Source of the DNA: Bacteroidales bacterium
GTDB lineage: Bacteria > Bacteroidota > Bacteroidia > Bacteroidales > WCHB1-69
Length of the DNA: 64,000 bases
NCBI GenBank assembly: GCA_045116675.1
Contig: JBGUMF010000017.1
Span: 9,322-73,321, forward strand
Direction: 5' to 3'
Shown: positions 1-64,000 of the stretch, in pieces
How positions within the stretch are numbered: position 1 is the first letter of the stretch
How the letters are laid out: each line of letters opens with the position of its first letter
Notes under the pieces: generated by a model
Database searches by the model: none
What the model was told of the DNA's origin: nothing
What the model saw: only the letters and a program-made list of their open reading frames with translations
Program-made: the position numbers and the translations under genes

Positions 1-1
1 T

Positions 2-1267
2 TCGGAAACAGGTGTCGGGAGTTCGGAGAAGTCGGGGCGCAACCGTTCGGAGTTTTACATCCCGGTGGGCACGGGCTATCGGGTGCAGTATTCCATCAAC
101 AAGGTCATCACGCAGGCCGACTTCAGCTTCCTCAACAACACGTATCAGCAGTTCACGGGCGGCACGTCGCCCATCTATCTCAATTCCGGCCTGAACGCCT
201 TGTTCATGCTGGGTATCAATGATCTTTTTGAAGATTACCGGGTGACGGGCGGTTTCCGTATAGGCTTGAACCTGCGCAACTACGAGTTCATGCTGAGCTA
301 TGAGAATCTGGCGCGCCGCCTTGACCGGCAGATTATCCTATACCGGCAGACCATCTCAAGCGAGGCTGGCGAGTATTACATCAAACAGGGCAATAATACG
401 TTGTTTTACATCCTGAAATACCCGTTTAACAAACATCACAGTCTGCGGCTGACGTTGAAGGGCCGGTACGAGACGTGTGTGTATGCCTCCTTAGGCGATG
501 TGTCGCTGCAGATGCCCGATAGTCGCCATGTGTGGGCGGGCGCCCGTTTGGAGTACATCTTCGACTCGTCCAAGGAGCTCTATACCAATCTGTGGCGCGG
601 CACCAAGTTGAAGATGTTTGCCGAATACGAGCAGCGGGTGGAGCGCGAGACGATGAATCTCTTTGTGGTCGGTCTGGATGCGCGGCGGTCGTTCAAGCTC
701 TACCGCAACATGACCTTGGCCCTGCGTGCCGCCGCCTCCACCAACGTGGGCTCGGCGCGTCTGGTCTATTACATGGGCGGCGTTGACAATTGGGTGAGGG
801 CCAAGTTCAACAGTGATATCTGGGTGGATCAGACCAAGAATTATGCCTATCAGACGTTGGCCACCAACATGCGCGGTTTCAGGCAGAATATCCGCAACGG
901 CACCTCTTTCGTGCTGTTCAGCGGCGAGCTGCGCATCCCCTTCGTGCAGTTGATTGCCGGACGCAAGCTGTCTTTCAATTTCTTGAATTCCATGCAGTTC
1001 AACCTGTTTGGCGATGTGGGCACGGCGTGGACGGGGTGGACGCCCTATTCCGAGGACAACTGTCTTTATACACGCTACATCTATTCCGGCCCGATCACCG
1101 TGATGGTGAAACGGCAGGTGGATCCGTTTGTGGGCGGCTTCGGCGTGGGCTTCCGCTGCTCCCTGTTGGGCTATTTCCTGCGTCTGGACTATGCGTGGGG
1201 CGTGGAAGATTTCAAGATTGCCAACAAGAAGGGCATGTTCATGTTCTCAATCGGAACGGATTTCTAA
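2..1267 (+). CDS. Omp85/BamA-like (surface antigen D15 family) outer-membrane beta-barrel protein, C-terminal part. The 5' end lies upstream of the window.
   Basis: The frame is open from base 2, with no stop before the listed Met at 65. It shows an alternating beta-strand pattern, FGDVGTAW and GGFGVGFR motifs, and a C-terminus ...FSIGTDF ending in Phe, as in OMP barrels. Confidence 0.7.
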   Translation, partial: SETGVGSSEKSGRNRSEFYIPVGTGYRVQYSINKVITQADFSFLNNTYQQFTGGTSPIYLNSGLNALFMLGINDLFEDYRVTGGFRIGLNLRNYEFMLSYENLARRLDRQIILYRQTISSEAGEYYIKQGNNTLFYILKYPFNKHHSLRLTLKGRYETCVYASLGDVSLQMPDSRHVWAGARLEYIFDSSKELYTNLWRGTKLKMFAEYEQRVERETMNLFVVGLDARRSFKLYRNMTLALRAAASTNVGSARLVYYMGGVDNWVRAKFNSDIWVDQTKNYAYQTLATNMRGFRQNIRNGTSFVLFSGELRIPFVQLIAGRKLSFNFLNSMQFNLFGDVGTAWTGWTPYSEDNCLYTRYIYSGPITVMVKRQVDPFVGGFGVGFRCSLLGYFLRLDYAWGVEDFKIANKKGMFMFSIGTDF

Positions 1268-2454
1268 AACTCTTCGGGAAGGAATGGTCGTACCGCGCGG
1301 TTGAAGATGCCGTTGAGGTAGGCGATCATCATGCCGTAGTTGGACACGGGGATGCCGTGTTCGATGGCGGGCCGCAGGCGGTTGAGGAGCTGCCGGCGGG
1401 TGATCATGCAGCCGCCGCACTGGATGACCATGGCGTATTGGCGGATGTCGGGAATCTGGTTGAGGCCGGCCACGAAGTCGAAATGCAGTTCCTTGCCGGT
1501 GTGTTGCTGGATCCAGCGGGGCAGTTTGCCGCGTCCGATGTCTTCGCAGGAGGTGCGGTGCGTGCAGGACTCCAGTATGAGGATGCGGTCGCCGTCGTGC
1601 AGCTGGTCGATTTTGGGCGTGCCTTGCAGGTAGTGTTCGAAGTCGCCCTTGTGGTGGGCCAGCACGATGCTGAAGCCCGTGAGCGGAACCGCCTCCGGCA
1701 CGTCCCGTGCCACGCGGGCGAACATCTGGCTGTCGGTGACCACCAGCGCGGGAAGTTCATGGTCGGCGATCCACCCGGCAATCTTGTCTTCTTTCAGCAC
1801 GATGGCGATGGCGTCGTTGTCGAGCACGTCGCGGATGAGCTGCACCTGCGGCAGGATGAGCCGGCCCTCGGGGGCTTCCGAATCGATGGGGGTGACCAGC
1901 ACCACGGTGTCGCCCTCATGGATGATACCGCCCAACAGAGAGTGCGAGATGTAGGCCGACGGGGGCATCTTGGCCACTACGGCATCCAGCATGGCGGCGA
2001 TGCCGTCGCCGGTTTTGGCGCTCACCTCGTACATGTTGTCGGCAATGACGCCGTCGGTCACGCGCTGCGGCTCCTCCAGGTCGGATTTGTTGTTGACGAT
2101 GATGAAGGGGATCTCGTATTCGTGGAAATGGTCGGCCAACATCCGCTCGGGTTGCCCGTATTGGTGTTTGGTGGTGACGAGGATGGCGAAGTCGATGGTG
2201 GGCAGCACGTCCAAGGTCTTCCGGATGCGTTTCTGCCCGATGGTGCCTTCGTCGTCGATGCCGGCGGTGTCGATGAGGATGACGGGCCCGATGCCGAAGA
2301 TCTCGATGGACTTGCGCACGGGGTCGGTGGTGGTGCCGGCATGTGCGTCCACGATGGCGATGTCCTGGCCGGTAATCGCGTTGATGAGCGAGCTTTTGCC
2401 GTTGTTGCGCCGCCCGAAGATGCCGATATGCGGTTTGTTTTCTCTACCTTTCAT
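1264..2454 (-). CDS. hydF: [FeFe]-hydrogenase H-cluster maturation GTPase HydF
   Basis: N-terminal GTPase motifs are present (GRRNNGKSSLINA, DTAG, NKSD). The C-terminal cluster motif is CTH-x45-QCGGC, which fits the HydF CxH...(H)CxxC pattern with Gln at the His position. Length is about 400 aa. Confidence 0.88.
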   Translation of the reverse strand: MKGRENKPHIGIFGRRNNGKSSLINAITGQDIAIVDAHAGTTTDPVRKSIEIFGIGPVILIDTAGIDDEGTIGQKRIRKTLDVLPTIDFAILVTTKHQYGQPERMLADHFHEYEIPFIIVNNKSDLEEPQRVTDGVIADNMYEVSAKTGDGIAAMLDAVVAKMPPSAYISHSLLGGIIHEGDTVVLVTPIDSEAPEGRLILPQVQLIRDVLDNDAIAIVLKEDKIAGWIADHELPALVVTDSQMFARVARDVPEAVPLTGFSIVLAHHKGDFEHYLQGTPKIDQLHDGDRILILESCTHRTSCEDIGRGKLPRWIQQHTGKELHFDFVAGLNQIPDIRQYAMVIQCGGCMITRRQLLNRLRPAIEHGIPVSNYGMMIAYLNGIFNRAVRPFLPEEF

Positions 2455-2866
2455 TTTTTATCCTCCCAAAATAAATGATTTCCAACATTTCAGAGGGTGA
2501 TACCACTTTGCTGACACGCGGGAAATGTTTGAGATTCCCTGTTACAAGGTAAGCTTCTTCCTTGGAAAGAGCTACTTCGTAAAAGACCGCATCGTCTGGA
2601 TCTGGAAAAATCTCGTCAGTATGTGTTCTCCTCAAATTGATTCCCGTTGCCAAAGCAGAAATAACATGGTTTACTTGGTCAGCTGTGAATCCGAATTTTT
2701 TTCTGCTTAAAACATTCTTATATTCATTCAGTATTTCATCGTTGAAAACAGGAATTATCTCACCATCCATTACCATGTTTAATAATATTGCAGTTGGAGA
2801 ATCATGATGCGAGGTGAGTAATGCCGAAACAATGACATTAGTGTCGAATACTGCGTAATATAACAT
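2444..2866 (-). CDS. PIN-family toxin of a type II toxin-antitoxin system (PIN_3 / TIGR00305-like)
   Basis: It starts MLYYAVFDTNVIVSALL and ends with LVTGNLKHFP, typical of PIN_3 toxins. Its stop overlaps the hydF start by 11 nt. The segment is low-GC. Confidence 0.85.
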   Translation of the reverse strand: MLYYAVFDTNVIVSALLTSHHDSPTAILLNMVMDGEIIPVFNDEILNEYKNVLSRKKFGFTADQVNHVISALATGINLRRTHTDEIFPDPDDAVFYEVALSKEEAYLVTGNLKHFPRVSKVVSPSEMLEIIYFGRIKNER

Positions 2867-2869
2867 CTC

Positions 2870-3163
2870 TTAGGCCTGCTTTTCTTCTCTTGAAAATCTG
2901 ATTTCGTCATTGATTTCTTCCAAACTCATGTTTGAAAGGCCGTTTTGTTCACTGATAGCACGCATTTCATCAATAGCTCTCTTGGCTTTTTCCATCACCA
3001 TATTGGAAGAATTGAGATCGACACGGAACGGAATGGCTTGTTCTCGTAAAGACTTTCTTATAAACAAGTTAAATGCTGCAGATACACTCAGTCCGAGTCG
3101 TTTGCAGAGCAAGTCGAACTGGCTTTTGGTCTCATTGTCGATGCGAATGGTATATGCGGTCAT
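2870..3163 (-). CDS. RelB/DinJ-family (ribbon-helix-helix) antitoxin
   Basis: TIRIDNETKSQFDLLCKRLGLSVSAAFNLFIRKSLREQAIPFRV matches the DinJ RHH pattern. The listed start at 3184 is a TTG lying inside the promoter motif, so I use the ATG at 3163. The gene ends 3 nt upstream of the PIN gene. Confidence 0.8.
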   Translation of the reverse strand: MTAYTIRIDNETKSQFDLLCKRLGLSVSAAFNLFIRKSLREQAIPFRVDLNSSNMVMEKAKRAIDEMRAISEQNGLSNMSLEEINDEIRFSREEKQA

Positions 3164-3181
3164 AATTTTATTATTTGACTG

Positions 3182-3189
3182 CAAAAATA
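3182..3189 (-). promoter_or_regulatory. Bacteroidetes -7 promoter motif (TATTTTTG on the minus strand) for the DinJ-PIN cassette
   Basis: The plus strand reads CAAAAATA, 19 nt upstream of the ATG at 3163. It matches the TAnnTTTG consensus. Confidence 0.55.
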
Positions 3190-3243
3190 CTGTTTTTTGC
3201 CATACATTTAATGGTATATTGAAAAATATTGATTGTTGTAATG

Positions 3244-4518
3244 CTAAGCCAATGACCCATACAGATCATATTCCGCGGCTTCGGTGATTTCCACGTTGTA
3301 GAATTCGCCGATGGTGAGGGGCTTTTCCTTGGTGACGAGCACGCTGTTGTCCACATCCGGGGAGTCGAATTCGGTGCGGCCCACGTAGTGGTCGCGCTCC
3401 TCGCCGTCGATGATGACGCGGAGGGTGCTGCCCACTTTCGACTGGTTGATTTCCAGCGAGATAGTCTCCTGCAGTTGCATGATCTCGCCCACGCGGCGGG
3501 TTTTGATGTTGCGGCGTATGGGGTCGCCCAGCGGGTAGGCGGGGGTGTCCTCCTCCTGCGAGTAGGCGAACACGCCGAGGCGCTCGAACCGGTTGCGGCG
3601 CACAAACTCCACGAGCTCCTTGTGTTGCTCCAGCGTCTCGGTAGGATAGCCGGAGATGAGGGTGGTGCGCAGGGCAATGCCGGGCACCGTCTCGCGGATG
3701 CGGGCGATGAGGTCGTAGATGTACTGCGAGCCGCCGCCGCGCCGCATGTCCTTCAGGATGTCGTCGCTGATGTGCTGGAAGGGGATGTCGAGGTAGCGGC
3801 AGAACTGCGGATAGGCGTTCATCACGTCCAGGATCTCGTAGGGGAAGTTGAGCGGGTAGGCGTAGTGCAGCCGGTACCATTCGATGCCGCGCACCTGGGC
3901 CAGGGCCTCCATCAGGTTGGCCAGCTCGCGTTTGCCGGTGAGGTCGATGCCGTAGTAGGTGAGGTCCTGTGCGATGAGCATCACCTCCTTCACGCCCTGG
4001 TCGGCCAGCTTGCGCACCTCCTCCACCAGCAGGGGGATGGGCTTGGATACCTGTTTGCCGCGGATGAGCGGGATGGCACAATAGGAACATTGGTGGTCGC
4101 AGCCTTCCGACACCTTGAGGTAGGCGTAGTGGGATGGGGTGGAGAGCAGCCGTTCGCTGGTGCCTAACAAGTCGAACTCGTTGGCATCCACCATCTTGTG
4201 CAAATCTGCAAAGGAGTAGAATCCGTCCACCTCGGGCAGCTCGGCCTCCAGCTCCGCCTTGCAGCGCTGGGCCAGACAGCCCACCACGTACAGCTTCTTG
4301 ATGTGGCGGCGCATCTTGCGCTCCACCTGGACGAGGATCTCATTCACCGACTCCTCGCGCGCATCGCCGATGAAGCTGCACGTGTTGAGGATGACGATGT
4401 CGCTCTTCATGGTGCCCTCGAAAAAGACGCGGTGCCCCATCCGTTGCAGCCGGGCAGCCAGCACTTCCGAATCCACGATGTTCTTGGAACATCCTAAGGT
4501 TATGATGTTTACGGTCAT
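3244..4518 (-). CDS. rimO: Ribosomal protein S12 methylthiotransferase RimO (radical SAM, MTTase + TRAM)
   Basis: It has the MTTase N-terminus (NIITLGCSKNIVDSE), the radical-SAM CxxxCxxC motif (CDHQCSYCAIP) and a C-terminal TRAM-like segment. Length is 424 aa. Confidence 0.92.
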   Translation of the reverse strand: MTVNIITLGCSKNIVDSEVLAARLQRMGHRVFFEGTMKSDIVILNTCSFIGDAREESVNEILVQVERKMRRHIKKLYVVGCLAQRCKAELEAELPEVDGFYSFADLHKMVDANEFDLLGTSERLLSTPSHYAYLKVSEGCDHQCSYCAIPLIRGKQVSKPIPLLVEEVRKLADQGVKEVMLIAQDLTYYGIDLTGKRELANLMEALAQVRGIEWYRLHYAYPLNFPYEILDVMNAYPQFCRYLDIPFQHISDDILKDMRRGGGSQYIYDLIARIRETVPGIALRTTLISGYPTETLEQHKELVEFVRRNRFERLGVFAYSQEEDTPAYPLGDPIRRNIKTRRVGEIMQLQETISLEINQSKVGSTLRVIIDGEERDHYVGRTEFDSPDVDNSVLVTKEKPLTIGEFYNVEITEAAEYDLYGSLA

Positions 4519-4542
4519 TTTCTCTATATGATTTTAAAACGG

Positions 4543-4550
4543 CAAACCTA
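4543..4550 (-). promoter_or_regulatory. -7 promoter motif (TAGGTTTG on the minus strand) for rimO
   Basis: The plus strand reads CAAACCTA, 25 nt upstream of the rimO ATG at 4518. Confidence 0.5.
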
Positions 4551-4685
4551 CATTTTTTTTCGGAATTATCAAAATGTCAGATGTAGTTATCCGTTGTGCC
4601 TTTTTTCATGAAAAGAATGGACAAATTTGTTGAATGGTGCGTTTTTTCTGTGGTATTCGGATTTTTAGGATAAAGGAAAAAAATG

Positions 4686-4693
4686 TACATTTG
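4686..4693 (+). promoter_or_regulatory. -7 promoter motif TACATTTG for the upxY-led capsule operon
   Basis: It matches TAnnTTTG, followed by GCAAC, 63 nt upstream of the upxY ATG at 4756. Confidence 0.55.
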
Positions 4694-4755
4694 CAACGGC
4701 TATTCTATGGAGTCTTCCATCCGAATGATGCCATAAGACACGCCGCTGCACAATA

Positions 4756-5448
4756 ATGGAAGAAGTGGTGAAACTGGCTGGCAGACAGCAAGATGAAATA
4801 CCTGTCAGCACAAAAGGCAACGCTCTTGTCTATCCCGAAGTTGAAAAAAACAGCCTCGGGAAGTCGGTGGGGTATGCCCCGCAGCCGGAGGTGCGCTGCT
4901 GGTTCCCCATTCGCGCCACCTATCACCGCGCGCAGAAAGTGTACGACCGGCTGGTGGCACTCGGCAACGACCGTCTTGAGCCGTACCTCCCGACACTCTG
5001 TCGCGTTGAAGAGGACGAGAATACCGGCAATTCGGTGATAAAGGAGGAGCCGTTGGACAAAAGCCTGTTGTTTGTGCGCACCACGTTCTGGGATTTCCGG
5101 ACGTTGTTGGAAAATCCGTCGTTGATTCCGGGATTGACACCTTATTACAACCATTTTAAAACCAATGGGTTCGGTAAAAACGAGTTGTTGACGGTGCCCG
5201 ACCGGCAGATGGAGAGCTTCAAGATCATTGTCGAGTCGCGTAATCAGAACATCATCGTCCGGCAATCTGAGATGCCGAAGATCATCGAGGGCGACCGCGT
5301 GGTCGTTACGGACGGCGCTTTCGCCGGCGTGGAGGGTGTGGTGATGAAATACAAGCACCAGAAGCGCGTGTTTGTGCAGCTGCACGGCGTCGGCATCTAT
5401 GCCACGGCCTACGTGCCGAACACCTTTCTGAAGAAAATTGAAACGTAG
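4756..5448 (+). CDS. upxY: UpxY-family (NusG-like) capsular polysaccharide operon transcription antiterminator
   Basis: It has a NusG NGN-like core (WFPIRATYHRAQKVYDRL) and a C-terminal KOW-like motif (GDRVVVTDGAFAGVEGVV). It is the first gene of a polysaccharide operon. The N-terminal 45 aa or so are an unusual extension, and an internal GTG start is possible. Confidence 0.82.
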   Translation: MEEVVKLAGRQQDEIPVSTKGNALVYPEVEKNSLGKSVGYAPQPEVRCWFPIRATYHRAQKVYDRLVALGNDRLEPYLPTLCRVEEDENTGNSVIKEEPLDKSLLFVRTTFWDFRTLLENPSLIPGLTPYYNHFKTNGFGKNELLTVPDRQMESFKIIVESRNQNIIVRQSEMPKIIEGDRVVVTDGAFAGVEGVVMKYKHQKRVFVQLHGVGIYATAYVPNTFLKKIET

Positions 5449-5452
5449 AAAC

Positions 5453-5480
5453 GTAGAGACGCAGTGCACTGCATCTCTAC
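5453..5480 (+). other. Stem-loop (12-bp arms, one mismatch) immediately after the upxY stop
   Basis: gtagagacgcag-tgca-ctgcatctctac. It is preceded by the tandem 8-mer aaacgtag x2 (5441-5456). No T-run follows it. Confidence 0.5.
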
Positions 5481-5485
5481 AAATC

Positions 5486-5506
5486 CCTGTAACCTGCAAC
5501 CTGTAA
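5486..5506 (+). repeat. Three in-phase heptads: cctgtaa cctgcaa cctgtaa
   Basis: Read directly from the sequence, 7 nt upstream of the wzx ATG. Confidence 0.6.
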
Positions 5507-5512
5507 CATAGT

Positions 5513-7036
5513 ATGGGCATTATCGCAAGACAAAGCATCAAAGGCACCATCGCCACCTACATCGGGGTGGCTATCGGCTTCGTGACCACCTTTTTCATCC
5601 TCACGTCGTACCTGACGTCGGAGGAGATCGGACTCACGCGCGTGCTGGTGGATGCCGCCACGCTGTTCAGCTCGCTGGCGCTGCTGGGCACCAGCTCGTC
5701 CACCCTGCGTTTCTATCCCCATTTTAAGGATGAGAGCCGCAACCAGCAGGGACTATACTTCTGGACACTGATTATCCCCTTTGTTGGTTTTCTGCTCTTT
5801 TTACTTTGCTTCTTTATTTTTAAAGGATTAATAATCAAAGCATTTGAAGAAAACTCGCCTCTTTTTGTCGATTACGTCCAATACACCTTGCCAATTGCAT
5901 TCTTTATGTTGTATATGTCTGTGTTCGAGGCAAATGCAACGATATTGGAGCGGGTGGCGGTGCCTCGCATGATCCGCGAGGTCTTCATCCGGGCCGGGCT
6001 GTTGGTCGGATACTTGCTGTATGGTTTGTGGCATGTGATCAGCTTGGATGGACTGGTGGTGGTCTTTTGCGTGACGTATGGGATGGGGGCGTTGCTGAAT
6101 TTGTGCTATCTGCTTTTCTCACAGAAGATTTCTTTCAAGCCTGATTTCAAAAAGATTACGCTGGAGTTGCGCCGCGACTTCCTGTTATACACCGCTTTTT
6201 TGGTTACGGCGGCTTTGGTGGGCAGTGTGATGCCCACGCTGAGCAGCTTCTTCATCACGGCCAAGATGGGCTTGATGTTCACGGGTATCTATGCCATTGC
6301 CAACTACATAGCCACGATGGTCGAGATTCCGTCGCGTTCGTTGAATGCCATCGTGCAGCCTCGCATCGCGGTGGCGTTGCGGGCCACGCCCGCCGACTTG
6401 CCCACAGCCACCCGACTGTATCAGCAAGTGTCGTTGAATCAGCTGCTTGTGGGTATGGTCATCCTCATCCTGATTTGGATAAATATTGACTTCTTTTTCG
6501 ACATCCTGCCCAATGGGGAACAGTATGTTGCGGGCAAGTGGGTGGTATTGATTTTGTCCATCTCCAAATTGATTAGTTCTGCTTTTTCCCTTGGGGTCTC
6601 AGCACTCAGCTACACCCGTTGGTATTATACCTCCTTGATTTTCACGCTGATACTGATGATATCCTCCATCTGTCTGAATAACTATCTGATTCCGATTTGC
6701 GGCATTGAGGGTGGTGCATGGGCCACGTTAGGGTCCAACGTTATCTATTACATCCTATTGCTGGCGTTTGTCAAGTGGCGGGTGGGCACCTATCCGTTCA
6801 GCTGGGGGCAGGTAAAAGTGCTGGTTGTGGGCTTGTTGATGGTGGTTTTGAACTATCTGATGGTCCTCATTGCGGGCAAGATTTTCCCGGAGCCCTCGCT
6901 GATGTTCCGCATCGTGGAGGCGGTGGTGCGCACGGGCATCGTGTCGCTGGCCGGCCTGCTGGTCGTCTATTACGGCAACGTCTCCCCGGATGTGAACCGG
7001 CTGATAAGGAAAGTGTTTCGTCAAATCGCCAAATGA
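5513..7036 (+). CDS. wzx: Polysaccharide flippase (Wzx / MOP-superfamily oligosaccharide flippase)
   Basis: The 507-aa protein is polytopic and hydrophobic throughout (about 12-14 predicted helices). It is the second gene of the capsule operon. Confidence 0.8.
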   Translation: MGIIARQSIKGTIATYIGVAIGFVTTFFILTSYLTSEEIGLTRVLVDAATLFSSLALLGTSSSTLRFYPHFKDESRNQQGLYFWTLIIPFVGFLLFLLCFFIFKGLIIKAFEENSPLFVDYVQYTLPIAFFMLYMSVFEANATILERVAVPRMIREVFIRAGLLVGYLLYGLWHVISLDGLVVVFCVTYGMGALLNLCYLLFSQKISFKPDFKKITLELRRDFLLYTAFLVTAALVGSVMPTLSSFFITAKMGLMFTGIYAIANYIATMVEIPSRSLNAIVQPRIAVALRATPADLPTATRLYQQVSLNQLLVGMVILILIWINIDFFFDILPNGEQYVAGKWVVLILSISKLISSAFSLGVSALSYTRWYYTSLIFTLILMISSICLNNYLIPICGIEGGAWATLGSNVIYYILLLAFVKWRVGTYPFSWGQVKVLVVGLLMVVLNYLMVLIAGKIFPEPSLMFRIVEAVVRTGIVSLAGLLVVYYGNVSPDVNRLIRKVFRQIAK

Positions 7037-7084
7037 AAAATCGTCAAATCGCCAAATGAAAAATCGTCAAATCGCCAAATGAAA
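7018..7084. repeat. Perfect 23-bp tandem repeat, 2.9 copies (unit tcgtcaaatcgccaaatgaaaaa)
   Basis: Copies are at 7018-7040, 7041-7063 and 7064-7084 (21 nt). The wzx stop codon (7034-7036) lies in copy 1. The repeat sits exactly at the GC drop that starts the cargo block. Confidence 0.95.
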
Positions 7085-7106
7085 TTTGTAATTGATTAAA
7101 ATTGTG

Positions 7107-7114
7107 TATTTTTG
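7107..7114 (+). promoter_or_regulatory. -7 promoter motif TATTTTTG for the ATPase gene
   Basis: It matches TAnnTTTG, 15 nt upstream of the ATG at 7129. The TTG start listed at 7102 lies upstream of and against this motif. Confidence 0.5.
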
Positions 7115-7128
7115 CAGCCGAAAGTACT

Positions 7129-8418
7129 ATGGGAATAAACAGTGTTTTTTATAAGGCGAGAATTGCGGATGAACTACTGAAAATCAAGTTGAGGTCATCG
7201 TCTGCTGTATTGGTTCAGGGACCCAAGTGGTGTGGCAAAACCACAACAGCTGAACAGGTAGCCAATAGTACCCTTTATATGGCTGACCCAGATACGATTA
7301 AAAAGAATCTTTTATTAGCAGAGTCCAATGTGAAGTCTTTGTTGGAGGGGGATACGCCCCGTCTTATTGACGAATGGCAGGAGGCTCCCCAATTATGGGA
7401 TGCTGTGAGATTTGTGGCTGACCACAACCATGCAATGGGTCAGTTTGTCTTGACGGGAAGTGCTGTTCCCAAAAATCCTGATGCGATGCGTCATAGCGGA
7501 ACTGGACGAATTTCCCGTCTGACTATGCGCCCGATGAGTTTATGGGAATCAGGGGAATCCAAAGGAAACGTGAGTTTGAAGGAGCTCTTTTCTGAGCCTG
7601 AGAGCCTCTTTGCAGAAGCCGAGTTGCAGTTTCCCGACATTGTCTATCTTATTTGTCGGGGAGGGTGGCCGTCTGCCAGTAATATGGACACACCTTATTC
7701 ACTTGAGGCAGCCATCGATTATTTTGAAGCAGTTACAAACGTTGACATTTCGCGAGTGGACGATACTCTGCGCGATGCTTCGAAAGCGAAACGGCTGATG
7801 CGATCGTTGGCTCGACATCAGGGTACGCAAGTGGCCAATACGGTGATAAGAGATGATATGAAAACCAACGATGCTGACACCTTGACGGAAGATACGGTAG
7901 CATCGTATATTTCCGCATTGAAAAAGATATTTGTTATTGAGGATATGGAAGCGTGGAATCCCAATCTCCGTTCCAAGTCGGCCATTCGTACCTCCGATAC
8001 ACGGTATTTTACAGATCCGTCCATAGCCGTGGCCGCTTTGGGAATTGGGCCAGAAGACCTTTTAAATGACTTGAACACAATGGGGCTGTTGTTCGAGACG
8101 TTGGTGGTGCGTGATTTGCGTGTATATGCTGATGCTTTGAATGGTCAGGTGTTTCATTTCAGGGATAGAAATGGGCTGGAGTGTGACACCGTTATTCATT
8201 TGCGCAACGGACATTACGGACTCGTAGAGATCAAGTTGGGGGGGGAGGAGTTGATTGATGCGGGGGCGAATTCTCTTAATAAATTGGAGACGAAAATAGA
8301 TGTGGACCGGATGTATGCGCCATCTTTCAAGATGGTGCTTACTGCTGTGGGTAATATTGCCTACCGCCGTAAGGAGGATGGTGTTTATGTGGTGCCGATA
8401 GGATGTTTGAAACCGTAG
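7129..8418 (+). CDS. AAA-type ATP-binding protein of the DUF4143 / COG1373 class
   Basis: Walker A is VQGPKWCGKTT. The size and C-terminal region (GLECDTVIHL...GLVEIKLGG) are typical of the restriction-endonuclease-like DUF4143 module. Confidence 0.7.
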   Translation: MGINSVFYKARIADELLKIKLRSSSAVLVQGPKWCGKTTTAEQVANSTLYMADPDTIKKNLLLAESNVKSLLEGDTPRLIDEWQEAPQLWDAVRFVADHNHAMGQFVLTGSAVPKNPDAMRHSGTGRISRLTMRPMSLWESGESKGNVSLKELFSEPESLFAEAELQFPDIVYLICRGGWPSASNMDTPYSLEAAIDYFEAVTNVDISRVDDTLRDASKAKRLMRSLARHQGTQVANTVIRDDMKTNDADTLTEDTVASYISALKKIFVIEDMEAWNPNLRSKSAIRTSDTRYFTDPSIAVAALGIGPEDLLNDLNTMGLLFETLVVRDLRVYADALNGQVFHFRDRNGLECDTVIHLRNGHYGLVEIKLGGEELIDAGANSLNKLETKIDVDRMYAPSFKMVLTAVGNIAYRRKEDGVYVVPIGCLKP

Positions 8419-8504
8419 TCCGCATCGGTCCCGACAAGGGCGGATATTGGAAGGTGGGGGGAGTGAGAGGAAAGTATATGGTTACACTTGTGGTGTGAGG
8501 TGCC

Positions 8505-8900
8505 TTGACTGCCGACCACCGTTTCAGATATTTAGCTATATATAACGCTTGCTTTCATGATGGTTTAAATGTGAAACAAGGGACGATGGATGAGTTGGTG
8601 AATGAGGGTGTTTTATTGAGAACAAAGAGTGGTAAACTCTCAATGTCCACAGAGTATAGAAAGTTAGTCGCTGAGATTGCTCATCGTGATGACCGGAATG
8701 GTGAGATAAACGCTCTTAGCGGTAGTCTTAGAGAAGTCTATATGATTGTGAAAAACAATCCGGGAATAAAGATAAAGAAAGTGGCCGAACTGCGGAAGAA
8801 GTCTGAATCTACAGCGGCAAAACAGCTGACTGACCTAAAGAAGAAGCAGTTGGTTGAATACCGTGGCGCTAATAAGACCGGTGGGTACTATGTGATATAA
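8505..8900 (+). CDS. Small winged-helix DNA-binding protein, possibly a 3' gene fragment
   Basis: The C-terminus (IKKVAELRKKSESTAAKQLTDLKKKQLVEYRGANKTGGYYVI) resembles the wHTH tail of Schlafen/AlbA_2-type regulators. The listed start is a TTG with no promoter motif, and there is an internal ATG at 8586. Confidence 0.4.
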   Translation: MTADHRFRYLAIYNACFHDGLNVKQGTMDELVNEGVLLRTKSGKLSMSTEYRKLVAEIAHRDDRNGEINALSGSLREVYMIVKNNPGIKIKKVAELRKKSESTAAKQLTDLKKKQLVEYRGANKTGGYYVI

Positions 8901-9192
8901 CCTGATCGTATGGCCGATATGTATTGATTCCCCTCCCACGGCCGAAGTTATGCGTGACCTCTCGTTGCGCAGTGAATGATAATCGGAAATGTTGATTTTT
9001 AGCAGAAGTAAATAGAGTATTGTATCTTCGTGCTTTCCGAGTCTTGGTTAATGGGGATTGGCGAGGGATGAAAGTGAGGTGAGTCCTCCACCGATTGTCA
9101 TCTTGCTGATATGCTGATGGGGGGGGTAAAAAGGAGATTCCCAAAGTTTAATTGGTCGTTTTACGTAGAATAATAATTCTAATGCTGTTATA

Positions 9193-10197
9193 ATGGATAA
9201 GTTGATAAGAAATAACATTGAAAATCACTCGCACAAAGGGGATGTGTTTGGATTGGGATTGGAGGTGATAAAGTCCCGTGATTACCAGTGGTTAAGGGAT
9301 TATACGTTATCTGGCGACGCTCCTAAAGGTTTTGTTCGTATTTATGACTATGAAGCAGATAGTATGGTGAGACGCCGCTCGCCCAAAACGTGGACTCAGT
9401 ATATTGCTAAAACGGGGCACAAATGGTATCCTATGGAATCGGTCACAGAGTATTTGTTGAATAGGTTGGGAACGGTGTTTGGATTAGAAATGGCAGATTC
9501 GCGATTGTGTATAATCAATGGCCAATTGCGATTTCTTAGCCGCTATTTTTTGCGGAAAAATGAAGAACTTGTTCATGGAGCCGAGATATTTGCGGGCTAT
9601 ATGGAAGATTTGGCTTTCGTGGAGAGTATAGAACAAGCCAATCTTTCAAGAGAGCTCTTCACGTTGCAGTTTGTTGAGAAAGCTGTAGAGAAGGCTTTCC
9701 CGTCAGAAGAACAGTATATCATGCGTGACTTGGTTAGACTGTTGCTTTATGATGCCCTAGTGGGTAACAATGATCGCCATTTTTATAATTGGGCTGTTAT
9801 TCGATCTATCTATTCGAATGCACCTGCAAGGTTTTCACCCATTTACGATACTGCACGTGGATTGTTTTGGAATGTCTCTGATGAGCGTTTGGAAATGCGG
9901 ATGCAACAGAAAGATGTTAGTCGGTATGTAAAGAAATATTGTGATACATCGCGTCCTAAATTAGGTTGGGAAGGCGAAGGAGAGTTGAATCATTTTCGTC
10001 TCGTTAAAAAAATCTTCGAAAGCGAGTTTTATATCATTCATGGTGAGATGAGGGAATTATTTAGTGAAAAGGTTCTGTTTTCTATGAAAGAAACAATAAA
10101 TGAGGAATTTAGTCGTTTGTTATCACCGACAAGAAGATTAATGATAAATGAATGCCTTGAGTACAGGCACAAAAAGATACAGGAGGTAATACAATGA
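9193..10197 (+). CDS. Divergent HipA-like Ser/Thr kinase (HipA_C domain only)
   Basis: The catalytic motif is LVGNNDRHFYNWAV (GNxDxHxxN), with a downstream SPIYDTARG and an upstream ESVTEYLLNRLGTVFGL. There is no canonical GxQxK Gly-rich loop; WTQYIAK occupies that position. Confidence 0.78.
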   Translation: MDKLIRNNIENHSHKGDVFGLGLEVIKSRDYQWLRDYTLSGDAPKGFVRIYDYEADSMVRRRSPKTWTQYIAKTGHKWYPMESVTEYLLNRLGTVFGLEMADSRLCIINGQLRFLSRYFLRKNEELVHGAEIFAGYMEDLAFVESIEQANLSRELFTLQFVEKAVEKAFPSEEQYIMRDLVRLLLYDALVGNNDRHFYNWAVIRSIYSNAPARFSPIYDTARGLFWNVSDERLEMRMQQKDVSRYVKKYCDTSRPKLGWEGEGELNHFRLVKKIFESEFYIIHGEMRELFSEKVLFSMKETINEEFSRLLSPTRRLMINECLEYRHKKIQEVIQ

Positions 10198-10571
10198 ATA
10201 TCATTGAGAAAATAAGGCTTTATTGGCATGATAGCGATGAAACCAATCTTCAAGCTGTAAAAGGTAGTAAAGGTTGTTTCGATTTGATGCTTGGCAAAAT
10301 GTTGGTGGGGAAATTGTTATACGAAAATGGCATGTGGATTTTTATGTATTCTGATGAATACAAGCAGCAAAATCGCTATGAACCGTTAGTTAATTTCCCT
10401 AATCTGAACCAAGAGTACAAATCAGATCAGTTATGGCCATTCTTTGCTTCGCGTTTGCCAGGAGTTTCTGAATTGAAGGAAAACGACAAGTCAGAGTCGG
10501 ATGTTCTTTCATTGCTGCGGAAATACGGACAATGTGTGATTACAAATCCATATAAGTTGGTGTCTTTGTGA
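10194..10571 (+). CDS. HipS-like protein (HipA N-terminal subdomain homolog) encoded downstream of the kinase
   Basis: LVGKLLYENGMWIFMYSDEYKQ...PLVNFPNL...LWPFFASRLPG follows the HipA N-terminal (couple_hipA) pattern. It has an ATGA overlap with the kinase stop and an AGGAGG at 10181-10186, 7 nt upstream of its ATG. Confidence 0.65.
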   Translation: MNIIEKIRLYWHDSDETNLQAVKGSKGCFDLMLGKMLVGKLLYENGMWIFMYSDEYKQQNRYEPLVNFPNLNQEYKSDQLWPFFASRLPGVSELKENDKSESDVLSLLRKYGQCVITNPYKLVSL

Positions 10572-10848
10572 TACTAACAAGTTACGTTAGCAGCTTTCCG
10601 CGCTTTCCGTGTGAGAAAAACAATCTGTAAGCGGTGAGCAAGGTTAGAGCCAAGTGAAAGGAAAAAACAGCAGTGAAGGCCAACTCCAAGATGGAACTTT
10701 TTTGGGGGCACTGAGGCGTTATGAAATTGTATGTTTAGGGGACGCTTGAAAATTGATATCGAATAACTAGGAAAAAGCGAACGAAGATTTTGTAATTTCT
10801 GTGTGACAATCTCTATATTTCTTTTGAATTACTAATTATTGAAAGAAA

Positions 10849-11628
10849 ATGAACATAAAGAACAAATACATAATCTGGACTGTTTTCATCATCTTCGGTT
10901 TAGGATTATTTCTTATTGCTGAATGGATGCCAAGTGATTTCTGGCAAGGGGTGGTTAGAAGCATCGCAGGAGCACTTCTTATCAGTGGAACATTCTCTGT
11001 GGTTCATGATGTTGTTGAAAGGAAAGAAGAGGAGAGTTTTTTTGCAAATATGTTTGCAATCTCATCAGCTGTTAAAGAAAGTGGTTTGCTGGATATAAGG
11101 ACGGATTCAAAGGAATATTCCTTTAGATCAGTGCTAAAGAAATCCAAAAAGTTCGCCGCAATAATGAATGACGGTCGTACTTGGGTCAATCAATATTATA
11201 CCGACCTGATTGAAAGATTGAATACATCAGGCACAGAAACGGAGTTTTTTCTCGTGGATCCAGAAGGCTTCTTTATACCTGCGTTAGCCCAAAAGACAGA
11301 TTATAAAGAAGATAAACTAAAGGAGAAAATCGTGGAGTGTGTTGAACTGTTGAAGAAACTTTATGAAGAAAGTGATAAGAAAGGTTCTTTGGCAATTACA
11401 TATCTAAAGAACTATCCCACACAATCTTTGTATTATGCAGATGATGAGGTTATTGTAACACCCTATCAAGTTGCGTGTGGCAGAAATAAGGTTCCAGTAT
11501 ATGTATATAGTTACAAGGGCGGACATGAAACAATAGGTAATTTTTTGGTTAAAGACTTAAGAAATGTACGAGCAGAAAGTCGAATGGTTTGGAATAATGG
11601 ACAAGAATTAAGATTGGAGGAAGAATGA
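10849..11628 (+). CDS. Two-transmembrane protein with a cytoplasmic domain of about 200 aa and unknown function (DUF5919-like by recalled motif pattern)
   Basis: There are two hydrophobic helices (about residues 7-26 and 34-54). The soluble domain has FAAIMNDGRTW...FFLVDPEG...SLYYADDEVIVTPY, which resembles the LYNSxYRFDDExLVNxH-type motif of DUF5919. Confidence 0.6.
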   Translation: MNIKNKYIIWTVFIIFGLGLFLIAEWMPSDFWQGVVRSIAGALLISGTFSVVHDVVERKEEESFFANMFAISSAVKESGLLDIRTDSKEYSFRSVLKKSKKFAAIMNDGRTWVNQYYTDLIERLNTSGTETEFFLVDPEGFFIPALAQKTDYKEDKLKEKIVECVELLKKLYEESDKKGSLAITYLKNYPTQSLYYADDEVIVTPYQVACGRNKVPVYVYSYKGGHETIGNFLVKDLRNVRAESRMVWNNGQELRLEEE

Positions 11629-11987
11629 AAGCAAAAGTTCAGTATAATGATTTTATAGGGACTGCGGCAGCAGATATATCTGATTATTATCTTAACTCAT
11701 TAAACGAATATCTTGAAAAAAGGTATTCCAATTATGATTCGGAAAGGTACTATTGTGTGGGGTGTGAATTCTATACTTCTTATGGGCAGTATCCCTCCGT
11801 ACGTTTTGTTTGTCGCGATATAGAGAATAATTCTTACCATCAGTTCCGACCAGAACAAGAATTTTCTTTAGTAGATTTCTTTGAACTCTTTAAACGTTTT
11901 TCCATAGTGATAGGACAGGGTATTGACAACATAGAGATTGATGAAAACGAGAATATAATCTTAAAGAGTGCCGAAACAGAAGAATAA
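11625..11987 (+). CDS. Small acidic hypothetical protein (120 aa), candidate antitoxin or immunity partner
   Basis: It has an ATGA overlap with the upstream gene and a GGAGG 4 nt upstream of its ATG. Hand count gives 22 acidic versus 11 basic residues. I recognise no family. Confidence 0.55.
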   Translation: MKAKVQYNDFIGTAAADISDYYLNSLNEYLEKRYSNYDSERYYCVGCEFYTSYGQYPSVRFVCRDIENNSYHQFRPEQEFSLVDFFELFKRFSIVIGQGIDNIEIDENENIILKSAETEE

Positions 11988-11993
11988 AAGTTT

Positions 11994-12933
11994 ATGTTAG
12001 TAGTTTTTGATACAAACAGCTATAGAGATATGGTATCAGGTGTCGATGCCGTTGACGTTGTGCCTCGGATGAAGAAGCTGCTGGCACTTGAGTCAGCAAA
12101 GGGCGTTACGGCATTGATGAGTACCATTGTGGCGGAAGAAATCCTTGGTTATCTTCTTGATGACGAAAGTACGCGGACGTATAAGGCATGTATTAAGGCC
12201 ACGAAGGCATTATATATGCACTGCGGTGATGAACATCAGCTTCGTCTTGTACCATCACCGCAGACACAATTGGCTAAAGAGTTTTTTTGGAGTAGAAAGC
12301 AAAAGGTTTTTTGACACGCAGCAGGCTGTTGCTCTCACAGCGTTTGAGATATCCAAGGATTTGACCAAGGACAACATCAACCGACATAAGGAAACACTAA
12401 AAAAGATAAAGATGCATTTGCAAGAATCAGAGAAAGAACTTGCTGATGGCGTATTAGAAATGGGACGCAAAATAGATCCTTCTTATACCGACTGGAAACT
12501 GTTTGTGGGGAATCAAAGTATGCGTACCAAATATTTGAATTTTATTAAACCTGAATCATTTAGGATTGGGATTTCTGCGATATTTTTGTCAGCGGTAGGA
12601 ATTAATCTTGAAGAGGAAGGTTTAATAACCACACCAACTCAGGAAGAATTCCACAAAATGATACAGGACTATATGCAACGTTATGAAGCCCCCATCAATA
12701 TGCAGGCATTGTTTTATGAGTTAGTGTTGCAGCCAGATTTTGATGTTACTAAGAATTCTCATGCCAATTTTTTATGGGATACTCAGATACTTCATGTCGC
12801 TGGTCATTCTATTTCAGGTGACGATATAATCCTTGTTACCTCTGATAAGGCAATGATTATGCAAGCAAATAAAGTAATAGCAGGGAAGGTGTTCACGTTA
12901 AATGAATATAAGACATTCGTGGGGCTGCAGTAG
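11994..12933 (+). pseudogene. Long PIN-like nuclease (about 313 aa if repaired) interrupted by a +1 frameshift in a T7 run
   Basis: The N-terminal ORF (11994-12314) begins MLVVFDTNSY and contains VAEEILG. The C-terminal ORF (frame +1, to 12933) carries FLWDTQILHVA and IILVTSD. Together these give the four PIN acidic positions. Removing one T from 12282-12288 fuses the frames as ...QLAKEFFGVESKRFFDTQQ... Confidence 0.7.
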
Positions 12934-13332
12934 TTAACCGCTGAAATTGAAAAAAGAGGGTACAATTACTTCATTTTCCTCTCCTCTATCCCACTTTCCC
13001 ACGTACTTTTTGCCACCTCCTACCTTTCCCCTCTCCGTCCCCAATAAACACCAACAATATGAATGCAACCAAATTCCCCGCCGAAATAGGCTGCAACCAT
13101 ATACACATGCCCAACAATTCTGTAAATTACCATCGCATAAAAAAAACTACTGCTGCATTCCCGCATGACTATTCCATGCGGATGGAGCTTCATATTCCAA
13201 TGGTGGAGTTGAATGCGTTAGGCGTTTATGGTTTTTACAATTAATTGAGATTGTGGATATTTGAGAGTGCCAATGATATGGTCAATTTTTAGTATAGATG
13301 TTTTTGTGATTTAACCATAATAAAAATAATAA

Positions 13333-14139
13333 ATGGCAATTATACCAAGTTTTTATCTGAATTCTGTTGTGGCTATCGGAGTGCGTGCGGATAGTGGAGC
13401 TGTTTCATGGGTTGGAACAGGTTTCTTTGTGGGTCGGTCTGCACAAGATAATCCTCAAAAAGTGCGTCCATTTCTTGTAACGAATAAGCATGTGTTTTTT
13501 AATCGAAATACAGTTGTTATAAGAATGAAAATAGAAGGGACTGAGGAACTGCAAATGATTGATGTTCCTCTAAAAGATGCTGGGGGCAACCTCTTATATC
13601 AACTTCATGAAGATGCAAACATTGATATAGCTGTGTTACAAATTAATGCAAAATTCATAGAGAACAGTCATTTAGAGTTCCAGTGTTTCAATATATATGA
13701 TAATGCCATGACTTCAACAGAACTTAGGAACCAGGGCGTTGACGAAGGCTCTATCATATATATGTTAGGATTTCCTATGGGTTTGGTAAATGAAAAATCG
13801 AATGTGCCTCTTTGCCGGATGGGATGTATATCTCGGATGAGCGAGATACAAATACGAGAGCAACATAACATGTTGGTGGATATTCAAAACTTCCCTGGAA
13901 ATTCTGGAAGTCCAATCATTTCGCGTCCTGAAATTATCTCAATCAAAGGGACTCCCAGTCTTTCTAAATGCGTTTTAATAGGCATTGTACATTCCTATAT
14001 TCCATATCATGAAAAACTAATTAATAGTCAAACCAATCAGGTTGTTGAAATAAAAAGTGAGAATAGTGGAATCGCAAATGCTCATCCAGTGGAGTATATT
14101 CGTGATATTATAGATAGAATTCACGTAGAAACAATGTGA
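13333..14139 (+). CDS. Cytoplasmic trypsin-like (S1/Trypsin_2) serine protease
   Basis: The catalytic triad contexts are TNKHV (His), DIAVLQI (Asp) and GNSGSPI (Ser). There is no signal peptide. Confidence 0.8.
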   Translation: MAIIPSFYLNSVVAIGVRADSGAVSWVGTGFFVGRSAQDNPQKVRPFLVTNKHVFFNRNTVVIRMKIEGTEELQMIDVPLKDAGGNLLYQLHEDANIDIAVLQINAKFIENSHLEFQCFNIYDNAMTSTELRNQGVDEGSIIYMLGFPMGLVNEKSNVPLCRMGCISRMSEIQIREQHNMLVDIQNFPGNSGSPIISRPEIISIKGTPSLSKCVLIGIVHSYIPYHEKLINSQTNQVVEIKSENSGIANAHPVEYIRDIIDRIHVETM

Positions 14140-14352
14140 TTATATATGATTCTATTTATTGTCTTGTTCCTTCACTATATTTGCAGCAAGCTCTAATACC
14201 ACTGCTTTGTTTGCTAGAAAGTATCTTCCTTTTGCAATTCTATATCACCTCTCGTTCCCGATAAACAACAATCTGAGCACCGCCAAAGAAATATTGATGA
14301 CAGAGTGAAACATTTTGTAAGGAGATTTCGTGCTATTTTCGTTTTTTCTCAC

Positions 14353-14360
14353 TACTTTTG
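14353..14360 (+). promoter_or_regulatory. -7 promoter motif TACTTTTG upstream of tagD
   Basis: It matches TAnnTTTG, followed by CAACC, 60 nt upstream of the ATG at 14420. Confidence 0.5.
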
Positions 14361-14419
14361 CAACCTCAATATTTACGCGATGCTTTTAGAATATTTAGAT
14401 TCAAAATAGATTTTATAGT

Positions 14420-14896
14420 ATGATAATCGGTTATACCACTGGTGTTTACGACTTGTTTCATGTCGGGCACCTCAATTTGCTGAAAAATGCAAAAGGCATG
14501 TGCGACTATCTGGTTGTCGGCGTTACCGTTGACGAACTGGTCGCGTATAAGGGCAAACATGCCATGATCCCGTTCGAGGACAGAATCGAAATCGTGAGAA
14601 GTTGCAAGTATGTTGATGCGGCTGTCCCGCAGTACGACATGGACAAACTCACCGCCTGCAAGAAACTCGGTGCAAAAGTCCTTTTTGTGGGCGATGACTG
14701 GTATGGCACCGACAAATGGAAGGAGTACGAAAAGAAATTCAATGAGGAAGGTATCAGAATTGTTTACTTCCCATACACCAAAGGCATTTCATCTACAAAG
14801 ATAACACAGGCACTGCAGCAGGTTCGCGGCTGGACAGACGAATCGGCGCAAAAAGCACTTCATTTAAACATAGGAGACCAAGAAAATGACAGATAA
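14420..14896 (+). CDS. tagD: Glycerol-3-phosphate cytidylyltransferase (makes CDP-glycerol)
   Basis: It has the HxGH motif (FHVGH), GDDW and TKGISSTKI motifs, collinear with Bacillus TagD. Confidence 0.82.
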   Translation: MIIGYTTGVYDLFHVGHLNLLKNAKGMCDYLVVGVTVDELVAYKGKHAMIPFEDRIEIVRSCKYVDAAVPQYDMDKLTACKKLGAKVLFVGDDWYGTDKWKEYEKKFNEEGIRIVYFPYTKGISSTKITQALQQVRGWTDESAQKALHLNIGDQENDR

Positions 14897-15929
14897 AGAG
14901 TATTGCATGAGTTCGTATCTGGCGTTGAGATACGTGGAAGATGACGCGAAACAGTTTTTTCCAGGACTCAAGCATCAAGTTTATAAGCAGCATCCTCTTT
15001 CCGCAAAAACATTAGTCGATGATGCTCAGGATGTTGAAATTGCGTTGCGCAATGTCTTCAGATTGATCAGCAACGAGCGTTTGGGTATGTTGTTGTCAGG
15101 AGGTATGGATAGTTCCATATTGGCCTCCTATATGCCGGAAGGCTCGGATGCTTACACTTTCCGTTTTTTAGGTGGAAAGTTTGAAAATGGAGAGTTGGAA
15201 CGGGCTGAATATTATGCCAAATACTATCATTTGAATCTTCATTATGTGGATATTGACTGGCAAACGGTAGAGAATTCTGTTGACCTTCTGATGGATCGAA
15301 AAGGTGCGCCAGTACATTCCATAGAGCCTCAGATTTATACTGCGGCGTTGCAGGCTAAATCGGATGGGGTGACCATGTTGGTTATCGGTGATGCAGCCGA
15401 CTATGTGTTTGGTGGGATGGACGGTCTGCTATCGAAAAACTGGGGATTCAGAGAATATATTGACAGGTCCATTTATATCAATCCAGAAGATGTCTTATGT
15501 AATCCTGTTTCCATGGATTATTTGTTTGAGAGATACCGTTTAGGTAAAAACAGCATTGACTATCTTCGCTTTTATGATGAAATTGTGACGGATGAGAGTT
15601 ACGCATCCTACGAAAATGCCATCTCAACAGCTGATATGGATTTCATTGACCCGTATGAGAAATTGAAATTGGCGAAGCCGTTGGATTTAGGTAGAATAAG
15701 GAATGGTGAGTCGAAATACATCATCCGAGAATTGTTCCGGATGAAGTACCCGGATATCACGATTCCGTTGAAGCAGCCCATGCCCCGTCCGGTAGATGAG
15801 TATTTTAAGAATTGGGAGGGCCCAAAGCGTCCTGAATTCAGAAAAGATATTGATATTAAAAAGTATAGCGGAAACCAAAAATGGCTGTTGTATTGCCTGG
15901 AACGTTTCCTGAATAGATTTGACAAATAA
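14886..15929 (+). CDS. Asparagine-synthase-like PP-loop adenylating enzyme lacking the glutaminase domain (paralog 1)
   Basis: The PP-loop is LLSGGMDSS. There is no N-terminal Cys/Ntn domain. Length is 347 aa. Confidence 0.75.
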   Translation: MTDKEYCMSSYLALRYVEDDAKQFFPGLKHQVYKQHPLSAKTLVDDAQDVEIALRNVFRLISNERLGMLLSGGMDSSILASYMPEGSDAYTFRFLGGKFENGELERAEYYAKYYHLNLHYVDIDWQTVENSVDLLMDRKGAPVHSIEPQIYTAALQAKSDGVTMLVIGDAADYVFGGMDGLLSKNWGFREYIDRSIYINPEDVLCNPVSMDYLFERYRLGKNSIDYLRFYDEIVTDESYASYENAISTADMDFIDPYEKLKLAKPLDLGRIRNGESKYIIRELFRMKYPDITIPLKQPMPRPVDEYFKNWEGPKRPEFRKDIDIKKYSGNQKWLLYCLERFLNRFDK

Positions 15930-15940
15930 ATGATTGTGTT

Positions 15941-16984
15941 ATGGTAAACAAGGACTTTTGCTTGAGTTCCTATATGGCATTTCGTTATATATGGAAAGAT
16001 GGCGTTGATTTTGTTGAAGGGTTTCAACACAAAAACTTTCAGCCTATTGCGGATAAAGACCGTATTCCCGTAAGGACATCAGAGGACATTGAGCGAGAGA
16101 TACAAAAACAGTTTGATGAGTTGTATGCCAAATACAGCAACATCGGCATTCTGTTGTCTGGTGGGATGGATAGCGCAAACTTGGCAGCCTATCTTAAACC
16201 TGGGAGTCATGCTTACACATTCAACTCCACATCCGGCGTCTTTGATGCTGATGTGGAACGTGCCAAAATATATTGTAAGAAATTCGATTTGAAGCATCAT
16301 CTGATTGATATAACCATGGAGGATTACAAAAAATATGCTCCTGTGGTGATGCATCATAAATTTGCCCCGGTCCATTCTATCGAGCCCCAGATTTACAAAG
16401 CTGCAGAGTTGGCTAAGAATGATGGTGTTCAATTGATGATTGTTGGCGAAAGCGCAGACCTGATTTTTGGAGGCATGGACAAACTTATCAGCCCTATATG
16501 GACTTTTGATGCGTTTGCGAAACGTTATACGTTCTTGGATCCTAAATTGGTTTTGGTCAATCCGATTGAACAGGTTGAACTGTTTGAGAAATATCGTGAG
16601 GGTGAAAATGGGATTGATGTGCTGAGGTTTATGGATGAAGTCTTTTCTATAGAGAGCAGCAGCTCTTATTTGAATGCTTTCGGTGCAGCTTGGATGCCTT
16701 ATTATGATCCGTATGCGAAACTGATTATGGCTGATCCCCTGGATATGGACAGGGTGCGCAACGGAGAGCCCAAATACCTTGTCCGTGGATTATATGCCAT
16801 CAAATATCCCGAATTGGAAATACCTTTCAAGATTCCTATGCCGCGCCCTGTGGACACCGTGTTCAAAAATTGGGCAGGCCCTACTCGTCCGGAGTTCAGA
16901 AAGGACATTGACATGGCTTCGCTCACAGGCAATCAAAAGTGGCAGTTGTGGTGTGCGGAGACCTTCCTGAATATGATACAATAA
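15941..16984 (+). CDS. Asparagine-synthase-like PP-loop adenylating enzyme lacking the glutaminase domain (paralog 2)
   Basis: The PP-loop is LLSGGMDSA. It is the same length (347 aa) and collinear with paralog 1, sharing motifs APVHSIEPQIY, FGGMD, RNGE.KY and PMPRPVD..FKNW.GP.RPEFRKDID. Confidence 0.75.
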   Translation: MVNKDFCLSSYMAFRYIWKDGVDFVEGFQHKNFQPIADKDRIPVRTSEDIEREIQKQFDELYAKYSNIGILLSGGMDSANLAAYLKPGSHAYTFNSTSGVFDADVERAKIYCKKFDLKHHLIDITMEDYKKYAPVVMHHKFAPVHSIEPQIYKAAELAKNDGVQLMIVGESADLIFGGMDKLISPIWTFDAFAKRYTFLDPKLVLVNPIEQVELFEKYREGENGIDVLRFMDEVFSIESSSSYLNAFGAAWMPYYDPYAKLIMADPLDMDRVRNGEPKYLVRGLYAIKYPELEIPFKIPMPRPVDTVFKNWAGPTRPEFRKDIDMASLTGNQKWQLWCAETFLNMIQ

Positions 16985-16988
16985 TTAT

Positions 16989-17810
16989 ATGAAAATGAAA
17001 GAACTCAGTACCGAGGAGTTGAAGCAGATAATGCTTGACGAGTTGATAGTGGTTGATGAATTCTGTCGTAAAAACGGAATAGAATATTTTCTTGAAGGAG
17101 GTACTGGTATAGGCGCAGTTAGACACAAGGGCTATATTCCTTGGGATGATGATATTGATATCGCCATGACGCGGCCGAACTATGAACGTTTTATTCACAC
17201 TTTTGGTGGATATTGTGCCCACTTAAATCTATATGCTCCTGAACTTGATGAAAATTTCTATGCAGCTTATGCCAATGTGTGTGATAACCGTACGGTTTTG
17301 TTTGAGAACCAATTTGACTACCGAGGCTATGATATTGGGGTGAAGATAGATGTTTTTCCTATTGATGGTTGCGAAGACGATATACGCGTGTGTAAAAGAT
17401 GGCACATTTTAGTTCGTATGTTGGATAATATTCTCTCCCGCCGTCACCGAAATATGCGTTATACATGGCGTACCAATAAATGGAATTATCTTACGTGCAC
17501 CATAGTTCGGTTGCTCACTTCGCCTATCAAATATCGAACATTTATGCGCTGGCTGTTACGCATTGTTAAGCGTTGTGATTATGAAAAGGCCAATTATGCC
17601 TATCATGCCTCTTTGCCGTACAAGAGCGTGACCCGTTGCCCAAAGTATGTGTGGGAAAATTATGTTGATGTTGAGTTTGAAGGACATTTGGTGCGAAATC
17701 TTCGCGAATATGACATTCACTTAAGTACTATTTTTGGTGACTATATGCGACTGCCACCAGAAGAACAACGCACCCCACACCATAACTTTATTGCTTATTG
17801 GAAAGACTGA
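16989..17810 (+). CDS. licD: LicD-family phosphotransferase
   Basis: FLEGGTGIGAVRHKGYIPWDDDIDIAM is the LicD nucleotidyltransferase-fold signature. Confidence 0.8.
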   Translation: MKMKELSTEELKQIMLDELIVVDEFCRKNGIEYFLEGGTGIGAVRHKGYIPWDDDIDIAMTRPNYERFIHTFGGYCAHLNLYAPELDENFYAAYANVCDNRTVLFENQFDYRGYDIGVKIDVFPIDGCEDDIRVCKRWHILVRMLDNILSRRHRNMRYTWRTNKWNYLTCTIVRLLTSPIKYRTFMRWLLRIVKRCDYEKANYAYHASLPYKSVTRCPKYVWENYVDVEFEGHLVRNLREYDIHLSTIFGDYMRLPPEEQRTPHHNFIAYWKD

Positions 17811-17812
17811 TT

Positions 17813-18973
17813 ATGAAAAAAATACTGCTTGTTTTTGGCACACGGCCAGAGGCCATTAAAATGTGCCCGTTGGTAAAAGAATTTCAGAAATATCCAGCTG
17901 AAATAGAAACAGTTGTATGCGTTACCGGTCAACATCGGGAAATGTTGGATCAGGTGCTGCATATTTTTGAAGTTGTGCCAGATTTTGATCTTAATATTAT
18001 GAAGCAAGGTCAAGATCTATATGATGTCACCTCTCGCGTTCTGACAGGAATGAGAGACATTTTACAAAAAGTCAAACCCGATGTCGTTTTGGTTCATGGT
18101 GATACCACAACTTCCATGGCAGCAGCTCTGGCATCGTTCTATCAGCAAATTCCGGTCGGACATGTGGAAGCTGGTCTTCGGACACACAATTTATATAGCC
18201 CTTGGCCCGAAGAATTGAATAGACAAGTCACAGGAAGAATTGCCAAGTTTAACTTTTCCCCGACGAAACTTAGCCATGATAACTTAATTGCTGAAAATGT
18301 TCCAGAGAATCATATTTACATTACAGGAAATACGGTCATTGATGCTTTGCATGTTGTTGTAAATAAGATTAAAAGCAGTTCTCAAGTTTCATCTGAATTA
18401 GCTCAAGTACTACTCAAATCGGGATACGACACCGAGAGATTATCCAATGGTAAAAAATTAGTTCTTATCACTGGACATCGTAGAGAGAACTTCGGCGAAG
18501 GCTTCATCAATATGTGTACTGCCATCAAGGATTTAACGAAAAAGTATCCGGAAGTCGATTTTGTTTATCCCATGCATCTGAATCCGAACGTGCGAAAGCC
18601 TATTCATGAGGTTTTTGGTAACGATCTGGGTCATCTTGACAATATGTTTTTCATCGAACCATTGGAATATTTGAGCTTTGTGTTCTTGATGGACAAGTCA
18701 TATCTTGTTTTAACGGACAGTGGTGGCATCCAGGAAGAGGCACCGGGATTAGGAAAACCCGTACTTGTTATGCGTGACACTACAGAACGCCCAGAAGCCG
18801 TTGAAGCTGGGACGGTGAAATTAGTGGGAACTGATTATTCTTTAATCGTAAGTGAAACAACACGATTACTTGATGATTCCAAATATTACAATAGTATGTC
18901 ACAGGCCGTTAATCCTTATGGGGATGGTCATGCTTGTGAAAGAATAGTGAATATTTTAAAACAAACGCTATGA
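17813..18973 (+). CDS. wecB: UDP-N-acetylglucosamine 2-epimerase (non-hydrolysing)
   Basis: Motifs include KILLVFGTRPEAIKMCPL, VLVHGDTTT and LTDSGGIQEEAPGLGKPVLVMRDTTERPE. The listed TTG at 17798 overlaps licD, so I use the ATG at 17813. Confidence 0.92.
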   Translation: MKKILLVFGTRPEAIKMCPLVKEFQKYPAEIETVVCVTGQHREMLDQVLHIFEVVPDFDLNIMKQGQDLYDVTSRVLTGMRDILQKVKPDVVLVHGDTTTSMAAALASFYQQIPVGHVEAGLRTHNLYSPWPEELNRQVTGRIAKFNFSPTKLSHDNLIAENVPENHIYITGNTVIDALHVVVNKIKSSSQVSSELAQVLLKSGYDTERLSNGKKLVLITGHRRENFGEGFINMCTAIKDLTKKYPEVDFVYPMHLNPNVRKPIHEVFGNDLGHLDNMFFIEPLEYLSFVFLMDKSYLVLTDSGGIQEEAPGLGKPVLVMRDTTERPEAVEAGTVKLVGTDYSLIVSETTRLLDDSKYYNSMSQAVNPYGDGHACERIVNILKQTL

Positions 18974-19692
18974 TTCCCAAAATCATCCATTATTGTTGGT
19001 TCGGAGGAAATCCATTGCCGGAATTGGCCATTAAATGTATAGAAAGTTGGAAAAAGTTCTGTCCAGACTATGAAATCATGGAATGGAATGAGGAGAACTT
19101 TGATTTGCATTATAATGACTACGTTTGGGAGGCCTATCAGGCAAGGAAATGGGCTTTCATTACAGATGTTGTCAGATTGTATGCACTGACACAATATGGT
19201 GGGGTTTATATGGATACCGATGTGGAAGTGATTAAGCCATTAGACCCATATCTTGATCATGTGGCTTTTAGTGGTTATGAAAATGAACATGAAATACCCA
19301 CAGGTATCATGGCTAGTGAAAAAGGAGGGAAATGGGCGATGGACAACCTGCATTATTATGACAACAAACATTTTCTTAATCAAGACGGATCTTTTGATAT
19401 GACAACAAATGTTGTTACTCTTACGAATTATATGCTTCCTCTTGGTTTGAAACAAAATAACACATATCAGGATTTTCCCGGATTAATAACCTTCTATCCC
19501 AAAGATTTTTTCTGCCCAAAATCATATTTGGATGGTAAGATTTATCTGACAGAAAACACGGTCACAATTCATCATTTTGCGGGCAGTTGGCGCTCCACAT
19601 CAAGCAAGATCAAGCATAAGGTTATGAAATTATTGGGACCAAGAATTTGTGGATGGTGGGAGAGTATGAAACAAGCTGTTAGAAGCAAGTAG
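18970..19692 (+). CDS. Glycosyltransferase family 32 (DXD sugar-binding region)
   Basis: It has PKIIHYCWFGG and YGGVYMDTDVEV (DXD). It has an ATGA overlap with wecB. Confidence 0.78.
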   Translation: MIPKIIHYCWFGGNPLPELAIKCIESWKKFCPDYEIMEWNEENFDLHYNDYVWEAYQARKWAFITDVVRLYALTQYGGVYMDTDVEVIKPLDPYLDHVAFSGYENEHEIPTGIMASEKGGKWAMDNLHYYDNKHFLNQDGSFDMTTNVVTLTNYMLPLGLKQNNTYQDFPGLITFYPKDFFCPKSYLDGKIYLTENTVTIHHFAGSWRSTSSKIKHKVMKLLGPRICGWWESMKQAVRSK

Positions 19693-19694
19693 GG

Positions 19695-20597
19695 CTATTT
19701 CCCCACCAACCCCTTTGTCACGTTCCATCTGAACTGAATCAGTTTCCAGCCTCTCTTTGGGTGGCCCGTCAGCGTGTGGCCGATGCACAATACGATGGAG
19801 GCGGCCCATTTCACCATCTCTGAAACAATCCGTTTCAGATACTTTCCTTTCCCGATATTTAAAGTACGCATCCGCTCGCTCTTCCCGATGGAATAGGTCA
19901 GGCGGTCGAAGTAATCCTTGCTCAGTTTTTTTTCGGGGATAAGATGGTATAGGATGGCGGTAGGCAGGTAGTAGAAACGCATTCCCAGCGTGGTCATCTT
20001 GTCGAAAATGTCCTTCTCTTCGGCGCCCACCAAACTGTCGCCCTTCCGTCCCAATTCCACGTTGAACAGCCCCACTTTCTCAAACACAGAAGCGCGATAG
20101 GCTGCGTTTCCCCCTCCAGGATAGTCATTCTGGGGAAACTCTTTCGGTTTGTCTCCAAGGTATTTATAACCTGTGATCAGCGCTTTGGTGAAATGCGACA
20201 TCCAATCGGGCTCTGCCGTTTCATATTGCGGGATAATCGGGCCACCTGCGGCATCTATTTCCGGATGCTGCTCGAAGAAATCTGCAAATGTTTGCAGATA
20301 CTCTTTATTGACCAACGCATCGTCATCCACATACACCAAAATATCCCCCTTACTTTCTCTTATTCCGCAGTTGCGGGCATGGGAAAGACCTTGGTTGGTC
20401 TCTACAAAGTAGCGGAATACCACATCCGGATAGTCTTGCATAAAGCGGTCGCACTCGCTGCGGGTGTTGTCGGTGCAGTTGTTGTCCACCAATACAATCT
20501 CATAGCGGTCGTGCGACAAAGTGTTGTCGGCCAGACTTTTCAGTACATTATAGATGTACTTGTCGCGGTTATAGGTGCAGATGATGACGGAGAGCAT
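19695..20597 (-). CDS. Glycosyltransferase family 2
   Basis: It has LSVIICTYNRDKYI and VYVDDDALV (DxD). It is convergent with the capsule operon end, with a 2-nt gap between the stops. Confidence 0.85.
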   Translation of the reverse strand: MLSVIICTYNRDKYIYNVLKSLADNTLSHDRYEIVLVDNNCTDNTRSECDRFMQDYPDVVFRYFVETNQGLSHARNCGIRESKGDILVYVDDDALVNKEYLQTFADFFEQHPEIDAAGGPIIPQYETAEPDWMSHFTKALITGYKYLGDKPKEFPQNDYPGGGNAAYRASVFEKVGLFNVELGRKGDSLVGAEEKDIFDKMTTLGMRFYYLPTAILYHLIPEKKLSKDYFDRLTYSIGKSERMRTLNIGKGKYLKRIVSEMVKWAASIVLCIGHTLTGHPKRGWKLIQFRWNVTKGLVGK

Positions 20598-20611
20598 AAT
20601 GATAACGATTA

Positions 20612-23101
20612 TTAGTTTTTGTTATCTGCAACCACTTCTTTTTTCCCTTTCCGATAATACACCACCAAACTTCCCGCCACGGCCAGCACGAACAGGATAG
20701 AAATTATCAGGGAAATCTTATCCAGCTTGTGCATCAGCGGGGCTTCGTTCTTGAATTCAATCTTGTGCTCGCCGGCGGGGATGACCATCGCTCTCAAAAT
20801 GTAGTTGGCGCGGAAATATTCTGCGGGTTTTCCATCAATATAGGCGCGCCAGTCGGGAGCGTAATAAACTTCGGAGAAGACGGCCAACTGGTCTTTGGAT
20901 GTCTTGGTCTTATATACCACATAATCCGGGTTATAGGGCTTCTGATGCTCCATAACTATTACAGAGTTGCTGTCGCGCTCCAGGTTTTTGCCCTGCACCA
21001 TGTCGGCAAAACGCTTGTCGATGATGGCGGTGTCAGCCGGATTCAACTCGTTCAGTGCCAGAATCTCCGCATTGGGATCCTCCACTAACTGGTAGGCATC
21101 CACAAACCAAGCATTCCCCAAGGCTTCGGGGTTGCGTTGTACCATCGGTTGGCCATCCTGTCCGGAAACAACCACATAGCGGGTGTTCAGCATGTTCAGC
21201 ACGTTGGTGTTGATATGACGGGAGAGATAGAAGTCGATAAGGTCTTGATAACGGCGCAATTTGGCTGCGCTGTAACCGCCAATCTGATGGTGGAATGCAG
21301 ATGGGTAGGAGTCGTTGAAGGTGTTGACCGACAGGTCGAAGACACGGTAATCCTCGTCGTTGAACTGCGCGGCATATTGATCCAATGTTTGGTCGGTCTG
21401 GGAAGGTCTCAGTTTGGTGCGTTTTTCAGTGATGAAATTGGATTCGTTGAGGTAACGGCGGTCCACGCCCCAAAGGTCGAACAGCACCAGACAGGCAAGC
21501 ACGCCGATAATGATGCCGGATTGTTTAATTTTCTGGTTGATATAGAGCCACAAGAAGAGGGCGGAAATCAGAATCAGGATCAGCGAGCGCCAGGAGTCGG
21601 ACATGAAGAGTGCTTTGCGGTCCTTAACCAGCACATCCTGAATCATATCCCACTGGTTGCCATATTGCGCGGCCATCTGCACATCGCTGACACCCGAGAA
21701 GGAGAAACTGCCGGAGAAGACCATCATCAGCAGGATGAAACCGGCGGTGATGCCCGTAGAGATATACAAGCCAAGGTTCAGTTTTTTCTTGTCAACGGAG
21801 TTCTCCTTGTCAAAGATGGCTTTCAACGCCAGCATCGCCATTATAACCATCGTGACATTCGCTATCACGAGACTCATGGAAGGGGTGCGGAATTTGTTGT
21901 AGAGTGGCAGATGATAGAACAGGAAACTGTTGAATCCCATCAAGTTTTTACCCCACGACATGAGGATGGCCAAAATTGTAGCCAAAAGGATCCACCAGCG
22001 CTCAGGACCTTTCACCACGAAGAGGCCCAATACGAACAGGAAGATGATGATGGCACCGAAATAGACTGGGCCGGAAGTGAAGGGTTGGTCGCCCCAGTAG
22101 AGCGGAGCCTGTTTCTGACGGAAGTTCTTGTAGAATTCGGAATCGGTGCCGACTGTTTCTCCAGAACCGCCGCCGTATGCGCCCGGCACGAGCAGTGTAT
22201 AAGTCTCACCTTTGCCGTAACTCCAGCTGTAGGCGTAATCAATGTCCAGACCGTTAGAGGCGGCAATGGATTTGGGCTCGCCATCTTTGTACAGGTCTTC
22301 GGGGGTTACGGTGATTTCGGAACCGCCGCGCATGGTGTATTTCACATATTCCTGGTTGATGAACAGCAGACGGGCGTTGGCTCCAATGGCGAAACCGATT
22401 CCGATCAGCATGATACCGACACCTATTAGTAGTGGCTTGAATGATTTGTCTTTGATGGCATACACCAGATATACAAGCCCTAGAATAAGTCCCATAATCA
22501 TGGTGTAATATGTGATCTGGATGTGGTTGCAGGAGATTTGGATACCCAACGCAAGGGCAAAGAGAATTCCTCCCCACAAATATTTCTTCCGCTGCAATAT
22601 CAGCAGCATGCCACCGATGATGGGTGCCATCATGGCCATGGCGTATGCCTTGGTGATGTGCCCCGCCTCAATAATGATAATGTTGTAACTGCCTAACCCA
22701 AAGGCTAATGCCCCTAACAAACTCAGCCATGGTGACATGCCAAGAGCCAGTAAAGCCACATAAAAACCTATGAGATAGAGGAAAATGACACCGATGTTTC
22801 GTCCAAAACCCAAGTAATACAGATTCAGAACACTTTGGATTTTATTGAAAACAGATTTTAATGGGGAGGATGTCACCTGATACGACGGCATCCCGCTGAA
22901 CATGGAGCTGGTCCAGGTGGTGTATTCGCCTGTTTTTTCATGATAATCCACTTGTTCTTTAGCCATGGCCTGCCATTTCAGGGTATCGCCCTGCTGGATG
23001 ACTTTCCCATCGAAAGCTGGGGACATGTAGATGGCGGCAATCAGGAAAAAGAATAGGACAATGCCACCATGGATTAGGGTTTTCTTAAGAATCGGTTTCA
23101 T
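20612..23101 (-). CDS. YfhO-family polytopic membrane glycosyltransferase-like protein
   Basis: The 829-aa protein has many TM helices in its N-terminal two-thirds, a soluble C-terminal domain and a terminal TM helix. The N-terminus (SPAFDGKVIQQGDTLKWQAM) is typical of Bacteroidetes YfhO proteins. Confidence 0.7.
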   Translation of the reverse strand: MKPILKKTLIHGGIVLFFFLIAAIYMSPAFDGKVIQQGDTLKWQAMAKEQVDYHEKTGEYTTWTSSMFSGMPSYQVTSSPLKSVFNKIQSVLNLYYLGFGRNIGVIFLYLIGFYVALLALGMSPWLSLLGALAFGLGSYNIIIIEAGHITKAYAMAMMAPIIGGMLLILQRKKYLWGGILFALALGIQISCNHIQITYYTMIMGLILGLVYLVYAIKDKSFKPLLIGVGIMLIGIGFAIGANARLLFINQEYVKYTMRGGSEITVTPEDLYKDGEPKSIAASNGLDIDYAYSWSYGKGETYTLLVPGAYGGGSGETVGTDSEFYKNFRQKQAPLYWGDQPFTSGPVYFGAIIIFLFVLGLFVVKGPERWWILLATILAILMSWGKNLMGFNSFLFYHLPLYNKFRTPSMSLVIANVTMVIMAMLALKAIFDKENSVDKKKLNLGLYISTGITAGFILLMMVFSGSFSFSGVSDVQMAAQYGNQWDMIQDVLVKDRKALFMSDSWRSLILILISALFLWLYINQKIKQSGIIIGVLACLVLFDLWGVDRRYLNESNFITEKRTKLRPSQTDQTLDQYAAQFNDEDYRVFDLSVNTFNDSYPSAFHHQIGGYSAAKLRRYQDLIDFYLSRHINTNVLNMLNTRYVVVSGQDGQPMVQRNPEALGNAWFVDAYQLVEDPNAEILALNELNPADTAIIDKRFADMVQGKNLERDSNSVIVMEHQKPYNPDYVVYKTKTSKDQLAVFSEVYYAPDWRAYIDGKPAEYFRANYILRAMVIPAGEHKIEFKNEAPLMHKLDKISLIISILFVLAVAGSLVVYYRKGKKEVVADNKN

Positions 23102-23135
23102 ATTTCAGTTGTTTTTATTTTAAATTTTAAGGCTG

Positions 23136-23143
23136 CAAAAGTA
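23136..23143 (-). promoter_or_regulatory. -7 promoter motif (TACTTTTG on the minus strand) for the yfhO-GT2 operon
   Basis: The plus strand reads CAAAAGTA, 35 nt upstream of the ATG at 23101. Confidence 0.5.
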
Positions 23144-23171
23144 CGAAAAATAACGCGCAATTTCTCAATTC

Positions 23172-24119
23172 TTATACAGTTTCACCACTTAGTCGCGCCA
23201 ACCGCTCACACACCATCTGCCAATAAGCCTCTTGGTAGTCCTTTGGAAGAAAAGATTGTTGTATGTTGTATAACCATCCCGGTACCTTTTGATGGAATTT
23301 ACGGAAAATATTGGAGATGACCTTGTCGGGGATGTCCGCCTTTTGCATCGCTTGGACAAAATCTGCTGTTTTGATTTTCCTTTTCCGGGCATTGAGCGTA
23401 AGTGCCAATTCTTCTTTGTCTTTTGGGTTTACCAACGCTGCATTCAGCAAATCGTAAGCTGGGGTCAAGCGGAAGCCGTCCCCACTGGGATCGTATAAAG
23501 CGAAGTTTTTCAGGTGCATGTCGTTGTTGCCTGTCAACCAGCAAAAAACCAGCAGTTCGTAATAGCGCGTCAGGTCCATCTCAGGTAGGGAGGAGTACTC
23601 GCGAATTACTTTTGCCACCTGCTCGTAAGAGCTTTTGTATTTGTACTCTGTCATGCGTCCCGACAGTTGGCAAAGGTCTTCCATGGCGATTTTCTCGCCT
23701 GAGGTCATACGGTCGATGCGTCGGGTGATGTAGCTGAGTTCTCCATCTTTCATACGGATGAGGGAATGTGGAACGGTCTGAATTCCGAATTGATCCGCCA
23801 AACACATTGTAAGCTGCTCTACTTCGGGTAGATAGGGGAACATATCTGTCTGGGGTTTGAGGATGAAACCACCCCAATGACCCACAATGGTCAGACGGCT
23901 GCAGCCTTTGTGCTCGTTGAGGTGCAGCGATATTTTGGGCTGGACACCTGTCAAAGTGGTTTGAGTCTGAATGAGCTCTGCGGCCAAAGAGTCCATATCG
24001 GCTCGCGTATAGTCAAAAGTCGGGGCAGGGGAGACACCGAAAAATTTTTTTGCACAGGCCGCATGAAAATCCTGTTCCCCGGAATTCAGTTCTTTATTGC
24101 AATACAGACATTTACTCAT
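23172..24119 (-). CDS. hipT: HipT-type HipA-family kinase toxin with an N-terminal Zn-ribbon
   Basis: It has the Gly-rich loop LTGVQPK, the catalytic motif LTGNNDMHLKNFAL, TPAYDLLN, and an N-terminal CLYC...HAAC. I chose the ATG at 24119 because the listed 24143 is a GTG. Confidence 0.85.
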   Translation of the reverse strand: MSKCLYCNKELNSGEQDFHAACAKKFFGVSPAPTFDYTRADMDSLAAELIQTQTTLTGVQPKISLHLNEHKGCSRLTIVGHWGGFILKPQTDMFPYLPEVEQLTMCLADQFGIQTVPHSLIRMKDGELSYITRRIDRMTSGEKIAMEDLCQLSGRMTEYKYKSSYEQVAKVIREYSSLPEMDLTRYYELLVFCWLTGNNDMHLKNFALYDPSGDGFRLTPAYDLLNAALVNPKDKEELALTLNARKRKIKTADFVQAMQKADIPDKVISNIFRKFHQKVPGWLYNIQQSFLPKDYQEAYWQMVCERLARLSGETV

Positions 24120-24441
24120 TTTCTTCTGGAATTTCAACAACACTTAAAGCACCGATGCAGTCCTTGCAGCAGAGCAACAGCAGCGACATCCTGTCCAGTC
24201 TGCTGATGTCGGTGTTGCGCAAGGCCACATCCAGCAACCAGCCTTCTGGAATCAATCCGTCAAATGCCGGAAACAGGGTCGGACTCCCGTATGCGAGATT
24301 GGATAAGGGCATGGTCAAACTGACTGGTTGAGGATTGTCAGATGACAAATATTCTGGCAGATACTCGAAGCGGTACCCCGTGTCAGTCTCGGTTAAAACA
24401 CCGGCCAATTGGTTTTTATAGAAAAAGTTAGCTCTGCGCAT
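24112..24441 (-). CDS. hipS: HipS-type protein (HipA N-terminal subdomain)
   Basis: LAGVLTETDTGYRFEYL...PVSLTMPL...LFPAFDGLIPEGW is the HipA N-terminal pattern. It overlaps hipT by 8 nt and hipB by 14 nt. Confidence 0.8.
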   Translation of the reverse strand: MRRANFFYKNQLAGVLTETDTGYRFEYLPEYLSSDNPQPVSLTMPLSNLAYGSPTLFPAFDGLIPEGWLLDVALRNTDISRLDRMSLLLLCCKDCIGALSVVEIPEENE

Positions 24442-24640
24442 GTTCTCTTCTTTGGGGTACTAGTTCATAATCAAACAGGTTAAGGACCTTGTTCACCATA
24501 TCCATCCTTTGTGATGTTTTGCCTTGTTCCAATTCTCGAATGAAAAAAAGACTTACCCCTGACCGATATGCCAAATCCTCTTGAGTGAGCCCGTGTTTTT
24601 TGCGCAATTCTTTAACGCATAATGACAAACGTGTTTTCAT
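24428..24640 (-). CDS. hipB: XRE-family HTH protein (HipB-like)
   Basis: LRKKHGLTQEDLAYRSGVSLFFIRELEQGK is an HTH_3 motif. The listed TTG at 24664 lies in the promoter motif, so I use the ATG at 24640. Confidence 0.8.
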   Translation of the reverse strand: MKTRLSLCVKELRKKHGLTQEDLAYRSGVSLFFIRELEQGKTSQRMDMVNKVLNLFDYELVPQRREHAQS

Positions 24641-24661
24641 AAAACTATATGATTTCGTCTG

Positions 24662-24669
24662 CAAAAATA
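24662..24669 (-). promoter_or_regulatory. -7 promoter motif (TATTTTTG on the minus strand) for hipBST
   Basis: The plus strand reads CAAAAATA, 22 nt upstream of the ATG at 24640. Confidence 0.55.
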
Positions 24670-24798
24670 CACTTTTTTTTAAATATTATATGGAATCTCA
24701 TATATTTTTTGTCTGGAATAAAAAAATATATGTTTTTTCATATAATATAACATCTGACAAAATGTTATTAATTCCTACGTATGGCTTGAAAAAATCAT

Positions 24799-24806
24799 TA
24801 TCTTTG
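24799..24806 (+). promoter_or_regulatory. -7 promoter motif TATCTTTG for the GT4 gene
   Basis: It lies 22 nt upstream of the ATG at 24828. Confidence 0.55.
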
Positions 24807-24827
24807 CACTTCCAAACCAACCACCCT

Positions 24828-25961
24828 ATGAAAATCATCATTCTTGGGACAGCTTACCCCTACCGCGGCGGATTGTCGGCGTTTAACGAGCGACTGGCTT
24901 ACGAATATCAGAACCAGGGACACGAAGTGGAAATTTACACCTTCACTCATCAGTACCCGGATTTTCTGTTTCCGGGCAAGACGCAATACAGCACCGAACC
25001 CGCGCCCGAAGGACTTAAAATTGTGCGTAAAGTACACTCTTACAATCCGTTCAACTGGATTAAAGTCGGGCACGAAATCAAACGGAAAAAGCCCGACGTG
25101 ATGATCACCAAGTTCTGGCTGCCGTTCATGTCGCCCTGCTTCGGCACCATCGCGCGGATTGTGCGCAAGAACAGGCATACCAAGCTGATTTCCATTCTCG
25201 ACAACGTCATCCCGCATGAGCATCGCATCGGAGACAAGATGTTTGTGCGCTACTTCATCCGCCCTACCGACGGCTTCGTGGCTATGTCGAAGTCGGTGCT
25301 GGCGGATTTGCGACTCTTCACCCAAGACAAGCCCGCCGTTTTCTGTCCGCATCCGCTCTACGACCACTACGGGGAACGGCTGTCCCGAGATAAAGCCCTA
25401 TCGCTGCTTAATCTTAGTCCAGAGAATCGTTATGTGCTCTTTTTCGGCTTTATCCGCACCTACAAGGGACTGGATCTGTTGCTGGACGCTTTCGCCGACA
25501 AGCGGCTGAAAGAGGCCGGTGTGAAACTTTTGGTGGCGGGAGAGTTTTATGGTGATTCGGCACCTTATCTCAACAAAATCAAGGAGTTGGGCATTGAAGA
25601 CCGTGTCGTGCTCTGCACCGACTTCATCCCCGACAGCGAGGTAAACCGCTATTTCAGCGCGGCGGACATTGTGGCACAACCCTACAAGACCGCCACGCAG
25701 AGCGGCGTCACCCAAATCGCCTTCCACTTTGAGAAACCGATGTTGGTGACCAATGTAGGCGGCCTTGCCGAAATCGTGCCCGACGGCAAAATCGGCTATG
25801 TGACGGAACCCGATTCAAAGCAGATCGCTGATGCGCTGTGCCGTTTCTTCGCCGAAAACAAACAGGCGGAATTTGAGATGAATGTGGTGGAGGAAAAGAA
25901 GAAATACGCCTGGTCAGCCTTCACGGCGGCCATTGACAGCATTTTCGCTGTGTTAAAATAA
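24828..25961 (+). CDS. Glycosyltransferase family 4 (GT-B)
   Basis: It starts MKIIILGTAYPYRGGLSAFNE and has C-terminal EFYG...QPYKTATQSGV..IAFHFEKPMLVTNVGGLAE (the E-x7-E region). The ORF-track extension to 24585 runs through an AT-rich region and the promoter motif. Confidence 0.82.
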   Translation: MKIIILGTAYPYRGGLSAFNERLAYEYQNQGHEVEIYTFTHQYPDFLFPGKTQYSTEPAPEGLKIVRKVHSYNPFNWIKVGHEIKRKKPDVMITKFWLPFMSPCFGTIARIVRKNRHTKLISILDNVIPHEHRIGDKMFVRYFIRPTDGFVAMSKSVLADLRLFTQDKPAVFCPHPLYDHYGERLSRDKALSLLNLSPENRYVLFFGFIRTYKGLDLLLDAFADKRLKEAGVKLLVAGEFYGDSAPYLNKIKELGIEDRVVLCTDFIPDSEVNRYFSAADIVAQPYKTATQSGVTQIAFHFEKPMLVTNVGGLAEIVPDGKIGYVTEPDSKQIADALCRFFAENKQAEFEMNVVEEKKKYAWSAFTAAIDSIFAVLK

Positions 25962-25965
25962 ATGT

Positions 25966-25973
25966 TATCTTTG
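25966..25973 (+). promoter_or_regulatory. -7 promoter motif TATCTTTG upstream of hddA
   Basis: It lies 80 nt upstream of the ATG at 26053. Confidence 0.4.
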
Positions 25974-26052
25974 CATAAGGAATTTTCCATTTGAAAATTC
26001 CTATATTAACCTGATATCAAGTAAAATAATAATTTATTTGTAGATTTACGAT

Positions 26053-27075
26053 ATGATTATTCGCAGCAAAGCACCTCTCCGATTAGGCCTCGCCGGTGGC
26101 GGCACAGACGTGTCTCCATTCTCTGACATCTATGGAGGTGCCATCCTCAACGCCACGGTGAACATGTACGCCTACACCACACTCGAGCCGTTAGACAACG
26201 GCCAGATCATCTTTGAAAACCCTGCCAAGGAGGAACTTGGAGAAACCCATACGGCCACCGATGCACTGGTCCCGGAAGGATACTTCATCCTGCACAAAGG
26301 GGTCTATAACCGCATCGTCAAACAGTTCACGCACAAGCCCTTGTCGTTTAAGATCAGCACCTTCGTGGATGCGCCTCCCGGCTCCGGCTTAGGCACCTCC
26401 TCCACCCTAGTGGTATCCATCCTCGGTGCTTTTGTCGAGTGGCTGAAACTGCCCTTGGGCGAGTATGATATTGCCAAGCTGGCCTACGAGATCGAACGGG
26501 TGGATTTGCAGATGGCAGGCGGCAAACAGGACCAATATGCTGCCACCTTCGGCGGGTTCAACTACATGGAATTTATCGGTGACAACGTGATTGTCAATCC
26601 GTTACGCATCCGCCAACGCTACCTTGACGAGCTGGCACACAACCTCGTGCTCTACCACACGGCCACGAGCCACGTCTCGGCCAAGATTATCGAGGAACAG
26701 CAGAAGAACGTCAAGGAGAAGAAGCAGAAATCCATTGACGCGATGTTGGCCTTGAAAGAACAGGCCTTCCACATGAAGGAGGTGTTGCTGAAGGGTGATT
26801 TGGATGCCATCGGGCAGATATTGGATGAGGGCTGGAAGCACAAGAAACAGATGGCTGACAGCGTGTCCAACACATTCATTGACGAGGTGTACGAGGCGGC
26901 GCGGGCGGCTGGTGCCACGGGCGGCAAGATCTCTGGTGCGGGCGGCGGCGGCTTCATGTTCTTCTACTGCCCCTCCAACGCCCGCTATCGCGTCATTGAC
27001 CGTTTGGCGGAGTTCGGTGGCCAGTCGAAACGCTACGAATTTGTGACCGAAGGTCTGAAGACATGGACAATGTAA
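26053..27075 (+). CDS. hddA: GHMP-family sugar kinase, D-glycero-D-manno-heptose 7-phosphate kinase-like
   Basis: It has SKAPLRLGLAGGGTDV and the GHMP motif PPGSGLGTSS, and it neighbours gmhA and hddC. Confidence 0.75.
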   Translation: MIIRSKAPLRLGLAGGGTDVSPFSDIYGGAILNATVNMYAYTTLEPLDNGQIIFENPAKEELGETHTATDALVPEGYFILHKGVYNRIVKQFTHKPLSFKISTFVDAPPGSGLGTSSTLVVSILGAFVEWLKLPLGEYDIAKLAYEIERVDLQMAGGKQDQYAATFGGFNYMEFIGDNVIVNPLRIRQRYLDELAHNLVLYHTATSHVSAKIIEEQQKNVKEKKQKSIDAMLALKEQAFHMKEVLLKGDLDAIGQILDEGWKHKKQMADSVSNTFIDEVYEAARAAGATGGKISGAGGGGFMFFYCPSNARYRVIDRLAEFGGQSKRYEFVTEGLKTWTM

Positions 27076-27136
27076 GATTCCCCTTCTATGTAGAAGGGGT
27101 GCCCGCAGGGCGGGGTAGTAGAAAAAGACACGAATA

Positions 27137-27844
27137 ATGACAACAATAATACAAAAAGAAGCAATTATCTTAGCCGGCGGATTCGGCACACGGTTACAAG
27201 GCGTGGTCAAAGACCTGCCTAAACCGATGGCACCCGTCAACGGAAGGCCTTTTCTAACATATATTCTTGATTATCTGATAGATTTTCATTATTCGAGAGT
27301 GATTCTTTCCGTAGGTTATCTGCATGAGAAAATCGAAGAATATTTCGGGAATCATTACAAAAGTCTGGAAATAGATTATGCTGTGGAGACGGAGCCTCTT
27401 GGCACGGGTGGTGGCATTCTCTTTGCCATGTCAAAATGCACAACAGACGATGTGCTGATAATCAATGGAGATACGATGTTTAAGGTGGATTTGGATGCAT
27501 TTGAACGGTTCTATCGTGAAAAGGGTGGTCTTCTGTCCATTGTGTTGCGTGAAGTGGATGATGTGTCGCGATATGGCAGTGTGCTTATTGGTGACAACAA
27601 CCTGATTGTGCTCTTTTCGGAAAAAGAATCATCAGAAGGTAGCGGCCTTATTAACGGAGGTGTTTATCTCATCAACAGAAAATTGTTCGACAAATACCCC
27701 CAGCCGACGAAATTCTCGTTCGAAAAGGATCTGATGACCCGATATTACACAAAAGAGTTGTTTTTCGGGATGCCTTCCAGCGGTTATTTTATTGATATTG
27801 GCATTCCCAAAGATTACGCCCGGGCGCAGAATGAACTGTCGTAA
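27137..27844 (+). CDS. hddC: Sugar-1-phosphate nucleotidyltransferase, heptose 1-phosphate guanylyltransferase-like
   Basis: AIILAGGFGTRLQ...LPKPMAPV is the NTP-transferase signature. The call also rests on context with hddA and gmhA. Confidence 0.72.
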   Translation: MTTIIQKEAIILAGGFGTRLQGVVKDLPKPMAPVNGRPFLTYILDYLIDFHYSRVILSVGYLHEKIEEYFGNHYKSLEIDYAVETEPLGTGGGILFAMSKCTTDDVLIINGDTMFKVDLDAFERFYREKGGLLSIVLREVDDVSRYGSVLIGDNNLIVLFSEKESSEGSGLINGGVYLINRKLFDKYPQPTKFSFEKDLMTRYYTKELFFGMPSSGYFIDIGIPKDYARAQNELS

Positions 27845-27880
27845 CATTTTATAGATAAATCATTAACTCAAAATAGTATC

Positions 27881-28468
27881 ATGACAAATACTCGTATTCC
27901 CCAATCCATCCAGCAGTCCATTGCCGCGAAGCAGGCGGTTCTTGATAACCCCGAATTTCTGGAGCGCATCCAGCAGGCGGCTGACATGATTGTCGTCTCC
28001 CTGCGCGGCGGCGGTAAGATACATTTCTGCGGCAACGGAGGCAGCGCCGCCGACGCGCAGCACCTCGCCGCCGAACTCTCCGGACGCTTCTACTTCGACC
28101 GTCCGCCCCTCAACGCCGATGCCCTCCACTGCAACACCTCCTACCTCACCGCCGTGGGCAACGATTACGGCTACGACCTCATCTTCTCGCGCCTCCTGCG
28201 CGGCACCGCCAAGGCCGGCGACGTCATCGTGGGCATCTCCACCTCGGGCAATTCCAAGAACATCCTAAAAGCTTACGAGGTAGCTCAAGAGATGGGCGTG
28301 AAAATCATCGCCATGACCGGCGAGACCGGCGGCCTGATGAAAGACTATGCCGACATCCTGCTCAATGTGCCGTCAAAGGACACGCCACGCATCCAGGAAA
28401 GCCACATTATGATTGGCCACATCATCTGCGAACTTGTGGAAACCGCTATGTTCGGCGAAAAACGATAG
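27881..28468 (+). CDS. gmhA: D-sedoheptulose 7-phosphate isomerase (SIS domain)
   Basis: It has GNGGSAADAQHLAAEL, GISTSGNS and the C-terminal QESHIMIGHIICE. Confidence 0.88.
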   Translation: MTNTRIPQSIQQSIAAKQAVLDNPEFLERIQQAADMIVVSLRGGGKIHFCGNGGSAADAQHLAAELSGRFYFDRPPLNADALHCNTSYLTAVGNDYGYDLIFSRLLRGTAKAGDVIVGISTSGNSKNILKAYEVAQEMGVKIIAMTGETGGLMKDYADILLNVPSKDTPRIQESHIMIGHIICELVETAMFGEKR

Positions 28469-28527
28469 GCTTTTCCCAAATCTTATCATTTTATCTATTT
28501 TCGCCGACAATTTTGGCAGATTTTTAC

Positions 28528-28535
28528 TATTTTTG
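28528..28535 (+). promoter_or_regulatory. -7 promoter motif TATTTTTG
   Basis: It lies about 60 nt upstream of the ATG at 28594. Confidence 0.4.
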
Positions 28536-28593
28536 CCGTGCGAATCCCGTTTCAGTAGGTTGAAAAGTCCGAATCCCTAAATCCTTTGCCATT

Positions 28594-29217
28594 ATGTACA
28601 TGAACGAATCCCTTTTCAAAGACTTTTTAAGTGACAGGGAGATACTATGGCTGGGCATCAACTTCTCGCAGGCGAAATTCACACGCCAAGGGCTGGATTT
28701 TTCTCAGGAGATTATGCAGCATTATTTTCAGGACTGGAACAGGCTGATTCTCAACGACCAGAAAAAATACGACATCCGCATGAGCTTCCGCAAGCCCATC
28801 ATGCAGTACGATTTGTCGCTGGTGACCAAAATCAACAAGACTGCCAAGGCCTCCAACATTCTGGTGTCGAATCTGGGTCTTAAGGATATGCTGAATGAGG
28901 ATATGCTCCGCAAGTATGTCGCCCAATATTCGTTCCCCATGACGCTCCGGTTCGCCCTCATTTTCGTGGTGGAGTCGTTCGACTCCATGGCCAAGACGGC
29001 CTCCATCTGGGTCATCATTCTCCAAACCGCTGATTCGGAAGTGGTGCTGTGCGAGAAATTCATGAAGACGCCCGGCGGCTTTGGAGCCCGGAACTATTGG
29101 GCCAGAACCTTCTACAACCTCCTTTTCGATATCAAGAACCACGACTATCTCCGTTGGGAGAACATGGTCAAGGAACAGGAACTCCAACATACGGACATCA
29201 TTAATCCTATAATCTGA
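28594..29217 (+). CDS. Hypothetical cytoplasmic protein (207 aa) embedded in the heptose locus
   Basis: The ORF has coding-like composition and its own promoter motif. I recognise no motif. Confidence 0.55.
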   Translation: MYMNESLFKDFLSDREILWLGINFSQAKFTRQGLDFSQEIMQHYFQDWNRLILNDQKKYDIRMSFRKPIMQYDLSLVTKINKTAKASNILVSNLGLKDMLNEDMLRKYVAQYSFPMTLRFALIFVVESFDSMAKTASIWVIILQTADSEVVLCEKFMKTPGGFGARNYWARTFYNLLFDIKNHDYLRWENMVKEQELQHTDIINPII

Positions 29218-29226
29218 TTTTTCAAT

Positions 29227-30570
29227 ATGGGTGCATTCAAAGCATACGACTTCCGCGGAATCTTCGGCCGGGATTTCGATTTGGACACAGTGTATAAATT
29301 CGGCTATTTTCTCCCATCGCTTTTAAAAACGGACAAGGTGCTCGTCGGGCGCGACATGCGCACCACCTCGCCGCAGATGTTCGAGGCCCTCTCCCGGGGC
29401 ATCACCGATGCCGGTGCCGATGTCTATGACATGGGGCTGACCACGACACCGATGGTCTATTACTTCACCGCCCAGCACCATTTTGATGCTTCGGTGATGA
29501 TTACGGCATCCCATAACCCCAAGGACCACAATGGATTAAAGGTCTCGACCACCAACGCTCTGCCCGTGGGCTTTGATTCGGGTCTTGGCGAGCTGGAGCG
29601 CCGCGTGAAGGAAGAACCCGTGACGCCCGCCGCCACGAAGGGACGCATCATACCCCACGAAGTGAAGGACGAATACCTTGCCTTCCAAGCCCATTACCAC
29701 CATGACATCTCCAATCTCAACATCGTCATGGATTGCAGCAACGGCATGGCCGCCATTTTGGTGAAAGAGATTTTCGGCAATGCTCCCACCTATCTGTTCG
29801 ACACCCTCGACGGCACTTTCCCGAACCATGAAGCCAACCCGTTGGAACTGGAAAATGTGCTGCCCCTAAGTGAAAAGGTACGGGAAACGCACGCCGACAT
29901 TGGGGTTATCTTTGACGGCGACGCCGACCGTGTGATGTTCGTGGACGAGCACGGCGACTTCATCCCTCCCGACCTGATGATTGCTGTTTTGGGGCATTAT
30001 TTCATAAAAGAGAAAAACTATGCCGGCAAGGTCATACAGGACATCCGTACCTCAAAATCCGTTTCCGAATATATTGCCAGGATGGGCCGCGAGGTCGAAA
30101 TCTGGCGCGTGGGACGTGCCTACGCCGCGCTGAAGCTGCGCGAGATTGACGGCGCCTTCGGCGGAGAGTTCGCCGGCCACTACTATTTCCGCGACTTCTT
30201 CTACTCCGACTCCGCCATGATTGCTGCTCAGGTGCTGCTCCACGTCTTCAGCGACATGAAGCGACAGGGCATCTCCGTGTCACAGCTCATCCGGCAAATC
30301 AAACAATATGCCAACTCCGGCGAAATCAATTTCACTATCCAGGATAAGAAAGGAGCCATGGAAGCCGTGCGCGAACATTTCTGCGCTATAGAGGAACCCA
30401 CCACCTTGATGGACTTTGACGGCTACCGTATCGAGTTCCGCGATTGGTGGTTCAACATACGTCCTTCCAACACGGAACCCTATCTGCGCCTCCTTATGGA
30501 AGCCCGCACCCCTGAGATGCTTCAGGAGAAACTCCGCGAGATGGAAGCCGTACTTAATCCATACCAATAA
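29227..30570 (+). CDS. Phosphomannomutase/phosphoglucomutase-family phosphohexomutase
   Basis: It has the active-site loop TASHNP, the metal loop FDGDADR, and a C-terminal RPSNTEP. Confidence 0.88.
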   Translation: MGAFKAYDFRGIFGRDFDLDTVYKFGYFLPSLLKTDKVLVGRDMRTTSPQMFEALSRGITDAGADVYDMGLTTTPMVYYFTAQHHFDASVMITASHNPKDHNGLKVSTTNALPVGFDSGLGELERRVKEEPVTPAATKGRIIPHEVKDEYLAFQAHYHHDISNLNIVMDCSNGMAAILVKEIFGNAPTYLFDTLDGTFPNHEANPLELENVLPLSEKVRETHADIGVIFDGDADRVMFVDEHGDFIPPDLMIAVLGHYFIKEKNYAGKVIQDIRTSKSVSEYIARMGREVEIWRVGRAYAALKLREIDGAFGGEFAGHYYFRDFFYSDSAMIAAQVLLHVFSDMKRQGISVSQLIRQIKQYANSGEINFTIQDKKGAMEAVREHFCAIEEPTTLMDFDGYRIEFRDWWFNIRPSNTEPYLRLLMEARTPEMLQEKLREMEAVLNPYQ

Positions 30571-30602
30571 TGTAATTGTATAATTCGCCGCCACCAAATC
30601 CA

Positions 30603-31919
30603 ATGTTCGACAAAATCCTCAACACCTTCCTGACACGTGTCGTTTCCATGCTGATGATGTTCCTCGTGGTCATCATCAACACCAACACGTTCGGGGCGGA
30701 GGGTACTGGCACCATCGCGCTGGTTATCCTCGGTCTCACCCTGCTGCAGGTATTGTCGAATTTCGTGGGTGGAACATCCTTGGTCTTCCTCACTCCCCAG
30801 AAAAACATCTTCCAGCTGCTCTTCCTTTCCTACCTTTGGGCGATTGTCAGCAATCTGGGCGGCATCACCCTTTTGTACCATTTCAGGCTCATTCCCACCG
30901 AATATACGTTACATCTGCTGGCTATTACGTTGGTTTATAGTGTTTTCTATATTCATACCGGCATTATGCAGGGACGGGAGGATATCAAGCAATTCAATAT
31001 GCTCCAGCTGACGCAGGTGCTACTGCTTATTCTTTTCCTCAGTGCCGCCATTCTGATCAGTCGTGCCTGCGGACATTTGCCAGTGGTGGATCTATATCTG
31101 TATGCCTTCCTGTTTTCCTATCTGGTGCCCACGATTATCAGCTGTTTCTACATCGCCCGCCATGTCGGGAAACCCTGTTTCGACGGGATGGGCGGTTTGC
31201 TGGCTGAGATGCTGAAGCTTGGCTTCTGGACCCAAATCGCCAACCTGACGCAGTTGCTGACCTACCGGCTCAATTATTACCTTATTGAAGGGTTTGTTGG
31301 GCGTAAATCGTTGGGTCTGTATGAGTTGGGTACGCGCATTTCGGAAGCGGTATGGATTTTTCCCAAGAGTATATGTCTGGTGCAATATGCTCGCATTTCC
31401 AACAACCACGAACACGAATACGCCAAGAATCTGACTCTTGGTTTGTTCAAAATCGTGTTTGTGTTCTCCATGCTGGCTGTATTGGTCCTTTGGGCACTGC
31501 CGGCCAGCTTCATCGCCTGGGTGTTCGGGCCGGAGTTCGCTGCTTCCAAGCCCGTCATCTGCAGTTTGTTGCCAGGTGTGGTCTTTTTAGCCTGCATGTC
31601 GGTATTGTCGCACCATTTTGCCGGCTATGGGAAATACTGGATTAATGCGGTGGGCTCTCTTATCGGGCTGGCTGTCACGGCGGCGTTGGGATTCACATGG
31701 TTGCCCGCTGCCGCGCACGCGGGTGCGCCCGAGGCCCTGCGCACCGCCGGCTGGATATCCTCCGCCGCCTATTTCGCCTCCTTTGTCTTCACGCTCATCT
31801 GCTTTGTCTGCCACACTTCCGCCACAGGGCGCGATTTCCTCATCACCCGCGCCGACTGGCTTCTTTTGAAAAATATCGTTCACGAAAAACTGTCCGCATA
31901 CCGTACTCGTAAGAAATGA
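30603..31919 (+). CDS. Oligosaccharide flippase (Wzx/MOP family)
   Basis: The protein is polytopic, with about 12 or more helices. The listed TTG at 30576 is replaced by the ATG at 30603. Confidence 0.72.
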   Translation: MFDKILNTFLTRVVSMLMMFLVVIINTNTFGAEGTGTIALVILGLTLLQVLSNFVGGTSLVFLTPQKNIFQLLFLSYLWAIVSNLGGITLLYHFRLIPTEYTLHLLAITLVYSVFYIHTGIMQGREDIKQFNMLQLTQVLLLILFLSAAILISRACGHLPVVDLYLYAFLFSYLVPTIISCFYIARHVGKPCFDGMGGLLAEMLKLGFWTQIANLTQLLTYRLNYYLIEGFVGRKSLGLYELGTRISEAVWIFPKSICLVQYARISNNHEHEYAKNLTLGLFKIVFVFSMLAVLVLWALPASFIAWVFGPEFAASKPVICSLLPGVVFLACMSVLSHHFAGYGKYWINAVGSLIGLAVTAALGFTWLPAAAHAGAPEALRTAGWISSAAYFASFVFTLICFVCHTSATGRDFLITRADWLLLKNIVHEKLSAYRTRKK

Positions 31920-33097
31920 TTATCCTGCATATCCCTTCCTGGTTCCCTAATCCGCAGAAGCCGTTGGATGGCAACTTCATCCTCCGGCATATTGCTGCCG
32001 TGGCTCCGCACACGCGTTCCATCGTGCTGCATCATACGGAGCAGGCTTTTAAGGAAAAATTGGATCCCCTTATAGATGATGCGGCGATTTTCTATCCTAT
32101 AAATAACGTCTTCAAACATTGCAAATGGTCGCTTTTCCGCGCTTATGACAAGGCTTTCCGCAACATCGTGCGCCAGTATGGGAAGCCGGACATCATCCAT
32201 CTGCATGTGGCGTTGCCGATGGGACCTTTGTCCGCCTGGCTCAGCATCCGGTATCGTATCCCATTGATTATCAGTGAGCACTGGTCTGTCTATCAGCCGC
32301 AAAACCGTCATCAGCTCACAGTCCTCCAACGTCTGCAGCTATGGTTTACCTACCGTCGAGCTGCTTTGCTCACCACGGTGTCGGAAGATTTGCACCATGC
32401 TGTTCTGGATACTGTGCGCATTGCCCGGAAGGTGCCTTGGCAGCATGTCAACAATGTGGTGGACACGGATTTGTTTAAGCCGACTCCCTCCTTGTTGCCT
32501 GATGACGACAAGCAGCATATTCTGCATGTCTCCTCGTTAGAAGATGCCTCCAAGAACATTATGGGCATCCTGCGTGCCGTGCGCAAGTTGCGCGACATAC
32601 GCCAGGATTTCGTGCTTGACATCATCCACGATCTTCGTAATGTTGAGGTGGAGCGTTTTATAGAGGAGTATAAAATGGGGGATTATGTGAGATTGTTGGG
32701 TAAAATGGATAGTGCCGGTGTGGCGGAGCATGTCCGTCGGGCTGCATTCATGCTGCAGTTCTCCAATTACGAAAACCAGCCTTGCGTGTTGGTTGAGGCC
32801 TTTGCCAGCGGCAAGCCGGTGTTGGCCACGCGCGCGGGCGGCATCCCTGAAATCGTAATCCCGTCCCGCGGGCGGTTAGTCGCCCCGAAGGATGAGAACG
32901 GTCTTCTGGATCAGCTTCAGTATATGCTGGATCACCGCTGCGATTTCGACGGTGCCGCCATCCGTGATTATGCGGTGCGCAACTTCAGTGTCCGGCATAT
33001 CGGTCAGGCCTTATACAATATATATGGTATGGTTCTGGGACAGGATTGTACAGAAACACCTTCTGAGGAGGCTACTCCTCCGTCGGGCGGCTGCTGA
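31916..33097 (+). CDS. Glycosyltransferase family 4 (GT-B)
   Basis: The C-terminal region is SNYENQPCVLVEAFASGKPVLATRAGGIPEIV. It has an ATGA overlap with the flippase. Its 3' end overlaps the convergent rluD by 26 nt. Confidence 0.8.
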   Translation: MIILHIPSWFPNPQKPLDGNFILRHIAAVAPHTRSIVLHHTEQAFKEKLDPLIDDAAIFYPINNVFKHCKWSLFRAYDKAFRNIVRQYGKPDIIHLHVALPMGPLSAWLSIRYRIPLIISEHWSVYQPQNRHQLTVLQRLQLWFTYRRAALLTTVSEDLHHAVLDTVRIARKVPWQHVNNVVDTDLFKPTPSLLPDDDKQHILHVSSLEDASKNIMGILRAVRKLRDIRQDFVLDIIHDLRNVEVERFIEEYKMGDYVRLLGKMDSAGVAEHVRRAAFMLQFSNYENQPCVLVEAFASGKPVLATRAGGIPEIVIPSRGRLVAPKDENGLLDQLQYMLDHRCDFDGAAIRDYAVRNFSVRHIGQALYNIYGMVLGQDCTETPSEEATPPSGGC

Positions 33098-34130
33098 CGT
33101 AGTCGCGCCACTTGTCCACCACCGCTTGGAAATCCGCCGGCAACTCGGATTCAAACAGCATATATTCGCCTTTGGTAGGGTGCTTGAAGCCGATGGACTT
33201 GGCATGGAGCGCCTGCCGTGGCATCAGCGCGAAGCAGTTGCGGATAAACTGTTGGTATTTGGAGAATGTGGTCCCTTTCAGGATGCGGTGCCCGCCGTAC
33301 GACTCGTCGTTGAAGAGCGGATGGCCGATATGTTGCATGTGCACGCGTATCTGGTGCGTGCGGCCTGTCTCCAACTGGCACTCCACCAGCGTCACGTAGC
33401 CGAAGCGCTCAAGCACACGCCAATGGGTGACGGCGTGTTTGCCGCGCTCGTCATCTTCCGGAAAGACGGTCATGATCATACGGTCTTTGGGATGGCGGCC
33501 CACGTTGCCCACGATAGTGCCCTCGTCCTCGTCGAAATCGCCCCATACCAGTGCCCAGTACTTCCGTTCAAGGTCGTGGTTGAAGAAGACCTTGGCCAAA
33601 CGCATCTGGGCCAGCTCATTTTTTGTTACCACCATAAGGCCGGAGGTGTTCTTGTCGATGCGGTGCACCAGCAGGGGCTTCACGGGCGTGCCGTCAGCCT
33701 GCAGCTGGTCCCGGAAATAGTAGCATAGTGCGTTGACCAGCGTGCCGGTGTAGTTGCCGAAGGCGGGATGCACCACCATGCCGGGCTCCTTGTTCACAAT
33801 CACAAAGTCGTCGTCCTCGTATATGATGTTGACGGGTATGTCCTCCGGATAGACCTCCGTGTCGCGGGGTGGGCTGGGCATCAGGATGGAGATCACATCG
33901 TTGGGATGCACCTTGTAGTTCTGCCGCTCGGGCTTGCCGTTCACCAGGATGCAGCCGGCTTTCGCCGCCTGCTGGATCTTGTTGCGCGAGGTGTTGCGGA
34001 TGAGGTTGAACAGATATTTGTCGATACGGAGCAACTCCGTGCCGGGATCGACCACGAAACGGTAATGCTCGTATAGGACGTCTTTCGAGTTGTTTTCTTC
34101 TAATTCGATATTGTTAGTTTCCTCTTCCAT
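33072..34130 (-). CDS. rluD: RluA-family 23S rRNA pseudouridine synthase (RluD-like) with an S4 domain
   Basis: It has an S4-like N-terminus (RIDKYL...SRNKIQQAAKAGCILVNG), the catalytic HRIDKNTSGLMV, and GRTHQIRVHM. Confidence 0.88.
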   Translation of the reverse strand: MEEETNNIELEENNSKDVLYEHYRFVVDPGTELLRIDKYLFNLIRNTSRNKIQQAAKAGCILVNGKPERQNYKVHPNDVISILMPSPPRDTEVYPEDIPVNIIYEDDDFVIVNKEPGMVVHPAFGNYTGTLVNALCYYFRDQLQADGTPVKPLLVHRIDKNTSGLMVVTKNELAQMRLAKVFFNHDLERKYWALVWGDFDEDEGTIVGNVGRHPKDRMIMTVFPEDDERGKHAVTHWRVLERFGYVTLVECQLETGRTHQIRVHMQHIGHPLFNDESYGGHRILKGTTFSKYQQFIRNCFALMPRQALHAKSIGFKHPTKGEYMLFESELPADFQAVVDKWRDYVSSRPTEE

Positions 34131-34144
34131 AAGAAAATGCTAAA

Positions 34145-34165
34145 CCCTGAACCCTGTTCCCTGTT
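34145..34165 (+). repeat. Three in-phase heptads: ccctgaa ccctgtt ccctgtt
   Basis: Read directly from the sequence, in the 41-nt spacer between two minus-strand genes. Confidence 0.6.
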
Positions 34166-34171
34166 TCCTAA

Positions 34172-36628
34172 TTACCGGCAGGACTTGCAGATGATGGCGC
34201 GCACCGCTTCGTTTTCCAGCACGCAAGCCGGCAGCTTGTCGAAGAGGCCGCACAGACGCGGGATGTCACGCTCGACAGCCATCTTCACAGCTTTCGTGAA
34301 CATCGGACTCAGGTAAGTCTGCTCGCGGTGGGCGGCAATGGAGATGTAGGAGAAGATGAAATCCTCCGCGATGTTCTTCTCATCCAGGAAAGGATCCATC
34401 AGCGAGAGTGCGTAGCTGTAGTCGTGCTTCTTCACAAAATAGGAGGCCAGCTTGTAGGCGTTCTGCCAGCTGTCCATCTTGGGATTGCGTATCTCCTTGA
34501 TTTTGGCGAAGGTGGCGGCGGAAAGCGCAGCGGTTTCGGTCGTCACGGGAACCGTATCCAAATAGTTTATGATCTTAAGCTGGAACTCCATATTCAGGCT
34601 GTTGACCTTCTCCTTGGAGATGCCGGGGATGGCGTATAGCTTGTCGATGTTGGCCTGTATCTTTGTGATGTCGGCGGTGGAACGAATCGGGGTTTGGAAC
34701 ACGTCGCACACGGTGATGTTGAAGAGCAGCGGCTGGTTGGCCGGGTTGAGGTTGTACACCGTGGTCATCTGCTTGGCGATGGAGGGAGTCATCTTGGTTT
34801 CATCATAGTACTGCATGTAGAGGCGGTTGTTCTGCAGCGTCTGGAACTCCTTCTTCATCGGGATGTTCATGTCCGCAAGGAGGTCGGCGGAGTAGTTGCC
34901 CTTCTCCATCTGGTCGATCATGTAGTTCTCGATGGCCATTGCGAGCCCTTTGTTCTTGTTCGCCATGGCGTTATTGAATTTCCAGGTGACGAATTTCTGC
35001 TCTTTGTCTTTGGTCTCGATTGGGTAGGTGACGTAGTATTTGATTTCGTAGTAGCGGCACGGGGCCAGATAGGCGCTGTCCAGCACCTTCAGGGCGTAGC
35101 TGTCCGATTTCAGCTGTTTGGCGGCCTCGTCCAAGGTCAGGAAGCTGAGGTCGTAATACTCGCCGTTGTTAACAATAATTTTTTTAAAGAATTCCCAGCA
35201 GAAATCGTAGGAGATGGTGATCTCCATGCCGGGATATTTGGTCATCATACTCTTCTTCAGGAAGTCGGCACGTTTCTGCTGTATCTTTTGGTAGTTCACA
35301 TCTTTATAATAGTTGGGAGAGTTGTGGGCTATGATCTCGATTTTCTTCAGCGTGTATTCAGGTACGTTTACGGTGGTCAGCAGCGAGTCGAAAGAGGCGC
35401 ATGTGTAGTCGGTTTTCTTGTGCACGTAGGGGAAGGTGATGCTGAAGTCGCCGTCTTCCGTGGAGGGCACCCACTCACCGGTGCTCTTGATGCCCGTCAT
35501 GTCTTTCAGGAAGTTGATTTTTTCGGTGTAATCGGCGTTTTTGGTCTCAATATGTTTGGGGAAAATTGTGCGGCACACATAGTTACCCTCTTTCAGGACC
35601 AGGATGTTGATGTCCATATCCTGATTCAGTTCAATGGTCTCGGGCACGGAACCGATCTTGGCCACCAGTTTGCCGGATTTCAGGTTGGCGTTTTCGTTCG
35701 CCTCGAAAATCTTCTCATAGGTGATAGGTTTGCTGACGGTGCCGCGGTGCGCATGGTCGTAATCCACGGTCAGGTCATCGCAGTCGTACTGGCTGTGCTG
35801 CACGTAGTCAAGCGCGATGGCATCACCCTCTTTGCCAATGAGTTTCTTCAGGTTCTTGTAGTCGTTGCAGACCAGATACACATCGCCGTTCTTATTCACG
35901 CTGATGTATTCGGAAAGGGCTTCCAGGCCCGGTTCGGTGGAACATTTCTTGCAGACTTTGTCGTCATAAGCCTTGAGGCCGGCCATGCCTTTGGTGTAGG
36001 GCAGGTCTCTGGCCCCGATGGGTGTTTTGTAGCCGAGGGTGCGGTCGTTGCCGAGGATGACGGAGAAGTACATGCTCTTCATCATCTTGTCGGTGTTGAA
36101 GCCGATGCCCGCCAGGGAGTACTGCTTGTCAAGGAGGATGTCAGCGGTTTTGACGTTCTTGAGCAGGAGTTGGATGGTGGACAGGCAGAGGTCGTAGTAG
36201 GTGTATTCCACCTCGCCGAGGTAGGCTTTGGTTTTCGCCACCAGTTCGATGCCGTTGCCCGCGAGACTGTATTTGCGCAGACGGTAGGGTAGTGTCCGGT
36301 AGGGGGGCACATTGTCCTCGGTCTTCTCGTCCTTCACGGCCTGATAGTCGGCCTGGAATTGTGCGGTGGAATCCATTTGCTCGTTGTGCTCCAGAGGGGG
36401 AAGAAAGCGGTATTGTGCGCGGGCGAGATCCATCATGTCCGTCAGACACTTGTATAGAACCTCAGGTTTGTAGTTGTTGGGTGCGAAATTGCGCGTGTAT
36501 TGCGCATTTTGCTTCAGCGATGACGGGTCGAAGCCTGAGTATGGGTTTTCTGTTTGGGAAAAAGATATATTACTGAATATCAGAAATATAATAAAAAAAA
36601 CAGCCGACAATTTTTTATCCATAATCAT
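34172..36628 (-). CDS. Large secreted protein of unknown function (about 818 aa)
   Basis: It has a signal peptide (MIMDKKLSAVFFIIFLIFSNISFSQ), is rich in Tyr, Asn and Lys, and ends CKSCR. I chose the start at 36628 (or 36622) rather than the listed 36751. Confidence 0.6.
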   Translation of the reverse strand: MIMDKKLSAVFFIIFLIFSNISFSQTENPYSGFDPSSLKQNAQYTRNFAPNNYKPEVLYKCLTDMMDLARAQYRFLPPLEHNEQMDSTAQFQADYQAVKDEKTEDNVPPYRTLPYRLRKYSLAGNGIELVAKTKAYLGEVEYTYYDLCLSTIQLLLKNVKTADILLDKQYSLAGIGFNTDKMMKSMYFSVILGNDRTLGYKTPIGARDLPYTKGMAGLKAYDDKVCKKCSTEPGLEALSEYISVNKNGDVYLVCNDYKNLKKLIGKEGDAIALDYVQHSQYDCDDLTVDYDHAHRGTVSKPITYEKIFEANENANLKSGKLVAKIGSVPETIELNQDMDINILVLKEGNYVCRTIFPKHIETKNADYTEKINFLKDMTGIKSTGEWVPSTEDGDFSITFPYVHKKTDYTCASFDSLLTTVNVPEYTLKKIEIIAHNSPNYYKDVNYQKIQQKRADFLKKSMMTKYPGMEITISYDFCWEFFKKIIVNNGEYYDLSFLTLDEAAKQLKSDSYALKVLDSAYLAPCRYYEIKYYVTYPIETKDKEQKFVTWKFNNAMANKNKGLAMAIENYMIDQMEKGNYSADLLADMNIPMKKEFQTLQNNRLYMQYYDETKMTPSIAKQMTTVYNLNPANQPLLFNITVCDVFQTPIRSTADITKIQANIDKLYAIPGISKEKVNSLNMEFQLKIINYLDTVPVTTETAALSAATFAKIKEIRNPKMDSWQNAYKLASYFVKKHDYSYALSLMDPFLDEKNIAEDFIFSYISIAAHREQTYLSPMFTKAVKMAVERDIPRLCGLFDKLPACVLENEAVRAIICKSCR

Positions 36629-36759
36629 ATAATTTACGGGTTTTGCAAAACGGAAGCAATAATAATAAAAATTTGCTTTGCCTCCACCTTGCAAAGAGTG
36701 CTTTTTCTCCCTGTTGAAAAAAATATTGCAACAGGGGTTGGTTGATTTCAAAAAAAGTG

Positions 36760-36767
36760 TATTTTTG
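36760..36767 (+). promoter_or_regulatory. -7 promoter motif TATTTTTG for rpmH
   Basis: It lies 40 nt upstream of the ATG at 36807. Confidence 0.55.
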
Positions 36768-36806
36768 CAGCCCTTTTAAAAGAAGTAAAAATAAACATTA
36801 ATAGAG

Positions 36807-36965
36807 ATGAAAAGAACATACCAACCTTCAAACACAAGACGCAGAAACAAACACGGTTTCCGTGAGAGAATGTCCACGGCAAACGGCCGCCGAGTGCTGG
36901 CTGCCCGTCGTGCAAAAGGCAGAAAGAAATTAACGGTTTCCGACGAAAGTCTGGGCAGAAAATAA
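36807..36965 (+). CDS. rpmH: 50S ribosomal protein L34
   Basis: My hand translation gives [52 protein letters not shown]. This 52-aa product is below the length of every entry in the supplied ORF track and is absent from it. Confidence 0.93.
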
Positions 36966-37079
36966 TTTCTGGAACCCATAAGCGTTTTAACAAGAGAAAG
37001 AAGGCAAATGTCTTCTTTTTTTTGTATTTTCGCACCCTGTTTTTTCCAATACCCCAAAGGTCTCCAAATGTTATATACA

Positions 37080-38438
37080 ATGAAAAGAATCATCTTCATC
37101 CTGCTTCTCTCCTGGTCCATTATGCCGCTTCTGGCCCAACCCAGGAGCGCGGGCACGACCGTGGACGGTATTGTGGCCGTCATCGGCAAGGAGATCATCA
37201 TGCAGTCGGATCTGGAGAAGAACTACCTGGACTACACCTCCCAGTTCAAGACGGTGGAGGACCCTTACGAGACCAAATGTTTCATTCTGGAGACCCTGAT
37301 GTTCAACAAGCTGCTTGTCAATCAGGCTGAGTTGGACAGCATTGAAATCACCGACGAGGAGGTGGACTACCGCATCAACGCGCGTATGTCCTATTTCCTC
37401 CAACAGGTGGGTGGCAATGAGAAATACATTGAGGAATATTTCCATAAATCCATGGCGGAGATCAAGAAGGACCTGCGGGAGATGATGTACGACCAGGCCC
37501 TGATTGAGCAGGAACAGAGCAAGATCACGGGCAGCATCACGATAACCCCGTCGGAGGTGAAGCAGTTCGCCAGCAGGCTGTCGCCCGACAGCATGCCGGT
37601 GGTGCCCACCAGCTACCAGTTCGGTGAGGTGGTCAAGATTCCGCCGGTGAGCGAGACGGAGATCCAGGATGTGAAAGACCGGCTGACCAGCTACCGCGAG
37701 CGCGTACTCCGTGGCGAGAAGTTCTCCATGCTGGCACGCCTCTACTCCGATGATCCGGGCAGCGCCTCCAAAGGCGGTGACCTCGGTTTCGTGGAGCGCG
37801 GCACCCTCTATCCGGAATTTGAAGCCGCTGCCTTCAACCTCAAATCCGGGGAGGTCTCACAGGTAATCAAGACACAGGCCGGCTACCACATCATCCAGAT
37901 GATCGAACGCCGCGGCGAGTCCATCCATGTGGCCCACATCCTCATCCAGCCCAAGCCCTCCACTGACGAGCAGGTGAAGGCTATCACCTATCTGGATAGT
38001 GTGCGCGCCATCATCCTCAACGAGAAACTCTCCATTGACGATGCCGCCAAACGTTTCTCGGAAGGCCCCACCCGCCTGAATGGCGGCCTCGTGGTGAACC
38101 CCTACACCAACTCCAACTACTTCGACCGGCAGTCACTTGACGATGCCACCTACATCGCCCTCAACAAACTCATTCCCGGCGAGTACTCCGAGTGTGTGCC
38201 CTATGTCAACGAGGACGGCATCATGGGCTACCGTCTCCTCTACCTCAAAGAGAGAGTGAGCGAACACAAGGCCAACATCGTGGAGGACTACGACATGATT
38301 AAGAACGCCGCCCTGGAGGAGAAACGCTATGACGCTCTGCAAAAGTGGGTCGTGGATAAGGTGAAAGTGACCAGTATTAAGATAAATGAACAATATAAGG
38401 ACTGTCCTTTCGTTAGCAAATGGCAGATCCCGGAATAG
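37080..38438 (+). CDS. Periplasmic peptidyl-prolyl isomerase, SurA-like (parvulin domains)
   Basis: It has a signal peptide (MKRIIFILLLSWSIMPLLAQ) and two parvulin-like segments (GGDLGFVERGTLYPEFE, GYHIIQ). Confidence 0.78.
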   Translation: MKRIIFILLLSWSIMPLLAQPRSAGTTVDGIVAVIGKEIIMQSDLEKNYLDYTSQFKTVEDPYETKCFILETLMFNKLLVNQAELDSIEITDEEVDYRINARMSYFLQQVGGNEKYIEEYFHKSMAEIKKDLREMMYDQALIEQEQSKITGSITITPSEVKQFASRLSPDSMPVVPTSYQFGEVVKIPPVSETEIQDVKDRLTSYRERVLRGEKFSMLARLYSDDPGSASKGGDLGFVERGTLYPEFEAAAFNLKSGEVSQVIKTQAGYHIIQMIERRGESIHVAHILIQPKPSTDEQVKAITYLDSVRAIILNEKLSIDDAAKRFSEGPTRLNGGLVVNPYTNSNYFDRQSLDDATYIALNKLIPGEYSECVPYVNEDGIMGYRLLYLKERVSEHKANIVEDYDMIKNAALEEKRYDALQKWVVDKVKVTSIKINEQYKDCPFVSKWQIPE

Positions 38439-38440
38439 GG

Positions 38441-38461
38441 TACAGAAAGCAGGGGACAGGG
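38441..38461 (-). repeat. Three in-phase heptads on the minus strand: ccctgtc ccctgct ttctgta
   Basis: Read directly from the sequence, in the spacer between the PPIase gene and moxR. Confidence 0.5.
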
Positions 38462-38493
38462 TACTGATTGATTATTAAGATAATAACTAAAAT

Positions 38494-39474
38494 ATGGACT
38501 TGAACACTAAATCCGATGTGGAAGCTATTGAGGCTTTCGTTGAAAAATACGCCGAACTGAAAAAGGAGATTGCCAAGGTCATCGTCGGGCAGGACGAGGT
38601 GGTGAAGAACATCCTGATGGCCATGTTCAGCCGCAGCCACGCCCTGCTGATTGGTGTGCCTGGGTTGGCCAAAACCCTTATGATCACCACTATCGCCAAG
38701 GCGGTGGACATGTCGTACAACCGTATCCAGTTCACCCCCGACCTGATGCCGTCCGACATCATGGGTGCGGAGATTCTGGATGACAGCCGCAACTTCAAAT
38801 TCGTCAAGGGCCCCATCTTCGCCAATATCGTGCTGGCGGACGAGATCAACCGTACGCCGCCCAAAACGCAGTCGGCTTTGCTGGAGGCCATGCAGGAGCG
38901 TTCCGTCAGTATGAACGGTACTACCTACCAGCTGCCCGATCCGTTCTTCGTGCTGGCCACGCAGAACCCCATCGAGCAGGAGGGTACCTACCCGCTGCCG
39001 GAAGCCCAACAGGACCGTTTCATGTTCAACATCCTGCTGGACTATCCCACCAAGGATGAGGAGGTGCAAATTGTGAAGAGCACCATCCACGGAGCCATGC
39101 AGGAGCCCAAGCGCGTACTGACGGTGGAAGACATCATCTTCTATCAGAAGTTGTTGCAGAAGGTGCCCGTTCCGGAGAACGTTTATCGCTACGCCGTCAG
39201 TCTGGCCACGCTTACGCGTCCGGGCACGACAGGCGCGCACCCGTGGGCCAACGACTACCTCTCTTGGGGTGCCGGCCCGCGTGCCTCGCAGTTCCTCATC
39301 ATCGGCGCACGCACACACGCTATCCTCAACGGCAAATACTCGCCTGACATCGAGGATGTGCGTGCCGTATCTTACAACATCCTCCGACACAGAATCATCA
39401 AAAACTATAAGGCTGAGGCCGAAGGAATCACCGTCGAGCAGATCATCGACAAGCTGCTGGCCGCCGCCGAATAA
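38494..39474 (+). CDS. moxR: MoxR-family AAA+ ATPase
   Basis: It has Walker A (GVPGLAKT), Walker B (LADEINR), ATQNPIEQEGTYPLPEAQQDRF and GAGPRA. Confidence 0.9.
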   Translation: MDLNTKSDVEAIEAFVEKYAELKKEIAKVIVGQDEVVKNILMAMFSRSHALLIGVPGLAKTLMITTIAKAVDMSYNRIQFTPDLMPSDIMGAEILDDSRNFKFVKGPIFANIVLADEINRTPPKTQSALLEAMQERSVSMNGTTYQLPDPFFVLATQNPIEQEGTYPLPEAQQDRFMFNILLDYPTKDEEVQIVKSTIHGAMQEPKRVLTVEDIIFYQKLLQKVPVPENVYRYAVSLATLTRPGTTGAHPWANDYLSWGAGPRASQFLIIGARTHAILNGKYSPDIEDVRAVSYNILRHRIIKNYKAEAEGITVEQIIDKLLAAAE

Positions 39475-39486
39475 CCATCCCCTGCC

Positions 39487-40992
39487 ATGAACAAGGGTAT
39501 TCAAAAGTCACACTGGAAATGGCTGCTCTTCATATCCGCAGCCATTGTCTTTGTGTTGATTATGGTTTACTCCAACAAGCTCATCAAAAACATCGCCCAG
39601 GAGGAGCGCGAGCGTGTGGAGATATGGGCCGGGGCCATCTCCTACAAGGCTCAGATTGTCAATGAGACGGAGGCTTTCTTCAACTCCATCCGCGTGGAGG
39701 AGAGCAACAACGCCAAGATTCTCGCACGCGCCATCCGCAAGGTGACCGCCGCCTCCTTCGACGAGGACATCACTTTCTACACGGACATCATCTCCATGAA
39801 CACCAGTGTGCCGCTTATCGTGGCCGAGCCCAACGGCAACATTACCGCTGCCGTCAATGTGCCCGACAGCGTAGCTGAGATGAAGAATGTGGACCAGTTG
39901 GGCGAGGCTATCGCCGATTACGATAGTGTAATTCTCCCTTACTACGGACGGCATTTTGTGAAAGTCTATTATCAGGAGGATCCCGTATATGTGGACCTGC
40001 ACAGCGTCATTGACAATCTGATTCAGTCTTTCTTCCAGGAGACCGTCATCAACTCGGCTTCCGTGCCGGTCATCATCACCGACAGTACCCGGCAGACGGT
40101 CATCGCTGCGGGCAACTTGGATACCAATCTGCTGAAAGATCCTTTGGCCCTCAAACAGGAACTCAAGCGGATGAATGACGAAAACAATCCCATCGAACTT
40201 GACCTCATCGACATTGGCAAATGCTTTGTCTATTATGAGAACTCGCCCGTGCTGCGCAAATTGCGCATCTTCCCCTATATCGAGCTCGGCTTCCTTCTCG
40301 TCTTCATCATCATCGCCTACCTGCTGTTTAGCACGCAGCGTAAGTCGGAGCAGAACCGCGTGTGGGTGGGCATGAGCAAGGAGACCGCCCACCAGCTGGG
40401 CACGCCCATATCCTCGCTCATGGCCTGGACCGAGCTGCTGAAGGAGATGCCCATCGACCAGTCCATCCCCACCGAAATCGGCAAGGATGTGCATCGCTTG
40501 GAGACCATCGCGCAGCGTTTCTCCAAAATCGGTTCCGCACCTGTGCTGGAGCCCACCGACCTGGTGGTCGTCATCGACGAGTTCTCCCAATATCTGCAAA
40601 GCCGGATTTCCTCCATGGTGAAAATCCATTTCAACCGTCCGGAGGCTTCCTCTATCATCATTCCTCTCAACCGCTATCTGTTTGAATGGGTGGTGGAAAA
40701 CCTGTGTAAGAACTCCGTGGATGCCATGGATGGCAAGGGGGTCATCAACATTGACATTTTAGAAGAGAAAAACAAGGTGTATGTGGATATTTCCGACACG
40801 GGCAAAGGCATTCCAGCCAAGATGCAGAAGCGCATCTTCTCGCCTGGCTACACGTCGAAAAGCAGAGGTTGGGGTCTCGGCCTCACGCTGGCCCGCCGCA
40901 TCATCAACGAGTACCACAAAGGCCGGCTGTTTGTGAAATCGTCCGTCATCGACCACGGCACCGTCATGCGCATCCAGTTGCGGAAAGACTGA
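39487..40992 (+). CDS. Membrane sensor histidine kinase
   Basis: It has two TM segments flanking a periplasmic region, the H-box ETAHQLGTPISSL, the N-box ENLCKNSVDA, and G-boxes DTGKGI and GWGLGL. Confidence 0.85.
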   Translation: MNKGIQKSHWKWLLFISAAIVFVLIMVYSNKLIKNIAQEERERVEIWAGAISYKAQIVNETEAFFNSIRVEESNNAKILARAIRKVTAASFDEDITFYTDIISMNTSVPLIVAEPNGNITAAVNVPDSVAEMKNVDQLGEAIADYDSVILPYYGRHFVKVYYQEDPVYVDLHSVIDNLIQSFFQETVINSASVPVIITDSTRQTVIAAGNLDTNLLKDPLALKQELKRMNDENNPIELDLIDIGKCFVYYENSPVLRKLRIFPYIELGFLLVFIIIAYLLFSTQRKSEQNRVWVGMSKETAHQLGTPISSLMAWTELLKEMPIDQSIPTEIGKDVHRLETIAQRFSKIGSAPVLEPTDLVVVIDEFSQYLQSRISSMVKIHFNRPEASSIIIPLNRYLFEWVVENLCKNSVDAMDGKGVINIDILEEKNKVYVDISDTGKGIPAKMQKRIFSPGYTSKSRGWGLGLTLARRIINEYHKGRLFVKSSVIDHGTVMRIQLRKD

Positions 40993-41062
40993 AAACAACA
41001 TCGGGGACACGCACCTGCGCATCCCCGACAGTATTGAAGAAGGGCATATCGTTCAAGGAACG

Positions 41063-41815
41063 TTAATTTCCAAAGCACAACTCCTTGTAAGAACTATATA
41101 GAGTCATGCCACCCACAAGGACAAAAGACTTTACGTAGTAAACCTTGCTGGGATCCAGTCCTGTAATTGTGCCATTGAAGGATTGCGAATAACTCGAGGA
41201 TTCATAAAACCATCCTACAACGAGACGTTCATACGTATTGAAATCCGGGTCCTCGGAATAGATGAACCCACGTTGATCGGAATACGCCGTTTGCCATGAA
41301 TAGTCACGGTGGTAGAAACCGCTAACATCCACTTGATTGGGATTTGTCCATTTGGAACTGCTTACGGTCAGTATGCCGTCGGGATTTCCTGAGATAGAAT
41401 ATTCTTTGTCCTCCCCATACACTACACCTTTTTTTGTCTTGGCGTATGCACGGTAATGGATAGTACTATTTGCGGGAATGTCTTTCAACACTGCGGTGAA
41501 TGTCCCGGCACCTTCTCCATTAGATGTGCCGAGTATATGACCCTCCTCGAAGTTTGTATAACCCAAAAAGTGCGAATATTTTTCGGCGTATTCCAGACAA
41601 GGCATCGGCCGGGAACCGTAGCAGATGCCGCGTTGCAGCACAATGTTGTCGCTCTTGGCTTCAACAGTGGCCGTACATTCCATCAGTTCTGTTGAAGGGT
41701 ACTGTATGTCGCCGGTTATGACTTTCACCCGTGAATCCTCAATAATTTCTTTCGTACAAGAGGAAAGAAACAGTACACCGGTCATTATCATTAAAAACAG
41801 ATATATTTTTTTCAT
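41063..41815 (-). CDS. Lipoprotein of unknown function
   Basis: It has a signal sequence plus lipobox (LFLSSC). Confidence 0.6.
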   Translation of the reverse strand: MKKIYLFLMIMTGVLFLSSCTKEIIEDSRVKVITGDIQYPSTELMECTATVEAKSDNIVLQRGICYGSRPMPCLEYAEKYSHFLGYTNFEEGHILGTSNGEGAGTFTAVLKDIPANSTIHYRAYAKTKKGVVYGEDKEYSISGNPDGILTVSSSKWTNPNQVDVSGFYHRDYSWQTAYSDQRGFIYSEDPDFNTYERLVVGWFYESSSYSQSFNGTITGLDPSKVYYVKSFVLVGGMTLYSSYKELCFGN

Positions 41816-41826
41816 AATTCAAGTGT

Positions 41827-42474
41827 TTAAAAGGTGAAACCGACGTTAAATCCTATAAAACCGGCATGATGTATATCGGATGTGTATCTTCTTCCCACAG
41901 GGGAAAGACCAAACTCCAAAGTAGTCAGCACACTATGGCCGGATTTCGGCAAGCGGAAGTTCGCGCCCAGGTCAAAGCGGGTGTGTGAGCCCACGCCTAT
42001 CATTTTGTCCGATTTAGGATTTTGACCATATAGAATAATATCCACACCTTGCGATATGCCGATGTAGGGATTGACTTTGCGTTCTCCGATGATGTAGAAA
42101 GCTAATTGCGCATATAACGGGAAACGGTGTGCGGGAAGATTATAAACAGTGAACCAATGCGAATTTCCGTTCCATTGAGTGGTGATGTGTTGTCCTTCGT
42201 CCAGGGTGTTCCAGTCATAATTGTAGCCTAATCCGGCACCCACAAGCAGCAACTTGTTGATGCGGTAGCCGGTGTTCCAATGGATGCCCGGGCAGAAGTT
42301 AAATTCATAATTGAGGAGGAGCGTGTTCTGCCAGCCGGTCTTCACCGGCTGGGTCCAATGCGGTTTCTTTTCCTTTTTGATGGCACCCGCGCCGGCGCTG
42401 CGATATACGCCCACCTGGGCGTACGAGCCAGCCGCCAGGGCGACCATAATCAGCAAACAGAAAAATCGTTTCAT
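41827..42474 (-). CDS. Small outer-membrane beta-barrel protein
   Basis: It has a signal peptide (MKRFFCLLIMVALAAGSYAQ), alternating strands, and a C-terminus ...FNVGFTF. I prefer the ATG at 42474 over the listed GTG at 42480. Confidence 0.65.
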   Translation of the reverse strand: MKRFFCLLIMVALAAGSYAQVGVYRSAGAGAIKKEKKPHWTQPVKTGWQNTLLLNYEFNFCPGIHWNTGYRINKLLLVGAGLGYNYDWNTLDEGQHITTQWNGNSHWFTVYNLPAHRFPLYAQLAFYIIGERKVNPYIGISQGVDIILYGQNPKSDKMIGVGSHTRFDLGANFRLPKSGHSVLTTLEFGLSPVGRRYTSDIHHAGFIGFNVGFTF

Positions 42475-42491
42475 AATCACGTATTTAATTA

Positions 42492-42998
42492 TTAATTGTT
42501 TTTCTTAATAATCAATACACCGTCGGTTTTCAGGTTCTTGTTGTCGTCGAGGAACGGCACGATGAGGTTAACATCCTCTTGGGTGGCCTTGCGGTAGTTG
42601 ATGTAGTTGGCCGGGTAGCCCGTCACGGTCACTTCGATGTATTTCAGGTCCTCGCTGGGCGTGATTTCAAACGTGGGCGTGATGATGTCGTCAGCCTGAT
42701 GTTGTTTCAACGCGGCAGCCATGGTGTTTTTCTTCCACGTGAGCACAATGCCCGCCTCGCGGTTGTTGTTCACGTCGTCCATGATGGAGATCACATCTCT
42801 TTTGCTGAGTGTGTTCTCAAATTTTGCTGTATAGGAAATCTTGGTGGGGTTGATTTTCATGTCGGCCACCACCGGGGTGATAAACCCGGCCCGCATGGGT
42901 TCCACATAGCGTGCCGTGGACTCACGATAAGTGTATATGGCGGAACACGACGACAGCAGGATTGCTACCAGCAGAAACAAAGGGAAACATTTTTTCAT
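42492..42998 (-). CDS. Lipoprotein of unknown function
   Basis: It has a lipobox (LLSSC). A -7 motif (plus strand CAAAGATA, 43069-43076) lies inside the listed N-terminal extension and supports the ATG at 42998. Confidence 0.6.
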   Translation of the reverse strand: MKKCFPLFLLVAILLSSCSAIYTYRESTARYVEPMRAGFITPVVADMKINPTKISYTAKFENTLSKRDVISIMDDVNNNREAGIVLTWKKNTMAAALKQHQADDIITPTFEITPSEDLKYIEVTVTGYPANYINYRKATQEDVNLIVPFLDDNKNLKTDGVLIIKKNN

Positions 42999-43098
42999 AA
43001 GATTGGATTTAAATGGATATATGTTGATATTTTGGGTTAAAAACAAAAAATCATTCAATAGAGTGGGGCAAAGATACAATTTTTAAATAGAAAAACAA

Positions 43099-43977
43099 TT
43101 AAAAATTATGTTTCCATTCAAAAATCACCGGTTCCACCGTGTATCCTTTTTTCCGCAGCATGGCTATCAGGCCCTTGTCGCCGCCCAGATGTGCGGCTCC
43201 GACGGCGCAGAACAGCGTGTGTTTCTTGGCCAAGGCTTCGAATTTTTTCCTCATTACCACGTTACGTTTGTCAAGGAGTGCAGTGTTGAATTCGCCTGGC
43301 AAAGCTGTATCGGCAAAAAAACGCATCATCGCATCGAAGTCGAAGGCAAGGTAGGCATGCAGCAGCGAGTCGTACATCTTTTCACTCTCGTCTGCGGGCT
43401 CGTCCACCACCTTCATCAGCATGTCAATTTGCTGGTCCAGTGGTAGGGCATCCAGCGCCTTTATCTGATCGGCATAGTTCTCCACCCCAAAACAGAGCTT
43501 CCCCTGGCTGCGGGCCTGCTGCAGGAAGTAGAGATCCAACGCCGTCTCCTGGTCGGTAGGCATAGAGGCCTGTTCCAGGGCGCTGCTCAGAAACATAGGC
43601 TTCATCGTGTTCAGGAAAATCACACTCGTCCCGATGCGGGCCTTGCAGAAGCTGTCCAAACGGGCGAAGTCCTCCTTCGGCAGTATGCCCGAAAGTGTTT
43701 TCCCCTTAGGCAGATACATACTCTCCTGTACCTGTTTTATGTCCAGCTCGTCCATCAGAACCTCCATGGCAAAGGCCTCACAGGAGGCAAACGCCCGGTA
43801 TACGGTGCTGTCGAAGTTGAACACCCGCTGGTCCTGAATGTGGATGGTGCCGTACAGGTAGGAAGGGTTCTTGAGCGACTTGCCGCTCACCTTCCATAAC
43901 AGCGATTGTGAAAAGGCCGTCGTCACCGCGAGCATTGCGATGCACAGCGTCAGTAAAATGTTTTTATTCAGATGCAT
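43099..43977 (-). CDS. TraB/GumN-family protein (secreted)
   Basis: After the signal peptide comes LLWKVSGKSLKNPSYLYGTIHIQD, and the C-terminal region has AVGAAHLGG. The listed TTG at 44004 lies inside a -7 motif (plus strand CAAAGATA, 44002-44009). Confidence 0.75.
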   Translation of the reverse strand: MHLNKNILLTLCIAMLAVTTAFSQSLLWKVSGKSLKNPSYLYGTIHIQDQRVFNFDSTVYRAFASCEAFAMEVLMDELDIKQVQESMYLPKGKTLSGILPKEDFARLDSFCKARIGTSVIFLNTMKPMFLSSALEQASMPTDQETALDLYFLQQARSQGKLCFGVENYADQIKALDALPLDQQIDMLMKVVDEPADESEKMYDSLLHAYLAFDFDAMMRFFADTALPGEFNTALLDKRNVVMRKKFEALAKKHTLFCAVGAAHLGGDKGLIAMLRKKGYTVEPVIFEWKHNF

Positions 43978-44022
43978 AAAAAAGAAAGATATTTTAACAG
44001 GCAAAGATAATTATTTTTTTTA

Positions 44023-44030
44023 TACTTTTG
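44023..44030 (+). promoter_or_regulatory. -7 promoter motif TACTTTTG for the small lipoprotein gene
   Basis: It lies 46 nt upstream of the ATG at 44076. Confidence 0.5.
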
Positions 44031-44075
44031 CGGCGCGAAAAATGACATTTACTAACCCATTAAAATTTAAAAAAA

Positions 44076-44288
44076 ATGAAGAAAGTATTATGCATCTGCG
44101 CAGCTGGATTAATGATTGCTGCTCTCTCCACCTCTTGCAACAAGAAATGCGAATGCAAAACCTATGCTGCTGGTGTTGTGGTTACCACCAACACGATGGA
44201 GCTTGACAATGGTAAAAAATGTGCTGACTACACGGTGCTCGCTTCTGAAGATCCGAAAACCGGTGTTGAGTGCAAGAGTACGCTTTAA
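44076..44288 (+). CDS. Small Cys-rich lipoprotein (70 aa)
   Basis: It has a lipobox (LSTSC) and four further Cys residues in the mature part. It has its own promoter motif and terminator. Confidence 0.55.
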   Translation: MKKVLCICAAGLMIAALSTSCNKKCECKTYAAGVVVTTNTMELDNGKKCADYTVLASEDPKTGVECKSTL

Positions 44289-44342
44289 TCCAGTCGTACA
44301 AAGATCATCCTGCGTAACCGAATCCGGTTGTGCGGGCAAACG

Positions 44343-44377
44343 AAAAAAAACACTGCAAATCCTGCAGTGTTTTTTTT
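44343..44377. terminator. Bidirectional intrinsic terminator between convergent genes
   Basis: The structure is an A8 run, stem cactgca, loop aatcc, stem tgcagtg, then a T8 run. Confidence 0.8.
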
Positions 44378-44405
44378 ATTTTGCTTGTCAGAAAAGATTC
44401 TGCGT

Positions 44406-45464
44406 TCACCCCCGGATTACCTGTGCGGCGGCCATATAGGGTGAGATGCGCTTTTCGCGGATGAGCGGTAGCAGGCGCTCGATTTCACGCGCCTTGTTGG
44501 CATCGGTGTAGAAGTCATTCTGCAAGGTGAAATTAATCCAATTGTAGAAGATGTTGACATTCTGCTCGGTACGGTTTTTCTCGAAATAGCCGTTCTGCTT
44601 GGTCAGTGCTTCGTATTGCTGGATCATGTTCCACACCTTGTCAATGGCGAAGCCTTCGAGGGCGGAGCACACCTCCACGGGGACATCCCATTGGCTTTCG
44701 TTTTTGGGAAACAATTTCAGCGCAGCACGGTATTGGGCCTGCGCACCCACGGCCTTGGCCTTGTTGTCGCCGTCGGCTTTGTTGATGATGAGGCCGTCGG
44801 CCATCTCCATGATGCCGCGCTTGATGCCCTGTAGCTCGTCGCCGGCACCCGCCAGCATGAGGAGCAGGAAGAAGTCCACCATGGATTTGACCACGGTTTC
44901 CGACTGGCCCACACCTACCGTTTCCACCAAGATGACATCAAAGCCGGCGGCTTCGCATAAGATGATGGTCTCGCGGGTTTTGCGGGCCACGCCGCCTAAG
45001 GTGCTGCCCGATGGCGAAGGGCGGATGAAGGCGTCAGGGTCCACCGACAGGGCTTCCATGCGGGTCTTGTCGCCTAAGATGCTGCCCTTGGTGCGCTCGC
45101 TGGAGGGGTCGATGGCGAGCACCGCCAGCTTGTGGCCCATGCCGGTAAGCATCTTGCCGAAGGATTCAATGAAGGTGCTCTTTCCAACTCCCGGCACGCC
45201 GGTGATGCCGATGCGCAGGGAATGGCCGGAGTGGGGGAGACAACGCTCGATAATGGCCTGGGCCATTGACAGATGGTCGGGGTTGGCGCTCTCAATCATG
45301 GTGATGGCTTGGCTGAGGATGACGCGCTCGCCGCGGAGGATGCCCTCCACGTAGTCGTCCACCGACAGCACGCGCCGTTTCCGCCGCACTAAGTGCGGGT
45401 TCACCTGCTCGGGCTGCTCAATGCCGGCCCGCTCCGTCAATGCCGATTGGAAATTGTCTTCCAT
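44406..45464 (-). CDS. meaB: Methylmalonyl-CoA mutase-associated GTPase MeaB/ArgK
   Basis: It has the P-loop [23 protein letters not shown] and INKADGDN. Confidence 0.88.
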
Positions 45465-45470
45465 AATTGC

Positions 45471-47888
45471 TTATTTTCCAAAATTATATGCTACGGCATC
45501 CTTCATGGAGGAGAAGTAGTGGAAACGCATTCCCTCGATGAAGTTCTCCTTGATGTCTTCGATGTCCTTGCGGTTTTCTTCCGACATGACGATGTCGTAA
45601 ATGCCGCTGCGCTTGGCGGCGAGGATTTTCTCCTTGATGCCGCCCACGGGCAGCAGTTTGCCCCGCAGGGTGATCTCGCCGGTCATGGCAATCTTGTCGC
45701 GAAGTGTCTTTTGGGTGAAGGCGGAGATCAGGGCGGTAAGGATGGTGATGCCGGCGGAGGGTCCGTCTTTTGGGGTGGCACCTTCGGGCACGTGCACATG
45801 CACTTTCAGCCGTTCGAAAACGGCTGGGTCGATGCGGAACTCGCGGGCATGGGCCTTGAGGAACTCATAGGCAATGGTGGCCGACTCCTTCATCACGTCG
45901 CCGAGGTTGCCGGTCATGGTGAGCTCGCCCTTGCCGGGGGAGGTTAGCGCCTCCACGAAGAGGATCTCGCCGCCCACGGCGGTCCAGGCCAGACCGGTGG
46001 CCACGCCGGGCACAGTGTTGTCGAAGGCCTTCTCCAGCTGGAAGATGGGTGATCCGAGCATCTCTTTGAGGTCGCCGGAATTGACTTTTTTCTCAATAGT
46101 GCCTTCCTGCACCAGCTGGGCGGCACGCTTGCGGATGATCTTCGCCACGGTACGCTCCAGGGTACGCACGCCCGACTCCCGCGTGTATTCGCTGATGATG
46201 TGCTCTACGGTCTTGTCGGGGATCTGAAGCTGCTTCTTGTCCAAACCGTTCTCCTTGAGCTGCTTGGGGATAAGATGATGCTTGGCGATTTGGAGCTTTT
46301 CCTCGGCCAGGTATCCGGGTATCTCGATGATCTCCATACGGTCGCGGAGGGCCGGATGTACGTTTCCGATGTCGTTGGCGGTGGCAATGAAGAGCACCCT
46401 CGAAAGGTCAAAGGAGGTCTCCAAGTAGTTGTCGTAGAAAGCGTTGTTCTGTTCGGGGTCCATCACCTCTAATAAAGCCGCCGAAGGGTCGCCTTGCACA
46501 TTCATGCCCGTAATCTTGTCGATTTCGTCCAGCACGAAGACAGGGTTGGCGAAGCCGGCCTTGCGCATGTTCTGGATGATACGGCCGGGCATGGCTCCGA
46601 TGTAGGTCTTGCGGTGCCCGCGGATTTCCGATTCGTCACGCAAACCGCCTAAGGAGACGCGCACATACTTGCGGCCGAGGGCGGCGGCGATGGACTTGCC
46701 TAAGGATGTCTTGCCCACGCCCGGAGGTCCGGCCAGACAGAGAATCGGCGATTTCATGTCGCCCTTCAGTTTCAGCACGGCCAAATACTCGATGATGCGC
46801 TCCTTGACCTTGTCCAGACCGTAATGGTCATGGTCAAGGGTCTTGCGGGCCTTGGCCAGGTCGAAGTTGTCTTTGCTGTATTCGTTCCAGGGCAGGTCCA
46901 CCAACAGCTCCAGGTAGTTGAGCTGCACGGAGTAATCAGGAGCCATGGAGTTGGTGCGTTGCAGTTTTTCTAGTTCTTTGTTGAAAAGGTCGGCGGTTTC
47001 CTTGTTCCATTTTTTCTTGGCGGCACGCTCCTTCAGGGAGGCATAGTCCTTTTCGGATGGTGACCCGCCTAACTCCTCTTGTATGGTCTTTATCTGCTGG
47101 TTCAGGAAATATTCGCGTTGCTGTTTGTCCAGTTCCTGTCGCGATTTGTCCTGGATTTGGTTTTTCAGTTCGATAATCTGGAGGTCGCGGTGCAGCAGTT
47201 TGAGGATCTGCTTGGCACTATCCACGATGTCGTTGTTCTCCAGAATCTGCTGTTTCTCATCTACGGAGACGGAGAGGTTGGAGGCCAGGAAGTTGAGCAG
47301 GAAAACATGGCTTTCGATATTCTTGAGGGCGAAAGAGGCCTCGCGGGGGAGGTTGGGCGACAGCTTCATCATGCGGGTGGCCGTGTCCTTAATGGTGGAA
47401 ATCAGAGCTTTGAAGTTCCGATGTTCGGTAATTCGTTTGTCGAAGTCGTTGGAGTTGAAGGGGATGGCGGAGCATTTGAAGTAGGGCTCGGTCTGGGTGA
47501 GGTCTTGGATGATGAAGCGGCGCACGCCCTGCACGATGATGGTCACGCCGCCGTCGGGCATGGTGATGTATTTGAGGATGTGTGCCATCGTGCCCACGCG
47601 GTAAAGGTCGTCGAGGGTGGGCTCTTCCACCTCGTTGGTGCGTTGGGCCACCACGCCGATAGGCTCGGAGGTGCGGGAGTAGTCCTGCGCCAGCCGGATG
47701 GACTTGGTGCGTCCCACGTTGATGGGGATAACCATACCGGGAAAGAGGAGGGTATTACGGAGAGGCAGCAGGGCAATCTCCTCGGGAATATCCTCCTGAC
47801 GAAGTTTGATTTCGTCGTCAAGAGAGAATAACGGGATGAAGTTCGCCTCGTTGCCCATAAATTCTTCAAGCAGTGATATGTCTTTCAT
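45471..47888 (-). CDS. lon: ATP-dependent Lon protease (LonA)
   Basis: It has the LON N-domain, the AAA+ Walker A (GPPGVGKTS), and the protease Ser motif ([11 protein letters not shown]). Confidence 0.95.
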
Positions 47889-47905
47889 CTATATTGTGTT
47901 AGAAT

Positions 47906-47943
47906 AAAAAAACTGACCTCTTTTGACAAGCAAAAAAGGTCAG
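47906..47943 (-). terminator. Intrinsic terminator of rpmE2
   Basis: On the minus strand the structure is ctgacct, a 17-nt loop, aggtcag, then T7. Confidence 0.7.
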
Positions 47944-47951
47944 CAAAAGTA
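47944..47951 (-). promoter_or_regulatory. -7 promoter motif (TACTTTTG on the minus strand) for lon
   Basis: The plus strand reads CAAAAGTA, 56 nt upstream of the ATG at 47888. Confidence 0.45.
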
Positions 47952-47968
47952 CAAAAATATTATGGATA

Positions 47969-48238
47969 TTATTTGTTCTTGTTTGTGTCGAGGTGACGGG
48001 CGTATTTGTTGCGGAATTTATCCACACGGCCTGCGGTGTCAACCAATTTCATCTTACCCGTGAAGAAGGGGTGAGATGTGTTAGAAATCTCTAATTTTAC
48101 CAGCGGATATTCATTTCCGTCTTCCCACTGAATCGTGTCTTTTGTAGCAACGGTGGACTTGGTCAAGAAAGCGTAATCGTTTGACATGTCCTTAAATACG
48201 ACCGTTCTATACTCTTTTGGATGGATACCTTTTTTCAT
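47969..48238 (-). CDS. rpmE2: 50S ribosomal protein L31, type B
   Basis: It begins [10 protein letters not shown] and contains SHPFFTGK. It lacks the CxxC zinc motif, which fits type B. Confidence 0.9.
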
Positions 48239-48275
48239 TTTATCTATTGTTTTTGTTGCCTAAAAAATTGGAGTG

Positions 48276-48283
48276 CAAAAATA
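48276..48283 (-). promoter_or_regulatory. -7 promoter motif (TATTTTTG on the minus strand) for rpmE2
   Basis: The plus strand reads CAAAAATA, 38 nt upstream of the ATG at 48238. Confidence 0.5.
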
Positions 48284-48343
48284 CACTTTTTTTGAATTAA
48301 ATCAAGTAGTTGCGTTTTTTTTATTTCCACAGGGAAAAAAGGC

Positions 48344-48853
48344 TCAGTTTGTCTTGAATTTATAGGTGTCGATGGCGGCGAGGTCGGCGTTGGCCTTGAC
48401 GATTTTCTGTTTGAGGTTTTCCTTGTGGCGGATCACCTTCTCGCGCATGGCGGGGTCGCCGGTAGCGAGGATCTGCATGGCGAGGATGGCGGCGTTCTGC
48501 GCCCCGTTGATGGCCACGGTGGCCACGGGTATGCCTGGCGGCATCTGCAGCATGGCGAGGGCGGCATCCACCCCCTCCAGCGACGACTTGATGGGCACTC
48601 CGATAACCGGCAGGGGAGTCATGGCGGCGATCACACCCGGCAGATGCGCGGCCATGCCGGCACCCGCGATGATGACCTCCACGCCCCGCGTGTGCGCCTT
48701 CTTGGCATATTCGGCCACCTCGTCGGGCGTGCGGTGCGCCGACAAGGCCAGCACCTCAAAGGGTATTTCGTTGCTCTCCAGGAATTTGAAAGCAGCCTCC
48801 ATGACCGGAAGGTCTGATGTGCTGCCCATGATGATGCTTACTCGTGCGTTCAT
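48344..48853 (-). CDS. purE: 5-(carboxyamino)imidazole ribonucleotide mutase
   Basis: It has VSIIMGSTSDLPVM, SAHRTPD and AGMAAHLPGV. The start could instead be the ATG at 48898; the listed 48916 is a GTG. Confidence 0.88.
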   Translation of the reverse strand: MNARVSIIMGSTSDLPVMEAAFKFLESNEIPFEVLALSAHRTPDEVAEYAKKAHTRGVEVIIAGAGMAAHLPGVIAAMTPLPVIGVPIKSSLEGVDAALAMLQMPPGIPVATVAINGAQNAAILAMQILATGDPAMREKVIRHKENLKQKIVKANADLAAIDTYKFKTN

Positions 48854-48965
48854 ATCTGTGCTTTTTACGTGTGTGATTTGTTCGTTCTTTTTTGGCATAA
48901 CTTTTGCCAAAAGCACCCGTTAATCGGGCCTGCAAAGATAATATTAAAAAACGGAAATTTAATCG

Positions 48966-48973
48966 TATCTTTG
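48966..48973 (+). promoter_or_regulatory. -7 promoter motif TATCTTTG for prfA
   Basis: It lies 26 nt upstream of the ATG at 48999. The divergent purE motif (plus strand CAAAGATA) is at 48933-48940. Confidence 0.55.
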
Positions 48974-48998
48974 CCGCCGAATTTAGAAAGGACTTTTT

Positions 48999-50078
48999 AT
49001 GAACGATTTACTTGGAAAATTGGAACTTATCTACCAACGTTGGCTGCAGATTGGCGAGGATATCACCAAACCCGATGCCATGTCGGATATGAAGAAGTTT
49101 ATCAAGATGAGCAAGGACTATAAGGACTTGCAGGCGGTGGTGGATGCATATAAGAAATACAAGGATGTGATTGGCAATATTGCCAACGCCAAGGAGATAT
49201 TGGCCAATGAGAAGGATGAAGAATTCCGCGAGATGGCCAAGCTGGAGCTGGACACGTTCCAGGCTGAGAAGGACCAGTTGGAAGAGGACATCCGTTTCCT
49301 GCTGCTGCCTTCCGACCCGCAGGACAGCAAGAATGCCCAGATGGAGATCCGCGCCGGCACCGGTGGCGACGAGGCCAGCATCTTCGCCGGCGACCTTTTC
49401 CGTATGTATCAGCATTATTGTGACAAGAAAGGCTGGAAGATAGAGGTCCTTTCCATGACGGAAGGCACGGTGGGCGGTTACAAGGAGATTGACTTTGCCG
49501 TGAATGGTGAGGGCGTGTATGGCATCATGAAGTATGAATCCGGCGTGCACCGCGTGCAGCGTGTGCCGCAGACGGAATCGCAGGGCCGCGTGCACACATC
49601 CGCCGCTTCTGTGGTGGTGCTGCCCGAGGCCGATGAGTTTGATGTGGATCTGAAACAGAGCGACATCAAGAAGGAGACGTTCTGCGCTTCTGGTCCTGGC
49701 GGCCAGTGCGTCAACACGACCTATTCCGCCGTGCGCCTCACCCACATCCCCACGGGCATCGTGGTCTCCATCCAGGATGAGAAATCCCAAATCAAGAACC
49801 TCGAAAAGGCTATGCGCGTGCTGCGTACCCGTCTTTTTGAAATGGAATACAAAAAATACCTGGACGAAATCGCTTCCAAACGGAAGACAATGGTCTCCAC
49901 CGGCGACCGTTCCGCCAAGATCCGCACCTACAACTATCCGCAAAACCGCGTGACTGACCACCGCATCAATTTCACGATGTACAATCTGGCCAATTTCATG
50001 AACGGCGATATCGAGGAGGTGCTGCAAGCCCTGCAGGTGGCCGAGAATGCCGAACGCCTGAAGGAGGCGGTGGAATAA
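48999..50078 (+). CDS. prfA: Peptide chain release factor 1
   Basis: It has the GGQ motif (SGPGGQCVNTT) and an RF1-type tripeptide region (RVPQTESQGRVHTS). Confidence 0.93.
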   Translation: MNDLLGKLELIYQRWLQIGEDITKPDAMSDMKKFIKMSKDYKDLQAVVDAYKKYKDVIGNIANAKEILANEKDEEFREMAKLELDTFQAEKDQLEEDIRFLLLPSDPQDSKNAQMEIRAGTGGDEASIFAGDLFRMYQHYCDKKGWKIEVLSMTEGTVGGYKEIDFAVNGEGVYGIMKYESGVHRVQRVPQTESQGRVHTSAASVVVLPEADEFDVDLKQSDIKKETFCASGPGGQCVNTTYSAVRLTHIPTGIVVSIQDEKSQIKNLEKAMRVLRTRLFEMEYKKYLDEIASKRKTMVSTGDRSAKIRTYNYPQNRVTDHRINFTMYNLANFMNGDIEEVLQALQVAENAERLKEAVE

Positions 50079-50094
50079 TCCGGATACCTATTTA

Positions 50095-53000
50095 TTATAT
50101 ATAAAGCAATTTCCCTTCCACTTTCGGATACCCCATCTCACGTAGCAAGGCGCAGTATCCGTCTATCTGCTTTTGGTACTGCTCGTGCGGCTGGCCTGTC
50201 TTGTAGTCGATGACCATCACCTTGTCAGGCAAGAACACTACACGGTCGGGACGGTGCTGGTTGCCTTGGCTGTCCAGAATGGTGATTTCGTTGCGCACGT
50301 CCGCGCCGGGCGCGAAGCATGGCCGCAGGGTGTCATCTTCCAGAATGTGCTGCAAAACAGTCCGCAGGCGTTCCTTCCGCACGGGTTCCACATGGGAGAT
50401 GAAAGTGTCGATTTCCGCCATGGAGGTGGGAAACACGTCCAATCCGGACAAGAAATCATGGACAAAGGTCCCTTCCACCCTCGGGTCGTCCTCGGACAAA
50501 GTCTCCTGACTTTCAAAACGGAGCGTGTCGATGGAGAAATCGGACAAGACAACTTTAGGGATGATATTTTCCTGGTCCTTTTTATCCGTTTCTTTCTTAT
50601 TTTTCTTCTTCCAACCCCGGTCTCCGAAGTAGTAGAACTGTTTGTCTTCCGTGTCCTGCTCAAAAAGCAGTCCGCCGTCCGGATGGTTCTCATTGTTGCA
50701 GAAGGAGAGCAGATGGTCGCCGTAGCCGCTCCCGCTTGTTTTGCTGTGTTTGGTGATGATATACAACATTTCGCTGGCACGCGTATGGGCCACATACAGC
50801 AGATTCAGGGAATCCATGCCACGGCTTTCACTTTCATCCAAATATTGCTGCTCGTAGGAAGAACCCATGCAGCCCTTTTCGCTCAATTCAATATAGGCGA
50901 CTTCTGAGTCTGAGATTTTTGTCCAGATGGGTTTCAGTTTGTTGGCAGAAGATGTGTAGGGCAGGATGACAACCGGGTATTCCAACCCTTTGGATTTATG
51001 GATAGTGCTGACAGTGATGGCGTTATATTTTCCAGTGAGCTTTATGGCGGGTTTGCTCTTGGTGTCGTTGACCATCTGCCACCAGCTCAAGAATGCGGTG
51101 ATCTCGCCGGTGTGGGTTTTCAGATAGTTGAGAACCACATTTTCAAAGCTGACAACAAAAGGGCTTTGTAGCTTGTCCAATCCGTAGAATCCGATAATCT
51201 CCCGAATGAGGATCCAGAAAGGCTGTGACCGCCACTCTTCACAAGGTATCTGGAGCCCGAATTTCTGTTTCAACAGGTCCTGGAAATTGGAGTCGGCGTG
51301 TAGTGCGAACAGGATTTCTTCCATGCTCTTTTCACGAAGATGGATGCGGGATAGAAAATGGAGGATGGTCGCCTGAGCCAGCAGGTCTTTCGGACGAATC
51401 AGATGGCGGAGGGTTTGGATGATGAGGTTCACCTCTGCGGATGTGTTGAGTGTCAGGGCTTTTTCGGTGATGACATGCCAGCCCTGTTTCAACATGAGGT
51501 TGCTCATGCGGGCGCAGCTGTCGTTGCCGGAATAGAGCACGGCGATGTCGCCCTCCTCATACCCGCGCATCAGCGCATCCTTGACGGCAAAGAGCACCTC
51601 CGCATCCGGCACCGTGATGTCCGGATCCTCTTTTATGGCTTGTATGAAATCGTTTCCGGGTTGGAAATGGGTACGGGAGGCGAGGCTCTTTTTGTCGATA
51701 TTGGAAGTTCCTATATACACTTGCACCAAACCCGGCTCTTTTTTCACGATATCCTGCTCCAATCCGGAGGCGTAATACTTGTCCAGGTTTTTGGCTTGGG
51801 AATAATATTTGAAAAACAGGTTGTTGAAAGTGACCACCGAGGCGAGGGAACGGAAATTCTTCTGAAGCGGCTCGGAATGGTAAGTCTCTTTGGTGACCAT
51901 ACGCAGGTCGGGGTCGGTTTGAAGCCGGTTGAGGTCGGTGAGTTTGTAGAAGAGGTCGGCATCGCCGTTACGGAACCGGTAGATGGCCTGTTTCACGTCC
52001 CCGAAAAGCGACACGTCGCGTCCGTTGGCGAGGGCGTTGTTGATGATGAGAGGCTTCAGGTCGTCCCATTGCATCTGTGATGTGTCCTGAAATTCATCGA
52101 TGAAGAAGTTGTCGAAACGGATGCGGTCGAACAGATATTCATAGCCGCGATTTTGTATCGTCTCGTATATCAATGTGTTGGATTCGTTGAGGATGAAGAA
52201 GTTGTTCTGCTGTTTGATCTCCTCCATTTTTTTCTGCAAATCGGTCAGGAGGGTGAGCTTGTCGGCATTCTTGATTAGGATTTTATAATCCCGATATTGG
52301 CGTACAGGGTCTTTTAGAAGGTCACGAATCCGGTAGAAACAATCTTCTAAGTGCGGGACTACCTCATCCAGAAGAGTGGTTTCATCACTGGTGAGCTTTG
52401 TTTTTTTGAGATAGCCGCCTGTTTTTTTATTCTGGAATTTTTCAAGGCTTTCCAGATAATAGGTGACAGGGTCGTTTAAAACATCTTCAAACCAATGGCT
52501 GAAGGTCGGACTGTTCAGGCTCAGTCCTGCAAGGCGGGCCATCCAGCTGCTGCCTTCCTGGGCTGTCTGGCGGATGCGTTCGCGCAGCTCGTCGGGCGTG
52601 TTCCGAAGCCAGGCGCGAATCTTCGCATTGTTCTCGCGGATGGTGTCGGCGTCCGTATTGCGGAGAATCTGGATGTATTGGTAATTTTTTTCCGCATTGT
52701 CGTAAAGGATGTCCAAGGCGGCCCGCAACTCCCTGTCGATGTTGAGGTTGCCGGTTTCCTCCATGCTGTTGTCCAACAGGGCGAGGATTCGTTTGGCCAG
52801 ATTGGTGGAGGCGGAGAGTTCGTTCAGCAGTTGGTCGATGGCCTCGATGTAAAACTCGTCCATCTCAATCAGGACGGAGTAGGTGAGGCTGAGTTTGAGG
52901 CTGATGGCCGAGGAACGGATAACCCGTTGGAAGAAGCTGTCGATGGTGGAGATGGTGAAGCGTGCGTAGTCGTACAGGATGCGCTGGAGCAGCTCTTTGG

Positions 53001-53340
53001 ATTCCCGCTGCATGAAACGGGCAAGCACATCCGGGTCGGGCTGGTTTGTGCCGAAGAGCTTTGCCACGACCATATTATAGATGGCTTTGGCACCGCCTCC
53101 GATTTTATCGGCCGGTTCAAAGGCGAAGGCGGTCAGCGTGCGCACGATGCGGTCCTTCATCTCCCCGGCAGCGTTGTTGGTGAAGGTGATACCCAGGATC
53201 TTCTGGAACAAATCCAGATGCAGTTCCGCGCCCGCCTGGCCGATATGCTTGCTGTCGTATCGGAAACAGAGTGTGAGGAAATCGGCCACCAGGCTGGTGG
53301 TCTTGCCGGCACCGGCGGAAGCGGAGTAGGTGGTGAACAT
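50095..53340 (-). CDS. UvrD/AddA-type helicase fused to a C-terminal PD-(D/E)xK nuclease domain
   Basis: It has Walker A (SASAGAGKTT), UvrD-like motifs (IDEFQDTS, VHKSKGLEYPVV) and a C-terminal nuclease motif (RPDRVVF...VIDYKTG). Confidence 0.82.
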   Translation of the reverse strand: MFTTYSASAGAGKTTSLVADFLTLCFRYDSKHIGQAGAELHLDLFQKILGITFTNNAAGEMKDRIVRTLTAFAFEPADKIGGGAKAIYNMVVAKLFGTNQPDPDVLARFMQRESKELLQRILYDYARFTISTIDSFFQRVIRSSAISLKLSLTYSVLIEMDEFYIEAIDQLLNELSASTNLAKRILALLDNSMEETGNLNIDRELRAALDILYDNAEKNYQYIQILRNTDADTIRENNAKIRAWLRNTPDELRERIRQTAQEGSSWMARLAGLSLNSPTFSHWFEDVLNDPVTYYLESLEKFQNKKTGGYLKKTKLTSDETTLLDEVVPHLEDCFYRIRDLLKDPVRQYRDYKILIKNADKLTLLTDLQKKMEEIKQQNNFFILNESNTLIYETIQNRGYEYLFDRIRFDNFFIDEFQDTSQMQWDDLKPLIINNALANGRDVSLFGDVKQAIYRFRNGDADLFYKLTDLNRLQTDPDLRMVTKETYHSEPLQKNFRSLASVVTFNNLFFKYYSQAKNLDKYYASGLEQDIVKKEPGLVQVYIGTSNIDKKSLASRTHFQPGNDFIQAIKEDPDITVPDAEVLFAVKDALMRGYEEGDIAVLYSGNDSCARMSNLMLKQGWHVITEKALTLNTSAEVNLIIQTLRHLIRPKDLLAQATILHFLSRIHLREKSMEEILFALHADSNFQDLLKQKFGLQIPCEEWRSQPFWILIREIIGFYGLDKLQSPFVVSFENVVLNYLKTHTGEITAFLSWWQMVNDTKSKPAIKLTGKYNAITVSTIHKSKGLEYPVVILPYTSSANKLKPIWTKISDSEVAYIELSEKGCMGSSYEQQYLDESESRGMDSLNLLYVAHTRASEMLYIITKHSKTSGSGYGDHLLSFCNNENHPDGGLLFEQDTEDKQFYYFGDRGWKKKNKKETDKKDQENIIPKVVLSDFSIDTLRFESQETLSEDDPRVEGTFVHDFLSGLDVFPTSMAEIDTFISHVEPVRKERLRTVLQHILEDDTLRPCFAPGADVRNEITILDSQGNQHRPDRVVFLPDKVMVIDYKTGQPHEQYQKQIDGYCALLREMGYPKVEGKLLYI

Positions 53341-53343
53341 GGG

Positions 53344-54459
53344 TTATGGTTTACAAGTGATGGTTTGATATACGATGAGGGCGGATGCGAAGGCGAAAAA
53401 CAGGTTGTACCCGCCGCAGATGCCGTCCATATCAAGCATTTCGCCTGTGGCGTAAAGTCCGGGGAAACGTTTCAGCGAAAAATCAGGATTCACCTCCTGC
53501 AGGTCGATGCCGCCGTGGCACACCTGGGCGAAATCAAGGGCGTAGGTGCCGGAAATTTTCAATTTGAAACGGTTGACATCAAAGGCTTTCTGTTCGTAGA
53601 GGGCGTTGAGTTTGGGATGAAGCACGCCTTTCAGCGTGTGGAACCGTTGCCAGTGGGCTTCCGCGTTGAAATTCTCGTCGTGGTAGATGAGGTTGAGTTG
53701 CAGGAAACAGTGTTCTTTGGAGGGAAGACGGTTGTAATAGGCCGACAGGTTCAGGATGACAATGCCGGAGATGCCGTCCTCCTTGAAGGTGACCTCGCCG
53801 GCTTCCCGGTGGATGAGGCGGTCGCCTTGCCATAGTTCGGCAATGACGCGCGTGCGGCAGCCGGCTAAGGATTTCGGATAATCCTCAATGGTGAAGCCCA
53901 CCAAAGAGGGCTCGAACGGATGGATGTTCAAGTGTAGGTCGTCCAAAAAACGGTTGTATTCTTTCCTGTTTTTGGCTATCATGTTGGCTGGGGTTCCGGA
54001 AGCGAACACCACATGGTCGAAGGGCTCCGGAAAGTCGTCAATGTACCATTTGCCGTCCCTGTTTTCCAGATGTTTCACCTTGTGTTCAAGGATGGCGTGG
54101 CAGTTTTGCCGTTCGGGCTCCCACAGGAGGTCCACGACGGTCTGCGAGAACTGGCTGCTGGGATAGACACGCCCCTCTTCATCGGCAGTCATGGTCAGCC
54201 CCATCTGTTCAAATGTTTGGCGGAGCCGTTCGGGTGTGACCTGCTGCAGCAACTGCTGAGCGAATTCGGGATGGTTGTACCCCTCAGGGTCTATATGCTC
54301 GTTGAAGAGGTTGGCTTTGCCCCCGCCGGACGCGCGCAGCTTGGTGCCCACATTGCGGCACCGCTCGAAAACATATACCTGACAGTCGGTATGATCCAAC
54401 AGCTTCCTGGTCAGGAATAGGCCGGAGGCTCCGGCACCGATGATAGCGATGCGGCTCAT
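53344..54459 (-). CDS. HI0933-family FAD-dependent oxidoreductase
   Basis: It has the dinucleotide fold IAIIGAGASGLF and a C-terminal TGEMLDMDGICGGYNL. Confidence 0.8.
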   Translation of the reverse strand: MSRIAIIGAGASGLFLTRKLLDHTDCQVYVFERCRNVGTKLRASGGGKANLFNEHIDPEGYNHPEFAQQLLQQVTPERLRQTFEQMGLTMTADEEGRVYPSSQFSQTVVDLLWEPERQNCHAILEHKVKHLENRDGKWYIDDFPEPFDHVVFASGTPANMIAKNRKEYNRFLDDLHLNIHPFEPSLVGFTIEDYPKSLAGCRTRVIAELWQGDRLIHREAGEVTFKEDGISGIVILNLSAYYNRLPSKEHCFLQLNLIYHDENFNAEAHWQRFHTLKGVLHPKLNALYEQKAFDVNRFKLKISGTYALDFAQVCHGGIDLQEVNPDFSLKRFPGLYATGEMLDMDGICGGYNLFFAFASALIVYQTITCKP

Positions 54460-55268
54460 TCGGGGTTGTCGATTAGGAAGTGTTTGACGGATTGTTGGAA
54501 TTCCGGGAAGAGGTCGGGGCCGGAGGCGATGATCTCACCGCCGAAAAGCCAGTTGTTGCCGCCGGAGAAGTCGGAGACCTGGCCGCCGGCCTGCTGGATG
54601 ATGAAGGCACCCGCCGCCACATCGTAGGGTTTCATGCCGTACTCAAAGTAGCCGTCGCAGCGCCCGCATGCCACGTATGCGAGGTCGGTGGCGGCGGAAC
54701 CTAACCGGCGCAGGCCGTGGGTGTGCTGCATCGTCCAGCGCATGTAGCGCATGAAGGGGTCCAGGATGGAGAAGTCCGAATAGGGGAAGCCTGTGGCCAG
54801 CAGCGAAGCGTCCAGCTTGGAACAGTGGCTGACATGGATGGGGTAGCCGTTCAGATAGGCCTTGCCGTCTTTATAGGCGTAAAAACATTCGTCGCGCCAT
54901 ATCTCATACACCACGCCGATGACGATCTCATCATACTCTTTCAAGGCGATGCTGATGGCGGTGGGCGGCAAGCCGTGGATGAAGTTCGTGGTGCCGTCCA
55001 AAGGGTCCACAATCCAGTTGTACTGCTCTTCCAAACCGCGCTCCGTGTCCTCCTCGGCGATAAAGCCCGCCTCGGGCACCAGCTCCTTGAGCTTGGCTAC
55101 GATGGTTCTCTCGGATTCCTTGTCAAACTGCGTCACATAGTCGTGAACGCCTTTCGCCTTCATCTTGATGCTGGTGAGACTCTGCCGTTCGCTGCAGAGC
55201 CATAAGCCCACGTGGCGGACCAGGGTCACCACCTCTTCGCAGATTTGTTGGTAGTTCAAGTTGTCCAT
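54456..55268 (-). CDS. Inositol monophosphatase family protein (SuhB-like)
   Basis: It has the WIVDPLDGTTNF motif and a C-terminal WD..AG-like region (YDVAAGAFII). Confidence 0.85.
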   Translation of the reverse strand: MDNLNYQQICEEVVTLVRHVGLWLCSERQSLTSIKMKAKGVHDYVTQFDKESERTIVAKLKELVPEAGFIAEEDTERGLEEQYNWIVDPLDGTTNFIHGLPPTAISIALKEYDEIVIGVVYEIWRDECFYAYKDGKAYLNGYPIHVSHCSKLDASLLATGFPYSDFSILDPFMRYMRWTMQHTHGLRRLGSAATDLAYVACGRCDGYFEYGMKPYDVAAGAFIIQQAGGQVSDFSGGNNWLFGGEIIASGPDLFPEFQQSVKHFLIDNPE

Positions 55269-55272
55269 AATG

Positions 55273-55839
55273 CTATTCGTTTAAAAAATCTTTGACCAGC
55301 TGGATAGTCTCCTGCTGCGCCTGCTCCAGCACATCGTTCAATATTATTTTATCAAACTGGGGAGAAAAGGAGAGCTCATATTCGGCTTTGTCCAACCGTT
55401 TCTGGAAGGATTCGGGCGATTCGGTGCCCCGGTTGCGGAGCCGGTTGGCCAGCTCTTCGATGGATGGCGGCTCGATGAAGATGGCCAGTGCTTGCCCGCC
55501 GAAGAATTTCTTGATGTTAAGCCCGCCTAACACGTCCACATCGAAGATGACCGTCTGGCCGTTTTGCCAGATGCGTTCCACCTCGCTTTTCAAGGAACCG
55601 TAGTATTGGTTTTCATACACCTCCTGCCATTCCAAAAACTCGTCGTTGTCCAAACGGGTTCTGAATTCGTCCGGGGTGATGAAATAGTAGTCCTTGCCGT
55701 CGGTCTCGTAGTCGCGCTTGGCGCGCGTTGTGGCAGATATGGAGAACTGGAGTTCGGGAACAGCCTGCAGGAGATGCCGCACAATGGATGTTTTCCCGGC
55801 ACCGGAAGGTGCTGATACGATGATGACTTTGCCTTGCAT
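55273..55839 (-). CDS. gmk: Guanylate kinase
   Basis: It has the P-loop SAPSGAGKTS and ATTRAKR. Length is 188 aa. A -7 motif (plus strand CAAAAGTA) lies at 55897-55904. Confidence 0.92.
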   Translation of the reverse strand: MQGKVIIVSAPSGAGKTSIVRHLLQAVPELQFSISATTRAKRDYETDGKDYYFITPDEFRTRLDNDEFLEWQEVYENQYYGSLKSEVERIWQNGQTVIFDVDVLGGLNIKKFFGGQALAIFIEPPSIEELANRLRNRGTESPESFQKRLDKAEYELSFSPQFDKIILNDVLEQAQQETIQLVKDFLNE

Positions 55840-55930
55840 TTTCCGTTAGTTTTGGACCTGCAACCCTGTTGGCCGGAGGTCGTTGGTTTTGCCATGCAAA
55901 AGTAGCAAAAAAACAAACGGGAACCGCAGG

Positions 55931-57367
55931 TTATTTTTGTCGTCTTTCAGCCCAGTAGTCTTTTATATGTCCCCAGTTGACGACGATTCCCGTCGAGGCG
56001 GTGATTTTCGACCAACGGGTCCAGTCAATGGCCGGGACGATGTTGTGGGCGGTGAAGAACACGTTGACGGGGCCGATATCAAAGCCAAGTCCTACACCCA
56101 AGTTGCCGTAGGATCTCCGTGCGAGCGTATAGGAGAGGCAGATGTCGAAAACGTGGAAGAAATGCCCGTTGTAGGCCACCGTCAGGGCGGGACGGAAGCT
56201 GTGGTTTACAAACGTGCCTTGGGCTAACAGAAAGATTCTATTGGACTTGTTCAAATCATATTGCCCCTGAATCAGGATTCTGGGATTGGTGAAGGTGCTG
56301 TAGCCGGAGATGGCCTCCGAGTGCAGGGGAAAATAGTCGGCCAAGGAGTCCAAAAAGGCGGCCCGGCCATCTTCATCGGCGAGCTGCATGATATCATCCT
56401 CGGAAAGTCCGGAGAAGAGGAAACCGCCGTCATGGTAGAAATGACCTCCGTCGGACATGGCACTGCTGACGTGCTGGGCGGATGTCTTCCAATGGATGAA
56501 TCCGAGGTCCAGGACGGAAACGGCGAGCGTGACTTTGTCGATGGGTTTGTACCGGAATCCCAAATCAATGCCAGCCCCCACGTTCTTGAAAGCGTTGGAC
56601 AGAAGCGACAGGTCCAAGTCCGCCATCATGATCTCGTATTTGCCATTGTCCAAATTCAACTGTATGGGTATGGCAGAGGCTAACCGGGCATCCGCATCGT
56701 ATTGCAGAAACATACTGTAGTCGTCTTCATTGGTGGTGATGGTGGCGTTCAGATTGCGGGTGTTGACATTAAAAGCCCCGAACAGCAGTTTGGCGTGTGC
56801 ACCCCATGAGATTTTGGAGTTCAGCTGATGCTGTATGCCCAGGCTGATCTCCTGATAAAGCGAGGCATGAATGCCCAAGGACAGCTTTGCGGGGTTCTCG
56901 TCACCTAAGTAGTTGAGGTTGCCCATCAAGGGGAATCCAATGAGGTCTTTGGAGAAAGATATGTTGGCATCACCTCGGAGACGATAGTCGAAAGAGAAAA
57001 AGAATTTTTTGGCGAAACGGAATCCGAATCCCAAGAGTGCCTCATCCAGATCCAGATGCAGATAATTGTTTTTTTGCTTGAGACTGTTTGCGAATTTGTT
57101 GGCCGTCAGAGAAATGGGATAGCCTTCCGCATCCGTCTCAAAGAGGTTCTTATACCGGATGGAGGAGTTATACAAGCCGATACCGAGATTGCCGATGCCG
57201 GGCACGGACACATATCCTTTGTAGAGCAGCAGCACTTCGGCAGAAGGGTCTGTGCGAAGCTGGTAGGGGTTCAGGTACATGAAATGTGTCAGCGGGGTTT
57301 CCTGTGCAGAGGCCGACAACATAGCCATAAACATGGCGAGGACAAGGGTTACAGTTCTTTTTTTCAT
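55931..57367 (-). CDS. Outer-membrane beta-barrel protein of unknown function
   Basis: It has a signal peptide (MKKRTVTLVLAMFMAMLSASAQ) and a long alternating-strand pattern. I prefer the ATG at 57367 over the listed GTG at 57373. Confidence 0.6.
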   Translation of the reverse strand: MKKRTVTLVLAMFMAMLSASAQETPLTHFMYLNPYQLRTDPSAEVLLLYKGYVSVPGIGNLGIGLYNSSIRYKNLFETDAEGYPISLTANKFANSLKQKNNYLHLDLDEALLGFGFRFAKKFFFSFDYRLRGDANISFSKDLIGFPLMGNLNYLGDENPAKLSLGIHASLYQEISLGIQHQLNSKISWGAHAKLLFGAFNVNTRNLNATITTNEDDYSMFLQYDADARLASAIPIQLNLDNGKYEIMMADLDLSLLSNAFKNVGAGIDLGFRYKPIDKVTLAVSVLDLGFIHWKTSAQHVSSAMSDGGHFYHDGGFLFSGLSEDDIMQLADEDGRAAFLDSLADYFPLHSEAISGYSTFTNPRILIQGQYDLNKSNRIFLLAQGTFVNHSFRPALTVAYNGHFFHVFDICLSYTLARRSYGNLGVGLGFDIGPVNVFFTAHNIVPAIDWTRWSKITASTGIVVNWGHIKDYWAERRQK

Positions 57368-57369
57368 GG

Positions 57370-58953
57370 TCACGGCTGAAGGTATTGGTTAGCTAATGAT
57401 CCCAAATCCACATCGAATTTGGCGGAGAGACGGACTTTGAGGACCTGGTCGCTGCGGATGGCCACCTGGTGGTCATCTGTGTTGACACCTGCCTTGAGGA
57501 TGATTTTGTCGCAGGAGAGCATCCGTTGTATCTGCGACACATCCTCTTTGGCGATATAGGCCTCGCACGGGACGGACATGCCACCATAGTAGCCGGGGAT
57601 GGCCATCGGGGAGGTGAACAGGGAGTCGCGGATGAGGTGCGCCTGACTGTCGTAGAAATAAGCCTGCATGTCAAAGCCGAGAGGAAGCTGGTTCTCAATT
57701 CGGAACCGGAACAGGATGTTGGAAATCCCGTTGATGTCCGGAATGTCGGCTCCTCCGAAATCCAGCGTGTCGTGGAAGGTGATCCGGTCGAGTTTCATTT
57801 TCAACGGCAGGGTGATGGCGATTTTCAGGTTTATGGTCTGGTGCTCCGTGACGGTGAGGACCGGCGTGTTCATCCCGTTGGGATTAAGCACCGCCGTGCC
57901 GGCGAAGTGCAGACTGCTCATGTTGGTGTTGAGGAACAGCGAAGAGGTGAGGGGAAGCGGTACAGACTCGAAATTTTGTGTGCTGGCCGGCATGTGGATG
58001 GTGACTGGCGAGGAGGACAACAAGGAGGTTGTCGATACACCCGTGCCGGAGAGGGATGCGTCACGAACGGTAAGGTCCGCCCCGATGGGGAAGGTGTTTT
58101 GCACGAGGCACTCCACCTGCGGGTTGTACAGCGTGATGGACCCGCCAAGCTGGCTCGACAAGAAACTCAAGTCAAAGTCCAGACTCTCATCCAATTCCAT
58201 GTCAAAGGCTTTGATGCGTCCGCGCAACTCCTCAAGAACAAGCTTCCTTGCCAGCACGGAGTATTGGATGACAGGGTCGTTCGGCACGTCCGCGCCCGAA
58301 GATACGGCGGTCAGGTGCAGGTAGATGTCCGCCTTGTTGACGGCATTGGGCACCAGCGTGTAGCCCGACAAGTCCAAATCTATTTGGTTGTCTTCGTAGG
58401 CGTTGATGTTGTACGTGACATGGAAATCCTGATTGGAGGCATCTTTAATCTGGGGGGAAGAGACTTCCACGGTGAAATTGATGGGGATGTCGTGGGCAAG
58501 ATGCAAGGTCAGCAGGCCGGACTTGATGCGGGCATATTCCAATACAGCCTCGTCGGAGGGAAACTCCAGCGTGGTGGTGTCATTGTACAGCGTGAACGAA
58601 ATCTGCGGTAGATGAGGGAAATGGCTCCCCGAAACCGTCAGGGTCTTCGACTTTGAAATGACTTTGTCTTTCATGATGCCCAACAGCTGATCGGAGGAAA
58701 TCAACGAATCTTTCTCCAGCTGATACGTGATTTCCAGAGTGCCGTCGTCGCCAGTTTGGATGAACGATGGATTGTCAGCCAAGGTGAGAATGTCGCCAAT
58801 CGAAAGGTCGGCATTTACCAGCGGGATTCCCCACGAACCTTCGGCGTCGATGCCGTTCATCCGCGAAAAATCGTATGCGGTACGCTTGCAGGAGAAACAG
58901 AACAGCATAAGCAGTCCCCAGAAGCAAATGCATAGTATGTGTCGGTGTTTCAT
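57370..58953 (-). CDS. Lipoprotein of unknown function, operonic with the downstream OM barrel
   Basis: It has a signal sequence plus lipobox (LMLFCFSC). A -7 motif (plus strand CAAAGATA, 58984-58991) lies 31 nt upstream of the ATG at 58953. Confidence 0.6.
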   Translation of the reverse strand: MKHRHILCICFWGLLMLFCFSCKRTAYDFSRMNGIDAEGSWGIPLVNADLSIGDILTLADNPSFIQTGDDGTLEITYQLEKDSLISSDQLLGIMKDKVISKSKTLTVSGSHFPHLPQISFTLYNDTTTLEFPSDEAVLEYARIKSGLLTLHLAHDIPINFTVEVSSPQIKDASNQDFHVTYNINAYEDNQIDLDLSGYTLVPNAVNKADIYLHLTAVSSGADVPNDPVIQYSVLARKLVLEELRGRIKAFDMELDESLDFDLSFLSSQLGGSITLYNPQVECLVQNTFPIGADLTVRDASLSGTGVSTTSLLSSSPVTIHMPASTQNFESVPLPLTSSLFLNTNMSSLHFAGTAVLNPNGMNTPVLTVTEHQTINLKIAITLPLKMKLDRITFHDTLDFGGADIPDINGISNILFRFRIENQLPLGFDMQAYFYDSQAHLIRDSLFTSPMAIPGYYGGMSVPCEAYIAKEDVSQIQRMLSCDKIILKAGVNTDDHQVAIRSDQVLKVRLSAKFDVDLGSLANQYLQP

Positions 58954-59043
58954 ATTGAAAACGGTTTGTATAATTTCAAGCGGCAAAGATACAAGAAATT
59001 TAATTGAATATACCCATGAATGTTGGATAAAAAGCTGATTTCA

Positions 59044-59982
59044 TTATTCTTCCGGCAAGGCCTTGAAACCCAACCCCATAATCTCCGAACTTTCAATCAC
59101 ATTCACAAAGGCTTTCGGGTCCAAACGACGAAGGTTGGCCTTGAGCTTGATGAGGTCGGTGCGGTCCAGCGTGACGTATATCATCTTGCGTTCCGTGCCC
59201 TGGTACATGCCCAGACCGGCGAAAATCGTGCCGCCGCGCTTCATGTCGTGCAGGATGAAGTCGCGCACCTCGTCGGTCTTGTCCGTGACAATGAAGGCCG
59301 TCTTGTACGACTTGAGGCCGTCCACGATGAGGTCGATGACTTTGCTCTCGATGGCGATGAGGATGATGGAATAGATGGGCAGACGGATCTGCTTGAAGGC
59401 GATGAGGGTGGTGAGCGTGATGCAGGAATCCACGATGAGCACCAGGGTGCCGAGCGAGATCTTCGTGTATTTGTGCAGGATCATGGAGATGATGTCGCTG
59501 CCGCCGGAAGTGGCTCCCGACTTGAATATCAACCCGATGGCGACGCCGTAGATGACGCCGGCCACCACCGTGTTGAGGAAGTAGTCCGGAATGAAGAACA
59601 GGGTGCTGTGCGGAATCTGCACGGCGTTGTGGATGCCCGCGGCCTGCTCCACGATGCCTTCGTGGATGACCGGGTTGTAACCCCACAGGGTCTCAATCAG
59701 CCAGGTGAAGGCGAAGATGAGAATAGTGGAGACCACCGTTTTGATGCCGAATCGCGGTCCGAGAATCCAGGTGCCGATCAGCAGCAGCGGGATATCCATA
59801 CAGATGGCGTAGAAGCTGATCTTCCACGGCCATACCGTGTTGAGCACGTTGGCCAGACCGTAGGTGCCACCAGGGGCAAGCAGGTACGGGTTGACGAACA
59901 TCACATCGCCCACGGCAAACAGCAGGCTGCCAATCACCAGGAGCGTGTAGGCTATAAGTTGGTCTTTCAGATTGGATTTCAT
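59044..59982 (-). CDS. YitT-family membrane protein (DUF2179 C-terminal domain)
   Basis: The N-terminus (LLVIGSLLFAVGDVMFVNPYLLAPGGTYGLA) and a soluble C-terminal domain are typical of YitT. Confidence 0.78.
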   Translation of the reverse strand: MKSNLKDQLIAYTLLVIGSLLFAVGDVMFVNPYLLAPGGTYGLANVLNTVWPWKISFYAICMDIPLLLIGTWILGPRFGIKTVVSTILIFAFTWLIETLWGYNPVIHEGIVEQAAGIHNAVQIPHSTLFFIPDYFLNTVVAGVIYGVAIGLIFKSGATSGGSDIISMILHKYTKISLGTLVLIVDSCITLTTLIAFKQIRLPIYSIILIAIESKVIDLIVDGLKSYKTAFIVTDKTDEVRDFILHDMKRGGTIFAGLGMYQGTERKMIYVTLDRTDLIKLKANLRRLDPKAFVNVIESSEIMGLGFKALPEE

Positions 59983-60038
59983 CGGATTTGTTTTTTAGAA
60001 GTGTGAAATATTGTTTGGTGTAAAATAGGTTTTGACAA

Positions 60039-60383
60039 TTAGAAAACAACGGGCAGCAGCAGTTCCACCATGAGGGCCACCAATACGGCCACCAAGGCCA
60101 CACGCACGAGACCGCGGTTTTTCCACGACATCACGATGGCCACCACCGTGGCGATGATGGCGGAGGCGTAGTGCGGCGAGGTGGCTCCCGTGGGTGTGGT
60201 GGAGTAGATGACACCCGGGAAGGTCATGGCCGAGAGGACGCAGAAGGGGATGTAGTAGAGGAAATCCTGAAACCATTCGTTGTCTAATTTCCGGCGCACG
60301 AACCCGATGGGGATGACGCGGATGAGGTAGGTGGTGAGGGCCATGATGACCATCGCAACGGCCACGTTCTGCATACTACACAT
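60039..60383 (-). CDS. azlD: AzlD-family branched-chain amino acid transport protein
   Basis: It is small and hydrophobic, with ALTTYLIRVIPIGFVRRK, and lies immediately downstream of azlC. The start is the ATG at 60383 or 60374. Confidence 0.75.
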   Translation of the reverse strand: MCSMQNVAVAMVIMALTTYLIRVIPIGFVRRKLDNEWFQDFLYYIPFCVLSAMTFPGVIYSTTPTGATSPHYASAIIATVVAIVMSWKNRGLVRVALVAVLVALMVELLLPVVF

Positions 60384-61116
60384 GGGCACCTCCTTCCTGA
60401 TGTTGTCTTCTCCGGAAACGCTTCACCTCCTTGATGGAAGCGCACACGGCAGCACCCACGATAGCCGAGATGATGATGGCCCAGCCCCCGCCACCGCTCT
60501 TGCCGAGCACGTCCAGCCCGGGCACGTAGGTGAAGAGGCACGACAGCAGGGCCGACAGGATGATGGCGATGGCCACCTTGCGCCCTGTGCGCGCCGGCGG
60601 GATGATGATGGCGATGAACATGCAGTACAGCGCGATGCCGAAACAGCCTTGCAGCATGGGCGACAGCAGGCTCGAGGCCACGGCCCCCAGGCAGGTGCCC
60701 AGCGTCCACCCGAAGATGGGGGTGATCATCAGCCCCCCGAAGAACGGGAACTTCACGTCCTCCTTCTCCATGGCCGCCAGGGCGAACACCTCGTCGGTGA
60801 TGCAGAAAGCCATGATGGCCCGCTTGTAGAAGGGCATGTCGGAGGCCACCTTCTGCGACAGCGACAGCGACATCAGCATGTAGCGGAGGTTGATGACGAA
60901 GGTGGTGATGACGAGCTCGATGTAGGGGGCGCCTCCCTCGATGAGGCGGATGCCGGCAAACTGCCCCGCCGAGGCCATGTTGGTGAGGGATATGATAGTG
61001 GCCTCCAACGGGTTGAAGCCCATCTTGACGGCAATCAACCCGAAGGTGAACGACACGGGAATGTAGCCCAAACAGATGGGAAATCCCGTTTTCAAACCCC
61101 TAACAAACTCATTCAT
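60376..61116 (-). CDS. azlC: AzlC-family permease
   Basis: The call rests on GFPICLGYIPVSFTFGLIAV and its pairing with azlD. A -7 motif (plus strand CAAAGATA) lies at 61146-61153. Confidence 0.8.
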   Translation of the reverse strand: MNEFVRGLKTGFPICLGYIPVSFTFGLIAVKMGFNPLEATIISLTNMASAGQFAGIRLIEGGAPYIELVITTFVINLRYMLMSLSLSQKVASDMPFYKRAIMAFCITDEVFALAAMEKEDVKFPFFGGLMITPIFGWTLGTCLGAVASSLLSPMLQGCFGIALYCMFIAIIIPPARTGRKVAIAIILSALLSCLFTYVPGLDVLGKSGGGGWAIIISAIVGAAVCASIKEVKRFRRRQHQEGGAHV

Positions 61117-61231
61117 AAATAGTTGATGGTTTTTATTTCAGGGTGCAAAGATACAATATTTCGGGGAAATAATATCGTGTCGCACATTTGCTTTTGTCAC
61201 TTTCTATCATAAAACTTCATCCAACTTTTCG

Positions 61232-61239
61232 TACTTTTG
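61232..61239 (+). promoter_or_regulatory. -7 promoter motif TACTTTTG for the PAS gene
   Basis: It lies 22 nt upstream of the ATG at 61261. The listed TTG start at 61237 lies inside this motif. Confidence 0.55.
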
Positions 61240-61260
61240 CGCCATAAAAAAATTACCACC

Positions 61261-61599
61261 ATGCTCGAATATTTCAACGAAGTGCCCTATTCCGTCACCG
61301 TGTGCGACAAGGACGGAAAGATTTTGGAAATGAATGAGATGGCCGTGAACGTGCTCAGCCACGGACAGCAGATCATCGGCCACAACCTCCTCGATTGCCA
61401 TCCCGAGCCCGCGCGCACCAAGCTGGCGGAGATGCTTCAGAACCACAACGTGAACGCCTATACCATCGAGAAGAACGGCAAGAAAAAGCTCATCTACCAG
61501 TCGCCCTGGTTCCAGAACGGCGAGTTTGCCGGCTACATCGAGCTCTCGATGGAGATTCCGATGGAGATGCCGCATTATGTGCGAATGCCGAAAAATTAA
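61261..61599 (+). CDS. Stand-alone PAS-domain protein
   Basis: VTVCDKDGKILEMNEMAV...IGHNLLDCHPEPA...YTIEKNGKKKLIYQSPWF fits a PAS fold pattern. Confidence 0.65.
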   Translation: MLEYFNEVPYSVTVCDKDGKILEMNEMAVNVLSHGQQIIGHNLLDCHPEPARTKLAEMLQNHNVNAYTIEKNGKKKLIYQSPWFQNGEFAGYIELSMEIPMEMPHYVRMPKN

Positions 61600-61666
61600 T
61601 CGGTTGACTTTTTGTAGTTATTTTCACTTTTGCTGCGTTTATAATAAAGAATAAAAACATCGCAAT

Positions 61667-62347
61667 ATGAAAAACATTTTTACAACAGTGGCACTCTGCC
61701 TAGTATGTGCCTTCGGCGTTTTCGCCCAAAATTACACCACAGTCCAAATCACGCCCGTCAATGGTGTGCTGACAGTCAATGGGGTAGATCAGATTTCCAT
61801 TCCGAATTTCGATCCCAGTGAGGTCCAGCTGGAACCGATGTCGGGATTCGTGGCCGTGCCCAACGCCGACCAAATGTACACGGTAGCGGAATACGCCTCC
61901 CTGGACGATGTGTGGAGCGCGTGCAATGGCTCTGCGGTCTGGACCAGCAATCTGGTCACGCTGGACACCTATTCCGGGCAAGGCATGAACACCGGGTACG
62001 CCGCCTTGAAATTCTCCGGCACCCCGAACACCTATGGCTATGCCAAGTTCGACAAAAGTGTGTCGGGAGGCTGGACGGAGTTTGGCTATTTCACGGATGG
62101 CGTGGGCGTTACGGATTGGTCGAACACCATTGCCGTTTACCCGAATCCGGTGGTGGAAACCCTCTGCATCAACAATGCTGAAGGATCTCATGTGGCCATT
62201 TACAACATGAAGGGCCAGCAGGTGAGATTGGTTGAGCATGCGGACGCCAACACCACGGTCAATGTCTCGTCGTTGTCGGCAGGTGTCTATTTCGTGCGCA
62301 TCACGGGCGACAACCGCGTGAACACGGTGAAGTTCGTGAAGGAGTAA
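61667..62347 (+). CDS. Secreted protein with a T9SS type A C-terminal sorting domain
   Basis: It has a signal peptide and a C-terminal CTD (VYPNPVVETLCI...YNMKGQQV...LSAGVYFVRITGDN..NTVKFVKE). Confidence 0.82.
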   Translation: MKNIFTTVALCLVCAFGVFAQNYTTVQITPVNGVLTVNGVDQISIPNFDPSEVQLEPMSGFVAVPNADQMYTVAEYASLDDVWSACNGSAVWTSNLVTLDTYSGQGMNTGYAALKFSGTPNTYGYAKFDKSVSGGWTEFGYFTDGVGVTDWSNTIAVYPNPVVETLCINNAEGSHVAIYNMKGQQVRLVEHADANTTVNVSSLSAGVYFVRITGDNRVNTVKFVKE

Positions 62348-62438
62348 GCGCGGCGTGCGGAAAAGGACTTCCATATGAAAATATTGAGCCTTTAATCGAA
62401 AGGTTTATTTCCCATCGTACTGTCGATTCTACTATCAA

Positions 62439-62465
62439 ATCATGCAGGCCATTGGCCTGCATGAT
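62439..62465 (+). terminator. Perfect 12-bp stem hairpin downstream of the T9SS cargo gene
   Basis: The structure is atcatgcaggcc-att-ggcctgcatgat, followed by ggttttgtatttg. Confidence 0.6.
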
Positions 62466-62482
62466 GGTTTTGTATTTGTCAT

Positions 62483-62504
62483 TTTTAACAATTAATTGTT
62501 AAAA
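62483..62504. repeat. 22-bp perfect palindrome: ttttaacaatt|aattgttaaaa
   Basis: Read directly from the sequence. It lies 34 nt upstream of a -7 motif (62538-62545). A second -7 motif is at 62623-62630, before rlmB. Confidence 0.7.
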
Positions 62505-62655
62505 GTAATTGATAATCAATTTGTTGAATAAAATTATTATCTTTGCGCATTGATAGAAGATGACGGATATGAAAGAAGAATTATTACCCCGCAGATGCTA
62601 ACCGAAATCCCGACTTTTTTGCTATTTTTGCACCTCCAATTCCAATACTACCGCA

Positions 62656-63420
62656 ATGTACCCCAAACAATCCCAAGATAACACTGCCCTCATCTACGGC
62701 ATGCGCCCCATCTTCGAGGCGATGGAGAGCGGCAAGACCATCGACAAGGTGCTCTTCCAGAAAGGGCTTCAGGGCGAGCTGTTCAAGCAGCTCTTTTACG
62801 AGGTTCGCCAGCACAAGATCCCGTTCCAATATGTGCCCTTGGAGAAACTGAACCGCCTCACGCGCAACAACCATCAAGGGGTGGTGGCGTTCCTCTCCGC
62901 CATCGAGTACAGCAGCATCTTCGACATCGTGCCCACCATTTTTGAGGAGGGTAGGGTCCCGTTTTTGCTGCTCCTCGACAAGATCACCGACGTGCGCAAC
63001 GTGGGTGCGATTGCCCGCTCCGCGGAATGTGCGGGCGTGGATGCCATTATCCTGCCCCTCAACGGCGGCGCACAGCTCAACGAGGATGCGGTGAAGAGTT
63101 CCGCCGGAGCACTGAACAAAATACCCGTCTGCCGCCACTCCAACTTGGTGGAAGTGATACAGTATCTCAAAGATTCTGGCATCGAGGTGGTGGGCGTGAC
63201 CGAGAAGGCCAACCACGCGCTCTACAACAAGGATATGACCGGCCCGCTCTGCCTCATCATGGGCAACGAGTACGAGGGCATCGCGTGGGACTACCTGCGC
63301 CATTGCAACGACACCATCACCATCCCTATGGTGGGCACAATCCGTTCGCTCAACGTCTCCGTGGCCACCGGCATCACCCTCTTCGAGGTGGTGAAACAAC
63401 GCAATCCCGTGAAAGAATGA
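62656..63420 (+). CDS. rlmB: 23S rRNA (guanosine-2'-O)-methyltransferase RlmB (SpoU/TrmH family)
   Basis: It has an N-terminal substrate-binding domain and SpoU motifs (DPRNVGAIARSAE-like: TDVRNVGAIARSAECAG; IMGNEYEGI; IPMVGTIRSLNVSVA). Confidence 0.88.
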   Translation: MYPKQSQDNTALIYGMRPIFEAMESGKTIDKVLFQKGLQGELFKQLFYEVRQHKIPFQYVPLEKLNRLTRNNHQGVVAFLSAIEYSSIFDIVPTIFEEGRVPFLLLLDKITDVRNVGAIARSAECAGVDAIILPLNGGAQLNEDAVKSSAGALNKIPVCRHSNLVEVIQYLKDSGIEVVGVTEKANHALYNKDMTGPLCLIMGNEYEGIAWDYLRHCNDTITIPMVGTIRSLNVSVATGITLFEVVKQRNPVKE

Positions 63421-63926
63421 AGAAGATAGGACTGCTTTCCGATACGCACGGCTATCTGCACCCCGACGCGTTTGAATTTTTCAAAGGTTGCGACGAGATT
63501 TGGCACGCGGGCGACATTATGGACGACTTCATCCTCGATGAATTAGCCGCCATTGCGCCTACCGTGCGCGCGGTGTACGGCAACTGCGACGACTGGGACA
63601 TCCGTCGCGAGATTCCTGAGAATCAGGTTTTCCAGTGCGAGCAGCACACTGTGGCCATCCGCCACATCGTGGGCTACCCTGGAAAATACGATTCGAGAGC
63701 ATTGGAACTGATTCACGAAGCCAAACCTACTATCTTGGTGGCCGGCCACTCGCATATCCTCAAGGTGATGAACGACAAGCAGCACAACCTTCTGTTTCTC
63801 AATCCCGGCGCGGCGGGACGCTACGGCTTCCATACCCGCCTCACGATGATGCGCCTCAAAATTGACGGCGAACGTGTCTTCGACTTGGAAATCTTCGATG
63901 AACCCAAACTCCAACCTGTGAAATGA
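63417..63926 (+). CDS. YfcE/MJ0936-family metallophosphoesterase
   Basis: It has MKKIGLLSDTHG, HAGD, GNCD and GHSH motifs. It has an ATGA overlap with rlmB. The listed ORF start at 63027 is a spurious upstream extension. Confidence 0.85.
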   Translation: MKKIGLLSDTHGYLHPDAFEFFKGCDEIWHAGDIMDDFILDELAAIAPTVRAVYGNCDDWDIRREIPENQVFQCEQHTVAIRHIVGYPGKYDSRALELIHEAKPTILVAGHSHILKVMNDKQHNLLFLNPGAAGRYGFHTRLTMMRLKIDGERVFDLEIFDEPKLQPVK

Positions 63927-64000
63927 TGAGTGAAGAGCATCCCATAATCACCGTTTTAGGTCCCACCGCGACCGGCAAGACGCACATCGCGGTGCGCTTG
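63923..64000 (+). CDS. miaA: tRNA dimethylallyltransferase, 5' end only (runs off the window)
   Basis: My hand translation gives MMSEEHPIITVLGPTATGKTHIAVRL, which is the MiaA P-loop N-terminus. Confidence 0.7.
   Translation, partial: MMSEEHPIITVLGPTATGKTHIAVRL

Follow-up and report, generated by a model that had tools for sequence, protein, structure and literature searches.

A HipB-less pair of a HipA-superfamily kinase and a HipS-like protein from a Bacteroidales bacterium is of the hipJS type by gene organisation

Hip kinases serve as model proteins in the study of persistence and, to a growing extent, of phage defence, and aminoacyl-tRNA synthetases are their known targets. To our knowledge, all mechanistic work on them was carried out with the proteobacterial HipBA and HipBST systems. 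Within HipS of E. coli, Trp65 is essential for inhibition and Glu63 reaches into the active site, while Trp65 is kept in only some HipS proteins, even among those of HipBST systems (PMC10627512). A different arrangement, in which the kinase gene is followed by a stand-alone hipS gene and hipB is missing, is known as hipJS (Gerdes, Baerentsen & Brodersen, mBio 2021; PMC8262856). It was defined bioinformatically, comprised two modules in the 2021 survey, and HipS was proposed as its antitoxin. The HipJ kinases fall into main clade XI beside HipI, and the short kinases of this clade have 279–321 aa (PMC8262856).

The window analysed here, i.e. the whole stretch of 64,000 nucleotides from a Bacteroidales bacterium, contains a split Hip system as had been predicted from its letters: a core kinase without N-subdomain 1 and a HipS-like gene downstream of it, but no HipB (Table 1). 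Both open reading frames were found with the expected lengths of 334 and 125 aa and with an ATGA overlap, and a second, canonical hipB-hipS-hipT locus is indeed present on the minus strand. The overlap of stop and start codon suggests that the two genes are translationally coupled. Among 80 related loci, 37 showed this -4 overlap, and in the majority of the rest the two genes were within about 25 nt. The AGGAGG reported in front of the second gene is there as well and may represent an internal ribosome-binding site. It is no feature of the family, as a GGAGG-like site within the last codons of the kinase preceded the second gene in only about 10 of the 80 loci. In the window, AGGAGG occurred 58 times compared to 24.6 times expected from shuffles. 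Matches in a scan for sigma-70 promoters and terminators were no commoner than in shuffled sequence, this consensus being inappropriate for Bacteroidota, and neither Rfam nor repeat searches in the intergenic regions on both flanks yielded anything of note.

Table 1. Features of the kinase/HipS-like locus and further elements of the window (positions count from the first letter of the window)
Feature	Position	Strand	Evidence
HipA-superfamily Ser/Thr kinase, 334 aa	9193..10197	+	ORF list, Pfam HipA_C, PADLOC, AF2, Foldseek
HipS-like protein, 125 aa	10194..10571	+	Pfam Couple_hipA, PADLOC, hhalign, AF2, Foldseek
Gly-rich loop variant T38-L-S-G-D-A-P-K45 (kinase)	9304..9327	+	MAFFT, HMMER, hhalign, AF2
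Post-loop motif W67-T-Q-Y-I-A-K73 (kinase)	9391..9411	+	alignments, AF2
Catalytic motif G191-N-N-D194-R-H-F-Y-N199 (kinase)	9763..9789	+	conservation, alignment with HipT(Lp)
Mg-binding motif Y218-D219-T220 (kinase)	9844..9852	+	conservation, alignment with HipT
AGGAGG, inside kinase codons Q-E-V, 7 nt 5' of the HipS-like ATG	10181..10186	+	sequence
ATGA, overlap of kinase stop and HipS-like start, 4 nt	10194..10197	+	sequence
L80-W-P-F-F-A-S-R-L-P-G90 motif (HipS-like protein)	10431..10463	+	invariant columns, family alignment A3
Canonical hipB-hipS-hipT locus, same window	23172-24664	-	
Winged-HTH ORF, weak sub-threshold match	8505-8900		

The 334-aa protein is a Ser/Thr kinase of the HipA superfamily, made up of the core alone and without N-subdomain 1 of HipA. 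Pfam HipA_C (PF07804) matched residues 39–241 with an E-value of 6.8e-14 (52.5 bits, cut-off 30.5), and 2078 relatives were found in the databases. The AF2 model was obtained with a pLDDT of 85.5 and a pTM of 0.87. In Foldseek, it was most similar to CtkA (3akk, E 3e-9), followed by HipT(Lp) and then HipA, and all 36 PDB matches with E<=1e-3 were CtkA, HipT or HipA. Matches to HipA and YjjJ in NCBIfam and PDB sequence searches were marginal. Compared with the window's own HipT-like protein, the kinase gave an hhalign E-value of 2.7e-6 at about 20% identity (MAFFT). Concerning the E-values of PDB hits to HipT, it has to be taken into account that they were inflated with alignment A1, which contained this HipT-like protein; the PDB search was therefore redone with alignment A2, from which it was left out, and with the single kinase sequence. 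The HipA catalytic core that had been predicted was found with GNNDRHFYN (residues 191–199) and YDT (218–220). The former aligned with GNEDMHLKN of HipT(Lp) and the Mg-binding motif with YDL of HipT. Among the relatives, GNNDRH..N was present in 197 of 197 and YDT or FDT in 191 of 197.

The original prediction also held that the Gly-rich loop is lacking and that WTQYIAK sits in its place. This part was not borne out: the loop is T38-L-S-G-D-A-P-K45, and WTQYIAK is a motif that follows it. Three methods, namely MAFFT, HMMER with the Legionella HipT and hhalign with the window's HipT-like protein, aligned T38 to K45 with the (S/T)-x-(S/T)-G-V-Q-x-K loop, the Gln of GxQxK being replaced by Ala (G-D-A-P-K). 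T38 and S40 take the alignment positions of Ser57 and Ser59 in HipT, and T38 stands at the position of HipA Ser150. In the AF2 model, residues 35–44 form a loop between the strands 31–34 and 45–50. G41-D-A-P-K45 was invariant in the 24-sequence family alignment A2, GDAPK occurred in 175 of 197 relatives, and a Ser or Thr was found at loop position -3 in 152 of 194. Given the fact that GDAPK is invariant across taxa sharing only 43–78% identity, the loop appears to be functional and under purifying selection. The stretch W67-TQYIAK73-TGHKWYP was aligned by single-sequence phmmer with residues 79–92 of HipT(Lp), YGQYILKPQSDIYP, which lie past the loop. WTQYIAK is opposite to YGQYILK (79–85) of HipT(Lp) and HWGGFILK of the window's HipT-like protein; W67, I71 and K73 were invariant in alignment A2, and YIAK closes the strand 68–73 of the model. 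To judge from the alignments, K73 of YIAK is probably the ATP-binding lysine.

As had been proposed, the 125-aa protein is HipS-like, and it is homologous to N-subdomain 1 of HipA. Pfam Couple_hipA (PF13657) was the sole domain found (E 3.9e-6, 27.7 bits, cut-off 22.5), whereas NCBIfam TIGR03071 stayed under its cut-off of 27.8 with 22.6 bits. With the window's own HipS, hhalign gave an E-value of 3.3e-6 and a probability of 87.9%. The AF2 model had a moderate mean pLDDT of 67, with 82–91 in the core blocks (31–80) and less than 50 for residues 89–101, and its sole credible PDB match in Foldseek was E. coli HipS (7ab3_B; probability 1.00, E 1.5e-2, TM 0.50/0.61). The protein had 471 representatives at 50% identity. 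An N-terminal extension with WHDSDETN, about 30 aa long, is specific to its family, and VITNPY forms a C-terminal motif. The L80-G90 motif corresponds to the region L-x-P-x-F-x-x-x-x-P-E-G-W of HipS, but without Glu63 and Trp65: G90 and S92 are opposite to these residues, and the Trp65 column is variable in the family and has no conserved Trp. Judged by its sequence, the partner is unable to use the known Trp65 plug. A presumed inhibitory contact would have to differ in detail from that of E. coli HipS, since neither Glu63 nor Trp65 is conserved.

The cassette was found in 283 species-level genome loci, mostly from Bacteroidota and Verrucomicrobiota. Besides gut taxa, the kinase family is spread over free-living and environmental Bacteroidota, Verrucomicrobiota, Ignavibacteria and Balneolales MAGs. 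Eighty related loci were examined, and a HipS-like gene followed directly 3' of the kinase on the same strand in 79 of them; in the remaining one (L077), it was located 1.75 kb 3'. The pairing is thus not due to chance, as it was kept in 80 out of 80 related loci. The downstream HipS-like homologues were detected by phmmer with E-values between 1e-16 and 1e-67 where they were intact, and the one in L071 was fragmented. Visible disruption was observed in L071, L072, L037 and L038. No XRE or HipB gene adjoins the pair, in agreement with the prediction: none lies next to it in the window, and the related loci had no conserved neighbour in this place. Clustering of the flanking ORFs of the related loci for a conserved third partner likewise gave none. 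The winged-HTH ORF that had been named as the nearest DNA-binding candidate exists with its weak match, but none of the 80 loci had a homologue of it, and it is outside the system. When the neighbours in the window were tested in the 80 related loci, only a PDC-S01-like ATPase recurred, in one of them (L002).

Both proteins matched profiles of one candidate defence system. PADLOC PDC-M03A was hit by the kinase with 3.4e-31 over profile positions 44–276 of 280, and the first ~70–80 kinase residues including the GDAPK loop are outside the matched part of the PDC-M03A profiles. The HipS-like protein matched PDC-M03B with 1.6e-11 in the N-terminal part only: the best profile (232 positions) was covered at 24–93, and no hit went beyond position 113 of 250. 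The gene directly upstream of the winged-HTH ORF is the PADLOC candidate PDC-S01 (3.9e-61). Several related loci have type I R-M subunits on the flanks of the module, and the module here is located in a low-GC stretch (about 0.35–0.45 compared to 0.5–0.6 in the flanks). An association with defence islands is circumstantial, as recognisable defence neighbours were seen in only a minority of the related loci on a qualitative reading. With this context, phage defence of the abortive-infection type appears likelier than plasmid addiction. Searches of plasmid and phage collections gave no match of the module at 1e-10, and it was present on only 2 IMG/VR contigs.

By analogy with described Hip systems, the kinase is presumed to be the toxin of the pair and the 125-aa protein its antitoxin or regulator. 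We regard it as reasonably probable that an active kinase and a HipS-like inhibitor form a self-contained, coupled toxin-antitoxin or abortive-infection module of the hipJS type. As in HipBST, the HipS-like protein would sit on the N-lobe of the kinase beside the Gly-rich loop and hold it inactive. Upon loss of inhibition, the kinase would phosphorylate an essential component of translation, which would lead to growth arrest. T38 at loop position -3 and S40 are possible autophosphorylation sites that could modulate the kinase, and abortive-infection-type phage defence would be its likely biological role. Some observations count against this reading. Inhibition is called into question by the missing HipS inhibitory residues and by the pLDDT below 50 at residues 89–101 of the partner model, and the role as toxin by the closer structural similarity of the kinase to CtkA. 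In full-length HipA, moreover, the homologous N-subdomain is covalently attached, not inhibitory and compatible with activity. This, together with G90 and S92 in place of the inhibitory Glu63 and Trp65, also favours a rather unlikely alternative, in which the HipS-like protein is no antitoxin but an obligatory structural or activating subunit that restores the two-part fold of HipA in trans. The partner would then be needed for stability, substrate recognition or activity of the kinase, and regulation would take place elsewhere, by autophosphorylation or a phage trigger. The strict 1:1 co-occurrence and the ATGA coupling suit an obligate heterodimer equally well as a toxin-antitoxin pair, and the additional conserved motifs WHDSDETN and VITNPY, which do not occur in HipS, would fit as well. 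On the other hand, stand-alone HipS proteins are known from experiment only as antitoxins. The one of L. pneumophila reportedly acts in this way. That of E. coli O127 is an antitoxin (PMC10627512), and the same role was proposed for hipJS by Gerdes et al. (PMC8262856). Absence of Trp65 is not decisive either, because even within HipBST only part of the HipS proteins have kept this residue (PMC10627512).

Two further explanations concern the kinase itself. It would have to be considered as a CtkA-like effector acting outside the producing cell, e.g. on host cells, and the small protein as its chaperone or accessory, if the kinase's best structural and profile match (E 3e-9 and 1e-6, respectively) were taken as guide to function. 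CtkA is reported to be a secreted, host-directed and proinflammatory kinase, the proinflammatory role also being named in the title of its PDB entry. This explanation is improbable, given that the family occurs in free-living and environmental taxa as well as in gut taxa, that no obvious hydrophobic, signal-peptide-like N-terminus was seen by eye in the aligned sequences, that a HipS homologue as partner is typical of intracellular Hip systems and that PADLOC defence-candidate profiles were matched. Still less credit can be given to the cassette as a decayed or inactive remnant, in which a pseudokinase with a degenerated loop would no longer serve any function. The departure of the loop from GxQxK (Gln to Ala) and the four disrupted relatives would agree with decay, but all catalytic positions are invariant, the altered loop itself is held constant across divergent taxa, and both reading frames are intact here with the pair retained in all 80 related loci examined.

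Tentatively, the locus may belong to a large family of Hip kinases in Bacteroidota and Verrucomicrobiota that is CtkA-like, has so far escaped recognition and is characterised by the invariant G-D-A-P-K and by a partner that has no Trp plug but conserved N- and C-terminal motifs of its own. If this is true, its control mechanism differs from that of HipBST, and the family may provide abortive-infection phage defence in gut and environmental Bacteroidota, with a target possibly beyond the known aminoacyl-tRNA synthetases. As an annotation, the finding is ordinary, since this is a known kind of system that can be recognised with Pfam and PADLOC. The kinase-then-HipS order was confirmed here, but as a departure from hipB-hipS-hipT it is not new, given the description of hipJS (PMC8262856) and the 283 loci. 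The arrangement has now grown from the two examples of the 2021 survey to a large and tightly conserved family that includes gut Bacteroidales. The original prediction had allowed for a common, characterised Hip subclass; it is common and described, while the literature on hipJS, PDC-M03 and the present family yielded no experimental characterisation. With its family size, conservation, distinctive intact loop and the missing Trp65 plug, the pair is a reasonable candidate if a two-component Hip system without HipB is to be studied experimentally for the first time in Bacteroidota.

Compared to HipA/HipB of E. coli K-12, the kinase shares the superfamily, the catalytic Asp/Asn, the Mg-binding Asp and the Ser/Thr at loop position -3. 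In HipA, however, kinase and N-subdomain form one fused protein, and it is the upstream-encoded HTH protein HipB that acts as antitoxin; neither applies here. CtkA (JHP0940) of Helicobacter pylori (3akj/3akk/3akl) is the best structural match with a TM score of 0.67 by query length and 0.74–0.78 by target, and also the best PDB match of the family profile built without HipT (1e-6, residues 162–320). The two are similar in length (CtkA has 325 aa) and both lack N-subdomain 1, but their identity is only about 15%. We know of no description of CtkA as a toxin of a toxin-antitoxin system. With HipBST from E. coli O127:H6 and Legionella pneumophila, the locus shares the division of the HipA fold between a core kinase and a separate homologue of N-subdomain 1, and also the loop pattern (S/T)-aliphatic-(S/T)-G and the catalytic and Mg-binding motifs. 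HipT(Lp) and HipS(Ec) were among the best solved-structure matches of the pair. It differs from HipBST in the reversed order with the kinase gene first, in the absence of HipB, in the loop (G-D-A-P-K compared to G-V-Q-x-K) and in a partner that has no Glu63/Trp65 and carries an extra conserved N-terminal segment.

PDC-M03 is a candidate phage-defence system of which both components were matched. Its A component is a HipA-like kinase and its B component a longer HipS-containing protein (profiles of 232–255 positions), and as only the N-terminal part of these profiles was matched, the 125-aa protein is devoid of the C-terminal domain of PDC-M03B. We infer that this domain is the HIRAN domain of HipN from hipIN-type systems; the longer relatives of the HipS-like protein were searched for fusions to HIRAN, and none was found. 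The organisation agrees with that of hipJS. As in those modules, the kinase is a short core without N-subdomain 1 and has its loop near the N-terminus (residues 38–45) with a Ser/Thr beside the Gly-rich loop, a stand-alone HipS-like gene follows directly downstream in the same operon (ATGA overlap), and a partner of the HTH (HipB/HipR), HIRAN or resolvase kind is missing. GDAPK and KTGHKWYP do not appear in that part of Table S1 of PMC8262856 which precedes clade XI. With 334 aa, the kinase is slightly above the 279–321 aa of the short clade XI kinases, and in contrast to the two modules of the survey, the present family comprises 283 species-level loci and >2000 protein clusters. By its gene organisation, the module is of the hipJS type.

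The module consists of a HipA_C kinase gene and a HipS-like gene that share an ATGA tetranucleotide. The kinase matched Pfam HipA_C over residues 39-241 with an E-value of 6.8e-14 and 52.5 bits (cut-off 30.5), and the 125-aa protein matched Couple_hipA, the HipA N-terminal subdomain, with 3.9e-6 and 27.7 bits (cut-off 22.5). Only marginal matches were obtained with NCBIfam, namely YjjJ for the kinase and, below cut-off, TIGR03071 for the small protein. The ATGA is identical in 37 of the best 80 related loci and the gene spacing lies within ~25 nt in most others; the sequence suggests that the two genes may be translationally coupled. The Shine-Dalgarno site of the second gene, described as strong and atypical for the phylum in the original prediction, is real and yet no family trait: a GGAGG-like site, which sits within the final kinase codons, was present in only ~10 of these 80 loci. 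AGGAGG is generally frequent in the window (58 occurrences vs 24.6 ± 5.3 expected from dinucleotide-preserving shuffles). This excess could also reflect codon or amino-acid usage instead of ribosome-binding sites.

The descriptive part of the original prediction was correct, as both ORFs, their domain matches, the AGGAGG and a second Hip locus with the order hipB-hipS-hipT were found. The products of the latter have 77 (HTH_3), 108 (Couple_hipA) and 322 aa (HipA_C); the HipA_C protein contains the loop T-L-T-G-V-Q-P-K and its HipS carries P-E-G-W. This locus is canonical and therefore, the genome has two different split Hip systems, ~13 kb apart.

Features of the Hip module and its surroundings in the window
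Feature	Position	Strand	Evidence or remark
Wzx-like flippase	5513-7036		
AAA_14/DUF4143 ATPase, 438 aa	7102-8418	+	PADLOC PDC-S01 (single-gene defence candidate), E 3.9e-61
Winged-helix-like ORF, 131 aa	8505-8900	+	nearest upstream of module; sub-threshold matches only
HipA_C kinase	9193-10197	+	ORF, 334 aa, ATG start
AGGAGG	10181-10186	+	7 nt 5' of HipS-like ATG
ATGA overlap, 4 bases	10194-10197	+	sequence; kinase stop / HipS-like start
HipS-like protein	10194-10571	+	ORF, 125 aa, ATG start
ORF, 259 aa	10849-11628	+	first 3' of module; hydrophobic N-terminus
ORF, 120 aa	11625-11987	+	4-nt overlap with 259-aa ORF
ORF, 268 aa	12127-12933	+	after 120-aa ORF
Trypsin_2-like peptidase ORF, 268 aa	13333-14139	+	within low-GC stretch
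Cytidylyltransferase	14420-14896		
Two Asn-synthase-like genes	14886-16984		
Canonical hipB-hipS-hipT locus	23172-24664	-	HTH_3 3.2e-9, Couple_hipA 4.6e-24, HipA_C 1.5e-47

The kinase had been thought to lack the Gly-rich loop and to carry WTQYIAK in its place. MAFFT alignment with 23 relatives placed T38-L-S-G-D-A-P-K45 on the T-L-T-G-V-Q-P-K of the window's HipT-like protein, and hhalign found the same register with 88.5% probability (E 2.7e-6) using a family profile without that sequence. With HMMER, the segment falls on M-S-V-Q-G-V-Q-K-K of Legionella HipT, a register in agreement with the other methods, while the E-values were inflated by the window's HipT-like sequence in the profile. 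A loop-less kinase was rejected given these independent alignments. Single-sequence phmmer paired W67-TQYIAKTGHKWYP with residues 79-92 of Legionella HipT, YGQYILKPQSDIYP, which are located past the loop. In the AF2 model (pLDDT 85.5, pTM 0.87), residues 35-44 join strands 31-34 and 45-50, and Y-I-A-K73 terminates strand 68-73. The modelled layout is the usual Gly-rich hairpin followed by the strand with the ATP-binding lysine, which would be K73 according to kinase architecture. WTQYIAK thus lies behind the loop, and its apparent substitution was an alignment error.

G41-D-A-P-K45, W67, I71 and K73 do not vary across the 24 sequences of the family alignment. GDAPK was found in 175 of 197 relatives, GNNDRH..N in all 197 and YDT or FDT in 191. 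Loop position -3, also that of HipA Ser150, is Ser or Thr in 152 of 194 relatives. In HipT, Ser57 occupies this position and Ser59 matches S40 of the kinase (PMC10627512). Since GDAPK, the catalytic motifs and Ser/Thr at -3 are conserved, the kinase is, judged by its residues, a loop variant (Gln to Ala plus a fixed Asp) that keeps candidate autophosphorylation sites. The conserved positions indicate an intact active site.

The prediction of a HipS-like partner held at three levels, namely the Pfam match, alignment of the family profile to the window's own HipS (hhalign, 87.9% probability, E 3.3e-6) and fold. The AF2 model of the 125-aa protein has a mean pLDDT of 67 with a confident core (82-91 in the residue blocks 31-80), and the HipS-like fold looked for in it was found: the sole credible PDB match was E. 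coli HipS (7ab3_B, probability 1.00, E 1.5e-2, TM 0.50/0.61). The invariant family motif L-W-P-F-F-A-S-R-L-P-G aligns with the L-x-P-x-F-...-P-E-G-W region of HipS. In contrast to HipS, the family carries W-H-D-S-D-E-T-N in an additional conserved N-terminal segment of ~30 residues, and V-I-T-N-P-Y as a C-terminal motif. Glu63/Trp65 of E. coli HipS correspond to Gly90/Ser92, and no conserved Trp occurs there in the family. Trp65 is inserted beside the Gly-rich loop of HipT and is essential for antitoxin activity; it is kept in only some HipS proteins (PMC10627512).

A collection of 5.8 billion proteins contained 2078 cluster-level relatives of the kinase at E<=1e-3; the best 120 have lengths of 275-364 aa and show 49-100% identity. 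One genome from each GTDB species was scanned, which gave 283 loci. The best 80 are mostly from many orders of Bacteroidota (Bacteroidales, Cytophagales, Chitinophagales, Flavobacteriales, Sphingobacteriales and Saprospirales), followed by Verrucomicrobiota (n=9), Ignavibacteria (n=1) and Balneolales (n=1); a few short MAG contigs with a Firmicutes label may be mis-binned. The 125-aa homologue lies immediately 3' of the kinase on the same strand in 79 of these 80 loci, with phmmer E-values of 1e-16 to 1e-67 where intact. The pairing is obligate, and the original observation holds up, well outside what chance would give. In the remaining locus, L077 from a Lewinellaceae MAG, the HipS-like gene follows 1.75 kb downstream; the insertion (4952-6700) contains neither an ORF of at least 120 aa nor N runs, and it matched nothing in Rfam. 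In a few of the related loci, namely L071, L072, L037 and L038 (around 4000-5300), the kinase is fragmented or truncated, in L071 together with the HipS-like gene, which suggests that the module occasionally decays. The HipS-like profile, run exhaustively with HMMER, retrieved 471 representatives (50% identity), 261 of them at E<=1e-10. The best 150 are nearly all stand-alone proteins of 100-150 aa, and the few longer relatives have no HIRAN domain.

The module has no DNA-binding component. The winged-helix-like ORF, proposed as the nearest candidate, does show weak C-terminal similarity to Csa3/CasR-type HTH proteins and the SoFic C-terminus (E ~1e-4 to 1e-5; PADLOC and NCBIfam, all under curated cut-offs), but no homologue occurs in any of the 80 best related loci. 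On the identical Logan contig (L081), gene callers choose an internal ATG for this ORF, resulting in 104 aa. Clustering of all flanking ORFs revealed no conserved partner. Among the window's neighbours, only one, a PDC-S01-like ATPase, recurs beside the module in the best 80 loci; such ATPases adjoin it in L002 and L024. The commonest flanking genes encode type I restriction-modification subunits (7, 4 and 4 loci), verified as Methylase_S, N6_Mtase and helicase. In L073, L066, L047 and others, several of them Verrucomicrobiota MAGs, such genes (HsdS-like Methylase_S, N6_Mtase, helicase-type) flank the module, which appears embedded in restriction-modification operons.

GC is low around the module (~0.35-0.45 between 7 and 20 kb vs 0.5-0.6 on both sides), in a stretch inside a polysaccharide-biosynthesis region. 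This stretch (7000-20000), which also holds several unannotatable ORFs and polysaccharide-biosynthesis genes, has the look of variable DNA gained by horizontal transfer. The three ORFs 3' of the module match no Pfam or PADLOC family; L081 carries them, and they are missing from the 80 related loci. The kinase had no match at 1e-10 in plasmid and phage collections and was found on only two IMG/VR contigs. Around the module, neither Rfam families nor operator-like repeats were found, nor any convincing promoter or terminator in a sigma-70 scan, whose consensus is not appropriate for Bacteroidota.

The module is probably a toxin-antitoxin or abortive-infection system. By analogy with HipBST, the HipS-like partner would sit on the kinase N-lobe near the Gly-rich loop and hold the kinase off. 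Upon loss of inhibition, the kinase, with T38 and S40 as possible autophosphorylation sites, would phosphorylate an essential translation factor and growth would stop. Abortive-infection defence appears the most plausible role, since genes of the defence type lie nearby and PADLOC profiles were matched. The main rival, a HipS-like protein that serves as required structural or activating subunit, is rather unlikely; it draws on the missing Glu63/Trp65 plug and on the HipA N-subdomain, which is homologous to HipS and not inhibitory.

The nearest solved structure to the kinase model is CtkA from H. pylori (E 3e-9, TM 0.67/0.74-0.78); Legionella HipT, Shewanella and E. coli HipA and E. coli HipT rank behind it. 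CtkA was also the best PDB match (1e-6) of a kinase family profile from which HipT sequences had been left out. A CtkA-like secreted effector is very improbable and a decayed pseudokinase hardly credible, given how widely the family is spread over taxa and that no catalytic position varies.

Hip kinases have been sorted by gene organisation (Gerdes, Baerentsen and Brodersen, mBio 2021, PMC8262856). Within main clade XI, of which no member had been experimentally studied as of that survey, hipIN comprises a short kinase followed by a HipS-HIRAN protein, hipL a kinase-HipS-HIRAN fusion and hipJS a short kinase followed by a stand-alone HipS, the proposed antitoxin. hipJS, proposed to descend from hipIN through HIRAN loss, accounted for only 2 of 1,239 modules (PMC8262856). 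By its gene organisation, the module is hipJS-type. Its order without HipB, regarded as unusual in the original prediction, is therefore described and, with 283 species-level loci, common. The kinase matched PDC-M03A of the PADLOC phage-defence candidates (3.4e-31), and the 125-aa protein matched only the N-terminal part of PDC-M03B (1.6e-11; positions 24-93 of 232 at best, maximum position 113 of 250). This fits a HIRAN-less relative of PDC-M03, which itself may be hipIN-like. No paper characterising HipJ, hipJS or PDC-M03 was found in the literature. The module belongs to a large hipJS-type family of Bacteroidota and Verrucomicrobiota, whose distinctive features include the GDAPK loop, the CtkA-like fold and the lack of the Trp plug in the partner.
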